Positions 1 to 64,000 of a stretch of 64,000 nucleotides of DNA are shown here, one piece after another. Origin of the DNA: an uncultured Acidimicrobiales bacterium (GTDB lineage Bacteria > Actinomycetota > Acidimicrobiia > Acidimicrobiales > SHLQ01); contig CAJQNJ010000086.1 in the NCBI GenBank assembly GCA_905479685.1, forward strand, positions 3,921-67,920, given 5' to 3'. Under the pieces are notes generated by a model. The model ran no database searches. It was given only the letters and a program-made list of their open reading frames with translations, and had not been told where the DNA came from. Both the position numbers and the translations under genes were made by a program. Positions within the stretch are counted from its first letter, which is position 1. Every line of letters begins with the position of its first letter.

Positions 1-266
1 GCGTAGGCATCACCCACTTCGAAGGTGACGTTGTGGGCAGCCTCAGGCATGAAATCGTCCGATACGTCGATCCCCACGACGCGTCCTGGAGCGACACGTT
101 CTCCGATCTCGAGCGTGATCGTGCCCGGGCCGCAGCCCACATCGAGCACCGAAACGCCTGACACGAGATGTGGAATGAGGTACGCCGCGGAGTTCTCGAC
201 GGTTCTCTGGTTGTGTGAACGCAGCACGCTTGCGTGATGGCCATGGGTGTACGTGTCTTCGGGCAT
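1..266 (-). CDS. class I SAM-dependent methyltransferase, N-terminal part (gene runs off the window start)
   Basis: Not in the ORF track because there is no stop in the window. Reverse translation from ATG 266-264 reads MPEDTYTHGHHASVLRSHNQRTVENSAAYLIPHLVSGVSVLDVGCGPGTITLEIGERVAPGRVVGIDVSDDF. VLDVGCGPG is SAM-binding motif I. Confidence 0.7.
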   Translation of the reverse strand, partial: MPEDTYTHGHHASVLRSHNQRTVENSAAYLIPHLVSGVSVLDVGCGPGTITLEIGERVAPGRVVGIDVSDDFMPEAAHNVTFEVGDAY

Positions 267-323
267 CTCCCCACTATTGCCGATGACATCCGGGTTCGAG
301 GTGCGCACACGAAACCAAGCTGG

Positions 324-1865
324 CTAGGACAGGATCACTCCAGCGCTCTCCAGTTGTGTCTCGAAGAGATCCGAGGCGAGAAGCGCTTCGGCACGGCTCA
401 GGTCTGGAGCGAGATACCGATCGGGCCCAGGTCCGTCCACCTCTTGACGCAGCGCCGCGATCACTACAGCGGTGGCGACGGCTGGCTCGAGCGGGGCACG
501 CAAGTCGATCGCCCGAGCGGCGATCACCAATTCGATGGCAAGGATCCGTCGCACGTTGTCGATGACCCGCCGAAGCTTTCGTGCGGCCCCCCACGCCATC
601 GATACATGATCCTCTTGCATTCCCGATGTGGGGAGCGAATCGACAGATGCCGGTACGGAGAGTCGTTTGTTCTCAGATGCCATCGCTGCTGCCGTGTAGT
701 GCCCGATCATCAGACCGCTGTCGACGCCCACCTCGCTCGCCAAGAACGGAGGCAGTCCGTGGTTGCGAGTCTTGTCGAGAAGCCGATCCATACGCCGCTC
801 GGCGATGGCTCCGATCTCCGAGACTGCGATGGCGAGGAAGTCGGCGCCGAACCCCAATGGGGCGCCGTGGAAGTTTCCGCACGATTCGACTCGACCATCG
901 GGGAGGACCATTGGATTGTCGATCGCAGATGCCAGTTCATTCTCTGCGACCCGACGGACATGGTCGAGCGTGTCTCGTACCGCACCGTGGACCGATGGCG
1001 TACACCGAACCGAGTAGGCGTCCTGGACCCGAACGTCGTCCGACTTGTGACTCGCAACGATCGGCGAGTCCTCGAGCATCAACCGCAGGTTCGCAGCGCT
1101 GACTGCCTGGCCCGGTTGCGGCCGCAGCTGTTGTAGGTCATCGGCGAAGGGACCGTCGGTCGCAAGAAGGCCCTCCACCGTTAGCGCAGCGATCATGTCG
1201 GCCTGCATTACGAGCCGACTCGAGTCGTCGATGGCGAGGCACAACATTCCGAGAATCGCATCGGTTCCGTTGGTGACCGAGAGACCCTCCTTTTCATGTA
1301 GGACGAGCGGTTCGAGCCCGGCGTCGCGGAGCGCACCGGCCGCATGGCACCGCTCTCCCGCGACATGCACCTCTCCCTCACCCATCAGTGCCAAGGCGCC
1401 ATGGGCAAGCGGCGCCAGATCGCCGCTTGCACCGAGCGAGCCGTACTCGGGGACGATCGGCGTGATGTCGGCATTGAGCGCATCGACCATCGCCTGGGCA
1501 ACGCGTGGCCGCGCCCCACTCGCTCCGAGGGCAAGCGTCCGCGCCCGCAGCAGCATCATGGCCCGGACCACTTCGTCCTCGACAGGATCGCCCATACCAG
1601 CCGCATGCGACCGGACGAGGGCGACCTGAAGGGCCTGGCGACGATCGCGTGGGATCGAGACTGTGGCGAGTGCGCCGAACCCAGTTGAGATGCCGTATTT
1701 CGGTTCTCCCTCTGCAAGTCGGTCGACGATGTCTCGGGCAGCAGACATCCGTTCGATCGCTTCGCGGGACAATTCGACTCTGGCGCTCTCACGGGCGACC
1801 GCGACCACGTCGGCGATGGTGACGCCCGGACCGTGAAGTTGAATCGTTTCCTGGTCCTGTGTCAT
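324..1865 (-). CDS. hutH: histidine ammonia-lyase
   Basis: 513 aa. GSLGASGDLAPLAH contains the Ala-Ser-Gly triad that forms the MIO cofactor of aromatic amino-acid ammonia-lyases. The rest is full-length HAL-like sequence. ATG 1865 overlaps the stop of the upstream IclR gene (ATGA). Confidence 0.93.
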   Translation of the reverse strand: MTQDQETIQLHGPGVTIADVVAVARESARVELSREAIERMSAARDIVDRLAEGEPKYGISTGFGALATVSIPRDRRQALQVALVRSHAAGMGDPVEDEVVRAMMLLRARTLALGASGARPRVAQAMVDALNADITPIVPEYGSLGASGDLAPLAHGALALMGEGEVHVAGERCHAAGALRDAGLEPLVLHEKEGLSVTNGTDAILGMLCLAIDDSSRLVMQADMIAALTVEGLLATDGPFADDLQQLRPQPGQAVSAANLRLMLEDSPIVASHKSDDVRVQDAYSVRCTPSVHGAVRDTLDHVRRVAENELASAIDNPMVLPDGRVESCGNFHGAPLGFGADFLAIAVSEIGAIAERRMDRLLDKTRNHGLPPFLASEVGVDSGLMIGHYTAAAMASENKRLSVPASVDSLPTSGMQEDHVSMAWGAARKLRRVIDNVRRILAIELVIAARAIDLRAPLEPAVATAVVIAALRQEVDGPGPDRYLAPDLSRAEALLASDLFETQLESAGVILS

Positions 1866-2650
1866 GAGGCCTTCGTCTCTGTCGTGGATATCGAGTCGGT
1901 TGTCGAAGCGCCGAGGTGTGCAGCCTCGAGGAGGCCGAGGTCTTGCGACAGTTGTGACACCACGTCGTGCAAGGACACTGCGATGTTTTCACACGTTGCA
2001 TCATCGAGCCGATGGGCCGGTCCGATGACCGAGAGCGCTATACCTAGACTCCCGTACGGCGGCAGCGCCATCGAGATCGCAGTGATGTCGGGCTCGACCA
2101 CTCCAGTCCGAATCGCGACCTTGCCCGGTTCGCGCAGCGCAGCCCCGATCGCGGTACCCGAGAGCGTCACGTTCTGCCCGACCCAACCAACGTGGCGTAT
2201 CGCTCGGCTGCTCTCTGCCGATGCGATGTACGTTGCGATTCCCGTATCGCTCACAGCCAGGTATGCCGATTCGCTGGTTTCGGTCGTCAGCCCATCGAGA
2301 TGAGGTTGTGCGAGTTCGGTGAGCCGTTCAAGGGGTGGGGAGTCATGAAGCCCAGCAGCCAACCGTAAGATCGTCGGCCCCGGCGAGAACACTCCCGAGG
2401 AGTCCCGGTCCAGGTACCCCCGCGCCTCGAGCGCCCGAAGGTGTCGTAGCGCTGTCGTGGGTGTCAGTCCTGCATGTGCCGACGCGGTCGTCAGCGTGCA
2501 GGCGCGCTCGGCAAGGACGACCTCGAGTAGATCGAGCACTCGACCAACCGCCCGTGGTACTGGTTGTCCTCCAGGTTCGGCATCACCATCCGCTGTGCTG
2601 TTGGATCTCATGACTCCGAATCCGTGTACCAAAATGTCATCTGCTGACAC
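1862..2650 (-). CDS. IclR-family transcriptional regulator (likely hut regulator)
   Basis: 262 aa. N-terminal winged HTH (VLDLLEVVLAERACTLTTASAHAGLTPTTALRHLRALEARGYLDRD) followed by an IclR-type effector domain. Divergent from hutU and coupled to hutH. Start is GTG 2650 or ATG 2611. Confidence 0.8.
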   Translation of the reverse strand: MSADDILVHGFGVMRSNSTADGDAEPGGQPVPRAVGRVLDLLEVVLAERACTLTTASAHAGLTPTTALRHLRALEARGYLDRDSSGVFSPGPTILRLAAGLHDSPPLERLTELAQPHLDGLTTETSESAYLAVSDTGIATYIASAESSRAIRHVGWVGQNVTLSGTAIGAALREPGKVAIRTGVVEPDITAISMALPPYGSLGIALSVIGPAHRLDDATCENIAVSLHDVVSQLSQDLGLLEAAHLGASTTDSISTTETKAS

Positions 2651-2700
2651 TAGCTGTTATCTATTGACAATCTAGGGAATCATCCCGCAGGCTGCAAGAC

Positions 2701-4380
2701 ATGACGTCACGACTTGGTACACCCGTCACGAACATCTCCGCTCCACGCGGTACCGACCTCAGTTGCAAGGGGTGGCCTCAAGAGGCCGCGTATCGGATGC
2801 TGCAGAACAACCTCGATCCAGAGGTGGCGGAGAATCCAGACGAACTCGTGGTGTATGGAGGCACCGGCCGCGCGGCCCGCTCATGGGACGCCTATCGGGC
2901 GATGCTGCACACGCTGACCACACTCGAACGAGACGAGACGATGTTGGTGCAGTCGGGCAAACCCGTAGGGGTTCTTCGCACCCACGAATGGGCACCAAGA
3001 GTGCTCATCGCCAACTCCAACCTGGTCCCTGATTGGGCCAACTGGGACGAGTTCCGCAGACTCGAACATCTTGGTCTCACGATGTACGGCCAGATGACGG
3101 CAGGGTCCTGGATCTACATCGGTACCCAGGGAATCCTTCAGGGAACGTATGAGTGTTTCGCTGAGATCGCGCGGAAACGTTTCGGCGGTTCGCTGCGCGG
3201 CACGCTGACCATCACCGCCGGCGCCGGAGGAATGGGTGGTGCCCAACCGCTCGCCGTGACGATGAACGACGGCGTCGTATTGGTCATCGACGTCAGCAAA
3301 CACATGCTCGAGCGGCGAGTCGACCATCGTTACCTCGATGAGATCGCCCCCGACTACGCGACCGCCATTACCCGAGTGACCGAGGCGAAAGCGACGCGGA
3401 CACCGTTGTCGGTCGGTCTCTTGGGAAATGCCGCAGACATCTTGCCTCGATTGCTCGCCGACGGGATCGAGGCCGACATCGTCACCGACCAGACCAGCGC
3501 CCATGACCCCCTGAGTTATGCACCGAATGACCTCTCTGCCGAGGCGGCAGAAGCGTTGAAGGCGGACGATCCCACCGAGTTCACACGCCGATCACGCGCT
3601 GCAATGGCAACACACTGCCAGGCGATGGTTGGCTTCATGGACGCTGGTGCCGAAGTCTTCGACTACGGAAACAGCCTTCGTGCTGAAGCCAAACTTGGCG
3701 GATTCGACCGAGCGTTCGACTACCCGGGTTTCCTCCCGGCGTACATTCGGCCGCTCTTTTGTGAAGGACTTGGCCCCTTTCGCTGGGTGGCCTTGTCCGG
3801 AGATCCCGCTGACATCGCTGCCACCGATCGAGCTGTCCTCGAGGAGTTCCCAGAGAACGAGTCGCTCGCAAAGTGGATTCGCTTGGCTGGCGAGCGAGTG
3901 GCGTTCCAGGGACTGCCAGCACGCATCTGCTGGCTCGGATACGGCGAACGGCATCGACTCGGGCTTCGATTCAACGAAATGGTCCGCACAGGTGAGCTGA
4001 AGGCCCCAGTCGTGATCGGACGCGACCACCTCGATTCGGGGTCTGTCGCATCGCCGTACCGCGAAACCGAAGCCATGCTCGACGGGTCGGACGCAATCGC
4101 AGACTGGCCGCTCCTCAACGGCCTCGTCAACACGTGTTCGGGCGCGACCTGGGTGAGCGTGCACCATGGCGGCGGTGTTGGCATCGGCCGATCGATCCAC
4201 GCAGGTCAGGTGAGTGTCGCCGACGGGACCCCGCTTGCCGCGGAGAAACTCGAACGTGTGCTGACCAACGACCCTGCTATGGGAGTGATTCGACACGTCG
4301 ACGCTGGATACGATCGCGCGATCGAGGTTGCCGACGAGCGCGGCGTACGAGTACCCATGAACGAACAGCCTGCAACATGA
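2701..4380 (+). CDS. hutU: urocanate hydratase
   Basis: 559 aa, full-length urocanase-like sequence with the NAD-binding stretch [20 protein letters not shown] and conserved C-terminal HHGGGVGIG. Confidence 0.95.
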
Positions 4381-4949
4381 CGGTCCGAACAATTCTCACC
4401 ATCGGCGATCCAGAGTTGCGGCGGCGTGCCGAGGAGGTGGATCTGGCACAGATTGCTTCGGCTCCCGTGCAGAGGATCATCGACGAACTGATCGCGACCA
4501 TGCGTGATGCGAACGGCGCAGGTTTGGCGGCCACGCAGATCGGCGAGCATGTTCGAATCGCGGTGATGGAGGTCGGCAACAATCCCCGTTACCCGTACAA
4601 ACCGAAGATCCCTTTGACGATCGCGATCAATCCGGTGATCGAACCGCTCGACGATGAACGCGTCGAGATCAATGAGGGCTGTCTCTCGGTTCCGCTACGC
4701 GGAGACGTGAGCCGATACGTGAACATTCGGGTCAAGTACCTCGATCGCGACGGGGTCGAACACGACGAAGTGAAACGTGGTCTCACCGCGGGAACGTGGC
4801 AACACGAGTGCGATCACCTCGACGGGGTGTTGTTCATCGATCGGGTTGCCGACCCGACCACACTTTCCACCTGGGATGAGTTCAACGAACACCATCGTGA
4901 TGCGTTCATCGAACGGATCACGGCCTTTGTGGAGCGGATCGGTTCATGA
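4377..4949 (+). CDS. def: peptide deformylase homologue embedded in the hut operon
   Basis: The ORF-track entry 4134..4949 is trimmed to ATG 4377 ([18 protein letters not shown]), which overlaps the hutU stop as ATGA. All three PDF motifs are present: [26 protein letters not shown]. The stop overlaps the hutF start (ATGA 4946-4949). Confidence 0.85.
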
Positions 4950-6283
4950 CCTCGTGGTGGTGCGAATATGCGCTCCTGGCCGATGGCGTTGCGCCCAGTG
5001 TGAGTATCACCGCCCGACATGGCCGGATCTCGGAGGCCGAACCGAACACCACGGCGCCAGAAGGTGCAACCCGTCTCGCCGGCTTGACCGTGCCCGGATT
5101 CGCGAACGCCCACAGCCATGCGTTCCACCGGGCTCTCCGCTCCCGTGTGCAGGCCGAGCGAGGCACGTTCTGGACGTGGCGCGACACGATGTATCGCGCT
5201 GCTCAACGGTTGAATCCCGACAACTACTACCGGCTCGCTCGTGCGGTATTCGCCGAGATGACACGTGCAGGAATATCGGTCGTTGGAGAGTTCCACTACG
5301 TCCACAACAGACCCGACGGAGGCTCGTACGACGATCCGAACGCGATGGGGGTGGCGCTACTCGCAGCCGCCGACGACGCCGGCATTCGCATCACCCTGCT
5401 CGACACGCTCTACCTGTTCGACGGGATGGACGAGCACCAATACCGCAACCCCGTCAACGTACAACATCGGTTCAGTGACCTCACGGGCGAGCGATGGGCA
5501 GCACGGCTGGCCGACCTTCGGGTGTCTCGAACCCAGCGCCTCGGAGCGGCCGTGCACTCCGCTCGAGCCGTGAACCCCACTGGGTTGTCGACGGCGGCAG
5601 AGTGGGCCAAGGACAACAACGCACCCCTCCATGCCCATGTCTCCGAACAGCGAGCTGAGAACGAAACGACACGTATCATGCACGGCTGCACCCCGACAGA
5701 ACTACTGGAGTCGGTCGGTGTGCTCGAAACCACGTTCACTGCGGTCCACGGAACCCATCTCACCGACCACGACATCGATCTCCTCGGATCATCCGAAAGT
5801 TCTGTCTGTATGTGTCCAACGACGGAACGTGACCTCGGCGATGGGATCGGGCCCACACGAGAATTGACTGCTGCGGGTGTTTCGCTCTGTGTCGGTAGCG
5901 ATTCCCACGCGGTCATCGATCAGATGGTCGAGGCGCGAGCGGTCGAGCTCCACGAGCGTCTTCGGTCCGAACAACGCGGCGTGCACTCTGCTGGTGAGCT
6001 GATGCACATGGCAACCACGGCCGGTCACCGCAGCCTCGGCTGGGACGATGCTGGCGCGATCGCGGTCGGCAACCGAGCGGACTTGGTCACCATCTCCCTC
6101 ACCACCGCACGCACGGCGGGGGCATCGACCGATCTTCTCCTCGAGGCTGCTGTCTTTGCCTCGACCGAGAGCGACATCACGTCTGTGGTCATCGATGGGC
6201 GACAGGTGGCCACCGATGGAGAGCACGACCACATCGACGTCGCCGCCGAGCTCGACTCGTCGATCAGGGAGCTTCTCCAATGA
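4946..6283 (+). CDS. hutF: formimidoylglutamate deiminase (amidohydrolase superfamily)
   Basis: 445 aa. The N-terminus ([14 protein letters not shown] ... [16 protein letters not shown]) carries the HxH metal motif typical of HutF-type deiminases. Positioned between hutU and hutI. Confidence 0.85.
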
Positions 6284-7452
6284 CGCCATCGACTCGTTCT
6301 CTCGTGATCGACAACATCGGGTCGCTGATCACCAACGACCCCGAGCTTGGAATGGGACCGCTCGGCATCGTCGAACAGGCGTCTGTCGTCATCACCGACG
6401 GGATTGTCGAGGAGGTCGGACCGGCTGGCGCTGTCGCCGACGAGCGCATCGATGCCGAGGGCTCGTGTGTTCTGCCGGGATTCGTCGACTCGCACACCCA
6501 CCTGGTCTTCGCTGGCGATCGATCGGAGGAGTTCGCCAAACGTATGGCTGGCGAGCCGTACGACGGTGGCGGAATCCAGGTGACCACCGATGCAACGCGG
6601 TCAGCCCCGACCGAGCTGCTCGATCAGCTCGTCCGCCAGCGTCTTCGAGAAGCGCATCGAGCAGGTACAACCACGATCGAGATCAAGTCTGGGTACGGCC
6701 TCAACGTCGAGGATGAAGCTCGATCTCTCGAGATCGCCAACGCGTTCACGCCAGAAACGACATTCCTCGGCGCCCACCTCCTTCCGACCGAGTTCCGAGG
6801 CCGCGCCGATGCGTACATCGATCTCGTGTGCACCGAGATGCTCGCGGCCGCGGTTCCTCACGCTCGATGGGTCGATGCGTTCTGCGAAGATGGCGCGTTC
6901 GATGCCGATCAGTGCCGCGCGGTACTGGAGGCAGGGAAGTCGGCTGGCCTTGGTCTTCGGTTGCATGGCAACCAGCTCGGCACCGGGCCTGGAGTGCAAT
7001 TGGCGGTCGAGTGCGGATGTGCCGCTGTCGATCACTGCACACACCTCACCGACAGCGACGTCGAAGCCCTGGCGGGGAGCGACACGGTTGCGACGTTTCT
7101 CCCAGCAGCCGACTTCTCGACGCGCCAGCCGTATCCGGACGCACGCCGACTGCTCGACGCTGGGGCAACCGTGGCCATCGCCTCGAATTGCAATCCAGGG
7201 TCGAGCTACACGACGTCGATCTCGTTCTGTATCGCGGTCGCCGTTCGCGACATGCACATGACCATCGAGCAGGCGATACAGGCAGCCACCTCGGGGGGCG
7301 CCGCCGCGCTGCGACGACAAGACGTCGGCCGTCTCGCGCCCGGTTATGCCGGACACGCGACGATCCTCGACGCCCCAACTCATCATCACCTTGCGTACAG
7401 GCCCGGGGTGCCGTTGATCCGTCAAACGATCGGCCCGCTCGGATCGGTCTGA
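6280..7452 (+). CDS. hutI: imidazolonepropionase
   Basis: 390 aa. [20 protein letters not shown] and downstream amidohydrolase motifs are typical of HutI. ATGA overlap with the hutF stop. Confidence 0.93.
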
Positions 7453-7481
7453 GAGCTACTTCAGATCTGGCTCTGACACCC

Positions 7482-8696
7482 CTAGCCGTTCTTGATCTCT
7501 TCCACCGCGGCCAAGAACTCGTTGAGCAGTCGATCGATCTCGGCGTCACGCTCGGTTTCGATCACGCCGAGGAGGTCGTTGATCTCCTCGAGTCGAGGAT
7601 CGACTTCGAGTTCGGCTGCCACCCGGGCGTCTGCCCAGGCCTGCTCGGCCGCAGCGATGTCCTCTTCGATGGCAGCTCGCTCACCTTCGTCGTCGGTGCC
7701 TTCGAGTTCGATCTCTAGAGCCTCGATGACGCCTTCCCATTCGACAGCAAGCAGGTGGTGGGCCTCTTCGAGGGCAGCCAACAAGCCATCGCGCTCCTCT
7801 TCGAGTGGATTGATGAGCGCCTTCGCCTCGGCACGGACCTTGTCCTTGGCCACATGGACGGCTTCCTCGAGAGCCGCGATCGCCACCTGAGCCGCCTCTT
7901 CTTCTGCGGTCTTGCCGTCCTCTTTCGACTCTTCCTTCTTCGGTTCTTCTTTTTCGACCTTGGGCGTCTTGGTTTCGACGACTTCTTTCTCTTCGAGCTC
8001 TTGCTTGTCATCCGGGATCACCTTGTGCTCGGGAAGGTCGTCTTCCACGAACTTCTCGATGTCTTCGAACGTGTCCTTCTCCTCGGACTTCACGTCGTCT
8101 TCGAACGTGTCGTCATCCTCGAATTTCTTCTCGTCCTTCTCGTCCAGCTCGGACGCCTCGGTTGATTCTTCTTTGACGGGTTCGCTCGACTCGAGCTCGT
8201 CTTCTACGAATGCCAAAGCGTCGGGGTCCGATGGGACCTCGACCGTCTCGATCACGGCCGGCTTGTTGTCGGGAAGGAAGGGAACATCGACTGCACCAGT
8301 TGCATGGGCGCCTCCGATCGACGCGGCTGCGACAGTGGTCCCGATCACGACCTTTCCGCTCATCGTCGCCATGAAAGCTGCTGCATGTCCGATCATCGTG
8401 TTTCTCCTCACAGGTTTCGCCACTTCTGCGCCTGCTGCGGACAACACGGGTGTGTCAGCATCGGGCAACATGATTGGCTCAGGGGGGTGTGTGAGAGTCA
8501 CTCCGACGAACTCTGACAATGCCGCCGACGGAGCAGGCGTGTCGGTCATCTTCGGAAACGAACGAACCTCAGCGAACAGGTTCGCCACGTCGGCCAGTTC
8601 TGGCCGTTCAGACGTTCCATTGATGAGGTTTTCGACTTCTTCAGAGGAGAGCGTGTCGTTGTGCATCTCGAAGGAGGGATCGTTGAAATCGCTCAT
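7482..8696 (-). CDS. putative anti-sigma factor: single-pass membrane protein with a hyper-acidic coiled-coil C-terminal domain
   Basis: 404 aa. ATG 8696 overlaps the stop of the ECF sigma gene (ATGA). One hydrophobic segment (AAAFMATMSGKVVIGTTVAAASIGGAHA) is followed by about 270 aa rich in D/E/K with heptad-like stretches. No recognisable zinc-binding anti-sigma motif. Confidence 0.5.
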   Translation of the reverse strand: MSDFNDPSFEMHNDTLSSEEVENLINGTSERPELADVANLFAEVRSFPKMTDTPAPSAALSEFVGVTLTHPPEPIMLPDADTPVLSAAGAEVAKPVRRNTMIGHAAAFMATMSGKVVIGTTVAAASIGGAHATGAVDVPFLPDNKPAVIETVEVPSDPDALAFVEDELESSEPVKEESTEASELDEKDEKKFEDDDTFEDDVKSEEKDTFEDIEKFVEDDLPEHKVIPDDKQELEEKEVVETKTPKVEKEEPKKEESKEDGKTAEEEAAQVAIAALEEAVHVAKDKVRAEAKALINPLEEERDGLLAALEEAHHLLAVEWEGVIEALEIELEGTDDEGERAAIEEDIAAAEQAWADARVAAELEVDPRLEEINDLLGVIETERDAEIDRLLNEFLAAVEEIKNG

Positions 8697-9280
8697 TGGG
8701 TTACGGCCTCCTCCGAAATTGTTCTGCGCAGTGCATTTGTCGCCCGGTGCTGCAATGCCTTGACGGCATTCACCGATCGACCGGTGACCATTGCGGTCTG
8801 CTCGAGCGACAGGTCCGCGATGAGGCGCAGGTGCATCACTTCACGCTGCTCATCGGTCAATGTGGCCAGGAGCGAAGTGGCGTCGGCACCAATCCTCGAT
8901 AGCGCATCGGACTCGACGTCTCCTCCATGGCCGTCATCGTCCCTGACCAGCTGTCGAGTCGGCACTCGTCGACTCCTCGCTCGGTGTTCATCGATCAGCT
9001 TGTTGCGGGTAATGGCGAACAACATCGCAACGAAGGCATCCTCGTTACCGAAGAAGGTGTCCACCCGTCGGAATGCACCAAGAAATGCCTCATTTGTTAT
9101 CCCGTCAGCGTCGTCTGCCCCTTGGGCCCTGGCAAAGCCCGCCACCTGCCGACCAAATCGATTCCACAGCCACTCGAATCCGGGGGCCTGCCCAACGCGC
9201 GCTGCCGCGAGCGCACGTGCAAACGCTGGATCTCCCGTCCGGTCATCGATCACACGTCGGTATTCGACGACACCAGCCAT
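8693..9280 (-). CDS. ECF-type RNA polymerase sigma factor (sigma-70 family, regions 2 and 4)
   Basis: The C-terminal 195 aa of ORF 8693..9901 read as an ECF sigma. Region 2 is ITNEAFLGAFRRVDTF...MLFAITRNKLIDEHR. Region 4 HTH is LTDEQREVMHLRLIADLSLEQTAMVTGRSVNAVKALQHRA. Start set at ATG 9280, with ATG 9391 as alternative. The longer N-terminal extension is not protein-like. Confidence 0.8.
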   Translation of the reverse strand: MAGVVEYRRVIDDRTGDPAFARALAAARVGQAPGFEWLWNRFGRQVAGFARAQGADDADGITNEAFLGAFRRVDTFFGNEDAFVAMLFAITRNKLIDEHRARSRRVPTRQLVRDDDGHGGDVESDALSRIGADATSLLATLTDEQREVMHLRLIADLSLEQTAMVTGRSVNAVKALQHRATNALRRTISEEAVTQ

Positions 9281-9841
9281 CTTCTTGAGCGTGCCGGGAC
9301 TCAGCCCATGGGGCGTCACGCAAGCCACAGTGCCACTCCGAAGATCGAATGTGTACGAACATCGAAAGACGCCCCAGACCCTCGACGTCATGGAACTGCC
9401 CCTCACCGTGGCCTGACGGTAGTGTTCTGGCCGGTGAACACCCTCATACCCCGACTCACATACCGGCTCAAGCGGTCGATTCGAGACCGACGCTGGCGAA
9501 CAACAGCGCAACCGGAACTCCCCTCGCCGTACAGCCAGTGGCACGGTCCGGCGGCAAGTGTGCGGTTCGGACTCGTGGTCACTCCGGTGGCCGACATCGT
9601 GCTGCTTCAAGGATCGGCGCCTGCCAGCGTTGCGGTCCAACTCGAGTTCGATGACACTGCACACACAATCATCGAGGTTGCGCATCGATTTCCACATCCA
9701 ACTCGACCCAATGGCGCCCAAACCTGTTTCGAGACAACGATCGACAGCTCCTCTGTGCCGGGCGCATCGAGGTGTCGGGCGATGTCCGGTAGCGACATCG
9801 GAGATTGGAAATTTCTTCCCGCATTCCCCCCACCGGGCTCC

Positions 9842-10657
9842 ATGACCGGCCAAGAACGCATCGCTCGGTGTCCAGCGTGCAGGTCTGGCGAGTTCACCCA
9901 CGCCGGTCGTCGGCAGTTCCTCGACATGGTCACCTGTGCGAGATGTGGGCTACTCATGACATCTCCGCGACCCATCGAGGACCAGACGCTGATCCGATAC
10001 AGCGAGCGGTACTTCACCGAGGAGTACCTCCCCGCCCAAGAAGTGACTCCAGCGTTGACTGCACACATCGATTCGATCCTCGATCGCGCTGAACCGGCCA
10101 AGAACGTATCCCCCACACTGTTCGAGCTCGGAATTGGTGGCGGCAATCTGTTGACGCGGGCTCGCGAACGAGGGTGGACGGTCGCAGGGACCGATGTAAA
10201 TCCTGCGTCGGTGACCCACGCAACGTCTCGCGGGTTACACGTCTGGTGCGAGAACTCCGACCATGCAGAGTCGCTCGGTGGTTCCTACGGCGCTGTCATC
10301 TCCGAGATGTCAATCGAACATGTTCGACATCCGGAGCGGTTCTGTCGACTGGCCGCTGAGGCTCTGCTTCCCGGTGGCCGGCTGGTGATCTACACAGTCA
10401 GCGCCGAAGGCGACTCGTTCGAACACTCCGGAATGGCCTCGCCGCTTGCGGGACCTGCTGAGCACCTGTTCATGTTCAGCACTGGTTCGCTCGTATCGCT
10501 TTGTCAACGGGCGGGCCTGCGGGTCGAGTCGGTCTGGCGGAATCACACCGCAGATGAGATCGGAATCATCGCGACGAAACGACGAGACACCGGGAACGCT
10601 GCAGTGGTGGCGTCTTCGACAGATGACTGGACCACTCAGCCGCAGGCCATTTCCTGA
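9842..10657 (+). CDS. class I SAM-dependent methyltransferase with N-terminal zinc-ribbon
   Basis: C-terminal part of ORF 8927..10657. Two CxxC pairs (CPACRSG ... CARCG) are followed by methyltransferase motif I LFELGIGGGNL and the post-I acidic residue (GTDVN). Start is ATG 9842 or ATG 9782. Confidence 0.7.
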   Translation: MTGQERIARCPACRSGEFTHAGRRQFLDMVTCARCGLLMTSPRPIEDQTLIRYSERYFTEEYLPAQEVTPALTAHIDSILDRAEPAKNVSPTLFELGIGGGNLLTRARERGWTVAGTDVNPASVTHATSRGLHVWCENSDHAESLGGSYGAVISEMSIEHVRHPERFCRLAAEALLPGGRLVIYTVSAEGDSFEHSGMASPLAGPAEHLFMFSTGSLVSLCQRAGLRVESVWRNHTADEIGIIATKRRDTGNAAVVASSTDDWTTQPQAIS

Positions 10658-10701
10658 AGCTGTCCGCCAGGCCGAATCCGGACCTGCCCCCGGAGATCAC
10701 C

Positions 10702-11469
10702 TCAGTGGAGCGTGTCACCTGAAGCCACCGAGCGCCGCATATCGACCAAACGTTCCAACGTTTCGAGATCATGTGCCGCGACCGGCGTGCGTCGCTCATC
10801 GTGCTCCAAGTGCACCAACTCGCGTCCGAATGCATCCTCGATCAAGACGCCGAGTTCGCGGCAGATGAGCAACCCCCCGAGGTAGTCCCACACGCCATGG
10901 GCCTCATGATCGAAGTCGATGTAGCCATCGAGCGCTCCCACGGCCACATAGCTGATGTCAAGCGCCGACGCACCAAGCGAGCGGAATTGCGCCCATGGCA
11001 TCGATCGCGGCGGAACCCCGTTGATCGCTACCACGGCTTGTGAGAGTTCTGGGGCGCGCACTGGTTTCACGAGCACGCCGTTCCGCCGTGCCCCCTGGCC
11101 ACGAATCGCCTCGAACCGCTCTCTGGTCACATGGTTCTCAACGATCGAGACCAGGGGTCCATCGTCGTCCACGACGCAGATACTCGTGTTGTACCAAGGA
11201 ATCCCGCGAGAGGCATTGGTCGAACCGTCGACGGGGTCGACCACCGCGACGAGCGATCGATCGGCGTGCATGACTCCCGCCTCTTCAGAAAGAACGCCGA
11301 GTCCAGCGTCGAGAAGCGACTGGACGAGCGGCCCGTCCACGAGGAGATCAAGCGCATACTGGCCCTTCCGCTCGCCATCTGCCCGTCGGTCGGTCGCCGA
11401 AGCGAGTTCGTCGACTGCCGCATCAACAACCCGACGGAGCAGCACTTGAAGGGACGTGGGGTCTGGCAT
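10702..11469 (-). CDS. inositol monophosphatase family protein
   Basis: 255 aa with the IMPase metal-binding motifs LSEEAG and VVDPVDGSTNA and a C-terminal WDYLGG-type motif. Confidence 0.8.
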   Translation of the reverse strand: MPDPTSLQVLLRRVVDAAVDELASATDRRADGERKGQYALDLLVDGPLVQSLLDAGLGVLSEEAGVMHADRSLVAVVDPVDGSTNASRGIPWYNTSICVVDDDGPLVSIVENHVTRERFEAIRGQGARRNGVLVKPVRAPELSQAVVAINGVPPRSMPWAQFRSLGASALDISYVAVGALDGYIDFDHEAHGVWDYLGGLLICRELGVLIEDAFGRELVHLEHDERRTPVAAHDLETLERLVDMRRSVASGDTLH

Positions 11470-12152
11470 TGTTCTCCGGATGTCGTGACTCGTCGGCAGT
11501 TGTGCCGGTATCGAAACGACACGGTAGCCTGCGGTCGTTCGTGGCCGTCGGCCGCGACACGTTCTTCGAAGGAAACGTCTTGGCGATCATTGACATCGCA
11601 GGGTTCATCACCGACCTCAAGGATCATGGGACTCACCACGGGTTCCACGTGCACGATGAGCGTCACTTCGTCGAGACCTACTCGATGCGTCAGGCCTTCG
11701 AGGTCGATCTGCATCCTGAACACGCGTGCGGCGGACCCCTCGACCTGCACCTCTCGCTCGAGATCGATCCGCGAATGATGCTGGCGTTCGAGGACGAGGT
11801 CTATGCGCTGCCCGATCAAACCGACGCACCGTCGGACGATCTTCGGTTTCCGCTGCTCTTCACATGGAGCCTGCCTCCCCTCGTCTACGGACCCGACCTC
11901 CTGGTGCTTGCGACAGAGCTTGCCGGCGTCGGAGGACCTGATCTACCACTCGACATCAGTGCAGTCGACGGCTTTGCAGCGGTCACCGATGCACCCGAGC
12001 GCAGTCTGAACGTAGTTGCCCGGGTAGAGCTTCCGTTGGCGCGGATCTACCTCGGTGAAGATGACCTCTGCGACGTGCTGGACCGATGCCACGCGGTGAG
12101 CGACTACCTCCTCGATCGAGCCGCATCGTGGCTTGGAGAAGGGCTCGCCTGA
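11469..12152 (+). CDS. hypothetical protein (acidic; start uncertain)
   Basis: 227-aa ORF starting at TTG. G/C-ending codons predominate through the C-terminal two thirds. I recognise no family, and the true start is probably an internal GTG/ATG. Confidence 0.4.
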   Translation: MFSGCRDSSAVVPVSKRHGSLRSFVAVGRDTFFEGNVLAIIDIAGFITDLKDHGTHHGFHVHDERHFVETYSMRQAFEVDLHPEHACGGPLDLHLSLEIDPRMMLAFEDEVYALPDQTDAPSDDLRFPLLFTWSLPPLVYGPDLLVLATELAGVGGPDLPLDISAVDGFAAVTDAPERSLNVVARVELPLARIYLGEDDLCDVLDRCHAVSDYLLDRAASWLGEGLA

Positions 12153-12189
12153 GTCACCCGGCACGACCAAGGCGACATACGCGTGACCT

Positions 12190-12216
12190 CTTGATTGCTC
12201 TTCTGTGTCAATCAAG
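12190..12216. promoter_or_regulatory. AT-rich 8-bp perfect inverted repeat CTTGATTG-N11-CAATCAAG
   Basis: Read directly: cttgattg at 12190-12197 and caatcaag at 12209-12216, in the intergenic region upstream of the small ORF at 12330. Could be an operator or the stem-loop terminating the 11469..12152 gene. Confidence 0.3.
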
Positions 12217-12329
12217 TGACAACAGGCGCAATGATCCTCACGCTCCGCGGGCAGGGACTAAGTTGTGTGCATAGCGAGGGCACCGAGTGTGATCGGAACC
12301 ATCACCTTGAGCTCGCTCCGGAGGAACCC

Positions 12330-12575
12330 ATGGCGGTCACCGCGCCGATCGAAAGCGAAATGCAACAGGACAGGCTTACCGGCGATGACGTTACCGTAAG
12401 CGACGGTGCCAGCGATGACATCGTCATCATCTCCGATGAAGCGCAGACAGACAAAGCTTCCTTCGCGTCGACGGCCACCACGCAGCCTCCCCGCGACCCG
12501 GCCATGATCTTCGTGTACCTCGGGATGCTGACGCTGCTTGCAATCATCGCCACGTCAGCATTTCTGGCTCTGTAG
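12330..12575 (+). CDS. small acidic protein with C-terminal transmembrane anchor
   Basis: 81 aa from ATG 12330, preceded by GGAGGA. The sequence MAVTAPIESEMQQDRLTGDD... ends in the hydrophobic tail MIFVYLGMLTLLAIIATSAFLAL. Confidence 0.5.
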   Translation: MAVTAPIESEMQQDRLTGDDVTVSDGASDDIVIISDEAQTDKASFASTATTQPPRDPAMIFVYLGMLTLLAIIATSAFLAL

Positions 12576-12580
12576 CTACA

Positions 12581-14677
12581 TCACCAACACGAGGTCCACG
12601 TAGGTTCACCATCGGGACACAACGTCCCATCGAAGCTTGCGTCTCCCGCACCCTCCGGGAATCCCTCAGCTCCCGTGAAGTCAGCCTCGACAAACGAGGT
12701 GCCGTGAATCCATAGTCCCCCGATGCGCGCGTTTCGAAAGACCGCGTTGTCGGCGATTGCATATTTCAGACGAGATCCAACGAACATCGCCTCGGCGAAG
12801 TCCGCCCCCCAGACGTCGGCACCGATCAGACTCCACTCGGTAAATACCGCTCCCGAGAATGTTGATTCACGTGCCGACACGTTTTCCATCGTCCCGTTCT
12901 CCAACATCGCGTTTGTGAAGTTCGTGCCAATGAGTTGCGCTGAAGTAAACGAACTACCGGCGATCGCAGCGCCGCGAAATGATGCGCCTGTCAGATCAGC
13001 GCCCAGGAGCGAAACGTTCGTGAACGTCACCCCGTCGAGGCGCGCACCGACCAGCGAAGCCTCCTTGAGCGTCGTCCCATCGAGAACTGCGCCCTCCAAA
13101 GTTGCACCGTCGAGGACCGCGCCCGTGAGATCGACGCTTCCGAGATTGCACCCGTTCAGGTCAGCTCCTTCCAGCTCGGTCGCTCCAGCCTGAGCCCTTT
13201 CGCAGTCGTCGATGGGCACGACGTCAGTGGTCGTGACCTCCGTCGTGACCGACGGCAGGAGGACCTCTGTGGTCGATGTGGAGGCGGGCGGCAACGTGAC
13301 GTCGACGGTGGTTGTTGTCACCTGGATGGTTGTCGTCGTGATCGTCGATGAGGTGGACCGTGCGGCGTCGCCGGATGGAGAAGTCGGGGTCGTCTCCGAT
13401 ATCGATGTTGTGGCGACAGTGCCGTTGGTGGTCGTCGGGAAGGCTGTGCTGGTTGAAGGAGTCGATACGCGGGTCGTGAGTGTTTCCGATGGCCCGATTT
13501 CGTCGGTCAGTCGAAGCTCCGTCGCCGCTGCTTGCACATATGCGATCGCTTCGGGAATGTCGATCGGCTCGAAGCCACCTGTGGCGACTGTGATTCCCGT
13601 TGCGGTCGCCAGCGTCAGCACTGACGCCGTCACGGCTTGGCTCACCGGTGCGGCAACGGCGCTACCGAGAAACGGCACTTGTAACGCCCACGAGAGAGGC
13701 CACATCGACCGGCGGACCTTGCCGACGCCGACGTTGAGAAATGCTCGCACGACATCGGGATCAAATTGTGTTCCCGCACACCGCGCCAGTTCTTCCCTGG
13801 CGCTGGCCGCCGAGATCGGCTTCTTGTACGACCGGGCGGCGGTCATCACATCGTACGCGTCGGCCACCGCGACGATCCGACCGGCGACGCTGATGTCATC
13901 GCCCCGAAGGCCGCGGGGATAGCCTTCGCCGTCGAACCGCTCGTGGTGTTCTCCTACCGCTCCGATCCACGGTCCGAGGAAGTCTGCGAGCGGAGCTACG
14001 AGGTGCATTCCTTGTGTGGGATGCGTCTTCACAATTGCGAATTCTCGGTCGGTCAAGGCTCCCGGTTTGCTGAGGATCTCGTAGGGGATCTTCAGTTTTC
14101 CGACATCGTGAATGAGACCCGCCCATTGCAGTCGATTGCTGTCCTGCTCGTTGAGACCGATCTCTTCTGCGATCAGCGCCGTGTACGCCCGCACCCGTTC
14201 GGAGTGGCCGCGTGTGAGGCGATCATGGCGGCTGAGTGCAGCTGTCAGCTCAACGATGACCTGCGCTGCCTCGGCTTCCGAACCGGTGAACTCTGCCGAT
14301 TCGAGTTGGGCGAGGCGCTTCTCGAGCGAACGCGTGCTTCCCGACCGGAGAGCGATGATGAATCGCGACGGCGCCTGGTCGGGGAAGACGAGCGAGAGTC
14401 GAAGAAGTGCCGCAAGTGGCAGGAAGCGCCTGGCTACCCTGTCCGTCGCTGCTCCCAACGTCATCGCTACACCGGCGAGAACGAAGAACCGTCCGGCTGC
14501 AGGAAGCCACCTGTCAGGGGCCGGCCACCGCAGCGTGAGAAGCCAGGTTGCGATGAATGCCAAGACCAGTGGTGCGGCGAACGCTACAGCTCGGATCGCG
14601 AACGCCGCCCAAGGATTGTCACCCCATGCGGACGCCTTCCGGCGTTCTTCGGTAGCCGTTGGCGGTGTCGGAGTCAC
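12581..14677 (-). CDS. membrane HD-GYP domain protein (c-di-GMP phosphodiesterase type) with C-terminal pentapeptide-repeat domain
   Basis: 698 aa starting at GTG. Two N-terminal TM helices are followed by an HD-GYP core (HDVGKLKIP ... GEHHERFDGEGYPRGL). Then come further hydrophobic segments, a Thr/Ser-rich linker, and about 200 aa of A(D/N)LxG-type pentapeptide repeats (GADLNGCNLGSVDLTGAVLDGATLEGAVLDGTTL...). Confidence 0.8.
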   Translation of the reverse strand: MTPTPPTATEERRKASAWGDNPWAAFAIRAVAFAAPLVLAFIATWLLTLRWPAPDRWLPAAGRFFVLAGVAMTLGAATDRVARRFLPLAALLRLSLVFPDQAPSRFIIALRSGSTRSLEKRLAQLESAEFTGSEAEAAQVIVELTAALSRHDRLTRGHSERVRAYTALIAEEIGLNEQDSNRLQWAGLIHDVGKLKIPYEILSKPGALTDREFAIVKTHPTQGMHLVAPLADFLGPWIGAVGEHHERFDGEGYPRGLRGDDISVAGRIVAVADAYDVMTAARSYKKPISAASAREELARCAGTQFDPDVVRAFLNVGVGKVRRSMWPLSWALQVPFLGSAVAAPVSQAVTASVLTLATATGITVATGGFEPIDIPEAIAYVQAAATELRLTDEIGPSETLTTRVSTPSTSTAFPTTTNGTVATTSISETTPTSPSGDAARSTSSTITTTTIQVTTTTVDVTLPPASTSTTEVLLPSVTTEVTTTDVVPIDDCERAQAGATELEGADLNGCNLGSVDLTGAVLDGATLEGAVLDGTTLKEASLVGARLDGVTFTNVSLLGADLTGASFRGAAIAGSSFTSAQLIGTNFTNAMLENGTMENVSARESTFSGAVFTEWSLIGADVWGADFAEAMFVGSRLKYAIADNAVFRNARIGGLWIHGTSFVEADFTGAEGFPEGAGDASFDGTLCPDGEPTWTSCW

Positions 14678-14738
14678 CGAAGGTATTTCGACGCGATCCC
14701 ATAACCATCACATAGGCCATTTGGCAGAGGCCGATCGG

Positions 14739-16184
14739 TCAGGACTGCACTGTCTCGACCAACAACAAGTTCGCGACCAACGAAGCATTTGTAGATCCAG
14801 CAACGACGGGGACGACCTGCCCGGCAGCCAACAAACCCCTGTTCCGAAGCTCCGCAATGAGATCAGGAATCCGACCAGGGCCCTCCCCGAGAGACTTCGC
14901 GAGGATTGGCGTTGCGCCCCACACCAGGCTGAGCTGCCGGAGGGTCCGAGGGTTGTCGGTCACCGCGAGTACTGCTGCCTCGGGCCGATACCGACAGATT
15001 GCTCGCGCGGTGGCGCCAGTCCCGGTCGCGCAGACGACTGCGGGTGCGCCGAGGGCGCTGATTGCCCGCACGGACGCAGCCGAGACTGCATTCGCGATCC
15101 GGACGTTCTGATCGACTGCTTGTCGTTGGCCAAAAGACTCCACGCGCCGCGCCCAAGATCCGCTGTCGAAGAGTTCCTCGGCGCTCCGAAGGATCTCGTC
15201 CATGGTCTTCACGACGAGTACGGGGTCGTGTCCGATTGCGGTCTCGCCCGAGAGCATCACTGCCGATGTCCCATCGAGAACGGCATTTGCCACGTCGGTG
15301 ACTTCGGCTCGGGTGGGCAGCGGGTTGTCGGTCATCGTTTCGAGCATCTGTGTTGCGGTGATCACAGGCAGCCCGACTTTCACCGTGCTTTCGATGATCT
15401 GCTTCTGCAGCCCGGGAAGTTGTGCGAGTGAACACTCGAGGCCGAGGTCTCCTCGAGCGACCATCACTGCGTCGGTCACCTCCAAGATCGTTTCGAGATT
15501 GTCGACTGCTGCTTGTGTCTCGATCTTTGCCACAACGAGCGGGCCAGCCGGCGCATTCTCGAGCCCGAGCGCACGAATGTCGCGGGCGGTTCGCACAAAC
15601 GACACGGCGACTATCTCAACGCCGACTTCGACCGCAGCGTCAAGCGAGCGAATGTCCTCTGGTGTCGGAGTGGCCACGTTCAGTCGGTCCGAGGGGATGT
15701 GGACCCCTGGTCGACCCCGCATCAGTCCCCCGTAGACGACGGTGGCACGGCACATGTCCGTTCCCACATGGCTCACACGCAGCACAGCTCGGCCGTCGCC
15801 AAGGTTGAGGGTGTCCCCGTGGCGTAGGTCCTCGGCGAGCGAGTCGTGGCTGACATGAATCACCTTGGAGGAGCTCGGCTCGGTCCCAGGGCGCAGCTCG
15901 ACCTCCTCTCCCTCCAGGAGGCGAACACCATCCTCGCCGAAGCTCCCCGCTCGCACCTTCGGTCCGGGTAGGTCGATCATGACGGCCGCTGCCGAGCGCT
16001 TCTGGTCGGCCACCTCCCGTATACGACTCACCCTCGAGAGGACGACGTCGATGCCATCGTGCGCAAGGCCGATCCGGAAGACATCGACGCCCGCGTCGAT
16101 CAGGTCACCGATCTGCTCGGGTGACTCGGAAGCCGGTCCGATCGTCGCAACGATCTTGGTTCGTCTCGTCCGGGGTGTGGCCAT
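14739..16184 (-). CDS. pyk: pyruvate kinase
   Basis: 481 aa. The N-terminus RRTKIVATIGPAS and the motifs MVARGDLG and SGETA are typical of pyruvate kinase. Confidence 0.93.
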   Translation of the reverse strand: MATPRTRRTKIVATIGPASESPEQIGDLIDAGVDVFRIGLAHDGIDVVLSRVSRIREVADQKRSAAAVMIDLPGPKVRAGSFGEDGVRLLEGEEVELRPGTEPSSSKVIHVSHDSLAEDLRHGDTLNLGDGRAVLRVSHVGTDMCRATVVYGGLMRGRPGVHIPSDRLNVATPTPEDIRSLDAAVEVGVEIVAVSFVRTARDIRALGLENAPAGPLVVAKIETQAAVDNLETILEVTDAVMVARGDLGLECSLAQLPGLQKQIIESTVKVGLPVITATQMLETMTDNPLPTRAEVTDVANAVLDGTSAVMLSGETAIGHDPVLVVKTMDEILRSAEELFDSGSWARRVESFGQRQAVDQNVRIANAVSAASVRAISALGAPAVVCATGTGATARAICRYRPEAAVLAVTDNPRTLRQLSLVWGATPILAKSLGEGPGRIPDLIAELRNRGLLAAGQVVPVVAGSTNASLVANLLLVETVQS

Positions 16185-16274
16185 ACCCCCGACCGTAGTC
16201 AGGTTCGGCCGGTCGCCACGGCTGGATGGCTGATCTTTGGCGCCGTGGAGCGCTTCAGTCCCTGATCAAGATCA

Positions 16275-16637
16275 TTACTCCTGGATCCAGGTCGTTGCCG
16301 CGCCCTGGGCATCTACGGCGAAGACCCTGACGTCGCCGGGCATCAACCATCCAAACGCCTTCACCGATCGTCGTACCAGCGAAGAATCAGTGACGATCGC
16401 GATCCGCTCGTAGGACGTGAAGGTCTGCATGCCCAGTTTGGCGTCCTCCCACATCGCGTCGGCCTCATACCCCTCGAACTCAGGGCCGAGCACATACAGG
16501 AATCGGATCTTGTCGTGCCGTGACAAGCGATCTTCGATCTCGGGGACCAACACGTCCTCGTAATCGTCGTCCTCGACATCGCCGATGGCACGCATCCCGA
16601 CGACATTGTCGGGGAGACCTGGAATCAGTTCGAGCAT
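16275..16637 (-). CDS. SpoIIAA-like / STAS-fold small protein (DUF3478-type)
   Basis: 120 aa. The pattern G..G.ledDY...l.pe.e......kirlL......f.G.e..a.wed.k.g......eRiAiVtD matches my memory of the SpoIIAA-like DUF3478 family. Confidence 0.65.
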   Translation of the reverse strand: MLELIPGLPDNVVGMRAIGDVEDDDYEDVLVPEIEDRLSRHDKIRFLYVLGPEFEGYEADAMWEDAKLGMQTFTSYERIAIVTDSSLVRRSVKAFGWLMPGDVRVFAVDAQGAATTWIQE

Positions 16638-16685
16638 TGCTCACCTCTCGTGTTCGTTGTCACGCATGATGCGTACCCGTTTCTA

Positions 16686-17750
16686 TCAACTCTCCTGGCT
16701 CGTCGCAGTGGGAGGGTCCGGGTCACCGATGTCCGCGTCGGCAATACCTCGGCTGTCGATCCATTCGTCCATCTGCTTCCAGTGGTCATACAACCATTGC
16801 TCGCGCTCTGGTTCCGGCGGAACCTGATCGGCCGTCACGGACCACAGTCGGGAGACGACGTTGGCGTCCATTGGAATTCCTCGCCACAGATCCTTCATCG
16901 TGCTCAGCTCCTCGAGTCCGACGTGGCCGACGAAAACGATGCGGGCGGTCGGTGCAGCGGCAATCGCTGTAAGCGCGCCGGTCGGTTTTGGCGGGAGGAC
17001 ATGATGCATCTGCCGGGCCTGATCGGCCAGCCCAGGGCGGCCGATCTCCTCCAACTTCTCAATCGCTCGAGCATGACGAGCTGGCGTGAAATTGCCGCCC
17101 TCGGGGAACAACACGAATGCATCGCCGGGGCCCATCCCGCCCGATAACTCGACGATCGAATCGATCACCACATTGCCTGCTCTTCCCTTGCTCGGGATGA
17201 AACGGTTGGGCAGGCGGTTCAGCACCACATCCACGCACGGGTCGAACTGGAGTAGATCTTTCAGGACAATCCGGGGTCTGCGTTGCGATCGATTCAGCAA
17301 CGCGTCGATCAACAGAAAGGAGTCGCCCGGCCCGGCGTGACGACTGAAGACGATCAGCGGCGCATCGGTCTGCTCGACTGGGGTGTCGTCTTGGTCATCG
17401 CGTTCGATCACCAGGTTGAAGGTCCGACGGGCACTGCCCATCACCCGACGTAGCCACCACGCAGCCAGCGCGTAGTGGAGGTCTTCGAATCGAGGCGAAC
17501 GGATCTTCCAACCAAAGCCTGATGCGATCCACAACACGAACAGGACGACGAGCATCACCGATTCGAAGAAGAGGTAGACGAAGAGGAACCATGCGACACG
17601 CAGGATCCGCCAGCGACCCGGGACGATCCGTGAGGCGAATGCCGCGACGGCCGCCCAGAGCGGCAAGGTGGTGAACAGTGCGACCGTACCGAGAACGAAT
17701 ACAGGTGCCAAGACCAACCGTCGGAACCAATAGGGTGGCAGTTCACTCAC
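16686..17750 (-). CDS. lysophospholipid / 1-acylglycerol-3-phosphate acyltransferase family membrane protein
   Basis: ORF 16686..17837 is trimmed to GTG 17750, which overlaps the patatin gene stop as GTGA. N-terminal TM helices are followed by the acyltransferase HX4D motif (SRHAGPGDSFLL) and the FPEGGNFTP motif. Confidence 0.75.
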   Translation of the reverse strand: MSELPPYWFRRLVLAPVFVLGTVALFTTLPLWAAVAAFASRIVPGRWRILRVAWFLFVYLFFESVMLVVLFVLWIASGFGWKIRSPRFEDLHYALAAWWLRRVMGSARRTFNLVIERDDQDDTPVEQTDAPLIVFSRHAGPGDSFLLIDALLNRSQRRPRIVLKDLLQFDPCVDVVLNRLPNRFIPSKGRAGNVVIDSIVELSGGMGPGDAFVLFPEGGNFTPARHARAIEKLEEIGRPGLADQARQMHHVLPPKPTGALTAIAAAPTARIVFVGHVGLEELSTMKDLWRGIPMDANVVSRLWSVTADQVPPEPEREQWLYDHWKQMDEWIDSRGIADADIGDPDPPTATSQES

Positions 17751-18664
17751 GACTGTGTACTCAACTCTTCGAGATACATCGTGCTGGCGTTGTATGCGTC
17801 CTCGACGAGCGTTCCTGTCTCGCCGAGATCGGACCATTTGAGCTGGCGTCGATCATCGAACTCAACGTCGTTGGCACTCGGGAGAATGTGGACCTCGACG
17901 CCGGGCGGGATGCGATCACGGATCGAGCCGAACCGATGGCGGCGGGCGATCTCGAACGCAAGCAACGCCGGTTCGTAGAACTTGGTTGGCGCCCGTAGCG
18001 GCTGCTCCAAACGTCCGACCTGGAGCACGTAGATCTCGGTGGCACCGAGATCGACTGCCCGATCGACCGGAACCGAATTGACCAAGCCTCCGTCGTAGAA
18101 GTGCTCACCATCGATCTCGACGGGCGGGAAGAGCGTGGGGACGGCAGACGACGCCAGAAGCGCATCGATGAGGGAGCCTTCGCTGAACCAGTGCTCGGCA
18201 GCCCGCTCGATCGAGGCGCCAACGCACTGGAACTCCACAGCAAGCTCATCGAACGTTCGCGCCGACAGCGTGTGCTCGAGCATGTCACGCAGCGGCTGGG
18301 GGTCCTGGATGGCGACCCGGAGTCGGGCGGCGCTTCGGACCCGATCGATGACGTTGGCACCGAGGAGGTCGGACGTGGCTACCTCAGCCCAAAGACGATC
18401 GAGGGTCTCGATGCCAGAAGACGTCGGATCCGCAGCGAACACCGCTCCGTTGAACGCCCCGATGGACGCCCCCACGATCAGATCGGGAAGGATCCCTGCG
18501 TTGACCAGCGCTCGCAACATGCCCACCTCGACCGCGCCCCACCGGCCACCACCACCGAGCACGAATGCAACATGAGGAGACCGTGTCGCAGCATTCTGCT
18601 CGGTCATGGGCGAGGTTGATTCGACCGAATCAGTCGGACGGACCATAGATGTCCTCGACGACAT
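17747..18664 (-). CDS. patatin-like phospholipase
   Basis: Oxyanion-hole motif AFVLGGGGRWGA, nucleophile elbow GASIG (GxSxG) and a later DGG Asp motif. Start is ATG 18664, 18646 or 18607; the first two overlap the fadD 3' end. Confidence 0.85.
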   Translation of the reverse strand: MSSRTSMVRPTDSVESTSPMTEQNAATRSPHVAFVLGGGGRWGAVEVGMLRALVNAGILPDLIVGASIGAFNGAVFAADPTSSGIETLDRLWAEVATSDLLGANVIDRVRSAARLRVAIQDPQPLRDMLEHTLSARTFDELAVEFQCVGASIERAAEHWFSEGSLIDALLASSAVPTLFPPVEIDGEHFYDGGLVNSVPVDRAVDLGATEIYVLQVGRLEQPLRAPTKFYEPALLAFEIARRHRFGSIRDRIPPGVEVHILPSANDVEFDDRRQLKWSDLGETGTLVEDAYNASTMYLEELSTQS

Positions 18665-20435
18665 CGCGATGATTCTCGATCACTTTCGAACGCTTGACCT
18701 TCATCGTCGGAGTGAGCTCGCCCGATTCGACCGTGAATTCGCGTGGCAGGACGCGGAACGCCCTGATCCCCTCTGCTCGTGAAACTTGTTCGTTCACGTG
18801 GTCGACCGCCCCTTGAAGTTCTGCCTGCAGCTCCGGGTCGTCGAGAAGCTCGACCACGAGGTGGCCTGGCGACGAGACATGTCTATCGTGCTCGCTGGCC
18901 CATGCTCCGAGGCTCTGGACGTCGAGCGTGAGCAGGGCAGATACGAATTTCCGATCGTTGCCGACGATGACGACGTGGCTCACCAGTGGATGAGCCGACA
19001 CGCCGAGTTCCAAGACGGCTGGAGCGATGTTCTTTCCACCAGCAGTCACGATGAGATCTTTCATCCGACCCGTGATGACCAGATGGCCGTCGCTGTCGAT
19101 CTCGCCGAGATCGCCTGTACGGAACCATTCGCCATCGAACGCTTCGCTGGTCGCCTCCTCGTTCTCCCAATAGCCCGAGAAGACAACACCTCCCGACATC
19201 TGTATTTCACCTATGTCACTGATCCGGAGATCGACTCCGGGGAGGGGTGGGCCGACGGTACCAGGCTTGGAATGGCCGACTCGGTGGACGGTTGCCGGAC
19301 CGGTGGTCTCGGTGAGTCCGTAGCCCTCGAGAACTTCGACACCGAGCCCGCTGAAGAATCGACCCAGATCTTCGTGCAACGGGGCGCCGCCCGAGATGAC
19401 GAAGCGGAGCTGACCGCCCATGGCGGCCCGGATGCTCTTGTAGACGAGCGCGTCGGCGACCCGATGGGATGCTCGGAGATGCCACGGTTGCGCGGTGCCG
19501 GCCGCCCGATGAGCCCCAACGTCCTTGGCCACTCGTGCCGCTTCGTCAAAGATCCGACGCTTCACGCCGGTTCCAGCCTTTTGGGCCGCACCATCGTGGA
19601 CCTTCTCGAGCACGCGAGGTACGACGGTCAGCCATGTGGGCTGCACCGTTTCGAGATCCTTGAGCAGGGTGCGGATACCGCCCCCGAAGGCAACCGGCAC
19701 GCCGACGCTGATCGCTGTGAGCTGCACGACTCGAGCCAAGATGTGGGCCAGCGGCAGGAACGTGAGAGTGCGATTCGATGGCCCGACGAGCTCGGGCTCG
19801 CACACGATGATCTGGCGGATCGTCCAGATGATGTTGTGGTGCGTGAGCGCACCGCCCTTCGGACGGCCCGTCGTGCCTGACGTATAGACCAGGGTCGCCG
19901 TGTTGTCGTGTTCGATCGTGGCCGCACGGGCATCGAGTTGAGCGTCGTCGACGCCATCCCCGAGCTTCTCGAGTTCCTCGAGTCCACCGCCCTCCATCGT
20001 GAACACGTCACCGAGCCCCGGAACGTCGGGCCGAGCCTGCTCGACGATCGCAGCCAGATCTGCCGATTCGACGATCACGACCTCCGCCCCGCTGTTCTGG
20101 AGAATCCACCGAACCTGATCGAGTGCCGATGTCTCGTAGATCGTGACACTGGTGGCACCCGCCTGCCAGATCGCGTAGTCGACAAGTGCCCACTCGAGCC
20201 GGGAGTGACTGAAGATGGCAACTCGATCGCCTACATCGACCCCGGCGCCCACGAGACCGGCCGCGAGTTTCCTCACTCTGGCCACCACGTCGGATGCGCT
20301 GAGCGTCTCGACGGCACCGTCGGCGACCACGAGCATCGCCGGATCGGAGGGATGGGTGCTCGCCCGTTCGTGCAGTGCGGCCAATACATTGTCTGTGGCG
20401 TCGACCTGCGCCTCGGTTTCGTCAGTGCCCGACAT
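18630..20435 (-). CDS. fadD: long-chain fatty-acid--CoA ligase (AMP-dependent synthetase)
   Basis: ORF 18630..20579 is trimmed to ATG 20435 (MSGTDETEAQ), preceded by GGGAGG. AMP-binding motif LVYTSGTTGRPKGG, with GYGLTET and TGDLGEID motifs. Confidence 0.88.
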   Translation of the reverse strand: MSGTDETEAQVDATDNVLAALHERASTHPSDPAMLVVADGAVETLSASDVVARVRKLAAGLVGAGVDVGDRVAIFSHSRLEWALVDYAIWQAGATSVTIYETSALDQVRWILQNSGAEVVIVESADLAAIVEQARPDVPGLGDVFTMEGGGLEELEKLGDGVDDAQLDARAATIEHDNTATLVYTSGTTGRPKGGALTHHNIIWTIRQIIVCEPELVGPSNRTLTFLPLAHILARVVQLTAISVGVPVAFGGGIRTLLKDLETVQPTWLTVVPRVLEKVHDGAAQKAGTGVKRRIFDEAARVAKDVGAHRAAGTAQPWHLRASHRVADALVYKSIRAAMGGQLRFVISGGAPLHEDLGRFFSGLGVEVLEGYGLTETTGPATVHRVGHSKPGTVGPPLPGVDLRISDIGEIQMSGGVVFSGYWENEEATSEAFDGEWFRTGDLGEIDSDGHLVITGRMKDLIVTAGGKNIAPAVLELGVSAHPLVSHVVIVGNDRKFVSALLTLDVQSLGAWASEHDRHVSSPGHLVVELLDDPELQAELQGAVDHVNEQVSRAEGIRAFRVLPREFTVESGELTPTMKVKRSKVIENHRDVVEDIYGPSD

Positions 20436-20695
20436 GAGGACCTCCCGCGGCAGGGTGGCTCCCAGCCAGAATCTGAGTGGTGACGTTAGTCGCAGCCGGA
20501 CGACGACGCGTGACCAGCTCAACCGTGATCGGGTGGGCACGTGACGCCGGGTGAGTGACTCATGCGTGTTCACCCCCAAATCCAGTTTGCGAGAGCGAGC
20601 GGCGTACTGACGGATCGCTTGTTCGAATCAGCTCGTAGTTCCTGAATCAAGTATTGTCAGGCGGCGAATCGACCACGATGTATGTGAGGACGGAC

Positions 20696-20908
20696 ATGGC
20701 GAAGTGTGCGAAGTGTAGCGGCGACGACCTGCGAACGAAGCGCGAGAACGGTGGCGTCTACGGAATGAACAAGCTGCCCTTGGGCAAGGGGAAGAAGGGA
20801 ACGGTCGCGATGGATAGCACCGTCTGTATCTCGTGCGGCAACGTGGAGTTCACTATCAGCTCCGATGATGCGCTGCGAAGGATCGCCGATACATGGGAGC
20901 GCCCATAG
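20696..20908 (+). CDS. small zinc-ribbon protein
   Basis: 70 aa from ATG 20696, with GAGGA 6 nt upstream. Two CxxC pairs (CAKCSG ... CISCGN). No family recognised. Confidence 0.45.
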   Translation: MAKCAKCSGDDLRTKRENGGVYGMNKLPLGKGKKGTVAMDSTVCISCGNVEFTISSDDALRRIADTWERP

Positions 20909-20983
20909 GCCGTCGGAACAGGTGCGGGATCCGTGGTGTTGGTGGATTTGTGCCCAGCCACCAGATTCCGTGATCATTGGGTC

Positions 20984-21298
20984 ATGATCACTGTAAACAC
21001 TGACTTCATCCAAGGTCGCACTATCGCCGAAACACTAGGTGTGGTGATGGGTAACACGATTCGGTCGAAGAACGTCGGCAAGGACATCGGGGCCGGCCTG
21101 AAGAATCTTGTTGGTGGCGAACTGCGCAGCTACACCAAGATGCTCACCGAGGCTCGGGAAGAAGCGCTGAGCCGCCTCGCGGACTCGGCAACGTCCCTCG
21201 GCGCCGACGCAGTGATCAATGTGCGGTTCACGACCTCGCAGATCACTGGCGGCGCGGCCGAACTCTTGGCGTACGGAACCGCTGTCAAGTTGAGCTGA
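20984..21298 (+). CDS. ybjQ: YbjQ-family (UPF0145) protein
   Basis: 104 aa from ATG 20984. MITVNTDFIQGRTIAETLGVVMGNTIRSKNVGKDIGAGLKNLVGGELRSYTKMLTEAREEAL...GADAVINVRF matches the YbjQ/UPF0145 family. Confidence 0.8.
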   Translation: MITVNTDFIQGRTIAETLGVVMGNTIRSKNVGKDIGAGLKNLVGGELRSYTKMLTEAREEALSRLADSATSLGADAVINVRFTTSQITGGAAELLAYGTAVKLS

Positions 21299-21353
21299 CT
21301 GCTGCGACGCACACGCCAGTCCACCCGAGCAGAACCTATGGCTTTCTTGGGTT

Positions 21354-21386
21354 TGTGGGCCCGGTGGGAATTGAACCCACGACCGA
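21354..21386. repeat. 33-bp direct repeat copy 1 (tRNA T-arm/acceptor sequence), att-like
   Basis: tgtgggcccggtgggaattgaacccacgaccga is identical to 22753-22785. Confidence 0.85.
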
Positions 21387-21397
21387 GCGATTATGAG
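21354..21397 (-). pseudogene. tRNA-Met(CAT)-like 3' half (anticodon loop to acceptor end); 5' half missing
   Basis: The minus strand reads CTCATAA-TCGCT-CGGTC-GTGGG-TTCAATT-CCCAC-CGGGCCC-A. That is anticodon loop, 3' anticodon stem, variable loop, T-arm, and 3' acceptor strand with discriminator. The upstream sequence (..GCTGGGCCGTGAA) cannot form the D-arm, the 5' anticodon stem or a 7-bp acceptor stem. Confidence 0.6.
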
Positions 21398-21501
21398 TTC
21401 ACGGCCCAGCGCAGTGCGCAACCCTAACTTCCCCTGTAATTTCAACGTTTAGCATCGAGCGTGACTCTGATAGTCGCTTGCTCGACGGCGTTCAGGTTGC
21501 G

Positions 21502-22065
21502 TTATAGACCGGCGGCGCGTTCTTCCAACTCGGCGTCCAACTCCTCGGCGTCCAACTCCTCCCCAAGGGCTCGCCAATCGCGAAGGAGTCTCTCGAGCTC
21601 GGTCTTCGCTGGCAGCGGGCCGACGTAATTTCCCCACGGCGAGGGTGCAACCGAGCCCGTGCCAACCTTGGTTAGCCCGCTGTCTTGTTCCATTGCGTAC
21701 GCGCTGACGATGGCAAGCCGGGCTGCGGCACGAGGGCGGACGTCCTCGCCGTTGCGGCGGTAGATAACGCCGAAGCTTGCGGCGAGGGTCATGCCAAGGT
21801 CGCGGGCGAGGACGCTGTCGAGGTCGAGGTCGGGGACGACGTCGTGTTCGAGGTCGAGGTCGAGGTATTGGGAGGAGGCCGTCTCGGTGCGGTCGCTGGC
21901 ATCGACCGCGCTGGTGAGGGCTTCAGCCATTCTGTCGGCTTTACCCTCGACACGATTTAGCTCGGCGACCAAAACAGAGACACGTTCCCGGTCAGCGAGA
22001 AGTGCGGCGAAGGATTCGATGATCTCGTCGTGGCTTGCCGCCAGAAATGCATCAATACCCGCCAT
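21502..22065 (-). CDS. hypothetical protein (helical, acidic C-terminus) inside the repeat-bracketed islet
   Basis: ORF 21502..22437 is trimmed to ATG 22065 (MAGIDAFLAASHDEIIESFAALLADRERVSVLVAELNRVEG...). It ends in the EELDAEELDAELEE repeat. No family recognised. Confidence 0.4.
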   Translation of the reverse strand: MAGIDAFLAASHDEIIESFAALLADRERVSVLVAELNRVEGKADRMAEALTSAVDASDRTETASSQYLDLDLEHDVVPDLDLDSVLARDLGMTLAASFGVIYRRNGEDVRPRAAARLAIVSAYAMEQDSGLTKVGTGSVAPSPWGNYVGPLPAKTELERLLRDWRALGEELDAEELDAELEERAAGL

Positions 22066-22210
22066 CACGGAACGGTACCGAAACAGCTCCGAAGTGGCCA
22101 AATTGGCGAAAAAGGCGACTGTGAGCGGTCGACTAGAACCTAGTTCTCTCGGCACCAGTGCACGCCTGGATAACTGTTGATGTGCGCACCAGGTGAAGGA
22201 GATGGTCGAG

Positions 22211-22858
22211 ATGAAGAAGATAAGCGCACTTTCTCTTGGAATTCTTTTGGCGATGGTGGTGATCGCCGGTGGCCCGGCCGCCGCGGATCCGGCGGGATCA
22301 GCCTCGGACCGCCCCGTATGGGAAGAAGTAGAGATCGAGCCGTGCGACAGCACGCAATGCGAGTTCGTCGCAGGCGTCTTTACCGAATACGAGGTCGATG
22401 CGACCACCCTGCCGCAATACGATCGCCGGAAGGTCACGACACGGACAGAAAAGGATTGGACCGAGCGAACGCATTACCAGTTCGAACGGCCTGGCATCCA
22501 GTTCAATAAGGTGTCCGAAGGTCCGGGTCCCGAAATCCTTATCGAACAGCAGAGGGCCAACGTTACGATCGTCGGGACTATGTCCGTTGAAAGCTCGATC
22601 ACCATCGTTGAGTGGACCGAGGACGGAGACCTTGTCGATCGAAACCGACAGACACTGTCGGGTACCGATGTCGTCAAGGAAACCGGGGTCTGCCGACCCT
22701 CACCGCCAGTGCGGGAGATGCAATTCTTCCAAAACGTTGATAAATCGGTCTCTGTGGGCCCGGTGGGAATTGAACCCACGACCGACCAAGAGATCATGGT
22801 GCGGGCGATGGAGCTTCCACTTCACGCTGCTAACATGCACCGAGTCAATCCGGGGTAG
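22211..22858 (+). CDS. secreted hypothetical protein; 3' end reads through the att-like repeat (possibly truncated or fused)
   Basis: ATG 22211 lies 9 nt after AAGGAG. Signal peptide MKKISALSLGILLAMVVIAGGPAAADP. The codons are visibly more A/T-ending than in neighbouring genes. The last ~35 codons translate the tRNA-derived repeat, and the stop lies inside tRNA-Asn. Confidence 0.45.
   Translation: MKKISALSLGILLAMVVIAGGPAAADPAGSASDRPVWEEVEIEPCDSTQCEFVAGVFTEYEVDATTLPQYDRRKVTTRTEKDWTERTHYQFERPGIQFNKVSEGPGPEILIEQQRANVTIVGTMSVESSITIVEWTEDGDLVDRNRQTLSGTDVVKETGVCRPSPPVREMQFFQNVDKSVSVGPVGIEPTTDQEIMVRAMELPLHAANMHRVNPG
22753..22785. repeat. 33-bp direct repeat copy 2 (tRNA T-arm/acceptor sequence), att-like
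   Basis: Identical to 21354-21386. The flanking sequence does not fold into a tRNA: no D-arm, and a non-canonical 8-nt loop where the anticodon arm should be. Confidence 0.85.
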
Positions 22859-22921
22859 CTCAGCTGGCAGAGCAACTGACTGTTAATCAGTAGGTCGTGA
22901 GTTCGAGCCTCACCCCCGGAG
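22849..22921 (+). tRNA. tRNA-Asn (anticodon GTT)
   Basis: Manual cloverleaf: TCCGGGG-TA-GCTC-AGCTGGCA-GAGC-A-ACTGA-CTGTTAA-TCAGT-AGGTC-GTGAG-TTCGAGC-CTCAC-CCCCGGA-G. All stems are Watson-Crick paired, length is 73 nt, and CCA is not encoded. Confidence 0.95.
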
Positions 22922-22971
22922 CAACAAGCCTCTCGAACGCTTCACGTTCGGGGCACTGCCGAAAGCGCACC

Positions 22972-23997
22972 TCAGTCGACGAGGTAGCCCTTGAGATGTT
23001 CACTTCGTTGCGGATGGCGCAACTTTGCGAGTGTCTTCGACTCGATCTGGCGAATCCGCTCGCGAGTCACCCCGAACGTCCGACCGACCTCTTCGAGCGT
23101 GCGTGGTCGACCGTCGTCCAGGCCGAACCGGAGACGGACAACTTCCTGCTCTCTCGGAGACAACATGTCCAGAACCTTCGACACCTCTACGCCCAACATT
23201 TTGCGTGTGGCAGCATCGGCTGGACGAATGGCCTGAGAATCCTCGACGAAATCAGCCAGGCTGGTGTCGTCCTCGGTTCCTACCGGTGTGTCGAGCGAAA
23301 GCGGATCTTGCGCGATTTTGAGAAGCTCCTCGACCCGACTCGACGAGAGGTCACAGGTTTCAGCCAGCTCGTCCATCGTTGGCTCGCGCCCGAGCTCTTG
23401 GGTGAGTCGGCGCTGCTCACGCCGGACCCTGCTCATGATCTCGACCATGTGTACGGGAATACGGATGGTGCGCGCTTGATCGGCGATTGCTCTGGTGATC
23501 GCCTGACGAATCCACCACGTGGCATACGTCGAGAACTTGAAACCCTTTTGGTGGTCGAACTTCTCCACGGCGCGCATCAAGCCGAGGTTTCCCTCCTGAA
23601 TGAGATCGAGAAGTGGAATCCCTCGACCCGAGTACCGCTTGGCGATCGATACCACGAGGCGGAGGTTCGCCTGAGTCAGATCACCCTTTGCGACATCGCC
23701 GGCACGAACGGTTCGTTCGAGGAGCGAACGTCGAGCTGGTTCGATCGAGTCGAGGGTCTCGGCTGCTGCGTGGAGCGCGAGCTCCTCCTCGGCCTTCATA
23801 CCCTTCGCGACCTTCTCGGCGAGACGCACTTCCTCTGCCGTCGTGAGCAGCGGAACACGCCCGATCTCTTTCAGATACACCCGGGTCGAGTCGGTCGAGC
23901 GAGCTGTCCGATCACCAGACAGCGCATGTGAACGCTCACGACGAGCCCGCGCTGCACCTACCTCGTCTGACTCTGCGGCTCTCGTTGCTTCGCTCAC
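22972..23997 (-). CDS. rpoD: RNA polymerase sigma-70 family factor, group 1/2 (principal-type)
   Basis: Regions 2-4 are fully conserved ([69 protein letters not shown]). It lies immediately downstream of dnaG. Start set at GTG 23997, which overlaps the dnaG stop (GTGA). The ORF track begins at TTG 24036. Confidence 0.9.
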
Positions 23998-25769
23998 GCT
24001 GCTTCGCTCGCCATGTCCGATTTCATTGCTACCCAATCGGCAAGTGGGGCCAATTCTGTGAGATCGGATCTCGGTTCACGCAGATCGATCACCCATTGGC
24101 GAAGAAACTTCACATCAGGCAACAACAGTTCGATGTTTCCCGTCGTCCGAGCCTCGGCCTCGAGCTGACGGGCCAGCCGATCGGCGGCTTTTCCGAGCAG
24201 TCGTGAGGCAACCGCCGACGCATTGAGATCATCGTCAGAAGACGCTGCGAGTTCGATGAGCAGGTTTGCTTCATCAGAACCGAGCATGTCAACAGCTTCG
24301 CGCACCGACGCTGCCTGACGCACTGCGGTGAAGATTTCTCGTCGCATCGGGGTGACGAACAAGGCCTCAGAGAAGAGTTCGGCGACGCCCTGATCTTCAC
24401 CGATCATGAGTTGGATCGCCTGGTCCTCGACGCTGTCACTTCCCTGCTGCGGCATGGGTGTCGATGGTGCCTCGGCCACCGCCGAACCTCGCCGACGAGG
24501 GTTGCGCAACATCTCGCGGAGACGGTCGGCGTCCATCCGGCAGCGATCTGCGATATTCATCACGTATTGGTCTCGCACGAGGGCGTTTGGGTGTTCTGCG
24601 ACCAGTGCAAGGCCGTCTTCGGCTGCTCGTGCGCGGTGTTCGATCGAGTCCATGTTGTGGCGGCCCAAGACGCGGTCGAGACGGAACTCGAGAAACGACA
24701 ACGCATTGGTGATCGAGTCGGCCAACCGCTCCGGGTCGCTCCTCGAAAGGTCGTCGGGGTCGACGCCGGTCGGGAGGTCGGCCACCATCACTTCGATCTC
24801 GTACTTCTGCTCCCACTCGTACACACGGTCCGCGGCCGCTTTGCCGGCATCATCGGCGTCGAATGCGAGGACGATCCGGTTGGTGAATCGCTTGAGCAAC
24901 TTCAGGTGGTCGTCGGTGAGAGCTGTTCCACAGGTGGCCACAGCGCGTGGAATGCCGGCACGACCGAATCCGGTGACGTCGGTGTAACCCTCACAGATGA
25001 TTGCCTCACCTGATGACACGATGTGTTCCTTGGCCCAGTTGAGCCCATACAGAACCCGGCTCTTCGAGTAGACCGCACACTCCTGGCTGTTGATGTATTT
25101 CGCACCTTCGCCACCTGGCATGATTCGCCCACCGAAGCCGACTGCGTCACCACGTTCGTCGAAGACGGGAAACACGATGCGACCGCGTTGCCAGTCCATC
25201 TGCTTGCCGATCGAGTTGATCTTTCCCAGTCCTGAATCGACGAGATCCTTGTCGCTGATCTTGAGCTTTTTTGCGAGCGCATCCCACGTATCGGGTGCGT
25301 ACCCGACCTTGTAGGCCCGGACCATGTCGCCGTCGAAGCCACGCTGTCGCAGGTAGCCACGGGCCTCGCCGGCGCTTGGGTGTGTCATCAACCAGTCGTG
25401 GTAGATGTCGACAGCACGATTCACATGCCCGATGAGTTCCTTGCGCTTGTTGCGTGCTGCGCCTTCGTTCGCATCGGTGTACCGGAGCGCAATGCCGGCC
25501 TTGCGGGCCAAGTGCTCGATGGCACCAGGAAAATCGAGGTGTTCGAGTTCGCGAACGAACGTGATCGCATCGCCCGATTTCTTACACCCGAAGCAGTGAT
25601 ACAAACCCTCCTCGGCGTTGACCGAGAACGACCCCGTCTTTTCATTGTGGAAGGGGCAAAGACCGCTCCACCGGCGTCCGACACGCTTGAGTTGGGTGTG
25701 TTCGGAGACGAGCTTCACGATGTCCGTCGACTGACGAACCCGCTCCACATCCTCATCGACGATCCCCAT
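23994..25769 (-). CDS. dnaG: DNA primase
   Basis: 591 aa. N-terminal zinc-binding domain ([32 protein letters not shown]) and TOPRIM domain (EGYTDV ... FDADDAG). Confidence 0.95.
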
Positions 25770-25859
25770 GGGGAGAACCTACTCCCCTCCCCTGACGTTT
25801 GTTGCTGCGAGCTACGATCGTGTATCGCACACGATCAAACCCCGTCCACCGATGTCTTC

Positions 25860-26543
25860 GTGGAGCCAGGCATCGGCACCCTCAACGAGGGTTCCCTGCA
25901 TGCATCGCTGAAACGACATTACGCACGACCGGGGGATTCCTTCGAGGTCCCGAGACATGGTTTCGTAATCGACATCGTCCGTCACGAGGACTTGCCATCG
26001 GAGGAGCTGATCGAGATCCAAACCGGGTCGTTCGGAGCCCTCGGCAACAAGCTCGATCGGCTGCTCAGCGATCACCGAATGCTCCTGGTGCATCCGATCG
26101 CGATTTCGACGATCCTCGATCGCGCCGACCGCAGCGCTCGCCGGTCGCCCAAACGCGGCTCCATCTACCAATTGCTCGATGAACTCGTCAGCTTGCCAAC
26201 GATGCTCGACCACCCGAACCTCGAGCTCGATGTCGTCTTACACAGTGAAATCAAGAAACAGATCCATGATCCGAACCTGCGGCGACGACGCGGTGGATAT
26301 CGAACGGTGGACCGCCACCTCGAAGAGATTGTCGAGGTCCGTCGTTTTCGCTCCATTGACGATGTCGCCGCCCTCGCCCCCGACGATCTACCGCGCGAGT
26401 TCACGACGGCCGACATCTCCGAACGAAGCGACATGAGTCGAGACGCGGCACAAAAGCTCTGCTACTGCTTACGTGCCGCAGGGGTCTACGAGGTCGTGAA
26501 TCGCACCAAGGCCGGGCATGTGCACGTCGACACCCGGCGATAA
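25860..26543 (+). CDS. hypothetical protein with possible PD-(D/E)xK / CoiA-like nuclease core and C-terminal wHTH-like tail
   Basis: C-terminal part of ORF 25380..26543; the upstream part is antisense to dnaG. Candidate start is GTG 25860. The motif string is GSLHASLKRHY ... GFVIDIV ... LIEIQTGSF..LGNKL, i.e. D...E-x-Q as in CoiA-type nucleases. Family assignment is from memory only. Confidence 0.45.
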   Translation: MEPGIGTLNEGSLHASLKRHYARPGDSFEVPRHGFVIDIVRHEDLPSEELIEIQTGSFGALGNKLDRLLSDHRMLLVHPIAISTILDRADRSARRSPKRGSIYQLLDELVSLPTMLDHPNLELDVVLHSEIKKQIHDPNLRRRRGGYRTVDRHLEEIVEVRRFRSIDDVAALAPDDLPREFTTADISERSDMSRDAAQKLCYCLRAAGVYEVVNRTKAGHVHVDTRR

Positions 26544-26560
26544 GACTTCGAGCGGGAAAC

Positions 26561-27886
26561 TCAGTTGGGCAGACGTTCGCTGAGGTAGGCGACGAGTTGG
26601 TCGATGGCGACGCGGTCCTGCTCGCGAGTATCACGATGTCGCACGGTGACCGCTCGATCCTCGAGCGTGTCGAAATCGACCGTGACACAGAACGGTGTCC
26701 CGATCTCATCTGCTCGGGCGTAGCGCTTTCCGATCGACTGGGTCTCGTCGTAGTCGCTCATCCAGTTGCCCTTGACCAGGTCGAAGACCTCATGGGCAGT
26801 GGGCGTGAGCGTGTCCTTCTTGGACAACGGCAGGACGGCAACCTTGTAGGGAGCCAGGCGAGGGTCGAGACGCAGGACCGTCCGCGTCTCATCGTTCACG
26901 GTCTCCTCGTCGTATGCGGCGAGCAGGAATGCAAAGGCGGTTCGGGTGGCCCCCGCCGCAGGTTCGATGACGTGTGGGACCCAACGCTCATTGGCATGCT
27001 GATCGAAGTACTCGATCCGTTCCCCGCTGTGGTTCGCGTGTTGGGTCAGGTCGTAGTCACCGCGATTCGCAACGCCCTCGAGTTCATCCCACCCCCACGG
27101 GAACAGGTACTCGACGTCGGCCGTGCCCGAGCTGTAGTGCGACAACTCGTCAGCGTCATGCTCGCGCAAGCGAATCGCGTCTTCGGGCATTCCGAGGTCG
27201 AGGTACCAGGCCATACGTTCGGCCTTCCAGTACTCGTACCACTCACCGCTTTCATCGGGCGGGACGAAATACTCCATCTCCATCTGCTCGAACTCGCGGG
27301 TACGGAACACGAAGTTGCCCGGGGTGATCTCATTGCGGAACGACTTGCCGATTTGTGCGATACCAAACGGTGGTTTCTTGCGGCTGGTGTTCAGCACGTT
27401 CATGAAGTCGACGAACATGCCTTGTGCCGTCTCGGGGCGCAGGTACACCTCGTGGCCAGCGCCTTCAACGGGACCGGCATGGGTCTTGAACATGAGGTTG
27501 AATGCGCGCGGTTCGGTGAACGACTTTTTCGCCTCACAATTCGGACATACGTCGGGATCATCGAGCTTGTCGAGCCGAAAACGGTTGTTGCAGTTGGTGC
27601 AATCCACGAGCGGATCGCTGAAGTTCGAAAGGTGGCCCGATGCCTCCCAGACCTGCGGTGGCGACAGGATCGCGGCGTCGAGACCCACGACGTCATGACG
27701 CATCTGGACCATGGAACGCCACCACTGCTCCTTCACATTACGCAGGAGCAGCACTCCGACGGGTCCATAGTCGTACGTCGAGCGGAATCCGCCATAGATC
27801 TCGGCCGACTGGAACACGATCCCCCGACGCTTGGACAGGTTCACAATCTTGTCGAACAGTTCGGGATCGGGGGACGCTTGGCTCAT
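26561..27886 (-). CDS. glyQS: glycine--tRNA ligase (homodimeric class II type)
   Basis: ORF 26561..28285 is trimmed to ATG 27886 (MSQASPDPELFDKIVNLSKRRGIVFQSAEIYGG...). Class II motifs (YLRPETAQG, FRNEITPGNFVFRTREFEQME) and an anticodon-binding C-terminus. Confidence 0.93.
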   Translation of the reverse strand: MSQASPDPELFDKIVNLSKRRGIVFQSAEIYGGFRSTYDYGPVGVLLLRNVKEQWWRSMVQMRHDVVGLDAAILSPPQVWEASGHLSNFSDPLVDCTNCNNRFRLDKLDDPDVCPNCEAKKSFTEPRAFNLMFKTHAGPVEGAGHEVYLRPETAQGMFVDFMNVLNTSRKKPPFGIAQIGKSFRNEITPGNFVFRTREFEQMEMEYFVPPDESGEWYEYWKAERMAWYLDLGMPEDAIRLREHDADELSHYSSGTADVEYLFPWGWDELEGVANRGDYDLTQHANHSGERIEYFDQHANERWVPHVIEPAAGATRTAFAFLLAAYDEETVNDETRTVLRLDPRLAPYKVAVLPLSKKDTLTPTAHEVFDLVKGNWMSDYDETQSIGKRYARADEIGTPFCVTVDFDTLEDRAVTVRHRDTREQDRVAIDQLVAYLSERLPN

Positions 27887-27960
27887 CCGGGGAAGGCTAT
27901 CTGTAACTTCTCCGCACTCCCGACGGAGATCCGCATCAGCGCACCCGGTCGACCCACACC

Positions 27961-28017
27961 CTCCAAAATTCCAGCGTCCCGCCGCGATAATCGCGCTCCA
28001 GCGCAGGAATTTTGGAG
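27961..28017. promoter_or_regulatory. nested inverted repeat between recO and glyQS (12-bp outer stem, 6-bp inner palindrome)
   Basis: ctccaaaattcc (27961-27972) pairs with ggaattttggag (28006-28017). The spacer contains the palindrome cgcgat-a-atcgcg and a direct tccagcg duplication. Confidence 0.5.
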
Positions 28018-28029
28018 AAAACGGGGCCT

Positions 28030-28749
28030 TCAGGTCTGCTCGAGGACGCTGGCGCTGCGGAGCCGCCGTTCCAGCATGTGTTCCATCAACCTCGTGGACA
28101 AGATGTCGAATTCTCGCGTACCCGGCGATGCCACCTGGTTCAGCACCGCTCCGAGCTGCCCACCGAGCGCCAGCTGCATCAACGCAAGTGCATCGACACT
28201 GATCGCGGTTCCGGCGTGACAAGAAACGCACGTCGTACCACCGTCGCCAACCGAGAAGTGGGTCAGGTTCGTGGTCGCACCACACAACACACAGACGTCG
28301 ACAGACGGTGCGAACCCTTCCTGCGCGAGGAGTTTCAGGAAGAAGCCTGCGACGACGAGGTGGCTCTCGGACTGAGTGACCGTGTGCATGGCCCGAGCCA
28401 GCATCGTGTACAACGGCTCGTTCGGTTCTCGATCCTGTGCCACGAGCTCCACGGCCTCGAGCATGGACGATGCTCGAGCGAACAACTCGAGGTCCTCACG
28501 AAGTACGGGAAAGCGATCGATGCTCTGGACCTGGGTGAGCGTGTCGAGCTCTCCCTTTCCACGGTAGAGCTGCACTTCGAGGTGGTTCGTCGGCTCGACG
28601 GATGCCCCGAAACGACTCTTGGTCTTGCGGACCCCTTTGGCGACGCAACGAATCTTTCCGTTCTGTTGCGTCATCAGGCTGACGATTCGGTCAGCTTCGC
28701 CGAGCTTCCACGAACGAAGCACGACTGCATTGTCGCGATAGAGCCCCAC
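28030..28749 (-). CDS. recO: DNA repair protein RecO
   Basis: Start set at GTG 28749, giving (M)GLYRDNAVVLRSWKLGEADRIVSLMT, which matches the N-terminus I recall for actinobacterial RecO (MRLYRDRAVVLR...). An alternative GTG at 28776 overlaps the uppS stop (GTGA). A C-terminal Cys cluster CVLCG...CVSC is present. Confidence 0.88.
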   Translation of the reverse strand: MGLYRDNAVVLRSWKLGEADRIVSLMTQQNGKIRCVAKGVRKTKSRFGASVEPTNHLEVQLYRGKGELDTLTQVQSIDRFPVLREDLELFARASSMLEAVELVAQDREPNEPLYTMLARAMHTVTQSESHLVVAGFFLKLLAQEGFAPSVDVCVLCGATTNLTHFSVGDGGTTCVSCHAGTAISVDALALMQLALGGQLGAVLNQVASPGTREFDILSTRLMEHMLERRLRSASVLEQT

Positions 28750-28772
28750 AACACGATCGCGGTGCAAACCGC

Positions 28773-29486
28773 TCACGCGGTCACGCCCCCATATCGCCTC
28801 GTGCGATTCTGGAAGTCGTAGATCGCCTTGGCGATGTCTGTCCGGTCGAAGTCGGGCCACAAGGTATCGGTGAACCACATCTCGGAGTACGCAAGCTCCC
28901 AGAGCAGGAAGTTCGAGGTCCGATACTCACCCGAGGTGCGAATCATCAGGTCGACATCGGGCATCTGTGGGTCGTACAGATGGCGTGCGAGCATCTTCTC
29001 GGTGATCTTGTCGGGAGCGATTCCGGTCTTGACCAGACTCTTCACCGCGTCGACGATCTCGGCTCGACCGCCATAGTTGAAGGCGATGGTGAACTTCAGC
29101 TTCGTATTGTTCTTTGTCAGCTCGGTTGCGTCGGCCATAAGTCTGGTCAATCGCTTCGGTACTCGCCAGTCTGTGCGCCCGATGAAACGAATCTGCACGC
29201 CGCTCTCGTGAAGCTCCTGTTGACGACGAAGCAAGATGTCTTCGTTGAAGTTGATGAGGAACTTCACTTCATCTGGCGGGCGTTTCCAGTTTTCTGTGCT
29301 GAACGCATAGACCGTCAACCACTCGATGCCGAGATCGAGCGCCCCTGCAACTGTCTCGAACAACGCGTGTTCGCCCATCTTGTGGCCCTCGACACGAGGC
29401 AGATCCCGTTGCTCGGCCCAGCGGCCATTGCCATCCATCACGCAGGCGATGTGGCGCGGAAGTGCTGAGCGATCAATCGGAATCAT
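28773..29486 (-). CDS. uppS: isoprenyl transferase / undecaprenyl-diphosphate synthase
   Basis: ORF 28773..29555 is trimmed to ATG 29486. Motifs HIACVMDGNGRWA, AFSTENWKRP and RTSGEYRTSNFLLWE are typical of cis-prenyltransferases. Confidence 0.92.
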   Translation of the reverse strand: MIPIDRSALPRHIACVMDGNGRWAEQRDLPRVEGHKMGEHALFETVAGALDLGIEWLTVYAFSTENWKRPPDEVKFLINFNEDILLRRQQELHESGVQIRFIGRTDWRVPKRLTRLMADATELTKNNTKLKFTIAFNYGGRAEIVDAVKSLVKTGIAPDKITEKMLARHLYDPQMPDVDLMIRTSGEYRTSNFLLWELAYSEMWFTDTLWPDFDRTDIAKAIYDFQNRTRRYGGVTA

Positions 29487-29585
29487 CAGAGGGCAAGTTA
29501 CTCCTGTCCTTGCCCTCTCACGATGTATTGGAACGTTCTCTTTATGCAACCGCATCGCGCGACACCTGCTCTAGAGTCAACGCCG

Positions 29586-31475
29586 ATGGGCCTCAGCGAG
29601 CGAGCAACGAGCGCACTCGCCGTGGTTGCTGGGCAGCTTCCTGGCGGGGGCGAAGACCGGCCAGGTCAAGTCGAGATGGCTCAGGCAGTCGCCGACGCGA
29701 TCACGGCCGAGACACACCTCGTGACGTCTGCTGGCACGGGAACCGGCAAGTCACTCGCATACCTCGTACCGGCGGTTCTGAGCGGTAAACGAACGGTTGT
29801 ATCTACCGCCACGAAGGCGTTGCAGGACCAGCTTGCGAACAAAGACCTCCCCTTTCTCCAGGAACACCTGGACACACCGTTCGAGTACGCGGTGCTGAAA
29901 GGTCGCTCGAATTATGTGTGCCGACAACGTCTGAGCGAGCTCGACGATGACGGCCAACAACTCGGTCTCGATGTCACCGATGACGTGGTTGATGCTGACG
30001 ACCTCGACGAAATTCTCACCTGGGTGAAGACGACGAAGACCGGCGACCGGGCAGAGCTCCCGATCGAACCCTCCGGCCGTACATGGGCCGCAGTGAGTGT
30101 CGGACCGACCGAATGCCCAGGCGCTGCAAAGTGCCCGAAAGGGGGCGAGTGCTTCGCGGAGATGGCACGACATCGATCGGCGGACGCCGACATCGTCGTC
30201 GTCAACACCTATCTCTACGCACTGGACCTCGTGACCGATGGTGTCATCCTGGGCGAACACGACGTCGCGATCATCGATGAAGCGCACCAGATCGAAGACA
30301 TCGTCGCGGGCGCTGCCGGGTTCGAACTCACCGGAGCTCGCCTACGCAATTTGGCCATCACGATCAAGTCGATCATCGCCGATGACGACCTGGTCGCCGA
30401 CTTGATAGACATCGGCGAACAGCTCAGCCAGGACCTCGAACCGCACATGGGCAATCGGCTCGACGATGACCTCGATGACGACCTCAGCAGGTCGCTGAAT
30501 CGGGCCCGAGATCGAGCGAATCGGGCGCTCGACGCGCTTCGCAAGATCCCGAAGGAATCCAAGGCCGAGATCATCGGACGAAAGGAACGTGCGACGCAGG
30601 CAGCTGGCCATCTGGTGATGGACATCGACATCGCGCTCGACATGGTCGAGGGAACAGTCGCCTGGGTCGAAGGCCAACGAAATCCGTCGCTCAAAGTGGC
30701 GTCGATCGATGTCTCGGGCGTTCTCTCGGACAGCCTCTGGTCAACTCGAACTGCCATCTTGACCAGTGCAACGATCCCGGCGAATCTCGGTGGCAGAATC
30801 GGCCTGACCGACTTCCCGCACACACAGATCGACGTCGGTTCACCATTCGACTTCGAAAACGCGGGGCTTCTCTACTGCGCCGCGCACATGCCCGATCCAC
30901 GATCGGGCGACTACCGAGATGCCCTGCACGCCGAGATCGAGTCGCTGATCATGGCCGCGGGAGGCCGTACCCTCGTGTTGTTCACGTCGTGGCGTGCGAT
31001 GAACCTGGCCAAAGAACACATGCTCGATCGAATTCCGTACACCCTCTTGGCACAGGGGGATTCTCCCAAACAAGTCCTGATGGACAACTTCAGCGAAGAC
31101 GAGGAGTCCGTACTGTTCGCCACGATGAGCTTCTGGCAAGGCATCGATGTCCCCGGTCGGGCACTCAGCTGCGTGATCATCGACCGCTTGCCGTTTCCAC
31201 GCCCCGACGATCCCCTTCTTGGGGCCCGCCGCGATCTGATCGGCGCTGCCGCGTTTCGAGAGATCGATCTTCCGCGGGCATCGATGCTCCTCGCGCAAGG
31301 GGCTGGTCGCTTGATTCGCTCAGCTGATGATCGCGGCGTCGTCGCGGTGCTCGACAGTCGTCTCTCGACCTCGAAGAGTTACCGCTGGGACCTGATCAAG
31401 GCGCTCCCGCCGCTTCGCCGAACGAAATCTCGCGACGAGACAATCGAGTTTCTGAAGACCATTCGCGACAGCTAG
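29586..31475 (+). CDS. dinG: ATP-dependent DNA helicase, DinG/XPD (Rad3) family with Fe-S cluster domain
   Basis: Start at ATG 29586. Walker A is SAGTGTGKSLAYL, the DEAH box is IIDEAHQ, and a four-Cys cluster (YVCRQR ... ECPGAAKCPKGGEC) lies between the helicase motifs. Confidence 0.85.
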   Translation: MGLSERATSALAVVAGQLPGGGEDRPGQVEMAQAVADAITAETHLVTSAGTGTGKSLAYLVPAVLSGKRTVVSTATKALQDQLANKDLPFLQEHLDTPFEYAVLKGRSNYVCRQRLSELDDDGQQLGLDVTDDVVDADDLDEILTWVKTTKTGDRAELPIEPSGRTWAAVSVGPTECPGAAKCPKGGECFAEMARHRSADADIVVVNTYLYALDLVTDGVILGEHDVAIIDEAHQIEDIVAGAAGFELTGARLRNLAITIKSIIADDDLVADLIDIGEQLSQDLEPHMGNRLDDDLDDDLSRSLNRARDRANRALDALRKIPKESKAEIIGRKERATQAAGHLVMDIDIALDMVEGTVAWVEGQRNPSLKVASIDVSGVLSDSLWSTRTAILTSATIPANLGGRIGLTDFPHTQIDVGSPFDFENAGLLYCAAHMPDPRSGDYRDALHAEIESLIMAAGGRTLVLFTSWRAMNLAKEHMLDRIPYTLLAQGDSPKQVLMDNFSEDEESVLFATMSFWQGIDVPGRALSCVIIDRLPFPRPDDPLLGARRDLIGAAAFREIDLPRASMLLAQGAGRLIRSADDRGVVAVLDSRLSTSKSYRWDLIKALPPLRRTKSRDETIEFLKTIRDS

Positions 31476-31558
31476 GACGCTCGATACGTTCGCTCCCCAG
31501 AGCTTGACCGTCCCCGTCATCTAGATTGCACATCGTGAACTTGGAGACCGGTGAACCG

Positions 31559-32350
31559 ATGTCGACGGAGACTCAACCACTTGTTCTCGTCGTGGAGGAC
31601 CACCCTGTCAACCAGATGCTCGCAGTATCGCAACTGGAGCAGTTGGGCTGTCGATCCATCGTTGCCTCGTCGGGCTGGGAGGCACTCAGCGCGTTCGAAC
31701 TCCACCAGTTCGATGTGATTCTGATGGATTGGCAGCTCGGCGACATCGACGGGTTGGAGACCACCAGGAGGATGCGCGCCCGCGAGGCTGCTCGGGACAC
31801 TCGACGAACGCCGGTGGTAGCGGTGACTGCGACGACGATGTCAGGTGACCGAGAACGATGTATCGACGCAGGAATGGATGACTTCCTCTCCAAGCCCGTG
31901 AGCCTCGCAGAGCTCAGGGTCGCGATCGACAGGGCGATAGCGGTCACCGGCCCGGATGGGGGTGTCATGCCGGGCCCCGACCTCATCGAGGACGAAGGGA
32001 AGAATCCTGCGATTGACCAACTCCTCAACGAGCTTGATGATGCCTCGGTCGTCGTCAAGATCATGACGACGTTTCTTCTCGAACTTCCGGGCCGGATCCG
32101 ACGTGTGGTTGATGCGGCAGCCGCAGGCGATACTTCAGAGGCCCGCAGGATCGCCCACACCCTGAAGTCGGTATCAGAGTTTCTGGGCGCGCACGAGCTT
32201 GCGGAGGTCGCTCGCAAGATCGAGGAGTCGACGGATGACGACACTGCTCACCTCGACCGATTGATGCAACATCTCCCGGTTGCCGGAGAGGAAGCAGCCG
32301 CAAGACTTGCCGCCGTTCGAGACGAATTGGCAGCTCGCTCGCAAGACTGA
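31559..32350 (+). CDS. response-regulator receiver domain fused to an HPt phosphotransfer domain
   Basis: REC domain: LVLVVEDHP ... DVILMDWQLGDIDG ... FLSKPV (acceptor Asp and conserved Lys). C-terminal HPt: ARRIAHTLKSVSEFLGAHELAEVARKIEE (H-x-x-K-[GS] motif). Start is ATG 31559 (ORF track: TTG 31526). Confidence 0.8.
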   Translation: MSTETQPLVLVVEDHPVNQMLAVSQLEQLGCRSIVASSGWEALSAFELHQFDVILMDWQLGDIDGLETTRRMRAREAARDTRRTPVVAVTATTMSGDRERCIDAGMDDFLSKPVSLAELRVAIDRAIAVTGPDGGVMPGPDLIEDEGKNPAIDQLLNELDDASVVVKIMTTFLLELPGRIRRVVDAAAAGDTSEARRIAHTLKSVSEFLGAHELAEVARKIEESTDDDTAHLDRLMQHLPVAGEEAAARLAAVRDELAARSQD

Positions 32351-32460
32351 GCGCACCGGATCAGGCGGTGTGGCTCACAGCGGCGACACCATCACGTTCA
32401 CGTTCACAGTACGTAGCAACACGCGAATCGGTGCCGACCTCGCGGCCGCGATAGCGATGC

Positions 32461-33192
32461 TCAGCGGGTCACCGGCGCGAGCCGGTATCCCACGCCGCGT
32501 ACCGCTTTGATGTAGCTCCGCCCATCGAGATCGATCTTGCTTCGAAGGTTCGCGATGTGCACCTGCACCAGGTGGTCGCTTCCAACCCACATCGAGTCCC
32601 AGACTTGTTCGAGCAGCAGTTCTTTCGAGAAGACCATCTCGGGCCGCCGGATGAGTGTTGCCAACAGGTCGAACTCAGTACGTGTGAGCGCGACTTCCTG
32701 ATCGCCGACCCAAACCTCGCGGGAGTCGGTGGAGACGCGCAGGTCACCGTGCACGTGGGATCCGTCCTCACGATCCGGCTCATGTCCCGTGCTACGAGGA
32801 CGGCGCAGCAACGCCTGCATCCGGGCCACGAGCTCACGGGTGGAGCAGGGCTTCGTCATGTAGTCATCGGCGCCCACTGCCAGACCCACCAGTCGGTCGA
32901 CTTCGGTGTCTCGAGACGTCAGCATGATCACGTAGGCGTCGCTGAATGTCCTGAGGCGGCGACACACCTCGACCCCGTCGATCCCGGGGAGGCCAAGATC
33001 GAGCACGATGACATCGGGCTCGAACGCCTCGGCTTGCGCGAGCGCGGATTCGCCGTCTTCGGCAAAGGTGACGGAGAATCCGGCGCCGGCGAGTGTCGCC
33101 TCGAGCAACTGCTGAAACTCGGGTGCGTCTTCGACGACGAGGACTGAGATGGTGCCGACAGAGGGCTTGGTGGGCATGATCGTGGCCAACAT
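32461..33192 (-). CDS. OmpR/PhoB-family response regulator
   Basis: REC domain (VLVVEDAPEF ... DVIVLDLGLPGIDG ... MTKP) plus a winged-helix Trans_reg_C domain (LTRTEFDLLATLIRRPEMVFSKELLLEQVW ... IKAVRGVGYRL). Start at ATG 33192. Confidence 0.9.
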   Translation of the reverse strand: MLATIMPTKPSVGTISVLVVEDAPEFQQLLEATLAGAGFSVTFAEDGESALAQAEAFEPDVIVLDLGLPGIDGVEVCRRLRTFSDAYVIMLTSRDTEVDRLVGLAVGADDYMTKPCSTRELVARMQALLRRPRSTGHEPDREDGSHVHGDLRVSTDSREVWVGDQEVALTRTEFDLLATLIRRPEMVFSKELLLEQVWDSMWVGSDHLVQVHIANLRSKIDLDGRSYIKAVRGVGYRLAPVTR

Positions 33193-33259
33193 GTGGGCAC
33201 CCTTCAGGTTGTTTCGCTGTGTCCGGTTGGGACACAGCAGGGTCGACGTAACAAAGGAT

Positions 33260-35164
33260 TCATGCGGAAAACCCAACTGGGTCAGAGATCATGGCGGCGA
33301 GCGCGTCTCGACCCAGTTCTTCAACTCCCTCGTCGGCAACCGGCGTTGATCCGGACGAGTCCGCAATGTGGGAAGGAAGGATGACGGTGAATCGGCTACC
33401 CACGCCGACCTCGCTCTTGGCAACGAGCTCGCCACCCATGGCTTCACACAGTGAGCGGGATACCGAAAGGCCAAGACCCGCTCCGGGCTCCGCTCCCAAC
33501 TCTGCGTTGAGCCGTTCGAATGGAGTGAACACCCGCTCGAGATCCGAGGAGGGAATCCCGGGACCAGCGTCGTCCACATGAATCGCAGTCAGCGAACCTA
33601 CAGTCTCGGTCGACACCACGATCGTGCCTCCCGCGTACTTCACTGCATTTGTCAGGAGGTTCGTGAGGACCTGCCGAAGCCTCGCTGGGTCAGCAACGGC
33701 GGTCGTACTCTGTCCGGTCCTTCCGAACAGGAGCGCAGCCGATCGCGATTCAGCATCAGTGCCGAGGTGATCGAGGAGGTCGATGACGAACACGTCGATG
33801 TCGAGGGGTTCCGGGCGGACTGAGAGGTGGCCCTGATCGATCCGAGAGAGATCGAGCACATCGGCCACGAGCTCGGAGAGGTGGTCGCCAGCCGAACGTA
33901 CACGGCTGATCATGTCGGTCTGTTTCGAGTCGAGCGACGTGAGCGCCAGGAGTTCGGAGAAGCCGTTCAGGATGTGGATTGGCGTCCGAAGCTCGTGACT
34001 GGTGCGTGATAGGAAGAGCTGTTGGGCACGCCTCGCCGATTCGGCTTCGTTCTTGGCACGGACGAGTTCCTCTTGCCGCAGGCGGGACTGGGCGAGCTCG
34101 GACGCCAATCGATCAGCGGCATCGCGATGCTCTCGAGCCATGATCATGATGCGGGCGACGGCGCCCGGGAGGCCGAGTAGGGCAAGCCAGGCAACCGTCT
34201 CGCCAAAGAGCCCCATGCGGTACCCCAACAGCGCGAGACCAGCGAAGGCGATAGGTAGGACAGCGATGGAGCCACGTTCTGCCCGCGCCATGTCCGACTC
34301 GATTCCGATATGGCCGGAGATCGGTGACATTGCTGCAGCCGCCAACGGAAGCAGCAGGGAGGCCATCCAGACGAACTGGGTGATCGACGTCGTCGATGTT
34401 CCACCGATGGCGGCGGTCGCAGCGAGCAGGCTTGTCGGTGCACCGACGCAGGCCCAGGCGGCAATACACAAGAGCGCAGCACGGTGACGCTTCTGGCAGG
34501 ACAGGGCGAACGCCACGGCTAGGCCGGCGAGGAGGACGTACCCGAGGGGCGCAGCGATCTCGATGACGAGGTCGATCGACGTTGAACCGTAGGCAGCGGG
34601 AGCAACTCGCTCGATCCACACCGCTAGCACAGCAGCGATCGCTGCGCCGATGCTCATCGTCTCGAGAACGATGGCGATCCAGGAACCCCTGCGGGCCTCG
34701 GACCCTTCGAAACGGATCAATCCGCGGATTGCGAGTGGCGCCGCAGCGAGCGCGATGCACACTGCGACTCGGGCGCTCATCACCCCCGCGGTGTGGGCAA
34801 GAACAGTTCCATGGCCGACAAGAACCGCAGCCGACAGGAAGCGCCAACCTTCTCGGACCGACGGCGACGACCTCGGATGAGCCGTCGCGAGGGCAAGCAT
34901 CGCGATGCCCACTGCAGTCGCGTTGGACGCGATGCACAAGGTACGCGAACCGCCAAAGAAGCCGAGCAGCGTGCCGCCGACCGTTGCGAGAGCGCACACG
35001 GACAGCAAGAAGAACACGGCGTACAAGGGCGACACGCTCCTCCAGATCGGTACTGACGCGCTCGGCGCATCGGGAACAGGAGGGGTGTCTGCATGATCGC
35101 CGGGAATCGAGCCGCTGTCGGGCGAATGCGTAGGCAAAGGCCCCGTTTGTGCGATCGCCACCAT
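33260..35164 (-). CDS. sensor histidine kinase with large polytopic N-terminal membrane domain
   Basis: 634 aa. About 8-10 hydrophobic helices are followed by a coiled linker, the H-box FLSRTSHELRTPIH, and the N, G1 and G2 boxes (LTNLLTNAVKY, DDAGPGI, GAGLGLS). No receiver domain. Confidence 0.88.
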   Translation of the reverse strand: MVAIAQTGPLPTHSPDSGSIPGDHADTPPVPDAPSASVPIWRSVSPLYAVFFLLSVCALATVGGTLLGFFGGSRTLCIASNATAVGIAMLALATAHPRSSPSVREGWRFLSAAVLVGHGTVLAHTAGVMSARVAVCIALAAAPLAIRGLIRFEGSEARRGSWIAIVLETMSIGAAIAAVLAVWIERVAPAAYGSTSIDLVIEIAAPLGYVLLAGLAVAFALSCQKRHRAALLCIAAWACVGAPTSLLAATAAIGGTSTTSITQFVWMASLLLPLAAAAMSPISGHIGIESDMARAERGSIAVLPIAFAGLALLGYRMGLFGETVAWLALLGLPGAVARIMIMAREHRDAADRLASELAQSRLRQEELVRAKNEAESARRAQQLFLSRTSHELRTPIHILNGFSELLALTSLDSKQTDMISRVRSAGDHLSELVADVLDLSRIDQGHLSVRPEPLDIDVFVIDLLDHLGTDAESRSAALLFGRTGQSTTAVADPARLRQVLTNLLTNAVKYAGGTIVVSTETVGSLTAIHVDDAGPGIPSSDLERVFTPFERLNAELGAEPGAGLGLSVSRSLCEAMGGELVAKSEVGVGSRFTVILPSHIADSSGSTPVADEGVEELGRDALAAMISDPVGFSA

Positions 35165-35344
35165 CTATTTCACGCAGGACTGGAACGCCGGTTCCGGGAT
35201 GAACCTCACGCCGTAGCGCACTCCGACCCCAGGAGTCTCGGTGCAGTGGCGTATCAAGACATGACCGCCGAGACGAACATCGACGACGCTCATGGAACAC
35301 ATGCACGGAAGTAACGGCCGGCGTCTCGGGCGACAGAAGCAATT

Positions 35345-35388
35345 CGGTCCGAACGAACCAAGCGAACGGTCCGAACGAACCAAGCTTC
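35345..35388. promoter_or_regulatory. tandem 22-bp direct repeat (2 units, first 19 nt identical)
   Basis: cggtccgaacgaaccaagcgaa (35345-35366) is followed by cggtccgaacgaaccaagcttc (35367-35388). It lies in the 335-bp divergent region between the kinase operon and the secreted-protein/SipW operon, 112 nt upstream of ATG 35500. Confidence 0.6.
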
Positions 35389-35499
35389 GAAGGATTTCGC
35401 GTTACTTGAGGCTGCCTTGTCCGTTCCTTGAGTTTCGTCCGTCACTCTCATCACTGCGTTCGGAGACATCGAGCGCACTGAACGAAATGGAATCCAATC

Positions 35500-36000
35500 A
35501 TGAAGAAACAACTCATCGCCGTCGGAACCGGTGTCGCAACCGCCAGCGCCGTATTCGCCATGGCGGCCACCCTCGGTGGCATCACTACCGAAGACATCGG
35601 GGCAGACACCACCGTCGTTGCGGCGTGTGACAACGACGGCATCACCCTCGACTTCAACGTCGACTACGACGCCGGTACCGGTGACTACACGGTCGGCGAC
35701 CCGGGCACCCCTGCAAGCCAGACCGACAATGCCGGCATGGTCTTCGAAGTGATCTCAGTCGATGTGAGCGGTATCGACGACGCCTGCGTTGGCCAGACCA
35801 TCGACATGTCGCTGTCGAACCAGTCGGGCAAAGAGGTCGAGACTACTCAGGCCACGATCACCCAGAGCGGCACGGTCGGCCAGGACGCCAACACCATCAC
35901 TCTGACGGTGGACGGCGACGGCGACACGAGCGCAACCAACCTCCTCGACGGGATCAACGCGACCGAAGTTGACCACGCTGGCATCGTGATCCAGGGCTGA
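35500..36000 (+). CDS. small secreted Thr/Asp-rich protein, candidate SipW substrate
   Basis: 166 aa. Signal-like N-terminus MKKQLIAVGTGVATASAVFAMAATLGGITTEDIGAD, then a beta-rich, low-complexity T/D/G sequence. First gene of an operon ending in a SipW-type peptidase. Confidence 0.55.
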   Translation: MKKQLIAVGTGVATASAVFAMAATLGGITTEDIGADTTVVAACDNDGITLDFNVDYDAGTGDYTVGDPGTPASQTDNAGMVFEVISVDVSGIDDACVGQTIDMSLSNQSGKEVETTQATITQSGTVGQDANTITLTVDGDGDTSATNLLDGINATEVDHAGIVIQG

Positions 36001-36032
36001 TTCGGTCCAACGAGGCGAGGGAGGGATCCGGA

Positions 36033-36737
36033 ATGTCCCGACGGGTGATACAAGCATGGCTGGTGGTCCTTCTCCTTCTGCCTGTCCTGCTTTCTCTCGT
36101 CGGGGCATCCGCATCTCCCGTCGCGATTTCGAGCGAGTCACTTGCCGCGTATGCCCAATCGGATTTCGAAATCGAGCTGCCATCGACCGGCACCTACGAG
36201 TTGATCGCCACTCGCGACAGCTTCACCGACAAGAAGCACAAGGACACGAACTACGGAACGCTGTCGCAGTTCGCAGTCGTCAAGAGGAAGAAGAGGGTCA
36301 CTCTGGATGGCAACGACCTCGAGGTCGAACAAGCACGAGCACTGATCGGCTTCGATGCTTCCCCCATCTGTGACGGTGGCGGGGTCGTCTCAGCAACGCT
36401 GCAGATCTTCGGGCCAGCATCGAACGAGACCAACGGGACCCGTATCCGCGAGATCGAAGACTCGTGGAATGAATATGGCGTGACCTACAACAACGTTCCA
36501 GGTGACAACCAGATCGATCCGAACATCTCGCAAACGACATCAGGCGGTATCGACACCGTGACGTTCGATGTCAGGGACAGCGTCGTCGACGATTTCGGAA
36601 ACTTCGACGCCGCGGCCAACGCCGTCATCCACGGATGGGTGATCAGAGACGCCAAGAAATCCGTCTGGTACTCGCGGAGCGCGAGCGATGTACATCTGCG
36701 GCCGAAGCTGACGATCGAAATCGATTCATGCCCATGA
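36033..36737 (+). CDS. secreted protein, DNRLRE-like domain (tentative)
   Basis: 234 aa, with RBS GAGGGAGGG upstream. Signal peptide MSRRVIQAWLVVLLLLPVLLSLVGASA. Motifs NYG...L.V and SWNEYGVTYNNVP resemble the DNRLRE-domain pattern W.E..vTwnn.P as I recall it. Confidence 0.5.
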   Translation: MSRRVIQAWLVVLLLLPVLLSLVGASASPVAISSESLAAYAQSDFEIELPSTGTYELIATRDSFTDKKHKDTNYGTLSQFAVVKRKKRVTLDGNDLEVEQARALIGFDASPICDGGGVVSATLQIFGPASNETNGTRIREIEDSWNEYGVTYNNVPGDNQIDPNISQTTSGGIDTVTFDVRDSVVDDFGNFDAAANAVIHGWVIRDAKKSVWYSRSASDVHLRPKLTIEIDSCP

Positions 36738-37294
36738 AGACGCAACTGCACGGCGCACGCCGCAGTATCCGATCCACCACCCTCGGGCGACGTCTGGTCA
36801 GAGTAACCGCCGGTGGGTTGCTGCTGATCCTCTGCGTTCTCGGGGGTCGGATGGCGGCGTCGAAGATGATCGTCGTCGCTGGGCCCAGCATGGAACCCAC
36901 CATGCACACCGGCGACATGGTGTTCGTATGGCCGCAATCGCGTTACGAGGTTGGCGAGGCCCTGGTCTACCGCGTTCCAGAGGATGCTCCGGGCGCCGGC
37001 GCGCTTGTCATCCACCGCCTGGTCGGTTTCCAAGGAGAAGAGATGATCCTTCGAGGCGACAACAACGAAGAGGTAGACCCATGGACACCCACTGCTGACG
37101 ACATCGTCGGCAAGCAACGCATTCTGGTACCGAGACTTGGACTGCTCGCAATGCTCTTGCGCCAGCCAGCAGTGCTGGCTTCACTGGTGGCTGGAATTGT
37201 CTCGGCATCGGTCGTGCTACGAACGGACAAGGAAGCCGACGGACCAGGTACAGCTAGGACCCGTGTATCAGGCCCCGCCAGCAACACCGAGTAG
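36734..37294 (+). CDS. sipW: signal peptidase I, SipW / archaeal-ER type (S26B)
   Basis: ATG 36734 overlaps the upstream stop (ATGA). An N-terminal TM is followed by the Ser box GPSMEPTMHTGD, a His box LVIHRLVG (His rather than the Lys of LepB-type enzymes), and GDNNEEVDPW. A C-terminal TM is present. Confidence 0.8.
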   Translation: MKTQLHGARRSIRSTTLGRRLVRVTAGGLLLILCVLGGRMAASKMIVVAGPSMEPTMHTGDMVFVWPQSRYEVGEALVYRVPEDAPGAGALVIHRLVGFQGEEMILRGDNNEEVDPWTPTADDIVGKQRILVPRLGLLAMLLRQPAVLASLVAGIVSASVVLRTDKEADGPGTARTRVSGPASNTE

Positions 37295-38092
37295 GCGAGA
37301 CCGCGTGACCGACCGAACTCCTCGGCTCAGGCTGAACAGCGCAATCACCCATGCCACGCCACCAAGAGCAATCGGCACCCATCCAGCGCCAAGCAGGACT
37401 CCAGTGGCTTGACCGTAGGCGATCATGATGAGCGGAAGACTGATGAGACCCGAGGCCTGCTGGGCGGCTGCGGTCGATTGCACCTTGGCCGAAAGACGAA
37501 GAACCAGGCTCAAGCAAATCGCAAGGAAGGGTGGCAAGACCCACAGAATCATCACCCACCACTGCGCGGTCGGGAAGAACCATCCACCGACTTCGGGGCC
37601 GACCGTGAGGTTCACCACAATCGAGTACAGCCCGAAGCCCACTGCAGTGGTGACGTAGCCAGGAATCAGACTGGCGAGCAACTTTCCGATGTAGATCTCG
37701 CGGACGCCGGCGGGAGAGTTCGCCAGGAACTCGCCTGTGCCCTTCTCACGCTCGCCCACGATCGTTGCTGCACCGACTGCCGTCGAGATCGTCAGAGGCA
37801 CCACAACGGCCACTGGGGCAAACAAGAAGACAGCGAGTGCGTATCCTGTGCGACCTTCTGGTGAGGTTCCCTGCAGCTGCTCTTGCGTCTCGATCGGGAG
37901 CACGTCGAGCGTCTCGGAAATCTCGCTCACCATGCGGACCGAACCAATCTGGGTGATCAGCGTCAACAGGATCGTTGGCAGCACGACAAAGAAAAGTGCT
38001 CCGAGGATGACCATCGGCCCCCAGAAATCGCGGGCCTGCATCAGTTGCTTGAGATCGGTGCGTGTGACGGTGAGTGTGCGTGACCAGTTCAT
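37268..38092 (-). CDS. ABC-2 type transporter permease
   Basis: 274 aa with six hydrophobic segments, immediately downstream of the ABC ATPase. Its 3' end overlaps the convergent sipW by 27 nt. Confidence 0.7.
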   Translation of the reverse strand: MNWSRTLTVTRTDLKQLMQARDFWGPMVILGALFFVVLPTILLTLITQIGSVRMVSEISETLDVLPIETQEQLQGTSPEGRTGYALAVFLFAPVAVVVPLTISTAVGAATIVGEREKGTGEFLANSPAGVREIYIGKLLASLIPGYVTTAVGFGLYSIVVNLTVGPEVGGWFFPTAQWWVMILWVLPPFLAICLSLVLRLSAKVQSTAAAQQASGLISLPLIMIAYGQATGVLLGAGWVPIALGGVAWVIALFSLSRGVRSVTRSRLLGVAGGA

Positions 38093-38146
38093 TGTGTGTC
38101 TCCGGAAGTACGTGAAAGCGTCAAAATCGTGTTGAGGCGAAGATGC

Positions 38147-39157
38147 CTAGGCCGCGGTAGGGAGATCGGTCCGAACGGGACGCCCGGTCGATCCGCCAGG
38201 TGGTGCGATCTCACCGTCCACAGATCCGTGATCTCGTCGGATTGCGAAGTACAGGTCTTCGAGCGACGGCATGAACGGCACAACGCTTTGAAGAGGAACG
38301 TTGTGTGCAGCCAGAAGCGCAACGACACCAGGGACGACCGACAGATCAGCGACCTCGAGTGATGCGGTGTCGCCCGACCGGTCATAGGAGATCACGGCCT
38401 GGTGGTTCGCCAAGATGTCCAAGCCCTCGGGGATACTGGAGGACACTTTGAGCTGCTGGGTCGGCCAGTACCGGCGGGAGAGTTCGTCAGGTCGGCCCGA
38501 CATGAGGTTCGTTCCCGCCTGCATGACGACGATCTCATCAGCGAGGCCTTCTGCCTCGAGGAGCAGGTGTGTACACATGAGCACCGTCTGACCGCCGCTC
38601 GTCATGTCCCGAATGAGGTCGAGGACAGCGAGAGCAGATTCGGGATCAAGGCCCGATGTCGGCTCGTCGAGCAAGAGAAGGTCTGGCTTGTGCAGGATCG
38701 ACCGGGCCAGGGCGAGACGTGTCTTCATGCCAGTCGAATAGCCGCCCACCTGCTGATCGAGGGCTTCATCGATTCCGAACATGTCTGCGGCTTCGTAGAT
38801 GACCGAATCGGCCTTTTTGCCTCGACCAACGCCATACAACTCGGCGGCGTACCGAAGGTTGTCCCAACCGTTCAAACGGTCATACAGCGACGGCTTTGCC
38901 GAGACCACTCCACATCGGCGACGCACTTCCTCACCGTCAACCCCGGCCGGGTCGAGGCCGAAGACCCTCGACGTTCCAGAGTTCGGGGCCAGAGCGCCGG
39001 TGATCATGCGAATCGCAGTGGTCTTCCCGGCCCCGTTGGGGCCGAGCAACACTGTGATTGCGCCTTTGGGTATGGCCAAATCCAGTTCGCTCAGCGCCGT
39101 GATGGCGCCGAAGCGGCGAGTGACCTGTTGAACGGCAACCGTCAGTTCTTGATCCAC
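38147..39157 (-). CDS. ABC transporter ATP-binding protein
   Basis: Starts at GTG. Walker A is GPNGAGKTT, the signature is YSTGMKTRLALA, and Walker B is LLLLDEPTSGLD. An extra ~100-aa C-terminal domain follows. Confidence 0.9.
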   Translation of the reverse strand: MDQELTVAVQQVTRRFGAITALSELDLAIPKGAITVLLGPNGAGKTTAIRMITGALAPNSGTSRVFGLDPAGVDGEEVRRRCGVVSAKPSLYDRLNGWDNLRYAAELYGVGRGKKADSVIYEAADMFGIDEALDQQVGGYSTGMKTRLALARSILHKPDLLLLDEPTSGLDPESALAVLDLIRDMTSGGQTVLMCTHLLLEAEGLADEIVVMQAGTNLMSGRPDELSRRYWPTQQLKVSSSIPEGLDILANHQAVISYDRSGDTASLEVADLSVVPGVVALLAAHNVPLQSVVPFMPSLEDLYFAIRRDHGSVDGEIAPPGGSTGRPVRTDLPTAA

Positions 39158-39211
39158 ATGGGCCTATCGGCACAGTGAAGTTCGTGCTGAAGAGCAACCG
39201 GGTGAATCTTG

Positions 39212-40078
39212 TCAGTACCCGAGACCCTCGAGGATCGAGGTCTCTGTCTGCCAATTCTTGGCCACCTTGACCACGAGTTCGAGGTAGGTCCCTTCGCGAA
39301 GTTGCGATCGTGCTCCGATCCCGACCTGTTTGATCACGGCACCCTTCTTCCCGATGACGATTCCCTTCTGGGAATCGCGCTCGACCAGGATCTCGCACCG
39401 GATATGGGGCCATTCCAGCTCGGTCACGCGGGTAGCGATGGAGTGCGGGATCTCTTCGCGTAGGACAGCCAGCAACTGCTCCCGAACGAGCTCGGCAACC
39501 CAGAACGCGTCAGCGGCGTCGCTCACCATTTCTTCGGGGTAGTACGGAGGCCCTTCGGGCATACGTGCCGCCAAGTGATCGATGAGTGCCTCGACTCCTT
39601 CTCCGGTGTATGACGACACGGGGAAGTAGGCCTCGTACTCGAACCCGGCCGCTTCCTCCAGCTGAGCCAAGATCTGCTCTGGCTTGGCAATGTCGGTCTT
39701 GTTCACCACGAGGATCGAGTTCTTCGGGCAGCGCTCGGCCACCCAGCGGTCACCCGGACCGATCGGCTGGGTGGCGTCGATCAACATGCAGACAGCATCG
39801 ACATCACCGATGGTCGACTCGGCAGAGTCGTTCAGACGTTTGCCGAGTGGACCACGAGGTTTGTGAATGCCCGGGGTATCGACGAACACCAACTGGTACC
39901 CGGGCCGGTGCAGCACGCCGCGTACCTGACTTCTCGTCGTTTGGGGCTTGTCGGAGACGATCGAGACCTTCTCGCCCAAGATCTTGTTCAGCAACGTCGA
40001 CTTGCCGACGTTGGGTCGACCGACGAGGGTCACGAAGCCTGAACGAAAACCTCCGTAGTCCGGTGTCTCATCACTCAT
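39212..40078 (-). CDS. era: GTPase Era
   Basis: Start at ATG 40078. G1 is GRPNVGKSTLLN, G3 is DTPG, G4 is NKTD, and a C-terminal KH domain is present (IVIGKKGAVIKQVG). Confidence 0.95.
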   Translation of the reverse strand: MSDETPDYGGFRSGFVTLVGRPNVGKSTLLNKILGEKVSIVSDKPQTTRSQVRGVLHRPGYQLVFVDTPGIHKPRGPLGKRLNDSAESTIGDVDAVCMLIDATQPIGPGDRWVAERCPKNSILVVNKTDIAKPEQILAQLEEAAGFEYEAYFPVSSYTGEGVEALIDHLAARMPEGPPYYPEEMVSDAADAFWVAELVREQLLAVLREEIPHSIATRVTELEWPHIRCEILVERDSQKGIVIGKKGAVIKQVGIGARSQLREGTYLELVVKVAKNWQTETSILEGLGY

Positions 40079-41378
40079 TGTGAGCCAGCTCGCGAGCCTC
40101 ATCGTCGTTGGGAATCTCGGGAGCGCGAACCACGCGGACTCGCGTGATGCGTCGCCCTTCGACCGCCTCGACGGTCATGAGAAATCCAGAGGTCGTTACA
40201 AACTCGCCAATCGCGGGTACGCGTCCCAGGGCGTCAAATATCAGACCTCCGACGGTGTCCCAATCGTCGTCGGGAAGGTCCGCTCCGATCAGCGCGTTGC
40301 ATTCGTCGATCGGGATGCGCCCATGAACGCGCCATTCCCCTCCGATGAGTGGTTCGAGAAGCGGTTCCTCCTCGGCATCGAACTCGTCGATGATCTCGCC
40401 CAGGAATTCTTCGATGAGGTCTTCCATCGTCACGATTCCGGCCATACCCCCGTACTCGTCGATGATCACCACCATCGTGCTCCGAATGCCTTTGATTTCG
40501 CGGAGAAGTTCGGCAGCACGTTTTGTCTCTGGCACGAACATTGGCTTGCGTTGGGCGATCGAAACGAAATGGCTGCCGCGGCCTCGTTGCATCCGAGCGA
40601 ACAGATCTTTGATGTGGACGATCCCGCGGATGTCATCGATGTCATCGCCGTAGATCGGCATGCGAGACACACCGCGCTCGACCATGAGCCTGATGGCTTC
40701 ATCGACTGTCGAGTCGGCCGACGCGGCAAGAACGTCGGGACGCGGGACCATCACTTCGCGCACGATGGTGTCGCCGAAATCCACGATCGATTGGATGATT
40801 CTGCCCTCGTCGACGTCGAGCACCTGTGCGGCCACGGCCGCGTCGGTGATCGCGACGATTTCCTCCTCAGACGCGACCGCGCCAGAACTTCGCGCGGTTC
40901 GGCTCAGAACGATGGACCCGAGCCGTCCCAAGATCGTGATCATCCACCGCAACGGTGGAATTGCCATGAAGCCCCGACTGACCGACGCCGCGGATGGTGC
41001 GACGCGGTCGATGTTTCGGAGAGCCCATGTCTTTGGAGCCGATTCGGCGAAGACAAACATGCACACCAGCAACAAGAACAACCCGAGCGGCACCCATGCA
41101 CCTCCCCAGCGGCGTTCGAGCACCACGGCAACGATGGCTCCGAGTGACAGTTGTGCACCTAGCGAGAGGAAGAGGATTGGCGCGAGCGTTCGACGCCGGT
41201 CGGCCAGGGAAACCACCAAGCGATCGGCTCCTCGGACGCCATCTTCCTCGAGTGCCTCGGCGCGGGACGTGCTCATGCCGTTGAGCGCGGATTCGGCGGC
41301 TGACAATCCGACGAGAAGCACCACAAGAACGAGACCCACGATGCCCGCGACCAGATCGCTCACGGTTTTTCCCTCCAT
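40071..41378 (-). CDS. hemolysin-family / CNNM protein (DUF21 membrane domain, CBS pair, CorC_HlyC)
   Basis: 435 aa. The N-terminal 4-TM DUF21 domain is followed by tandem CBS domains and a C-terminal transporter-associated domain. Conserved position between ybeY and era. Confidence 0.88.
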   Translation of the reverse strand: MEGKTVSDLVAGIVGLVLVVLLVGLSAAESALNGMSTSRAEALEEDGVRGADRLVVSLADRRRTLAPILFLSLGAQLSLGAIVAVVLERRWGGAWVPLGLFLLLVCMFVFAESAPKTWALRNIDRVAPSAASVSRGFMAIPPLRWMITILGRLGSIVLSRTARSSGAVASEEEIVAITDAAVAAQVLDVDEGRIIQSIVDFGDTIVREVMVPRPDVLAASADSTVDEAIRLMVERGVSRMPIYGDDIDDIRGIVHIKDLFARMQRGRGSHFVSIAQRKPMFVPETKRAAELLREIKGIRSTMVVIIDEYGGMAGIVTMEDLIEEFLGEIIDEFDAEEEPLLEPLIGGEWRVHGRIPIDECNALIGADLPDDDWDTVGGLIFDALGRVPAIGEFVTTSGFLMTVEAVEGRRITRVRVVRAPEIPNDDEARELAHNE

Positions 41379-41809
41379 GAGGAGAGGTGTCGTTGCTCGG
41401 CCACTTTCATCTCGGCGGCTTCGTCTGCTTCTTGGTGATCCATCCCCAAGATGTGAAGTACTCCATGAACCACCATCAACGCCATCTCGTCGTCGGTCTC
41501 CCCTTGAGCCTGCGCTGCCACGATCGTAGGACAGATCACGATGTCGCCTAGCAACCGGGGCTGAGACTCGAACACTTCATTGGTGTCGTCGTCGAGCGGG
41601 AAGGACAACACATCGGTCGGACCGGTACCGCCCATGTGTTCGATGTTGAGCTCGGTCATCTCGTCAACGCCGATGAAGGTCAGATTCAGCTCACACGGAC
41701 CAGCGACACGTTCAGCCGTGAGCACATCTCGTACGAGGTCACCCCATCGTTCGGTGTCGATTGGTAGGACGTCTTGGTCGTCGATTGAGACGACCATCAG
41801 TTCGCTCAA
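41360..41809 (-). CDS. ybeY: rRNA maturation endoribonuclease YbeY
   Basis: 149 aa with the metal-binding motif HGVLHILGMDH. TTG 41809 overlaps the phoH stop (TTGA); ATG 41797 is an alternative start. Confidence 0.92.
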   Translation of the reverse strand: MSELMVVSIDDQDVLPIDTERWGDLVRDVLTAERVAGPCELNLTFIGVDEMTELNIEHMGGTGPTDVLSFPLDDDTNEVFESQPRLLGDIVICPTIVAAQAQGETDDEMALMVVHGVLHILGMDHQEADEAAEMKVAEQRHLSSWREKP

Positions 41810-42837
41810 CGAGAACCACCCGATGTATCGGCGGTCTCGTAGGCATCGACGATCGCCTGCACGATCGAGTGTCGAACAACATCGCGGCTGCTGAGCCGGA
41901 TGAACTCGAGTCCTTCGATGTCGCCGAGAATTGGCTCGAGTCCGAGCAGTCCACTCCGACCGCCCTGCACGTCGACCTGCGAGACGTCACCGGTCACCAC
42001 AACTCTCGAACCGAACCCGATGCGCGTGAGAAACATCTTCATCTGTTCGGGACTCGTGTTCTGTGCCTCATCCAAGATGATGAAACTGTTGTTCAACGTC
42101 CGACCGCGCATGAAGGCCAAAGGAGCGACTTCGACGGTGCCGCGCTCGATCAGGCGTTGCACACCCTCGCTGTCGGTCATGTCGTAGAGGGCGTCATAGA
42201 GCGGCCGCAAGTACGGATCGACTTTCTGCATCATGTCGCCGGGGAGAAAGCCGAGTCGTTCTCCTGCTTCCACAGCGGGCCTTGTCAGGATGATGCGTTC
42301 GACGGTGCCGGCCTGCAATGCCTGGAGACCCATGGCGACCGCAAGCCAGCTCTTTCCGGTTCCGGCCGGGCCAATTCCGATCGTGATCACGTTGCGAGCA
42401 ATCGCCTCGAGATACCTCTGCTGTCCTGCTGACTTCGGGCGAATCGACTTTCCGGAGCCGGTCCGGAGCACGGTCGAGTTGAAGACCTCCGATGGTCGCT
42501 CGTTTGCCTCGACGAGGTCGACGGCGCGCGTGACGGTTCGGCCGTCGAGAGACTGGCCGGATTCGAGCATCAGTACGAGCTCCTCGACGACCTTGCCTGC
42601 TTCTTCAGCAGCCTGGCCGCTGATCGTGACCTGATTTCCGCGGACGTGCAGTGCTGTTTGGGGGAAACGATCCTCAACGATGCGTAGGTATTCGTCTCGT
42701 TCGCCGAGCAACCCGGTCATGAGGTGGTTACCGGCGACGTGGATCGTGACAGTTTGTTCAGGCAAGTTTTGGCTCGATTTGTGGGCGTTTATGGAATCCA
42801 AGCGTACCAATAGTGCAACGGGCCCATTGTTAGGCAT
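41806..42837 (-). CDS. phoH: PhoH-family ATPase
   Basis: ORF 41806..43254 is trimmed to ATG 42837. Walker A is GPAGTGKSWLA and Walker B is IILDEAQN. Conserved phoH-ybeY linkage. Confidence 0.9.
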   Translation of the reverse strand: MPNNGPVALLVRLDSINAHKSSQNLPEQTVTIHVAGNHLMTGLLGERDEYLRIVEDRFPQTALHVRGNQVTISGQAAEEAGKVVEELVLMLESGQSLDGRTVTRAVDLVEANERPSEVFNSTVLRTGSGKSIRPKSAGQQRYLEAIARNVITIGIGPAGTGKSWLAVAMGLQALQAGTVERIILTRPAVEAGERLGFLPGDMMQKVDPYLRPLYDALYDMTDSEGVQRLIERGTVEVAPLAFMRGRTLNNSFIILDEAQNTSPEQMKMFLTRIGFGSRVVVTGDVSQVDVQGGRSGLLGLEPILGDIEGLEFIRLSSRDVVRHSIVQAIVDAYETADTSGGSR

Positions 42838-42896
42838 CAGATGCCGTACAACCATCGTGTTGGGAGCCCAAAACACGAGGAAGGCGCGAGGCGGAC

Positions 42897-43442
42897 ATGG
42901 CCCACCAACCAGCAAGCTTTGACGACGAACTCGAGCGGCTCGCAGATGATGCGCGGCGAGCAGAGGCCAGGCGTGCACGTCTGCAACGTTCCGACCGAGC
43001 CATCGCTGCGGGCCTGAGTGCAACGCTCTTCGGAACACTGACCGAGCTGTGCGAGATGCAGAGCCCGGTGTTGGTGATGACACGATCGGGCGACCACATT
43101 CGAGGCGCGATCGAGCTGCTCGGACCCGACGTCGTCGTCGTGCGCGGTGGGCGTGCAACTCGTGTGCTCGTGCGACTGTCTGCGATAGAAGCCATCCGTG
43201 AACCGGGGGTCGGTCACGACCGAGAGCTGGACTCGATCTCGACGGGCAAGACACTTGGCGACCATTTGGACGAGATGAGTGTCGACAAGCAACGTCTCGC
43301 CATCACACTTGCGAGCGGAAACCGTGTCATGGGGGCGGTGACGCGTGTTGGAATCGACCAGGTGACGCTCCATCTCGATGGCGAGGATGACTCACTGACG
43401 ATCCCTCTTGTGGCCATTGACCAGGTGGTCGTCGATCGATGA
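42897..43442 (+). CDS. hypothetical protein with charged N-terminal helix and two tandem beta-rich repeats
   Basis: 181 aa starting at ATG. There is an internal duplication: SPVLVMTRSGDHIRGAIELLGPDVVVVRGG...VLVRLSAIEAI versus QRLAITLASGNRVMGAVTRVGIDQVTLHLDG...TIPLVAIDQVV. Confidence 0.5.
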   Translation: MAHQPASFDDELERLADDARRAEARRARLQRSDRAIAAGLSATLFGTLTELCEMQSPVLVMTRSGDHIRGAIELLGPDVVVVRGGRATRVLVRLSAIEAIREPGVGHDRELDSISTGKTLGDHLDEMSVDKQRLAITLASGNRVMGAVTRVGIDQVTLHLDGEDDSLTIPLVAIDQVVVDR

Positions 43443-43468
43443 ATTGCGCAGCGCCAACGGCGCACCGT

Positions 43469-43723
43469 CTACGTCTCGGAGATGTGCTCCGGGGCAACAG
43501 CCTCGGGGTACAGGTGCTCGAGCGAACCCGGTTCGATGCGGCTACTTCCGACGAAGTCATCGATCTCGGACTGCTTCAGTCGAATGACCCGGCCAAATCG
43601 ATAGGCGGGCAACTGCCCCTCATCGATCAGTCGATAGAGAGTTCGAGGCGTGAGCCCAAGAGCCGATGCCGCCTCTTTGGTGGAAAGCCAGTCGCCATCT
43701 GCATGCGCCATGCGAACGAACAT
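43469..43723 (-). CDS. excisionase/MerR-type helix-turn-helix DNA-binding protein
   Basis: 84 aa. WLSTKEAASALGLTPRTLYRLIDEGQLPAYRFGRVIRLKQSEIDDF is the typical excisionase-family HTH. Divergent from cpaB. Start is ATG 43723 or 43711. Confidence 0.7.
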   Translation of the reverse strand: MFVRMAHADGDWLSTKEAASALGLTPRTLYRLIDEGQLPAYRFGRVIRLKQSEIDDFVGSSRIEPGSLEHLYPEAVAPEHISET

Positions 43724-43767
43724 AGCACCCTTTCAGCGCCTTTGAGTCTGTCTCGAGCCGTCGAACG

Positions 43768-43790
43768 CGCGGGTCCCGATCGGACCCGCG
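43768..43790. promoter_or_regulatory. perfect 9-bp inverted repeat cgcgggtcc-N5-ggacccgcg in the HTH/cpaB divergent region
   Basis: Read directly at 43768-43776 and 43782-43790, 32 nt upstream of the cpaB ATG. Could be an operator or a 5'-UTR hairpin. Confidence 0.45.
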
Positions 43791-43821
43791 AACAAGGCAA
43801 CAACACAAGAGGAGGCGTTCG

Positions 43822-44493
43822 ATGAACGATTCGCGCCAACCGGTTCTGCGAGCAAAACGGCGCCTGCCAACCGGTCGCGCGGTGCTCGGGGGCCTCTTGG
43901 TGACCCTGGCTGTTCTCGGCGTCCTCGTCGCAAGTCGGATCGGTGAGGACGCGACGTTCCAGAACGTCGTCGTCGCCAGAGAGGACCTCACTCCGGGAAC
44001 GGTGCTCGGTCTCGAACACATCGCCCAGGTTCGGATCAGGCTGGACGAAAGTGCCGACTGGGTCATATCCGACGCCGAGGACGTTGTCGGTTCGGTTCTG
44101 CTCGGCCCCGTGGGACGCCTCGAATTCGTACAGCGATCGAACGTGGCCGAGGCACGACCGGGTGCGGTGCCAGCAGGGCTCGCCGAAGTTTCCATCGCGG
44201 TCCGGCCCGAACGTGCGCCCTCGAGTCTGACCGCCGGTGAGTTGGTTTCGGTTCTTGCCACCTTCGATGACGTCGAGCCCCCAACGACGCAACTGATCGC
44301 CGATCGCGTGGTTGTCCTCTCGTTCACCGACGGCGGCACAGACTTCTCGCAGGCCGGCGCGGTCTTGCGCCTCGGTTTGTCGGACGGCCAGATCGCGAGC
44401 GGCATCATCACGGCAGCACAAACCGGTGAAATCTCGATCATCGGGGTGACCGGTGCTGCATCGGTGCAACTCCCGGAAGAGACGACGAGATGA
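43822..44493 (+). CDS. cpaB: Flp pilus assembly protein CpaB/RcpC (SAF domain)
   Basis: 223 aa, with RBS AAGAGGAGG upstream. An N-terminal TM anchor (AVLGGLLVTLAVLGVLVA) is followed by a SAF-like segment (VVVAREDLTPGTVL) and a beta-rich C-terminal domain. First gene of the tad operon. Confidence 0.8.
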   Translation: MNDSRQPVLRAKRRLPTGRAVLGGLLVTLAVLGVLVASRIGEDATFQNVVVAREDLTPGTVLGLEHIAQVRIRLDESADWVISDAEDVVGSVLLGPVGRLEFVQRSNVAEARPGAVPAGLAEVSIAVRPERAPSSLTAGELVSVLATFDDVEPPTTQLIADRVVVLSFTDGGTDFSQAGAVLRLGLSDGQIASGIITAAQTGEISIIGVTGAASVQLPEETTR

Positions 44494-44524
44494 TGCTCTC
44501 CCCCGTTCCATCAATGGGAAACTG

Positions 44525-45835
44525 ATGGCCGTCAATGAACGGTATGTCGTCCTTGGCGTCGCGCCGGTGCGACGCGAATGGTTCCGCCGCGTCGGCCGTT
44601 GGGCGAACGACGCGACGCTCCCGGTTGAGTTCGTGAAGTGCATCTCGACGACGGAAGTGATCTCGAGACTCGAATCGGGCCGTCCCTTCTCCGCGCTTCT
44701 CGCAGATGCTTCCTCAGCAGGACTCGATCGAGATGTGATCGATCTGGCCAACGCCGTTGGTTGCAGCCCGATCATCATCGACCACGGTTTGGTCGATCGC
44801 GACTGGCTGGAGTTGGGCGCACGAGCCGTGATGCCTGAACGTTTCGACTCTGGCGACCTTCAAGGGCTACTCGAAGAACACGCGATCCCGATCGGGCGAG
44901 GTGACTCGGCTACCGCCAGCACCACGCAGGATGCGGGCAACGATGGTCGCCATGGTCGCGTGGTGACGGTCACCGGGGCCGGTGGGCTGGGTAGTTCGAC
45001 CATCGCCATGGCTCTCGCTCAAGGACTGGTCACGTTCGGTCAACGTCAACCGCTGCTGCTTGCAGACATGGCGCTGCGTTCGTCGCAGGCGATGCTGCAC
45101 GATGCGCGCGACGTCGTCCCGGGGCTGACGGAGTTGATCGAGAGCCACCGACTCGGCGTCCCGAATCCAACCGATGCTGGCGCAACGATCCACACATTCC
45201 CCGAGCGCGGGTACGACCTTCTCTTGGGCCTACGGCATGAGCGGGACTGGATCTCCATTGCACCCCGAGCCCTCTCCGCAACGTGGACGACGCTCACCAA
45301 TCGCTACGAGACAACGGTCTGCGATGTGACCGGCGACCTGGACGGAGCGTCAGAAACTGGTTCGAACGACATCGAGGACAGGAATCGTCTTGCTCGAATG
45401 GCGGTCCGTCAGGCAGACCTTGTCCTCGTGGTCGGCGCTGGTGGTGCGTGGGGGATCCACCATCTCGTCCGGACGATTCTCGCCCTGATCGATATCGGCG
45501 TCACAGCTCACCGTTTGATGCCGGTTGTGAATCATGCTCCTCGACAGCCACGAGCACGAGCTGCGATCACCGGGGCAGTTGGAGATCTCTTGCTGACCCG
45601 AGTCGCCGATGCCCACCTCGTCCCGAGCCCACTGTTCGTTCCGACACGGCGAAGCCTCGAAGCAGCCCTCCGAGACGGCGACCCGATTCCATCTGGCATC
45701 GCTAGCCCGCTGTCTGCGGCCGTCGATGCCATGCTCGAACGTCAGCAATCTCATGACGGGCCAGCGCACCGCGCTCTATCTGGTCCTCCTGCCGTCGTCC
45801 CGGGATCGGTCGGCACATGGAGCGAAACACCATGA
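44525..45835 (+). CDS. TadZ/CpaE-like (Ssd-like) ParA/MinD-superfamily protein with receiver-like N-domain and degenerate Walker A
   Basis: Start at ATG 44525. The N-terminal ~125 aa are receiver-like. The P-loop region reads VVTVTGAGGLGSSTIAMALAQ and has no Lys. Position between cpaB and tadA. Confidence 0.7.
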   Translation: MAVNERYVVLGVAPVRREWFRRVGRWANDATLPVEFVKCISTTEVISRLESGRPFSALLADASSAGLDRDVIDLANAVGCSPIIIDHGLVDRDWLELGARAVMPERFDSGDLQGLLEEHAIPIGRGDSATASTTQDAGNDGRHGRVVTVTGAGGLGSSTIAMALAQGLVTFGQRQPLLLADMALRSSQAMLHDARDVVPGLTELIESHRLGVPNPTDAGATIHTFPERGYDLLLGLRHERDWISIAPRALSATWTTLTNRYETTVCDVTGDLDGASETGSNDIEDRNRLARMAVRQADLVLVVGAGGAWGIHHLVRTILALIDIGVTAHRLMPVVNHAPRQPRARAAITGAVGDLLLTRVADAHLVPSPLFVPTRRSLEAALRDGDPIPSGIASPLSAAVDAMLERQQSHDGPAHRALSGPPAVVPGSVGTWSETP

Positions 45836-47181
45836 CTGATCGCAGGACCGAGCACATTGAGTTGTCACCACTCGAAGAGATCGAGCGATTGACCCTCGAG
45901 GTTGCCAAGGAGCGAAATCTCTCCCCCGGAATGGCCGATGCCGAAGGTGAGCTTCGATCGATCGTCGTGGAACTTGTCGAACAGTGGCGGGACGACTTCC
46001 GGCGGGGCATTCGGCAGCTCGACCTCACAGAACCAACTGCCGTTGTGGATCGAGCGATGACGAACCTCACGGGCTATGGCCCGCTTGCGGCACTTTTGGC
46101 TGACGACGACGTCTGGGAGATCATGCTGAATGCCCCCGATCAGATCTTCGTGAAGCGTCATTGCGGCCCATCGGGATATCACCATGAGTCGTTTCACGAC
46201 GATGCTCATGTGCTCCGGACGATGACACGAATCGTCGATCGCTCGAGTGGAGCACATCGGGCTCTCGACCCAACGTCAGGGCTGCAGGATGCGCAACTCG
46301 ACAATGGATCTCGGCTCCACATCGTGCATGGCGACATCGCTCGGGGTGGACACCTGATCGTGAACATCCGCAAGTTCACCGGGATGTCGTTCAGGTCCCT
46401 CGACGAACTCGTGGCGTCGAACACGCTGACTGTCGAAAGTGCGAACTTTCTGCGTGCGTGTGTACAAGCCAGTCTGTCGATGGTGTTCGCCGGCGTTCCT
46501 GGTGCTGGCAAAACGACGCTCATGTCCTGTTGCGCCGCTGAGTTGGACCCGACCTTGCGCGTTGTTGTCGCAGAAGAAGTCTTCGAGGCCGATGTACCGC
46601 TCCCGAATGTGGCGAGCATGCAGACTCGAGGCGCTCGGCCCGACCGTCCAGGAATCGATCTTCGAACTCTCGTGAGTGGATTTCTCCGGATGGCTCCAGA
46701 CGTCGCAATCGTCGGGGAGGTGCGCGATAAAGAAGCTCTTCCGTTGATGATGACCCTGTCGAGTGGTGTCACTGGGTTCACGACGATCCATGCCGGTTCT
46801 GCACGTCAAGCGCTGACGCGACTTCGTTTTGTGTGCCAGTTGGCGGAGACCTCGAGTGACATCCCGATGGCCGCGCTCAACGATCTGGTTTCTCAGGCTG
46901 TCGATGTCGTGGTCCACACGATCCGGACACCCGAGGGACCGCGTGTGAATCAGATCGCATGCGTCGAAGACCTCACGGCATCAACCGGCGGCACAAGTTT
47001 CACCATGACCGAGGTATTCAAACGCAACCCACACTCTGGACGTCTCGAATGGACAGGCCATGTTCCGCACCGAGCCGCTGAGGGCTTGGCCGAAGCTGGC
47101 ATCGATATCCGGGCGGTTCTGCCGCATGGTGCCCCGATGCGACCGCCACGCGGCGATGGCACACAGGCAGGACCACCATGA
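45832..47181 (+). CDS. tadA: Tad secretion ATPase TadA/CpaF (type II/IV secretion NTPase)
   Basis: ATG 45832 overlaps the upstream stop (ATGA). Walker A is GVPGAGKTTLM. The Asp box, Walker B (VVAEEVFE ... IVGEVRD) and His box (TIHAGSA) are present. Confidence 0.92.
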   Translation: MTDRRTEHIELSPLEEIERLTLEVAKERNLSPGMADAEGELRSIVVELVEQWRDDFRRGIRQLDLTEPTAVVDRAMTNLTGYGPLAALLADDDVWEIMLNAPDQIFVKRHCGPSGYHHESFHDDAHVLRTMTRIVDRSSGAHRALDPTSGLQDAQLDNGSRLHIVHGDIARGGHLIVNIRKFTGMSFRSLDELVASNTLTVESANFLRACVQASLSMVFAGVPGAGKTTLMSCCAAELDPTLRVVVAEEVFEADVPLPNVASMQTRGARPDRPGIDLRTLVSGFLRMAPDVAIVGEVRDKEALPLMMTLSSGVTGFTTIHAGSARQALTRLRFVCQLAETSSDIPMAALNDLVSQAVDVVVHTIRTPEGPRVNQIACVEDLTASTGGTSFTMTEVFKRNPHSGRLEWTGHVPHRAAEGLAEAGIDIRAVLPHGAPMRPPRGDGTQAGPP

Positions 47182-48059
47182 TCGCCGGGATACTCATCCT
47201 TGCGTTGCTCGGCGGGTATGGCGTGCACCTCGTGTACTCGTCCGCGGTGTACGGGTGGAGCGGTGTGCAACCTGGTCCCGAGGCGCCGAAGCTGAAACAA
47301 GATCAGGTCGGCCGGCTGCTTTCCTCGCTGGGACTTGGTGATTTCGATCCTCGAGCGCTGCTCGCCGCAGTCTTCGTGCTCGCCCTTCTCGGCTTTGCGT
47401 TCGGAACGCTGTTGTTCGGAGGGTTTGCGCCTGCGCTGATCATCGCCCTGTTCGCGGCCACTGCGCCCGTCGGAGTTGCACGGATGCGACACGAACGGTT
47501 GATCGCACACGCCCATCGTTCATGGCCGGCACTCATCGAAGAGATCCGGCTGCTCACCGGGACACTCGGTCGATCGATACCGCAGGCGACCTTCGAGGTC
47601 GGGGCACGAGCACCCGATGGGCTCCGACCCGCATTCGCCGATGCGCATCGAGAGTGGCTGATCTCCACAGACTTCGGCCGTTCGCTCGAGGTTCTCAAAT
47701 CTCGTCTGGCCCATAACACTGCCGACATCGTCGCCGAGACGTTGATGACGGCGCACGAACTCGGTGGCGGTGAGGTCGGCAATCGCCTCGCTGCACTCGC
47801 GCAGGATCGTATGACCGATCAGCAACATCGACGTGATGCTGTTGCTCGACAGGCCGGGGTCAAATTCGCTCGCTGGTTTACTCTGATCGTGCCGATCGGC
47901 ATGGCGATGACCGGTCTCACGATCGGAAATGGGCGCGAAGCGTACGCGACGCCCGTTGGGCAGCTACTCGTGGCATCGGCGCTCATGATGGTCATCGGGT
48001 GCTGGTTGTGGGCCGGCATCATCATGCGCATGCCCTCCGAGGAACGAGTCTTCCCGTGA
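47178..48059 (+). CDS. tadB: Tad pilus platform protein TadB (T2SS-F family)
   Basis: 293 aa with an ATGA overlap with tadA. An N-terminal TM, a cytoplasmic GspF-like domain and C-terminal TM helices. Confidence 0.8.
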   Translation: MIAGILILALLGGYGVHLVYSSAVYGWSGVQPGPEAPKLKQDQVGRLLSSLGLGDFDPRALLAAVFVLALLGFAFGTLLFGGFAPALIIALFAATAPVGVARMRHERLIAHAHRSWPALIEEIRLLTGTLGRSIPQATFEVGARAPDGLRPAFADAHREWLISTDFGRSLEVLKSRLAHNTADIVAETLMTAHELGGGEVGNRLAALAQDRMTDQQHRRDAVARQAGVKFARWFTLIVPIGMAMTGLTIGNGREAYATPVGQLLVASALMMVIGCWLWAGIIMRMPSEERVFP

Positions 48060-48955
48060 TTCGCCTGTTCGCAGCATCTTGCCTCTTGCTCTTCATCGGC
48101 TCGACGCTGGTCTTGAGCGAGCTCCGCTTGTTCAAGACGAAGTCGTTGTCCGCTCGGGTGTCTCCATACCTTCCAGGTGGGCGCAGCGTCCGCACTCGAG
48201 ACCCGCTTTCGCTCGAGAGTTTCGGCGAACTCCTCCGGCCACTCGCCGAGGCCTCGGGGGCGCTGGCCGCACGCGTTTTCGGCGTCAGCGAGGAATTGCC
48301 CAGGCGTCTGCGCCGGGTCCACTGGGACATCGACGCGTCAGGGTTTCGGGTTCGACAGATCGGATGGGCATTGGGCTCTGCGATGGTTGTTCTTGTCGTC
48401 GGTCTGGTGTTGGGCCTACCCGGACCTCTGGTGGCGATCGTCTCCTTGGGTGCGCCGCTGCTTGCGTTCCTCATCGTGGAACAGCAGCTGGCCAACGCAT
48501 CGGACAGATGGAAGGAGCGAACGTTCCAGGAACTCCCGGTGGTTGCCGAGCAGGTTGCGATGCTGCTCGGTTCGGGCTTCTCACTGGGCGCATCGCTCCA
48601 GCGAATCAGCGGCCGTGGTTCGGGGGTGATCGCCCGAGATCTCGAGATCGTCGTTCGTCGGATTCAGCACGGCTCGAGCGAGAGTGTTGCGTTGCGCGAA
48701 TGGGCGGACACCGTCGACGTCGATGCGGTCGGTCGATTCGTGAGCATCCTCGCGTTGAACAAGGAGGCGGGAGATCTCGGCAACATGGTCGCTGCTGAAG
48801 CGCGAACCGTTCGCGCCGAGGCCCACCGGGCACTCCTTGAATCGATTGAGAAGAAGAACCAACAGGTCTGGATACCTGTGACCCTCGCTGCGCTCGTCCC
48901 GGGCGTCATCTTGATGATGATCCCATTCATCACCGCACTGCGTGAGTTTGGTTGA
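48056..48955 (+). CDS. tadC: Tad pilus platform protein TadC (T2SS-F family)
   Basis: GTG 48056 overlaps the tadB stop (GTGA). Same architecture as TadB, with ELPVVAEQVAMLLGSGFSLGASL as the GspF-like core. Confidence 0.75.
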   Translation: MIRLFAASCLLLFIGSTLVLSELRLFKTKSLSARVSPYLPGGRSVRTRDPLSLESFGELLRPLAEASGALAARVFGVSEELPRRLRRVHWDIDASGFRVRQIGWALGSAMVVLVVGLVLGLPGPLVAIVSLGAPLLAFLIVEQQLANASDRWKERTFQELPVVAEQVAMLLGSGFSLGASLQRISGRGSGVIARDLEIVVRRIQHGSSESVALREWADTVDVDAVGRFVSILALNKEAGDLGNMVAAEARTVRAEAHRALLESIEKKNQQVWIPVTLAALVPGVILMMIPFITALREFG

Positions 48956-49039
48956 TCGGATTGAACGGTTTGGCCACACAACGTGGTGTCGTGGTAATAA
49001 CGAACCACGGCAGTGGACGGAAGAAAGAAGAAAGAAATC

Positions 49040-49264
49040 ATGGAAATGTCACGTGTGGTAGGCCGCCATCTCGGACTCATCGGAGTTCACCTGCGACGAG
49101 AACTTCGTGACCGGTGGGTCGACGACCGCGGTGAAGGAGTCATTTCGATGGCGATCGCGATCTTGATCATCGCGACGATCGGCGCAGCCATGTACTTGCT
49201 GTTCCAGGGCCTTGCCGAGTCCACGGGCAACAAGGCAGAAGACCAGATCAACAACATCGGCTGA
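49040..49264 (+). CDS. flp: Flp-family prepilin (non-canonical processing motif)
   Basis: 74 aa from ATG 49040, after an A/G-rich ggaagaaagaagaaagaa stretch. A charged leader ends in DDRG and is followed by the hydrophobic helix EGVISMAIAILIIATIGAAMYLLF. Position immediately after tadC. Confidence 0.6.
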   Translation: MEMSRVVGRHLGLIGVHLRRELRDRWVDDRGEGVISMAIAILIIATIGAAMYLLFQGLAESTGNKAEDQINNIG

Positions 49265-49274
49265 CCCAGTACCA

Positions 49275-49670
49275 ATGGTGAAGCGGGCCAGCAGCAGCTC
49301 GGCAACACGAGGTGAGCGAGGTTCCGGCATCCTCAGCATGTCGCTTGGTCTGGTGGTGTTCTTTACGCTCCTCGTGTTCGCCGTGCAGGTCATGTACAAC
49401 CTGTATGCCACGTCGGTGATCACCAGCCTTGCCCTCGACGCTGCGCGCGATGTCGCTGAGCGCGACGGGCCCACCAGCGGAGAAGCTGAGGCAGAGTTTC
49501 GACAGCACATCGGTGGCGACGTTTCGTTCGACATCGTTGTGATCGGCGATACGGTCCAGGCGTCCGTGCAATGGGAAACGCGGTCTCTGTTTCCATCGAT
49601 CAGTGATGCTCGGGCGTTCGGTGTTCTCGATCGAACCTTCGAAGTCAGGGTCGAGGAGCAGCAGGAGTGA
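49275..49670 (+). CDS. TadE-like pseudopilin
   Basis: 131 aa from ATG 49275. The leader ends in GERG and is followed by SGILSMSLGLVVFFTLLVFAVQV, the same RG-x-G-[VI][IL]-SM pattern as the flp gene. Confidence 0.65.
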   Translation: MVKRASSSSATRGERGSGILSMSLGLVVFFTLLVFAVQVMYNLYATSVITSLALDAARDVAERDGPTSGEAEAEFRQHIGGDVSFDIVVIGDTVQASVQWETRSLFPSISDARAFGVLDRTFEVRVEEQQE

Positions 49671-50125
49671 TCAGCGACACGCTGCGTCAGCGCATGAGCG
49701 AGGAGCGAGGTGTGGTCGCTGGTTCGGACATGTTGCTGTTCGGATTTCTTGCGCTCATTCTGAGTTCAATCGTCATCGTCAACGTGTGGACCGTGATCGA
49801 CGTTTCCTTTGCAGTTTCTTCGGCAGCCCGTGAAGGCGCTCGCACATACGTCGAATCAGACCCGAACACCGCGTGGGCAGAGACACAGGCACGGATGTAC
49901 GACGTGATGGAGGACTATGGAAGGACGAGCAGGGCAGTTGCGCCAAATCCTCCTGCGATCGCCCGATACGAACGTTGCGCTGTGGTCACCATCACCGCAG
50001 CGTACGACGTTGCATTGATCACCCTTCCACTGTTCGGCGACTTCGGTTCGCTGACCCGAATCGATGCCTCCCACAGCGAACGCATCGACCCGTATCGCAG
50101 CGGTGAGTACGAGGGAACATGTTGA
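49667..50125 (+). CDS. TadE-like pseudopilin 2
   Basis: GTG 49667 overlaps the upstream stop (GTGA). SEERGVVAGSDMLLFGFLALILSSIVIV is a leader plus hydrophobic helix. Size and position are typical for TadE/TadF. Confidence 0.55.
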   Translation: MISDTLRQRMSEERGVVAGSDMLLFGFLALILSSIVIVNVWTVIDVSFAVSSAAREGARTYVESDPNTAWAETQARMYDVMEDYGRTSRAVAPNPPAIARYERCAVVTITAAYDVALITLPLFGDFGSLTRIDASHSERIDPYRSGEYEGTC

Positions 50126-50574
50126 GTCCGACTCGACTCCAGCGGGCAACACTGCGCGCGGATCGAGGTCAGACCCTGCTGCTTGCACCGATCGGTCTGC
50201 TGATCGTCGTGTTCCTCGGCGGGGCAACACTCGAAGTCGGAGCCATGCACCTGAGGCAGCGGCAGTTGGACGACCTGGCTGATTCGATTGCGAATGACGC
50301 CGCAGCAGTCGGCTTCGACATCGAGGAGTTTCGCTCCACAGGGGAGATCGCGATCGACCCCAGAGCCGCAAACGGGGTCATCGACAGCGCCATTGCGATC
50401 TCGAATCTGCCCGAAGCTCGCGGCGAGGGGGTCAGTATTTCTCCTGGCCCGGAGCCCGAGACCGCGGTTGTCTTGTCTTACACCCACGAGTTCATTCTCG
50501 GCCGAGCGATCCTTGGAGCCTCAACCCAACTGACAGCGACCGGCGAGGCAACACTCGTCACCTCGAACCCATGA
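50119..50574 (+). CDS. TadG-like (Flp pilus assembly TadE/G-like) protein
   Basis: 151 aa. RADRGQTLLLAPIGLLIVVFLGGATLEVGAMHLRQRQLDDLADSIANDAA matches the Tad N-terminal pattern G..v..al.l.vllg.....vD.g......r..Lq.aaD.AA. Confidence 0.6.
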   Translation: MLSPTRLQRATLRADRGQTLLLAPIGLLIVVFLGGATLEVGAMHLRQRQLDDLADSIANDAAAVGFDIEEFRSTGEIAIDPRAANGVIDSAIAISNLPEARGEGVSISPGPEPETAVVLSYTHEFILGRAILGASTQLTATGEATLVTSNP

Positions 50575-51314
50575 CGTCGATCAGATCGCGCCGAGCGATG
50601 CGCACGGTCGGCGTGTGTTCCGCCCTGGTCTTTCTGATCGTTGCGCTGCACGCGCTTGGCCGCGCTGGACTTCGAGGTCCAACAGGGTTCTCCATGTCCG
50701 AGCTGACCGCATGGCTCGACGACCCAGTCGAGGTCATCGCAACCGTGGCGCGCTGGGTCGCGCTCGTTCTCTCGTACTACCTCGTAGCAATCGTGCTCGT
50801 CATCGCTGCGCTCGGAGACAACTTCGAGCAGTCGCTCGTTCAACACATCGTTCCGAGGCAGATATCGGGTCTCGTTGGACTCATCCTGGGAGTCAGCGCA
50901 GTAGCCGTGCCTCTGTCGATGCACATGGTGCAGACAGATACAGCGACGACAACGACACCCACCGAAGAGCTCAGCCTCAGCCCACTCGACGAGCCGTTGA
51001 CGTTGACCTCGAACGGAACGGCACCCCACGCGGGAGGCTTCGACGACCTCTCGCCAAATCTCGGGCGTGCGCCGGCGTCTGGTCGACAGTTCGAAACGTG
51101 GATCGTCGCCCCCGGGGACTCATTCTGGTCAATCGCCGAAGAACAACTCGTCGATACGTGGGGTCGAGGCGATCTCACCAACAACGAGATCGCCAGCTAC
51201 TGGCGAACCCTCATCGATGCGAACGTCGACCGACTTGTCGAACCCGGTAACCCGGATCTGTTGCTTCCGAACCAGGAACTATTGCTGCCTCGCACTCCCC
51301 CACCGCAGCGCTGA
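50571..51314 (+). CDS. polytopic membrane protein with C-terminal LysM peptidoglycan-binding domain
   Basis: ATGA overlap with the upstream stop. Three hydrophobic helices are followed by a Thr-rich linker and a LysM-like segment WIVAPGDSFWSIAEEQL...YWRTLIDANVDRLVEPGNPDLLLPNQELLLP. Last gene of the tad operon. Confidence 0.7.
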   Translation: MTSIRSRRAMRTVGVCSALVFLIVALHALGRAGLRGPTGFSMSELTAWLDDPVEVIATVARWVALVLSYYLVAIVLVIAALGDNFEQSLVQHIVPRQISGLVGLILGVSAVAVPLSMHMVQTDTATTTTPTEELSLSPLDEPLTLTSNGTAPHAGGFDDLSPNLGRAPASGRQFETWIVAPGDSFWSIAEEQLVDTWGRGDLTNNEIASYWRTLIDANVDRLVEPGNPDLLLPNQELLLPRTPPPQR

Positions 51315-51326
51315 GGACTATTGCGA

Positions 51327-51875
51327 TCAGACAGCTGCCAGGGGTACGAAGCTCAACCCGAGCGCATCGATCCGTGGAGCTGCGCCATCGATGCCGGTCC
51401 CGAGGATCGCGGCCAACGCTTGGAGATCATCTCGTCGAATCGTCAGCACACGGCCGTTGAAGTCCTGGCGTTGCACTTGGATCATGGTGAGGTAACGAGA
51501 AAGCATGTCGGCCTCAGGGCCAGAGAGCTTTTCGAGCTTCGTCAGATCGATCGTGATCGACGACGCCGCAGCTCGGGTGGGGCGCTCGCGAAGATCGATG
51601 GTTTCGTCGACCTCGACGCCGAAATCCGGGGCTCCTTCGATCGGTAGGAGCTGATCTACTGGCACGCTGTAGAACGCTGCCAATTTGCGAAGTCGGGGGA
51701 CCGAAATCGCTCGTTCGCCACGCTCGTACGCGCCGAGCACGGATGCCTTGAACTCTTGATCGCTGTTGGCCTCGACCTCTTGCAACGAAAGACGCTTCTG
51801 GCGGCGAATCGCGCGGAGCCGTTCGCCGACTTTGCGACTGTACTCATCAGGCGTGTTGTCGTTGTTCTCATCCAT
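51327..51875 (-). CDS. XRE-family helix-turn-helix transcriptional regulator with C-terminal domain of unknown function
   Basis: 182 aa. The HTH is VGERLRAIRRQKRLSLQEVEANSDQEFKASVLGAYERGERAISVPRLRKLAAFYSV. Confidence 0.75.
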   Translation of the reverse strand: MDENNDNTPDEYSRKVGERLRAIRRQKRLSLQEVEANSDQEFKASVLGAYERGERAISVPRLRKLAAFYSVPVDQLLPIEGAPDFGVEVDETIDLRERPTRAAASSITIDLTKLEKLSGPEADMLSRYLTMIQVQRQDFNGRVLTIRRDDLQALAAILGTGIDGAAPRIDALGLSFVPLAAV

Positions 51876-52037
51876 CGGAATCCCTCACCGTGTCCCCTGC
51901 GTACCAGTTCTGCTTCGCATCCGTATCGCCGCACCGTGCAGCCCGGTCAACGCACACAGTGGCAAGCTATTGGTCACCCTAGACACAATCCAAAACATCG
52001 GCCAAAACGAAACCAAGAGATTTCTGCTCCTAGAAAC

Positions 52038-52742
52038 TCACCGAACGTCAGACCGCCTGCCTGTTCCCACCGCGGTGAGCAGTGTTCCCGCTGCGATTGC
52101 CGCCGTCTCGGCCCGAAGGACCGTGTCGCCGAGGCTGACCGCCTGGGACGCAGCAGCCAACTCTGAAGCGGACCAGCCTCCTTCTGGACCGACCGCAATC
52201 GACGTATCGCGTGCGCCGAGGTGTCGACCGCCGAACTGTGCGATCGCCACATCGGACCGAGAGATCCACTCGACCGCCGGAGTGAGTGCGTCCAACTCGG
52301 GCAGATAGGCTCGATGACTCTGCATGGACGCCTCACGAACAATGCGTCTCCAACGGTCCTTGGCGCTCCGCACCTTGGCGTCGTCCCACTTGACCACGCT
52401 GCGTTCGGCGGACAGTACGACGATTCGATCGACACCGAGTTCGGTCAGCTTCTGGATCGCCAGCTCAGGCTTTTGCCCTTTGACGAGCGAAAACGCAACC
52501 GAGACCGGACGTTCACGAGGATCGACGAAGACGACGTCTCCCACAGGCTCCAACGTGCCGGACTCAGCGAGCGCAGCGCGGCGCCAGGATCCATTCCCAT
52601 CGCTTGCCGTCAGCGGATTGCCGACGCGCATCCGAAGCGACTTGGTGAGGTGGGACAGATCTTCATCGGCAACCACCATGTCGTCGAGCGACTCGACGAA
52701 CACATGTGGGCCAGCGCTTCCGGCCAACCTCTCCGGGGTCAC
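52038..52742 (-). CDS. rsmE: 16S rRNA (uracil1498-N3)-methyltransferase
   Basis: 234 aa; the GTG start overlaps the dnaJ stop (GTGA). PUA-like N-domain, SPOUT C-domain with [23 protein letters not shown] and GPEGGWS. Confidence 0.88.
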
Positions 52743-53860
52743 CTGAACGCCGACTTGACCTTACCGAAGAACCCTGGATCTGACGGAGCGACGTGTTCGG
52801 CCCGAAGCTCGGCGAATTGCCGGAGCAGCAACTCTTCTTCTTCGGTGAGATTCGTTGGCGTCGCAACAATCAGTTCCACGACCAGGTCGCCGCGGCCTCG
52901 CCCGTTGACGTGTGGAACACCCATGTGCCGCAGCCGGAATCGCCGGCCGGAGTCGGTCCCTGCAGGCACGAGAAGCGTCTCTGGCTCTTCGAGGGTCGGG
53001 ATCTGTAGCTCGGTACCCAACGCGGCTTGAGCAAATCCGATTGGCTGGCGGAGCAAGAGATCATCTCCGTCGCGAACGAACAGTTCATGGTCGCGCACCG
53101 AGATGTGTACGTAGAGATCTCCTTGCGCTCCCCCTCGGGGTCCCGCTGCTCCACGGCCGGTCAACCGGAGTGTCGAGCCGGAGTCGACCCCGGCAGGAAC
53201 ATCGACCGTGTAGTCGACGTCTTCGATCTGGCGACCCTGGCCACGACACACCGAACATGGCTGGTCGATCTTCTTGCCTTGACCCGAACACGTCGGACAC
53301 TGTGTCGCCGTCACCATCTGACCGAGGATCGACTGACGTACCCGCTGTACCTGACCGGAACCACCACATTCGTCGCAGACACTCGTGCCTGTGCCAGGTT
53401 CGGCCCCCGTCGTACCGCAGGGTTCGCACGCAACAGCAGTCCGCACGGTCACCAACTGTTCGCCACCAAAGACCGCTTCGGAGAGGTCGATTTCGAGCAC
53501 CGTCTCGAGGTCTTCACCGCGAGGTGGACCGCTCGGTCGACCACCGCCGCCGAACGGACTCCCGCCCCCACCAAAGAAGGTTTCGAAGATGTCACCCAAG
53601 TTCGCGCCGAAGGGTCCAGCCCCCGAGCCACCACCTTGGCCACCGAGTCCATCATCGCCGAACCGGTCATATCGCGAGCGGCGCTCGCTGTCTCCCAAGA
53701 CCTCGTACGCGTTGGCGATCTGTTTGAACTGCGCCTCGGCTTCGGGGTCGTCAGGATTCTGATCGGGATGGTACTGACGCGCAAGCTGTCGGTAGGCCTT
53801 CTTGATCTCGGCGTCGCTCGCTTGTTGCGACACACCGAGAATTGCGTAGTGATCGGCCAT
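52739..53860 (-). CDS. dnaJ: molecular chaperone DnaJ
   Basis: J domain (DHYAILGV ... [17 protein letters not shown]), a G/F-rich region and four CxxCxGxG zinc-finger repeats. Start taken as ATG 53860 ([10 protein letters not shown]); the ORF track starts one codon earlier at TTG 53863. Confidence 0.95.
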
Positions 53861-54852
53861 CAACCCTCACTCAAACGTTTGCCAAGCGACTGGGACACTA
53901 CAGCGACCGCAGCCATCGCATGCGGGTAGTTCATTCGTGTTGGTCCGAGAAGGCCGATCGTTCCGCTCTGGTTTCCCTCGCCGACATAGGGGGCCACGAC
54001 GAGCGAACAATCCGCGAGCGGGTCAACTCCCGTTTCGTTTCCTATGGCAACCGACAGTCCCCGGTCCATCACGTCTCGAAGCAGACTCACGACGACCAGC
54101 TGCTTCTCGAGAAGTGAGAGCACCTCGCGCACCGTATCGATCGCTCCGAACGAACCAGGAAGGCGAGCGAGTCCCCCGACGTAGAGATCGCCTGCGACAT
54201 CTTGCGTGGTGAGTACGGCACGCGACGACTCAACAAGGCGGTCGGCCACCGCATTCCCGGTCGGGAGCGGTGTCGCCGACTCAGTGATTGTTCGGCCGAC
54301 CATGGCCGCCGTCAGGTGACCGCTGGCCATGGCAAGCGTGACCTCATCGACTTCATCGACGACCTCGATCGTGCTCTTGTCGACCGTGCCATCGGACAAC
54401 ACCATGACCGCCAGAACGACCGAGGGAGCAAGTTGCACCAACTGGACCGATCGAACGGTGGAGAGATCCCGGTCCGGGGCCACCACGACCGAAGCCACAC
54501 CCGTCATCTCGGAGAGGAGTCGCGAGGTCCGGTCGAGCATCTCTTCGATCTCGACATGTGTGTGATCGAAGAAGTCCTTCACCCGTTCGGTCTCGCTGCG
54601 ATCGAGCCCTGGCTCATCGATGGCATCGACGAATGCACGGTAGGCCTTCTCGGTCGGCACCCGCCCTGCGCTGGTATGTGGCTGGGTCAGATATCCCTGC
54701 TGGTCGAGGTGGACCAATTCGTTTCGGATCGTGGCAGAGGAAACGCCGAGATCGGCAATTTCCGCGACGAGTGACGAGCCAACGGGTTCCGCAGTCTCGA
54801 TATAGGTCTCAACGACAGCGCGAAGAATCGCCATCTTCCGATCATCCAGCAT
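53860..54852 (-). CDS. hrcA: heat-inducible transcription repressor HrcA
   Basis: 330 aa. The N-terminal w[34 protein letters not shown] is typical of HrcA. Upstream of dnaJ. Confidence 0.93.
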
Positions 54853-54862
54853 CGCTGGAATG

Positions 54863-56647
54863 TTACTCGTCGAGCTTCAACGCTGAAACGAACGCCTCTT
54901 GAGGAATTTCGACGCTCCCGATGCTCTTCATGCGCTTCTTTCCCTCTTTCTGCTTCTGGAGGAGCTTGTTCTTTCGCGTGATATCGCCGCCATACAGCTT
55001 GGCGGTCACATCCTTGCGGTACGCCTTGACGGTCTGGCGGGCGATGAATCGTCCGCCGATAGCGGCCTGGATCGGCACGTCATATTGCTGTCGAGGGATC
55101 AGCTCCTTCAGCTTCTCCGTCATCTTCTTGCCGTATTCGTACGAGCGGTCATCATGCACGATCGTCGAGAATGCATCGACAGGATCTCCTGCAAGAAGGA
55201 TGTCGACCTTGACGAGCTTCGAACGAAGAAGCCCATCGGGTTCGTAGTCAAGGCTTGCGTACCCCTGCGAACGGCTCTTCATCTGGTCGAAGAAGTCCAT
55301 CACGACCTCGGCCAGCGGCAGTCGGTAGACCAACTCGACTCGCTCGGGTGACAGGTACTCCATCTTGTCCATGACGCCGCGGCGAGACTGGCAGAGATCC
55401 ATCATTGCCCCGGTGTACGTCGTGGGTGTCACGATCGACGCCTTCAGCATGGGCTCCTCGATGAAATCGATCTCGGCACCGTCGGGAAGTTCCGACGGGT
55501 TGTCGATCATCAGTTCGGTGCCATCGGACTTGTGGACCTTGTAGGCCACCGATGGCGACGTCGAGATGAGCGAGAGGCCGAACTCTCGTTCCAGTCGTTC
55601 TCGGACGATCTCCATGTGCAGAAGACCCAGGAATCCGCAACGAAAGCCGAACCCGAGCGCTCCGGAGGTTTCTGGTTCGAATGTGTATGACGAATCGTTG
55701 AGCCGAAGTTTCTCGAGCGCCTCACGAAGGGCCGGGTACTCATCACCATCGATCGGGTACAGGCCACTGAAGACCATCGGAAGTGGCTCGTGATACCCGT
55801 CGAGTGCTTCTGTCGCTGGGTTGATCGCGTTCGTGACCGTTTCGCCGGAACGTGCTTCGCCCACGTCTTTGATTCCGGCGATCAGGTAGCCCACTTCTCC
55901 GGCGGTGAGTTCCTTCACCGGTTGGTTGTCGGGGCTGCGCACGCCGAGCTCTTCGATCTCGCGGATGGCGCCGGCCTGCATGAAGAGTGCTTTGCTGCGA
56001 GAACGAAGCGTTCCGTCGACGACTCGGATCGAAGAAATCACGCCTCGGTACGGGTCGAAGTGGCTGTCGAAGATCAGTGCCTTGGTATCTCCAGAGGGAT
56101 CGCCCGAAGGTGGTGGTGTTCGTGCAACGACGGCATCGAGTAGCTCGCTGACGCCCTCACCTGTCTTCGCGCTGATCTGAAGGATTTCCTCTGCGGGAAT
56201 CCCGAGGACGTTCTCGATCTCTTCGGCGTAGCGGTCCGGGTCCGCTGCTGGAAGGTCGATCTTGTTCAGCGCGGCCACGATCTCGAGATCGCTTTCGAGG
56301 GCCAGATAACAGTTGGCCAACGTTTGCGCCTCGATCCCCTGTGATGCGTCGACGACGAGGATCACCCCTTCGCACGCTGCGAGAGACCGGGAAACCTCGT
56401 ACCCGAAGTCCACGTGACCCGGGGTGTCGATGAGGTTGATGACATGCCCGGCCCAGTTGAGCCGGACCGACTGCAGCTTGATCGTGATCCCCCGCTCGCG
56501 CTCGAGGTCCATCGAGTCGAGGTACTGCTCTTTCATGTCGCGCGCCTCGACGGCGCCCGTGAGTTCGAGCATCCGGTCGGCAAGGGTCGATTTTCCGTGG
56601 TCGATGTGCGCGATGATCGACGTGTTGCGAATGAGCGACTGGTCCAT
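54863..56647 (-). CDS. lepA: translation elongation factor 4 (LepA)
   Basis: 594 aa. The GTPase motifs are [23 protein letters not shown] and NKID. LepA-specific C-terminal domain. Confidence 0.97.
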
Positions 56648-56765
56648 GACGTACGTGACGGTAGCTGTGTTTCAGGCCGCTTCCTTGTTGCTTCGTGACG
56701 AGTCCCGGCTAGGCTTGTCAGCTGGCCCGAGGGCCGGGTCCGTCAACACAGAGGTCGAAGCCGTC

Positions 56766-57032
56766 GTGGCAAACATCAAGAGCCAAATCAAGCGCAACCG
56801 TCAAACCGAAAAGCGCAACGCTCGCAATCGTGCAATTCGTGCCGAACTTCGCACACGCACCCGCTCCGTCCTCGAAGCCGCAGAGGCTGGAGCCGATGAC
56901 ACCGAAGAGAAGCTTCGTATCGCCATCAAGCGCATCGACAAGTCTGTCACCAAAGGCACGATGCACAAGAACACCGCAGCTCGCACGAAGAGCCGTCTCA
57001 CCAAGCGCGTTCGTTCACTTCAAGACGCCTGA
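56766..57032 (+). CDS. rpsT: 30S ribosomal protein S20
   Basis: C-terminal part of ORF 56424..57032. GTG 56766 gives (M)ANIKSQIKRNRQTEKRNARNRAIRAELRT, the canonical S20 N-terminus. Confidence 0.92.
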   Translation: MANIKSQIKRNRQTEKRNARNRAIRAELRTRTRSVLEAAEAGADDTEEKLRIAIKRIDKSVTKGTMHKNTAARTKSRLTKRVRSLQDA

Positions 57033-57238
57033 GTCGTCTTCGATCCGCGCAACCTCACGAATCTGTGTGAGGCCAACGTTCCCTGGGTATTTGCGCGTTC
57101 GGGCGGATGAGTCGGTGGCCGATCTCGTGGCCCCAGAATCCCCGTGGCGCCTTTCGTGGTAGTGACCAGCGTGTTGACGAGGTCGGCAAGCACGGAGACG
57201 ACGAGGATGACCCCGACGACGATTGCGATCAGGCTCAT
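57020..57238 (-). CDS. candidate small membrane protein translationally coupled to holA
   Basis: 72-aa ORF whose ATG 57238 overlaps the holA stop (ATGA). The first 30 codons (MSLIAIVVGVILVVSVLADLVNTLVTTTKG) are hydrophobic with G/C-ending codons. The C-terminal half is less protein-like and overlaps the rpsT 3' end by 13 nt. Confidence 0.3.
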   Translation of the reverse strand: MSLIAIVVGVILVVSVLADLVNTLVTTTKGATGILGPRDRPPTHPPERANTQGTLASHRFVRLRGSKTTQAS

Positions 57239-58245
57239 CGAAGGTTCGCCAACCGAGCAACAAGCACTTCCATCACCAGTTCAGGAGGCCAGCCGGATTC
57301 GCCTCGGAGCCCCCGGTCTGCGTCGGACAACAACTCGACCGCCTTTTGCACTCCGGGCGATCCGAGCTTCTTCGACTGGTTGAGCGCCTTCTTGGCGGGA
57401 AATGTCGACCCCTTCATTCCGAGGAGTTGTGCGGCCTGTTTCTCGCCCGATATCGGTGCGCCGTCGAGCCGCAACATGCGCAGGTAATGGGTCTGGAGTG
57501 TCGCCATGATCTGCAGTGGGTGACGGCCTCCGGACTCGGTCATTCGATGCAGCTTGTCGAGGGCGACATCAATCTTGCCCGAGTCGATGGCATCGGTCAG
57601 CTCCCAGGGGGGTACATCGCCTGACTCGCCGAGGAAGGGTTCGACCTCGGCAACGCCGATGTTGACGTCGGGCCCGTAGATGGACTCGAGTGTCGAGAGA
57701 AGGCTCACGACCCGAGACCGTTGTTCTCCCAGGTGTTGGGCGATGTGTTGCGCTGCTCGTGTGTCCACTTTTACCGACGAGGTCTTGAGTTGGCGGTCGA
57801 GCCACGCCGACGCGTTCTTCCCAGACGGAATTCCTGTATCGATGACCTCAGCTCCGGCCGCCTGAAGCGCTTCGGTCAGACCCTTCGGCACGTTGGGCAT
57901 GCGGTCTTGTTTGGGTGACATTCCTCGCTCCCACACGAGAACGAGGTCGGTCGACGGAAGGGGCTCTTGTAGGTACGCCACGAGGGGCTCGACGTCTGCG
58001 CCTTTGGAGAACCGACCCATGTGACGCCCGACGACGACTCGTCGCTCGGTGAGGAACGGTGGGGTCTGTGCTGCGTCGACCAGACGGTTGATGACGAACG
58101 AGTCGTCGTCGGTTCGATAGTGATCTTCGAGGAGCTCCTCGACCATGAGCGACGCGTCGCCCGTGCCCACGAGTGACGCGACCTGTTCACTCACGCCACG
58201 ACTCAGAAGCGAGTCGTCGTTGCCCTTGAGGAAGCAGATCGTCAC
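57235..58245 (-). CDS. holA: DNA polymerase III subunit delta
   Basis: 336 aa, GTG start. It shows HolA-like length and pattern (N-terminal Rossmann-like, C-terminal helical domain) and the conserved actinobacterial position between comEC and rpsT. Confidence 0.85.
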   Translation of the reverse strand: MTICFLKGNDDSLLSRGVSEQVASLVGTGDASLMVEELLEDHYRTDDDSFVINRLVDAAQTPPFLTERRVVVGRHMGRFSKGADVEPLVAYLQEPLPSTDLVLVWERGMSPKQDRMPNVPKGLTEALQAAGAEVIDTGIPSGKNASAWLDRQLKTSSVKVDTRAAQHIAQHLGEQRSRVVSLLSTLESIYGPDVNIGVAEVEPFLGESGDVPPWELTDAIDSGKIDVALDKLHRMTESGGRHPLQIMATLQTHYLRMLRLDGAPISGEKQAAQLLGMKGSTFPAKKALNQSKKLGSPGVQKAVELLSDADRGLRGESGWPPELVMEVLVARLANLR

Positions 58246-58577
58246 GACTCGAGAATCTCGATCTCACCGGCGACGATTGCCGTGTGCATGTCGAGAACAC
58301 GGCGCACCGGTTGCGGGTGTCGGGTCTCGAACGACCGCACACCGTGCATGACCAGAACCGACACGACCGCGATGAACTCATCGTGATCGACCAAGGGCCC
58401 GGTGCTATCGCTGATGCTTGCAACAACATCGACGACGACGACGACAGTATCGAGGTCATCGATCGGGTCCAGCGCATCAAGGACGGCGTCGAGCGTGTCT
58501 TCCTCGATTCGAATCTGCGGTGGTTCAGCGGCGTGACGCCCTCTGGCATGGACGAGGGTCGGGGTGCTTGGTGTCAT
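58242..58577 (-). CDS. hypothetical acidic protein between comEC and holA
   Basis: 111 aa. The stop overlaps the holA GTG (GTGA), and codon third positions are mostly G/C. The C-terminal VMHGVRSFETRHPQPVRRVLDMHTAI loosely resembles the C-terminal G-x-x-x-R-x-H-D-V helix of pterin-binding (DHPS-like) domains. Confidence 0.4.
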   Translation of the reverse strand: MTPSTPTLVHARGRHAAEPPQIRIEEDTLDAVLDALDPIDDLDTVVVVVDVVASISDSTGPLVDHDEFIAVVSVLVMHGVRSFETRHPQPVRRVLDMHTAIVAGEIEILES

Positions 58578-58607
58578 CGCTTGCGACGTTATCGGATGGT
58601 CGAGACA

Positions 58608-60437
58608 TCACCCGAGGTCGGTGATGTCCACCGTTCCATCGGCTGCTGTTCGAACGGTGAGCGACCCGACGGTCCCCTCGAACGATTCGGTGGTCCGACC
58701 TCCGGGAATGTCGTGATCGGGGGGTGCCCAGATCTCCCCGAGCCCGAACCGATCGCGCAAGACTCGGATCAGACGGCCGCTGTCCCGCGAGCCATCCAGC
58801 ACGATGGTGAGGTCGATGTGACCAAGGCGAGCCTGACGAAGCGCAGCCAACGACATGTCGACGCGAGCACCATCGGAGACGATCAGCACATCGTGGCCTC
58901 CCGATGATCGGACCACCTCGATACCCGCTGTCAGACGGTGTCGGCCGGGTTGGAGCGTGCGGGGAGACACGAACGGGACAAGGGCGAGCACCACTGCCCC
59001 ACTCGCGAGGATTGTCCAGCACCATCTCGTGTTGTTCGACCAGCGACGTGTCCCCAGGATCACAGCCAACCCCACGAGTACCGAGACGTAGGCAGCTCCA
59101 ACATGGCCGACAGGTAGTCGAGCTCCCACCTCGGCCACGGTGTCGATCCACCAGAGCATCGCCCGGGTCGGAAGGTGCAGGAGCCACGCAACTGGTTCGG
59201 GGGACAGCCCAGCCAGGGTGCCGGCGACGAGGCCCCACATCATGACTCCAGCCGCGGCTGGTGCTGCGAGCAGGTTCGCCGGAACCGCGACTGCACTCAC
59301 CGTCCCGAACGTGGCGAACAGCAGGGGCGACACCGCAAGTTGCGCCCCCAACGTCGCCGAGATGGCCAACACCAACGCGTCGGGTCCGGGTACAAGCGCC
59401 GCGATCCGGGGTGTGAGGACGATCAATCCGGCCGTCGCAGCCACGGACAGCTGAAACGCAAGCGACCACGCAAGGAGTGGATCGAACAGAAGCAGTCCGA
59501 CGACGGCTGGGGGTAGAGCAACTGCAGCACCGCCCGGTCGACCGAGCGCATGAGCGAGCAAGGCCAAGCCAGCCATGACCAGTGCACGCGTCACCGATGG
59601 CTCGAAGCGGGTGATGAAGCCGAACCCGAGGAGGACGGTGAGTGCTGCCCCGACCCGTACAGGGATTGCCGAAATCCGGGTGAGGATCGGGGCGGCGAGC
59701 AGCAGCACGAAGACAACGTTCTGGCCAGACACCGCGAGGAGGTGGCCAAGCCCCGCTGCTCTGAAGTTGTCGGCGACGATCACGTTCTGCCCTCGGTCAT
59801 CGCCGAAGACCAAGCCCGTGAAGAGCACCTTTCGATCGTGCGACATACTCTCGGCTCCCGAACGCACCGTCGAACGGAAGGCGTTCGCAAGCCCGGTCGG
59901 CCCGCGAGCTGGTTCGGTTCGGCGCAGGGTGGTGGCCGAAACCCTGCCGACCACTCGACGACTGATCGCCCATGAGGACCGAGGGCGCGATCCGCGAACG
60001 CTGCCCGAGATCATCAGATGGTCGCCCACACGGGCGGTACTGAGATCGCCCGCAGTCGCCGCACGCGCGTCGATCATCAGCAGATCACCGTCCAAGTCGA
60101 CCAACGCCCGGATACGCCCGTCGCCCGCACGCGGGTCATCCACAACCACCACGTCGGCCTCTCGAACTGGCTTCGTCGGGGAGGGTTCGAGGCCTCGGAG
60201 TTCGTGGCCGGCATGCCACGCAACCAGCAGGAGAAGCCCGATGCCGATGACCCGAGGGCGAACGGTGACGATCCCGACGAGCATCACAACCAGCGCCGCG
60301 GCAATTGGCATGAAACCGAGAAACCGGGCCGAGACGAACGCCGCCAGAACGATGATGACCACGGAGGCATCGGCCCTCCACGATGTGCCGTCGTTGGGCC
60401 GGACGAGGCCGGCAGGCGCCTCAACCGACCGTGACAT
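58608..60437 (-). CDS. comEC: ComEC/Rec2 family DNA internalisation channel protein
   Basis: ORF 58608..60590 is trimmed to ATG 60437. A polytopic competence domain contains GLGHLLAVSGQNVVFVL. The C-terminal ~110 aa are only a remnant of the metallo-beta-lactamase domain, and no HxHxDH motif was seen. Confidence 0.85.
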   Translation of the reverse strand: MSRSVEAPAGLVRPNDGTSWRADASVVIIVLAAFVSARFLGFMPIAAALVVMLVGIVTVRPRVIGIGLLLLVAWHAGHELRGLEPSPTKPVREADVVVVDDPRAGDGRIRALVDLDGDLLMIDARAATAGDLSTARVGDHLMISGSVRGSRPRSSWAISRRVVGRVSATTLRRTEPARGPTGLANAFRSTVRSGAESMSHDRKVLFTGLVFGDDRGQNVIVADNFRAAGLGHLLAVSGQNVVFVLLLAAPILTRISAIPVRVGAALTVLLGFGFITRFEPSVTRALVMAGLALLAHALGRPGGAAVALPPAVVGLLLFDPLLAWSLAFQLSVAATAGLIVLTPRIAALVPGPDALVLAISATLGAQLAVSPLLFATFGTVSAVAVPANLLAAPAAAGVMMWGLVAGTLAGLSPEPVAWLLHLPTRAMLWWIDTVAEVGARLPVGHVGAAYVSVLVGLAVILGTRRWSNNTRWCWTILASGAVVLALVPFVSPRTLQPGRHRLTAGIEVVRSSGGHDVLIVSDGARVDMSLAALRQARLGHIDLTIVLDGSRDSGRLIRVLRDRFGLGEIWAPPDHDIPGGRTTESFEGTVGSLTVRTAADGTVDITDLG

Positions 60438-61188
60438 GGTCGCGCAAGGCTTCGATGGTGGCTGGTCCGATCCCGCGAACAGCGACGAGCGCATCGATAT
60501 CGGCGAAGTTCCCGTGTTGTTCTCGGTGCGTGATGATCGTCTGGGCGGTAGCCGGGCCCACACCAGGCAATGTTTCGAGTAGCCCCGCATCGGCTCGGTT
60601 CACGTTCACCGGGCCGGATCGATCACTGTCGTCGACCTGCGACTGGGCGCTGACCACGACAGGTTCGTCCTCTCCTTCCACCGGCACGAACACCCGCTGA
60701 CCATCCTCGACGAACGCGGCCAGGTTGAGGCGATCGAGGTCGGCATCGATCAGAGCACCACCAGCCGCGCGCACAGCGTCGTCGATGCGCCATCCGGTCT
60801 CGCCATTGACCAGGCCGGGATGCAACACCGCTCCAGCAACATGCACGACGACTCGACCGCTCTGGACGGGTTGCTCCGTGTCGATCACTGTGCCGGCCTG
60901 AAGTTCGACGACCGGCGCGGTCGCCGGCACCTCGACCGCAGCACCGCGCGCCAGCGGAATGCTGTCCTCGACGGGCGGTCCCGTCGTCAGGCGTAGCTGC
61001 CATACAACGACAACGACGACACCTGCGACTGCAACGGTCGCTGCGACTCGCCGAACGGTCGGTGCGAGAGCACCGGCCAGTCGCGCATGGAGCCGCTCTC
61101 GCCAAATCTCGGTTACGGGCCGATGGTCCGCAGCGCGAAGCGCATCGAGCGGATCGACCTGTCGAGCACCGCGGTGCAACTCGGACAT
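60421..61188 (-). CDS. comEA: ComEA family DNA-binding protein (membrane anchor, SLBB-like domain, tandem helix-hairpin-helix)
   Basis: C-terminal VNVNRADAGLLETLPGVGPATAQTIITHREQHGNFADIDALVAVRGIGPATIEAL is the ComEA HhH pair. N-terminal TM is VAATVAVAGVVVVVVW. Confidence 0.88.
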   Translation of the reverse strand: MSELHRGARQVDPLDALRAADHRPVTEIWRERLHARLAGALAPTVRRVAATVAVAGVVVVVVWQLRLTTGPPVEDSIPLARGAAVEVPATAPVVELQAGTVIDTEQPVQSGRVVVHVAGAVLHPGLVNGETGWRIDDAVRAAGGALIDADLDRLNLAAFVEDGQRVFVPVEGEDEPVVVSAQSQVDDSDRSGPVNVNRADAGLLETLPGVGPATAQTIITHREQHGNFADIDALVAVRGIGPATIEALRDHVTVG

Positions 61189-61251
61189 GGAAGAACTTCC
61201 TGAGGTCGAAACACAGGGGAAGTTGCTTCGCTGTCGAGGATAGCAGCGCGC

Positions 61252-61857
61252 TCAGAACAGTGCAGTAGCCAGCTTGCGTCGATAGGCGTTGGTGCGAGGG
61301 TCTTGTGCACCGAGTTGATCGAGCAACTCGACGAAGCGTTCTCGGGCTTCGTCGTCGCCCTTGACGACCAACAACAATTCGTTGAGCTCGATCTCGATGA
61401 GTGCGGCTTCCTCGTCGCTCACGCCAGCCGGTTCCGGTTCGACTGCCTCGGGCGTCACGCCGTCGGCTGAGGGCTCGGAGATCGTTGGCTCGTCGGCTAC
61501 AGGGTTGCCATCTTCGTCCACGGTTGTGACCGCCATGTCGAGGAGGCGCTGCACGAATTCGACCACCTGCGGCTCACCCTGGGCGCCCATGAATCCATCG
61601 ACGACCTGACCGTCCTTCAGTGCATAGACCGCCGGGATCGACTGCACCTTGAACGCTGCGCTCACCTCGGGGTTCTCGTCGACATTGATCTTCGCCAACT
61701 CGACCATTCCCTGGGTCTCGCCGACCACCTTTTCGAGAATTGGTCCGAGCGAAGTGCACGGGCCACACCATGGGGCCCAAAGGTCGACGACCACGGGAAC
61801 AGTATTGGACCGTTCGACCACATCGGTTGCGAACGTTGCATCGGTGACGTCAGCCAT
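61252..61857 (-). CDS. thioredoxin-domain protein with C-terminal helical (YbbN/CnoX-like) extension
   Basis: ORF 61252..62190 is trimmed to ATG 61857, preceded by AGGAGG. Thioredoxin active site WAPWCGPCT. An acidic linker and a helical tail follow. Confidence 0.85.
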   Translation of the reverse strand: MADVTDATFATDVVERSNTVPVVVDLWAPWCGPCTSLGPILEKVVGETQGMVELAKINVDENPEVSAAFKVQSIPAVYALKDGQVVDGFMGAQGEPQVVEFVQRLLDMAVTTVDEDGNPVADEPTISEPSADGVTPEAVEPEPAGVSDEEAALIEIELNELLLVVKGDDEARERFVELLDQLGAQDPRTNAYRRKLATALF

Positions 61858-61979
61858 GCTCGTCTTTCCTCCTGCTCGACAGGCCTTCGAGCGTATCGGC
61901 CGCCAGCCGATGCCCAAGACAACCCATGCAATAGCCTGTCCCCCGTTGTCCCCACGGCGGGGAGATCGGAAGGAATGGC

Positions 61980-63041
61980 ATGAGCAACGCCGATACGCCT
62001 CCGGAAGTCGACGTGGAACCGGTGACCGCATGGTTGTCCGAACATGTCGCAGCCTCTGGTGGCGAGGTCGTTGCTCCCTTGGCTTTCGAGCAGATCGCCG
62101 GCGGGCGATCGAATCTGACTTTTCACGTGACCGACGCCGCCAACCGAGCATGGGCACTACGTCGGCCGCCAACTGGAAACGTGCTTGCAACCGCCCATGA
62201 CATGGGCCGTGAACATCGGGTGATGTCGGCGTTGGCGCCGACCGAGGTGCCCGTCCCGACCATGGTCGGTCTCTGTGACGACGTTGCCGTCAATGGCGTG
62301 CCGTTCTACGTCATGGATTGGGTCGAGGGCACCGTCGTGCGAAATGACACCATCGCCGAGGGGTTCGATCTCGAGACGAGGCGAGCGATGGGCGTGTCTG
62401 TCGTCGAGAACTTGGCGAAGATCCATCAGGTCGACATCGATGAGGTGGGGCTGGGTGATTTCGCGAAGCGAGAGGGGTACGTCGAGCGACAGCTTCGACG
62501 CTGGAAGGGTCAGGTGGACGCGACTGACTCGCCGAACAATCCGGTCATCGACCGGGCCCACGCCGAGCTTTCCTCGCGTGTTCCCGAGCAGGGAACCGCA
62601 CGCCTCGTGCACGGCGATTATCGCCTCGACAACACGATCGTCGGCGACGACGGGCAGGTGCTTGCAGTGCTCGACTGGGAGCTGACGACGCTCGGGGATC
62701 CCCTCGCCGACCTCGGGGCGATGTTGACCTACTGGTCTCGACCTGGCGACGTCGTCATCGCGCTCTCGGCTCCCCCGACGCTCGCCGACGGCTTCATCGA
62801 ACGAGACGAGGTCGTGTCCATCTATGAAGACTCGATCGGCGCATCGGTCGGTGATGTCGGCTTCTACCATGCGTTCGCGACGTGGCGACTTGCCTGCATT
62901 CTCGACGGCGTGGTCGATCGATATCGTGCGGGCGCCATGGGTGAGGACGGCGGGTTCGATCCTGACGAGTGGGCAGCGCAGGTCGCGATGCTCGCCGAAA
63001 CCGCGCTCGATCTGATGAGCGCCGGGCCTGGCGGCCGATGA
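61980..63041 (+). CDS. phosphotransferase (APH/choline-kinase-like) family protein
   Basis: 353 aa. The catalytic loop is LVHGDYRLDNTIV and the metal-binding motif is VLDWELTTLGDPLADL. Confidence 0.8.
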   Translation: MSNADTPPEVDVEPVTAWLSEHVAASGGEVVAPLAFEQIAGGRSNLTFHVTDAANRAWALRRPPTGNVLATAHDMGREHRVMSALAPTEVPVPTMVGLCDDVAVNGVPFYVMDWVEGTVVRNDTIAEGFDLETRRAMGVSVVENLAKIHQVDIDEVGLGDFAKREGYVERQLRRWKGQVDATDSPNNPVIDRAHAELSSRVPEQGTARLVHGDYRLDNTIVGDDGQVLAVLDWELTTLGDPLADLGAMLTYWSRPGDVVIALSAPPTLADGFIERDEVVSIYEDSIGASVGDVGFYHAFATWRLACILDGVVDRYRAGAMGEDGGFDPDEWAAQVAMLAETALDLMSAGPGGR

Positions 63042-63442
63042 AGAGGAATCTCGCTGTAGCCGGTGGAGTGCTCGCAGGGCTACTCGTGGTTCTCGTGTCG
63101 CTCGGTGTTGGTGACGTGATCGATCTTCCCGGTTGGGCGAACGTCAAGGGAGTTGATGTGCCGCTCATCGGAGACACCAACGTGATCGATTGCCGGCTCG
63201 AACAGGTCGACGGAACCACCGATGTGATGATCACGATCGTCGATGGTGACGAATCCACCTACGCCAGCTACGTGCACGTGTGGAACAACGGCAACCTGGT
63301 CGATCCTGAGCGAGTCGAACGGCTGGCGGACCACAAGCTGATCGCGCCTTCGACCGAGGGTATCGATGAGCAGTTCTACGCCGTATCGATTGTCCCGGTC
63401 CGCGACGCCAGAGTCTTCTGTGAGTCGATCATGCTTCGCTGA
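63038..63442 (+). CDS. hypothetical membrane-anchored or secreted protein
   Basis: ATG 63038 overlaps the upstream stop (ATGA). The sequence is MKRNLAVAGGVLAGLLVVLVSLGVGD followed by ~105 aa with no recognised family. Confidence 0.5.
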   Translation: MKRNLAVAGGVLAGLLVVLVSLGVGDVIDLPGWANVKGVDVPLIGDTNVIDCRLEQVDGTTDVMITIVDGDESTYASYVHVWNNGNLVDPERVERLADHKLIAPSTEGIDEQFYAVSIVPVRDARVFCESIMLR

Positions 63443-63479
63443 TTCGCTCTGCTGGGACGAATACGTTCTTCACCCAGCT

Positions 63480-64000
63480 CTAGCCGGTGGTCGCCCACTC
63501 GATGGCGGCGATCAAGCGCTTGCTGAGCTCGAGTTGTGCGATGGCCCGATCAAGATTCTGGTTCGGCGCATCCGCTCCGTAGAACTTGTCGCCCGAGAGA
63601 TGGTCGGCGAGGAAACGAACGGCGTTCTCGACGGCCATCAATGGTCCCGACAACAACATGGCGGAGCGCTCGCCTGCGGTGAGATCTCCCCCATACCCGG
63701 CGAGAAAGCCACGGTTCACCGATTCGATCTGCGCCATGTACTGGGCTGGTGTGGCGCCATCGAGAGAACGGGTACTCGAGCGAACCATCTCGCCGATGTC
63801 TGAAAGGACGGTGCCGGGCATGGTGGTGTCGAGATCGATGATCGTGCGCCCACCAGTCGGTCCGACGATGCAGTTCGGACCCTTTGCGTCGTTGTGTGCG
63901 TTGCGGACCGGAGCCTCTCGCCATGCCTCATAGCCCGCAGAAAGGCGGAGCCGATCGACGATCGAGAGGAGGTCCTGGATCGTCTCTTCGCACGACAACC
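63480..64000 (-). CDS. phosphotransferase (protein-kinase-like fold) family protein, C-terminal part (gene runs off the window end)
   Basis: The reading frame is open to the window edge. The catalytic loop is NAHNDAKGPN (HxDxxxxN) and the metal-binding motif is IIDLDT. Confidence 0.6.
   Translation of the reverse strand, partial: LSCEETIQDLLSIVDRLRLSAGYEAWREAPVRNAHNDAKGPNCIVGPTGGRTIIDLDTTMPGTVLSDIGEMVRSSTRSLDGATPAQYMAQIESVNRGFLAGYGGDLTAGERSAMLLSGPLMAVENAVRFLADHLSGDKFYGADAPNQNLDRAIAQLELSKRLIAAIEWATTG

Follow-up and report, generated by a model that had tools for sequence, protein, structure and literature searches.

A 64-kb stretch of DNA from an uncultured Acidimicrobiales bacterium (the window, meaning the whole of this stretch) contains a gene for a peptide deformylase (PDF) homologue inside an operon for histidine utilisation (hut), which raises the question what a deformylase does in a catabolic pathway. 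The product of this gene (positions 4377–4949) is predicted to be a catalytically intact protein with the PDF fold, and it has probably been recruited as an N-formyl-L-glutamate deformylase, an analogue of HutG (EC 3.5.1.68), because it is located where the hut pathway is otherwise without an enzyme.

Organisation of the hut operon

At the left end of the cluster lies hutH (324–1865, reverse strand), encoding a histidine ammonia-lyase of 513 amino acids (PF00221; TIGR01225, 643 bits with a cut-off of 539). Its start is overlapped by a gene for an IclR-type transcriptional regulator (1862–2650, reverse strand, matching PF09339 and PF01614), probably the hut regulator; both genes are divergent from hutU. 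Most related loci have hutH in an equivalent relative position, and the IclR-type regulator is kept at the equivalent place in most Acidimicrobiia loci. A promoter-like site, CTGACA-16-GACAAT, is found at the 50-bp intergenic region between the IclR-type gene and hutU (2644–2671, forward strand). It is the sole sigma-70-like match within positions 1–9000, where 1.4 matches are expected by chance, so its role as the hutU promoter is only suggestive.

The forward strand continues with hutU (2701–4380), encoding a urocanate hydratase of 559 amino acids (TIGR01228, 894.7 bits, cut-off 375), which in profile searches stays under the cut-offs of the thiourocanate hydratase models. This is followed by the PDF-family gene (4377–4949, forward strand, 190 amino acids, PF01327), the candidate N-formyl-L-glutamate deformylase gene. 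Next comes hutF (4946–6283, forward strand), for a formimidoylglutamate deiminase of 445 amino acids (NF006681, 583.6 bits, cut-off 362; TIGR02022, 431.3 bits, cut-off 413), and then hutI (6280–7452, forward strand), for an imidazolonepropionase of 390 amino acids (TIGR01224, 341.8 bits, cut-off 298). The preliminary description of this DNA had these four genes chained by three ATGA start/stop overlaps, which can indeed be read in the sequence at 4377–4380 (hutU/PDF), 4946–4949 (PDF/hutF) and 6280–6283 (hutF/hutI). No internal promoter or terminator was found within the operon, the only terminator-like match (4815–4829) being inside the PDF coding region and below chance expectation. The GC content of the PDF gene, 0.60, is like that of the adjacent genes, with no sign of horizontal transfer in its composition.

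Sequence and predicted structure of the deformylase homologue

The longest open reading frame of the PDF gene opens at an upstream GTG codon (4134), but the ATG at 4377 is taken as the start because the N-terminus is conserved and the length is a uniform 190 amino acids in more than 100 homologues. The only Pfam match of the protein is PF01327 (E-value 8.5e-43, 146 bits, cut-off 22.8), and its only NCBIfam matches are peptide deformylase models (NF001159, 144.5 bits, cut-off 125; TIGR00079, 107.2 bits, cut-off 103.95). It has no match to the N-formylglutamate amidohydrolase (FGase, PF05013) or arginase (PF00491) families in either profile collection and is not a member of them. Wherever a source gives it a name, that name is 'peptide deformylase'.

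The preliminary description had also claimed that all catalytic and metal motifs are retained, and all three motifs are found in the translation, intact and invariant in the clade of hut-linked PDFs. Motif 1 (residues G47-A-G-L-A-A-T-Q54; 4515–4538, forward strand) is the motif for binding the substrate backbone and formyl group; Gly47, Ala48, Gly49 and Gln54 are among its invariant residues. Motif 2 (E100-G-C102-L-S104), containing the metal ligand Cys102, is directly preceded by Asn99 (4671–4688 with Asn99, forward strand). Motif 3, HExxH, which is HECDH in the window and comprises metal ligands and the catalytic glutamate, forms one segment with an altered S1' wall (G139-T140-W141-Q-H143-E144-C-D-H147; 4791–4817, forward strand). 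The motif 1 sequence GAGLAATQ was considered as a distinctive feature and rejected, its GAG and the Thr before Gln both occurring in ordinary PDFs, including those of Burkholderia and E. coli.

The AlphaFold2 model of the protein has a pLDDT of 91.5 and can be superposed on the Leptospira interrogans deformylase LiPDF (PDB entry 1SV2) with TM scores of 0.85–0.95 and an r.m.s.d. of about 1.1 Å. LiPDF (1SV2, 1SZZ) is a type 1B PDF with an enlarged CD loop, as are those of Burkholderia (5KOB) and Pseudomonas aeruginosa (6JF9–6JFN). The window protein is 42–45% identical to these enzymes and has in common with them the three catalytic motifs and the RYPxxP insertion in the CD loop. It differs in having Asn99 instead of Trp or Tyr, Arg134 where Glu, Asp or Ser is mostly present, Gly139-Thr140-Trp141 for Arg/Ile-Val-Val/Tyr, and Tyr74-Lys75 for Asp/Glu-Ala. 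In the subclade of the window protein one residue is missing after Pro106, and there is a conserved carboxy-terminal helix with the ending ...FVERxGS. The genomic context of the window gene is a catabolic operon and not a housekeeping one.

These properties raise the alternative of an ordinary PDF paralogue, acting on nascent fMet-peptides and kept among the hut genes for the sake of regulation or protection, so that deformylation is sustained, for instance, while histidine breakdown raises the level of formate or formyl compounds. Such a paralogue would be expected to score above the NCBIfam 'peptide deformylase' cut-offs, to have all catalytic residues intact and to resemble LiPDF, an active peptide deformylase according to the literature, in sequence and structure as closely as this one does. 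We consider it quite unlikely: no enzyme would be left for the N-formylglutamate step, and there would be no reason for the genomic linkage and residue changes described below.

Linkage to hut genes across genomes

Relatives were collected by a pattern scan, which identified 196 species genomes and misses diverged copies; the best 80 of these 196 were fetched. In 78 of these 80 Acidimicrobiia species loci the PDF gene is located among hut genes, extending the hutU-PDF-hutF arrangement beyond one strain. The order hutH-IclR / hutU-(PhyH)-PDF-(CMD)-hutF-hutI is seen in Candidatus Microthrix and on an Acidimicrobiales contig of 2.47 Mb. Another Acidimicrobiia lineage, with a 50%-identical PDF, has GntR-hutU-hutF-hutI-PDF-hutH, a GntR/UTRA regulator replacing the IclR type in the more distant lineage. 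Further orders occur in metagenome loci (hutH-hutU-PDF-hutF-hutI, hutU-hutF-PDF-hutI-hutH and PDF-hutH) and in marine Gammaproteobacteria (hutF-hutH-PDF-hutU). The linkage thus persists through six or more gene orders and across two phyla, with a regulator of either the IclR or the GntR type, and the claim that the PDF gene is an integral member of the hut operon is borne out in about a hundred loci.

When PDFs with Asn99 are considered, 97 of 99 informative loci are hut-linked, the two outside hut clusters being L062 and L067, and hutF is present in all 70 loci with 3 kb or more of sequence to either side; these association counts are not phylogenetically independent. In an independent set, hut linkage is seen for 19 of 19 Asn99-type PDFs, 2 of 16 PDFs of a sister type (YK, described below) and none of 19 canonical PDFs; one of the two hut-linked sister-type loci, L099, in fact belongs to the Asn99 type, its motif having escaped the parser. 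An ordinary paralogue would have no reason to accompany hutF so strictly while gene order, regulator type and phylum vary. Across the class, sequence identity is 67–85% for the PDF, 80–92% for hutU and 47–67% for hutF, a level of conservation in keeping with selection acting on the gene within the operon.

The carriers include Ilumatobacter-type Acidimicrobiia from marine and other environmental metagenomes and Candidatus Microthrix, a filament of activated sludge. The gene is present in the complete or near-complete sequences OZ244195.1, OZ244866.1, OZ242187.1, JAWPMS010000001.1 and CAWDNZ010000005.1, and Microthrix is represented by the assemblies GCA_017985055.1 and GCA_016705925.1. Genes of the PhyH family recur near the PDF, being present in 26 of the 80 genome loci, fused to HutU in L004 and represented by an orthologue in Gammaproteobacteria, and other oxygenase or desaturase genes are found near some PDF-bearing hut clusters. 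These neighbours would be consistent with a different small-molecule substrate from histidine-related catabolism, deformylated or hydrolysed in some other way, such as a PhyH or oxygenase product, N-formimidoyl-glutamate or another N-formyl amino acid. The window operon and 54 of the 80 loci have the PDF without PhyH, however, and the PDF therefore does not depend on PhyH. Moreover, N-formylglutamate is the formylated intermediate to be expected, because hutF is always present and passes the equivalog cut-offs. A different small-molecule substrate is accordingly unlikely.

Search for HutG and for a housekeeping deformylase

The preliminary description had reported that no HutG-type gene is present in the cluster or the window, and this holds for the 30 window open reading frames scanned with Pfam, among which no FGase (PF05013), arginase (PF00491) or M20 (PF01546) gene was found. 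The same three families are absent from every Pfam-annotated PDF-bearing hut cluster. Beyond the left edge of the window, about 7–10 kb known from other contigs contain no def, fmt, hutG, FGase, arginase or M20 gene. In the annotated clusters, hutF is thus present and no other enzyme for the formylglutamate step, which is the context of a gene with the role of HutG. The route via an arginase-family formimidoylglutamase would leave hutF superfluous.

Neither the 64-kb window nor some 1.3 Mb of related loci yielded a second PDF in tblastn searches, and fmt is absent from all Pfam-annotated loci. Of 20 of the nearest non-clade relatives, those with a name belong to Myxococcota, Vicinamibacteria and a Diplonema transcriptome, none of these being an Acidimicrobiia def. 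The absence of a second copy from these sequences would agree with the gene being the sole housekeeping deformylase, in the hut operon by chance. That is very improbable. Bacteria with formylated Met-tRNA cannot do without def, a gene often found in a def-fmt context, and its placement within a catabolic operon, under a regulator specific to that operon, would be odd. The hut linkage outlasts several rearrangements, so selection for co-expression with the hut genes would be needed. One metagenome-assembled genome has two clade copies (L038 and L067), and a hut-linked PDF is also present in Gammaproteobacteria, where a def-fmt pair is standard. That the pattern scan found the clade in no more than 196 species genomes points the same way, though weakly, as the scan misses diverged copies.

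Signature residues and the sister clade

A neighbour-joining tree, which has no bootstrap support, groups the hut-linked PDFs as a single clade; together with the residues at positions 99 and 134 this agrees with the earlier proposal of a separate clade of hut-embedded PDFs. When 80 hut-clade sequences are compared with 49 canonical relatives, Asn99 is present in 79 of the 80 and in none of the 49, where Trp or Tyr takes its place. Arg134 (4776–4778, forward strand), directly before the catalytic helix and at the position of E. coli Asp123, is found in 78 of the 80 and, within the independent set, in 18 of 19 PDFs with Asn99; the canonical relatives mostly have Glu, Ser or Asp here, and Arg in 5 of the 49. 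Tyr74-Lys75 of the CD-loop insertion (RYPYKP, with RYP[DE]AP in canonical relatives; 4596–4601, forward strand) is invariant in the 80 hut-clade sequences, while among the 49 canonical relatives Tyr does not occur and Lys is present in about 4%. All clade members likewise have Thr140 and Trp141, which no canonical relative has.

Substrate recognition by ordinary PDFs is driven by the hydrophobic S1' pocket, including the equivalents of Ile44 and Ile128; in AtPDF1B the pocket is lined by Ile42 and Ile130, of which Ile42 corresponds to E. coli Ile44 (PMC3101196). The correspondence of AtPDF1B Ile130 to E. coli Ile128 is taken from our own alignment. In the window protein, the E. coli S1' residues Ile44, Ile128 and Cys129 align with Ala48, Gly139 and Thr140, and E. 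coli Ile130 aligns with Trp141. Genuine PDFs often have alanine at the position of E. coli Ile44.

A sister clade, called YK/AGT (Nannocystis, Polyangiaceae and others), is 46–57% identical to the window protein and has the same RYPYKP loop, xAGT[FY]QHE helix, length and carboxy-terminal helix. Unlike the window protein, its members have Tyr or Phe at position 99 and usually Lys or His at position 134, and they are not hut-linked; their neighbours include topA, greA, a methyltransferase gene and an MA-clan peptidase gene. They are possibly ordinary PDFs, and a similar S1' wall in housekeeping-like contexts (topA, greA) is a point in favour of an ordinary paralogue in the hut operon as well. 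Because Ala48, the Gly139-Thr140 pair and Tyr74-Lys75 are all shared with this sister clade (Myxococcota and others), these residues alone are no mark of a new specificity. The distinctive residues of the hut-linked PDFs are Asn99 and Arg134, and their tracking of hut linkage is left unaccounted for if the protein is an ordinary paralogue. The gammaproteobacterial hut-linked PDF has neither of the two. The loss of a Gly after Pro106 was rejected as a hut-specific marker, as just 8 of the 19 PDFs with Asn99 in the independent set show this deletion. The sister clade was likewise rejected as the housekeeping def of Acidimicrobiia, in view of the named members given above.

Proposed function and comparison with known enzymes

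Recruitment of the PDF homologue as an N-formyl-L-glutamate deformylase would complete the pathway as follows. HutH would convert histidine to urocanate, HutU urocanate to imidazolonepropionate, HutI imidazolonepropionate to N-formimidoyl-glutamate, and HutF the latter to N-formyl-glutamate and ammonia. The PDF homologue would then hydrolyse N-formyl-glutamate to formate and glutamate by the usual PDF chemistry, with a metal bound by Cys102, His143 and His147, Glu144 as the general base, and the formyl carbonyl polarised by Gln54 and the backbone of Leu103. Asn99, Arg134, Lys75 and the Gly139/Thr140 wall may adapt the methionyl-peptide pocket to a small dicarboxylate. The genes hutU, PDF, hutF and hutI would be translated from a single mRNA with coupled stop and start codons, probably under the divergent IclR-type regulator.

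It is reasonably likely that the physiological substrate of the widespread Asn99/Arg134 PDF subfamily, and of a separate marine gammaproteobacterial lineage, is free N-formyl-L-glutamate and not a nascent peptide, and that, wherever there is no hutG, these proteins supply the formylglutamate step of the HutF route. The proposed reaction (N-formyl-L-glutamate + H2O to formate + glutamate) is identical to that of HutG (PF05013 / TIGR02017, for instance Pseudomonas hutG). Residence in a hut operon and a place downstream of HutF are also common to both, but there is no relationship in sequence or fold, the window protein being superimposable on peptide deformylases. If the function holds, the PDF would be a non-orthologous replacement of HutG.

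A candidate from a different family, COG0624, which we take to be the ArgE/DapE-type M20 peptidase group, was meant for the same missing step in hutF pathways without hutG. The preliminary description had mentioned an M20-type gene between hutU and hutF in other actinobacterial hut clusters. Its candidacy is on record, SEED listing COG0624 as 'alternative N-formylglutamate deformylase' in actinobacterial hut clusters, but the function did not stand, as the Streptomyces avermitilis protein showed no deformylase activity (PMC3223725). The position of the gene within the cluster is not given there. In the literature searched, including searches for actinobacterial alternatives to hutG, no description of a PDF homologue in histidine degradation was found, in keeping with the earlier remark that a deformylase recruited for formylglutamate is not known to have been described.

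Significance

To our knowledge, no PDF-fold enzyme with a catabolic role on a small molecule was known before. If the proposed function is true, a hole in the pathway would be closed, since organisms with hutF and without hutG have no assigned enzyme for N-formylglutamate, the M20 candidate having failed. The family would be a compact example of neofunctionalisation, its candidate specificity residues being few (Asn99, Arg134, Lys75 and Gly139/Thr140). Every database entry 'peptide deformylase' for the Asn99/Arg134 subfamily would be misnamed, and automated annotation would have to be corrected. The finding would also bear on the counting of def paralogues when deformylase inhibitors are judged, and it would affect reconstructions of histidine and nitrogen use for Ilumatobacter-type Acidimicrobiia and Candidatus Microthrix.

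The hut operon and its peptide deformylase homologue

In the window, hutH (324–1865) and an IclR-type regulator gene (1862–2650) are located on the minus strand, followed on the plus strand by hutU (2701–4380), the gene for a 190-residue peptide deformylase (PDF) homologue (4377–4949; PF01327, E 8.5e-43), hutF (4946–6283) and hutI (6280–7452). The four hut genes pass their NCBIfam equivalog cut-offs, hutU remaining below those of the thiourocanate-hydratase models, while the PDF homologue passes two "peptide deformylase" cut-offs, TIGR00079 barely (107.2 bits versus 103.95). The family assignments of hutH, hutU, PDF, hutF and hutI are firm. The ORF map and translations confirm the chain of hutU, PDF, hutF and hutI given in the preliminary description: each of the first three genes shares an ATGA with the next, its stop codon overlapping the following start, at 4377, 4946 and 6280. 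The base composition of the PDF gene is that of its neighbours. The catalytic and metal-binding motifs are indeed intact in the translation (G47AGLAATQ54, E100GCLS104 and H143ECDH147), with Cys102, His143 and His147 as metal ligands, Glu144 as the catalytic residue and Gln54 also present.

The 64-kb window contains no second PDF. The reported absence of a HutG-type gene holds for the 30 ORFs of the window that were searched with Pfam, none of which belongs to the FGase (PF05013), arginase (PF00491) or M20 (PF01546) families; these are also absent from the 7–10 kb past the left edge, as represented in marine metagenome contigs. A 404-residue ORF without Pfam or NCBIfam match (7482–8696, minus) converges on hutI. 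The ORF of an ECF-type sigma factor (8693–9901, minus) overlaps a methyltransferase ORF on the opposite strand (8927–10657); because related contigs call these at 330 and 291 residues, respectively, the starts in the window must be shorter. Genes for T2SSE (a type II/IV secretion ATPase) and a T2SSF-family membrane protein (45817–48955), followed by small ORFs (49013–51314), form a group that looks like a Tad-type pilus cluster. Other parts of the window carry common housekeeping genes (pyk, uppS, era, phoH, dnaJ, hrcA, holA).

Conservation in Acidimicrobiia

More than 120 homologue clusters share 73–99% identity with the PDF, nearly all with a length of exactly 190 residues; their named sources are Acidimicrobiales, Ilumatobacter and Candidatus Microthrix. 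The gene order is hutH-IclR / hutU-PhyH-PDF-CMD-hutF-hutI in Candidatus Microthrix and hutU::PhyH-PDF-hutF-hutI on a 2.47-Mb Acidimicrobiales contig. When a single genome from each species was scanned, 196 species contained a relative, and the best 80 of these 196 were compared. Seventy-eight of the 80 genomes carry an Acidimicrobiia or Actinomycetota label; the two labelled as other phyla are probably misbinned. In 78 of these best 80 loci, the PDF has hutU upstream, hutF-hutI downstream, or both, so the arrangement is not unique to one strain, a possibility that the preliminary description had raised. The two exceptions are orphan PDFs amid unrelated genes, both with Asn99 (see below): locus L062 (10001–10573), with neighbours including cupredoxin, sortase and NuoF-like genes, and L067 (3814–4455), near a 2-hydroxyacid dehydrogenase and a gluconolactonase-like gene, which is an extra copy in a MAG that also holds the hut-linked locus L038. 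In the 80 loci, identity to the window is 80–92% for hutU, 67–85% for PDF and 47–67% for hutF; the PDF is intermediate, the pattern expected of an operon member kept by purifying selection. The PDF-in-hut arrangement is real, strongly conserved and ancient within Acidimicrobiia.

A gene for a PhyH-family Fe(II)/2-oxoglutarate dioxygenase is present in 26 of these best 80 loci, and 15 of the 26 have it immediately between hutU and PDF; L004 contains the sole fusion (HutU::PhyH, 5479–8004, 841 residues). Other PhyH-family genes are at 7136–7993 of L001, the Candidatus Microthrix locus, and at 609–1436 and 5928–6755 of the gammaproteobacterial loci L111 and L171. In L001, a carboxymuconolactone-decarboxylase-family (CMD) gene (8741–9190) separates PDF from hutF, an insertion absent from the other 80 genome loci. 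Membrane di-iron oxygenase genes are also found near hut clusters: a desaturase in L130 and a hydroxylase in L004, where a fatty-acid-hydroxylase-family gene adjoins hutH.

Structure and residue signature

The nearest solved structures, at 42–45% identity, are the Leptospira interrogans (LiPDF), Burkholderia and P. aeruginosa type 1b enzymes, all true peptide deformylases with an enlarged CD loop. The AlphaFold model (pLDDT 91.5) superposes on LiPDF with a TM-score of 0.85–0.95 and an r.m.s.d. of about 1.1 Å. A comparison of 80 hut-clade sequences with 49 canonical relatives shows several features that vary little or not at all in the former and are essentially missing from the latter: Tyr74-Lys75 in the CD loop (RYPYKP; canonical RYP[DE]AP), Asn99 directly preceding EGCLS (canonical Trp/Tyr), Thr140 and Trp141 of the catalytic helix (E. 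coli Cys129 and Ile130), and the motif FVERxGS, which closes the carboxy-terminal helix. Further hallmarks of the hut clade are Gly139, at the position of E. coli Ile128, and Arg134, at that of E. coli Asp123. A sister clade, with Myxococcota as named members, has the same YK loop and Ala-Gly-Thr helix but carries Tyr/Phe at position 99 and Lys/His at position 134. Its neighbours are non-hut genes (topA-x-greA, or an MA-clan peptidase and a methyltransferase), so the loop and helix are not hut-specific.

Metagenome and other loci flanked by 1.5 kb or more make up an independent set, in which 19/19 Asn99-type, 2/16 sister-type and 0/19 canonical PDFs are hut-linked; once the genome loci are included, the Asn99 type stands at 97/99. 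One of the two sister-type cases is a parsing failure, being really Asn99, and the other is gammaproteobacterial. All 70 Asn99-type loci with 3 kb or more on each side contain hutF. Because the sequences are related, all these counts are descriptive. Asn99 and Arg134 together track hut linkage. In a neighbour-joining tree without support values, the Asn99 sequences with hut linkage group in a single clade, the separate grouping asked about in the preliminary description, with one non-hut sequence nested; this clade is sister to the Tyr/Phe99 clade, and both are apart from the canonical Trp99 group.

Among other homologues, P0179, from the EukProt transcriptome of the eukaryote Diplonema ambulator, has the RYPYKP loop and AGT helix and could be contamination, organellar or a transferred gene. 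P0175, P0181, P0223 and P0270 (about 335 residues, two PDF matches each) are apparently tandem PDF-PDF fusions, and P0225 is PDF-like with degraded catalytic motifs (ERCPS; QRAVDH).

Rearranged and distant clusters

P0274, a 50% identical protein from another Acidimicrobiia lineage, is encoded in the order GntR-hutU-hutF-hutI-PDF-hutH; gene order and regulator family differ from the window, but both are hut operons. A metagenome scan with a profile built from distant PDF relatives revealed hutH-hutU-PDF-hutF-hutI, PDF-hutH and, in L130 (4394–12279), HutD-hutU-hutF-PDF-hutI-(fatty-acid-desaturase-family gene)-hutH. More than 100 contigs of marine Gammaproteobacteria (Acidiferrobacteraceae and Arenicellales MAGs) show the order hutF-hutH-PDF-hutU, accompanied by hutI and a PhyH gene. 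The PDF of this lineage (L111, 4682–5260; L171–L174, 10001–10579) has Tyr99/Lys134 and branches inside the non-hut sister clade, which suggests independent recruitment or transfer. The PhyH protein of this cluster is an orthologue at 41% identity, and a HalD-like 2OG oxygenase gene follows hutU. No FGase, arginase-type or M20 gene occurs in any Pfam-annotated PDF-bearing cluster. One 90%-identity protein cluster mixes 192-residue PDFs with 511-residue histidine ammonia-lyases; this mixture is probably artefactual, caused by read-through or by gene calls fused across the adjacent hutH-PDF pair.

The hut-linked PDF might instead be the sole housekeeping def of these bacteria; about 1.3 Mb of related loci yielded no separate def. 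We regard this reading as very improbable, on indirect grounds: the gene belongs to a catabolic operon with its own regulator, its hut linkage persists through rearrangements, one MAG has two copies, and a hut-linked PDF also exists in Gammaproteobacteria, in which the def-fmt pair is standard.

Proposed function

The HutF route, the Pseudomonas-type pathway, gives N-formyl-L-glutamate, which must then be deformylated. Among the proteins of these operons, only the PDF homologue offers formyl-amide hydrolase chemistry, and its catalytic apparatus is complete. The most likely explanation, in which we have reasonable confidence, is that a PDF-fold enzyme has been recruited as an N-formylglutamate deformylase; it would remove the formyl group from the HutF product. 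In ordinary PDFs a hydrophobic S1' pocket, including AtPDF1B Ile42 (equated with E. coli Ile44) and Ile130, drives substrate recognition and active-site closure, and the LiPDF CD loop has been seen in several conformations, interpreted as a closed/open equilibrium (PMC3101196). Ile130 aligns with E. coli Ile128 in our alignment, and the two AtPDF1B positions are Ala48 and Gly139 in the window protein, adjoined by Thr140. A lysine is gained in the CD loop, and an arginine is located just before the catalytic helix. Judged from sequence, a substrate such as N-formylglutamate, a small dicarboxylate whose alpha-carboxylate is free, would plausibly need polar and basic contacts of this kind; the pocket change is partly common to the non-hut sister clade.

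In the literature we found no PDF homologue described as part of histidine degradation or as an actinobacterial hutG alternative, nor was a histidine-degradation PDF found in the literature on PDF paralogues and the LiPDF structure. The preliminary description mentioned an M20-type gene for some other hut clusters of actinobacteria; COG0624 is the ArgE/DapE-type M20 peptidase group. That mention fits the SEED proposal of COG0624 as an "alternative N-formylglutamate deformylase" for the pathway hole, which had been noticed earlier (PMC3223725), but the candidate is unproven, and the Streptomyces avermitilis COG0624 protein had no N-formylglutamate deformylase activity (PMC3223725, Table 3). What would be new for the hut-linked PDF is the pairing of a known fold, that of peptide deformylase, with a known reaction, the deformylation of N-formylglutamate.
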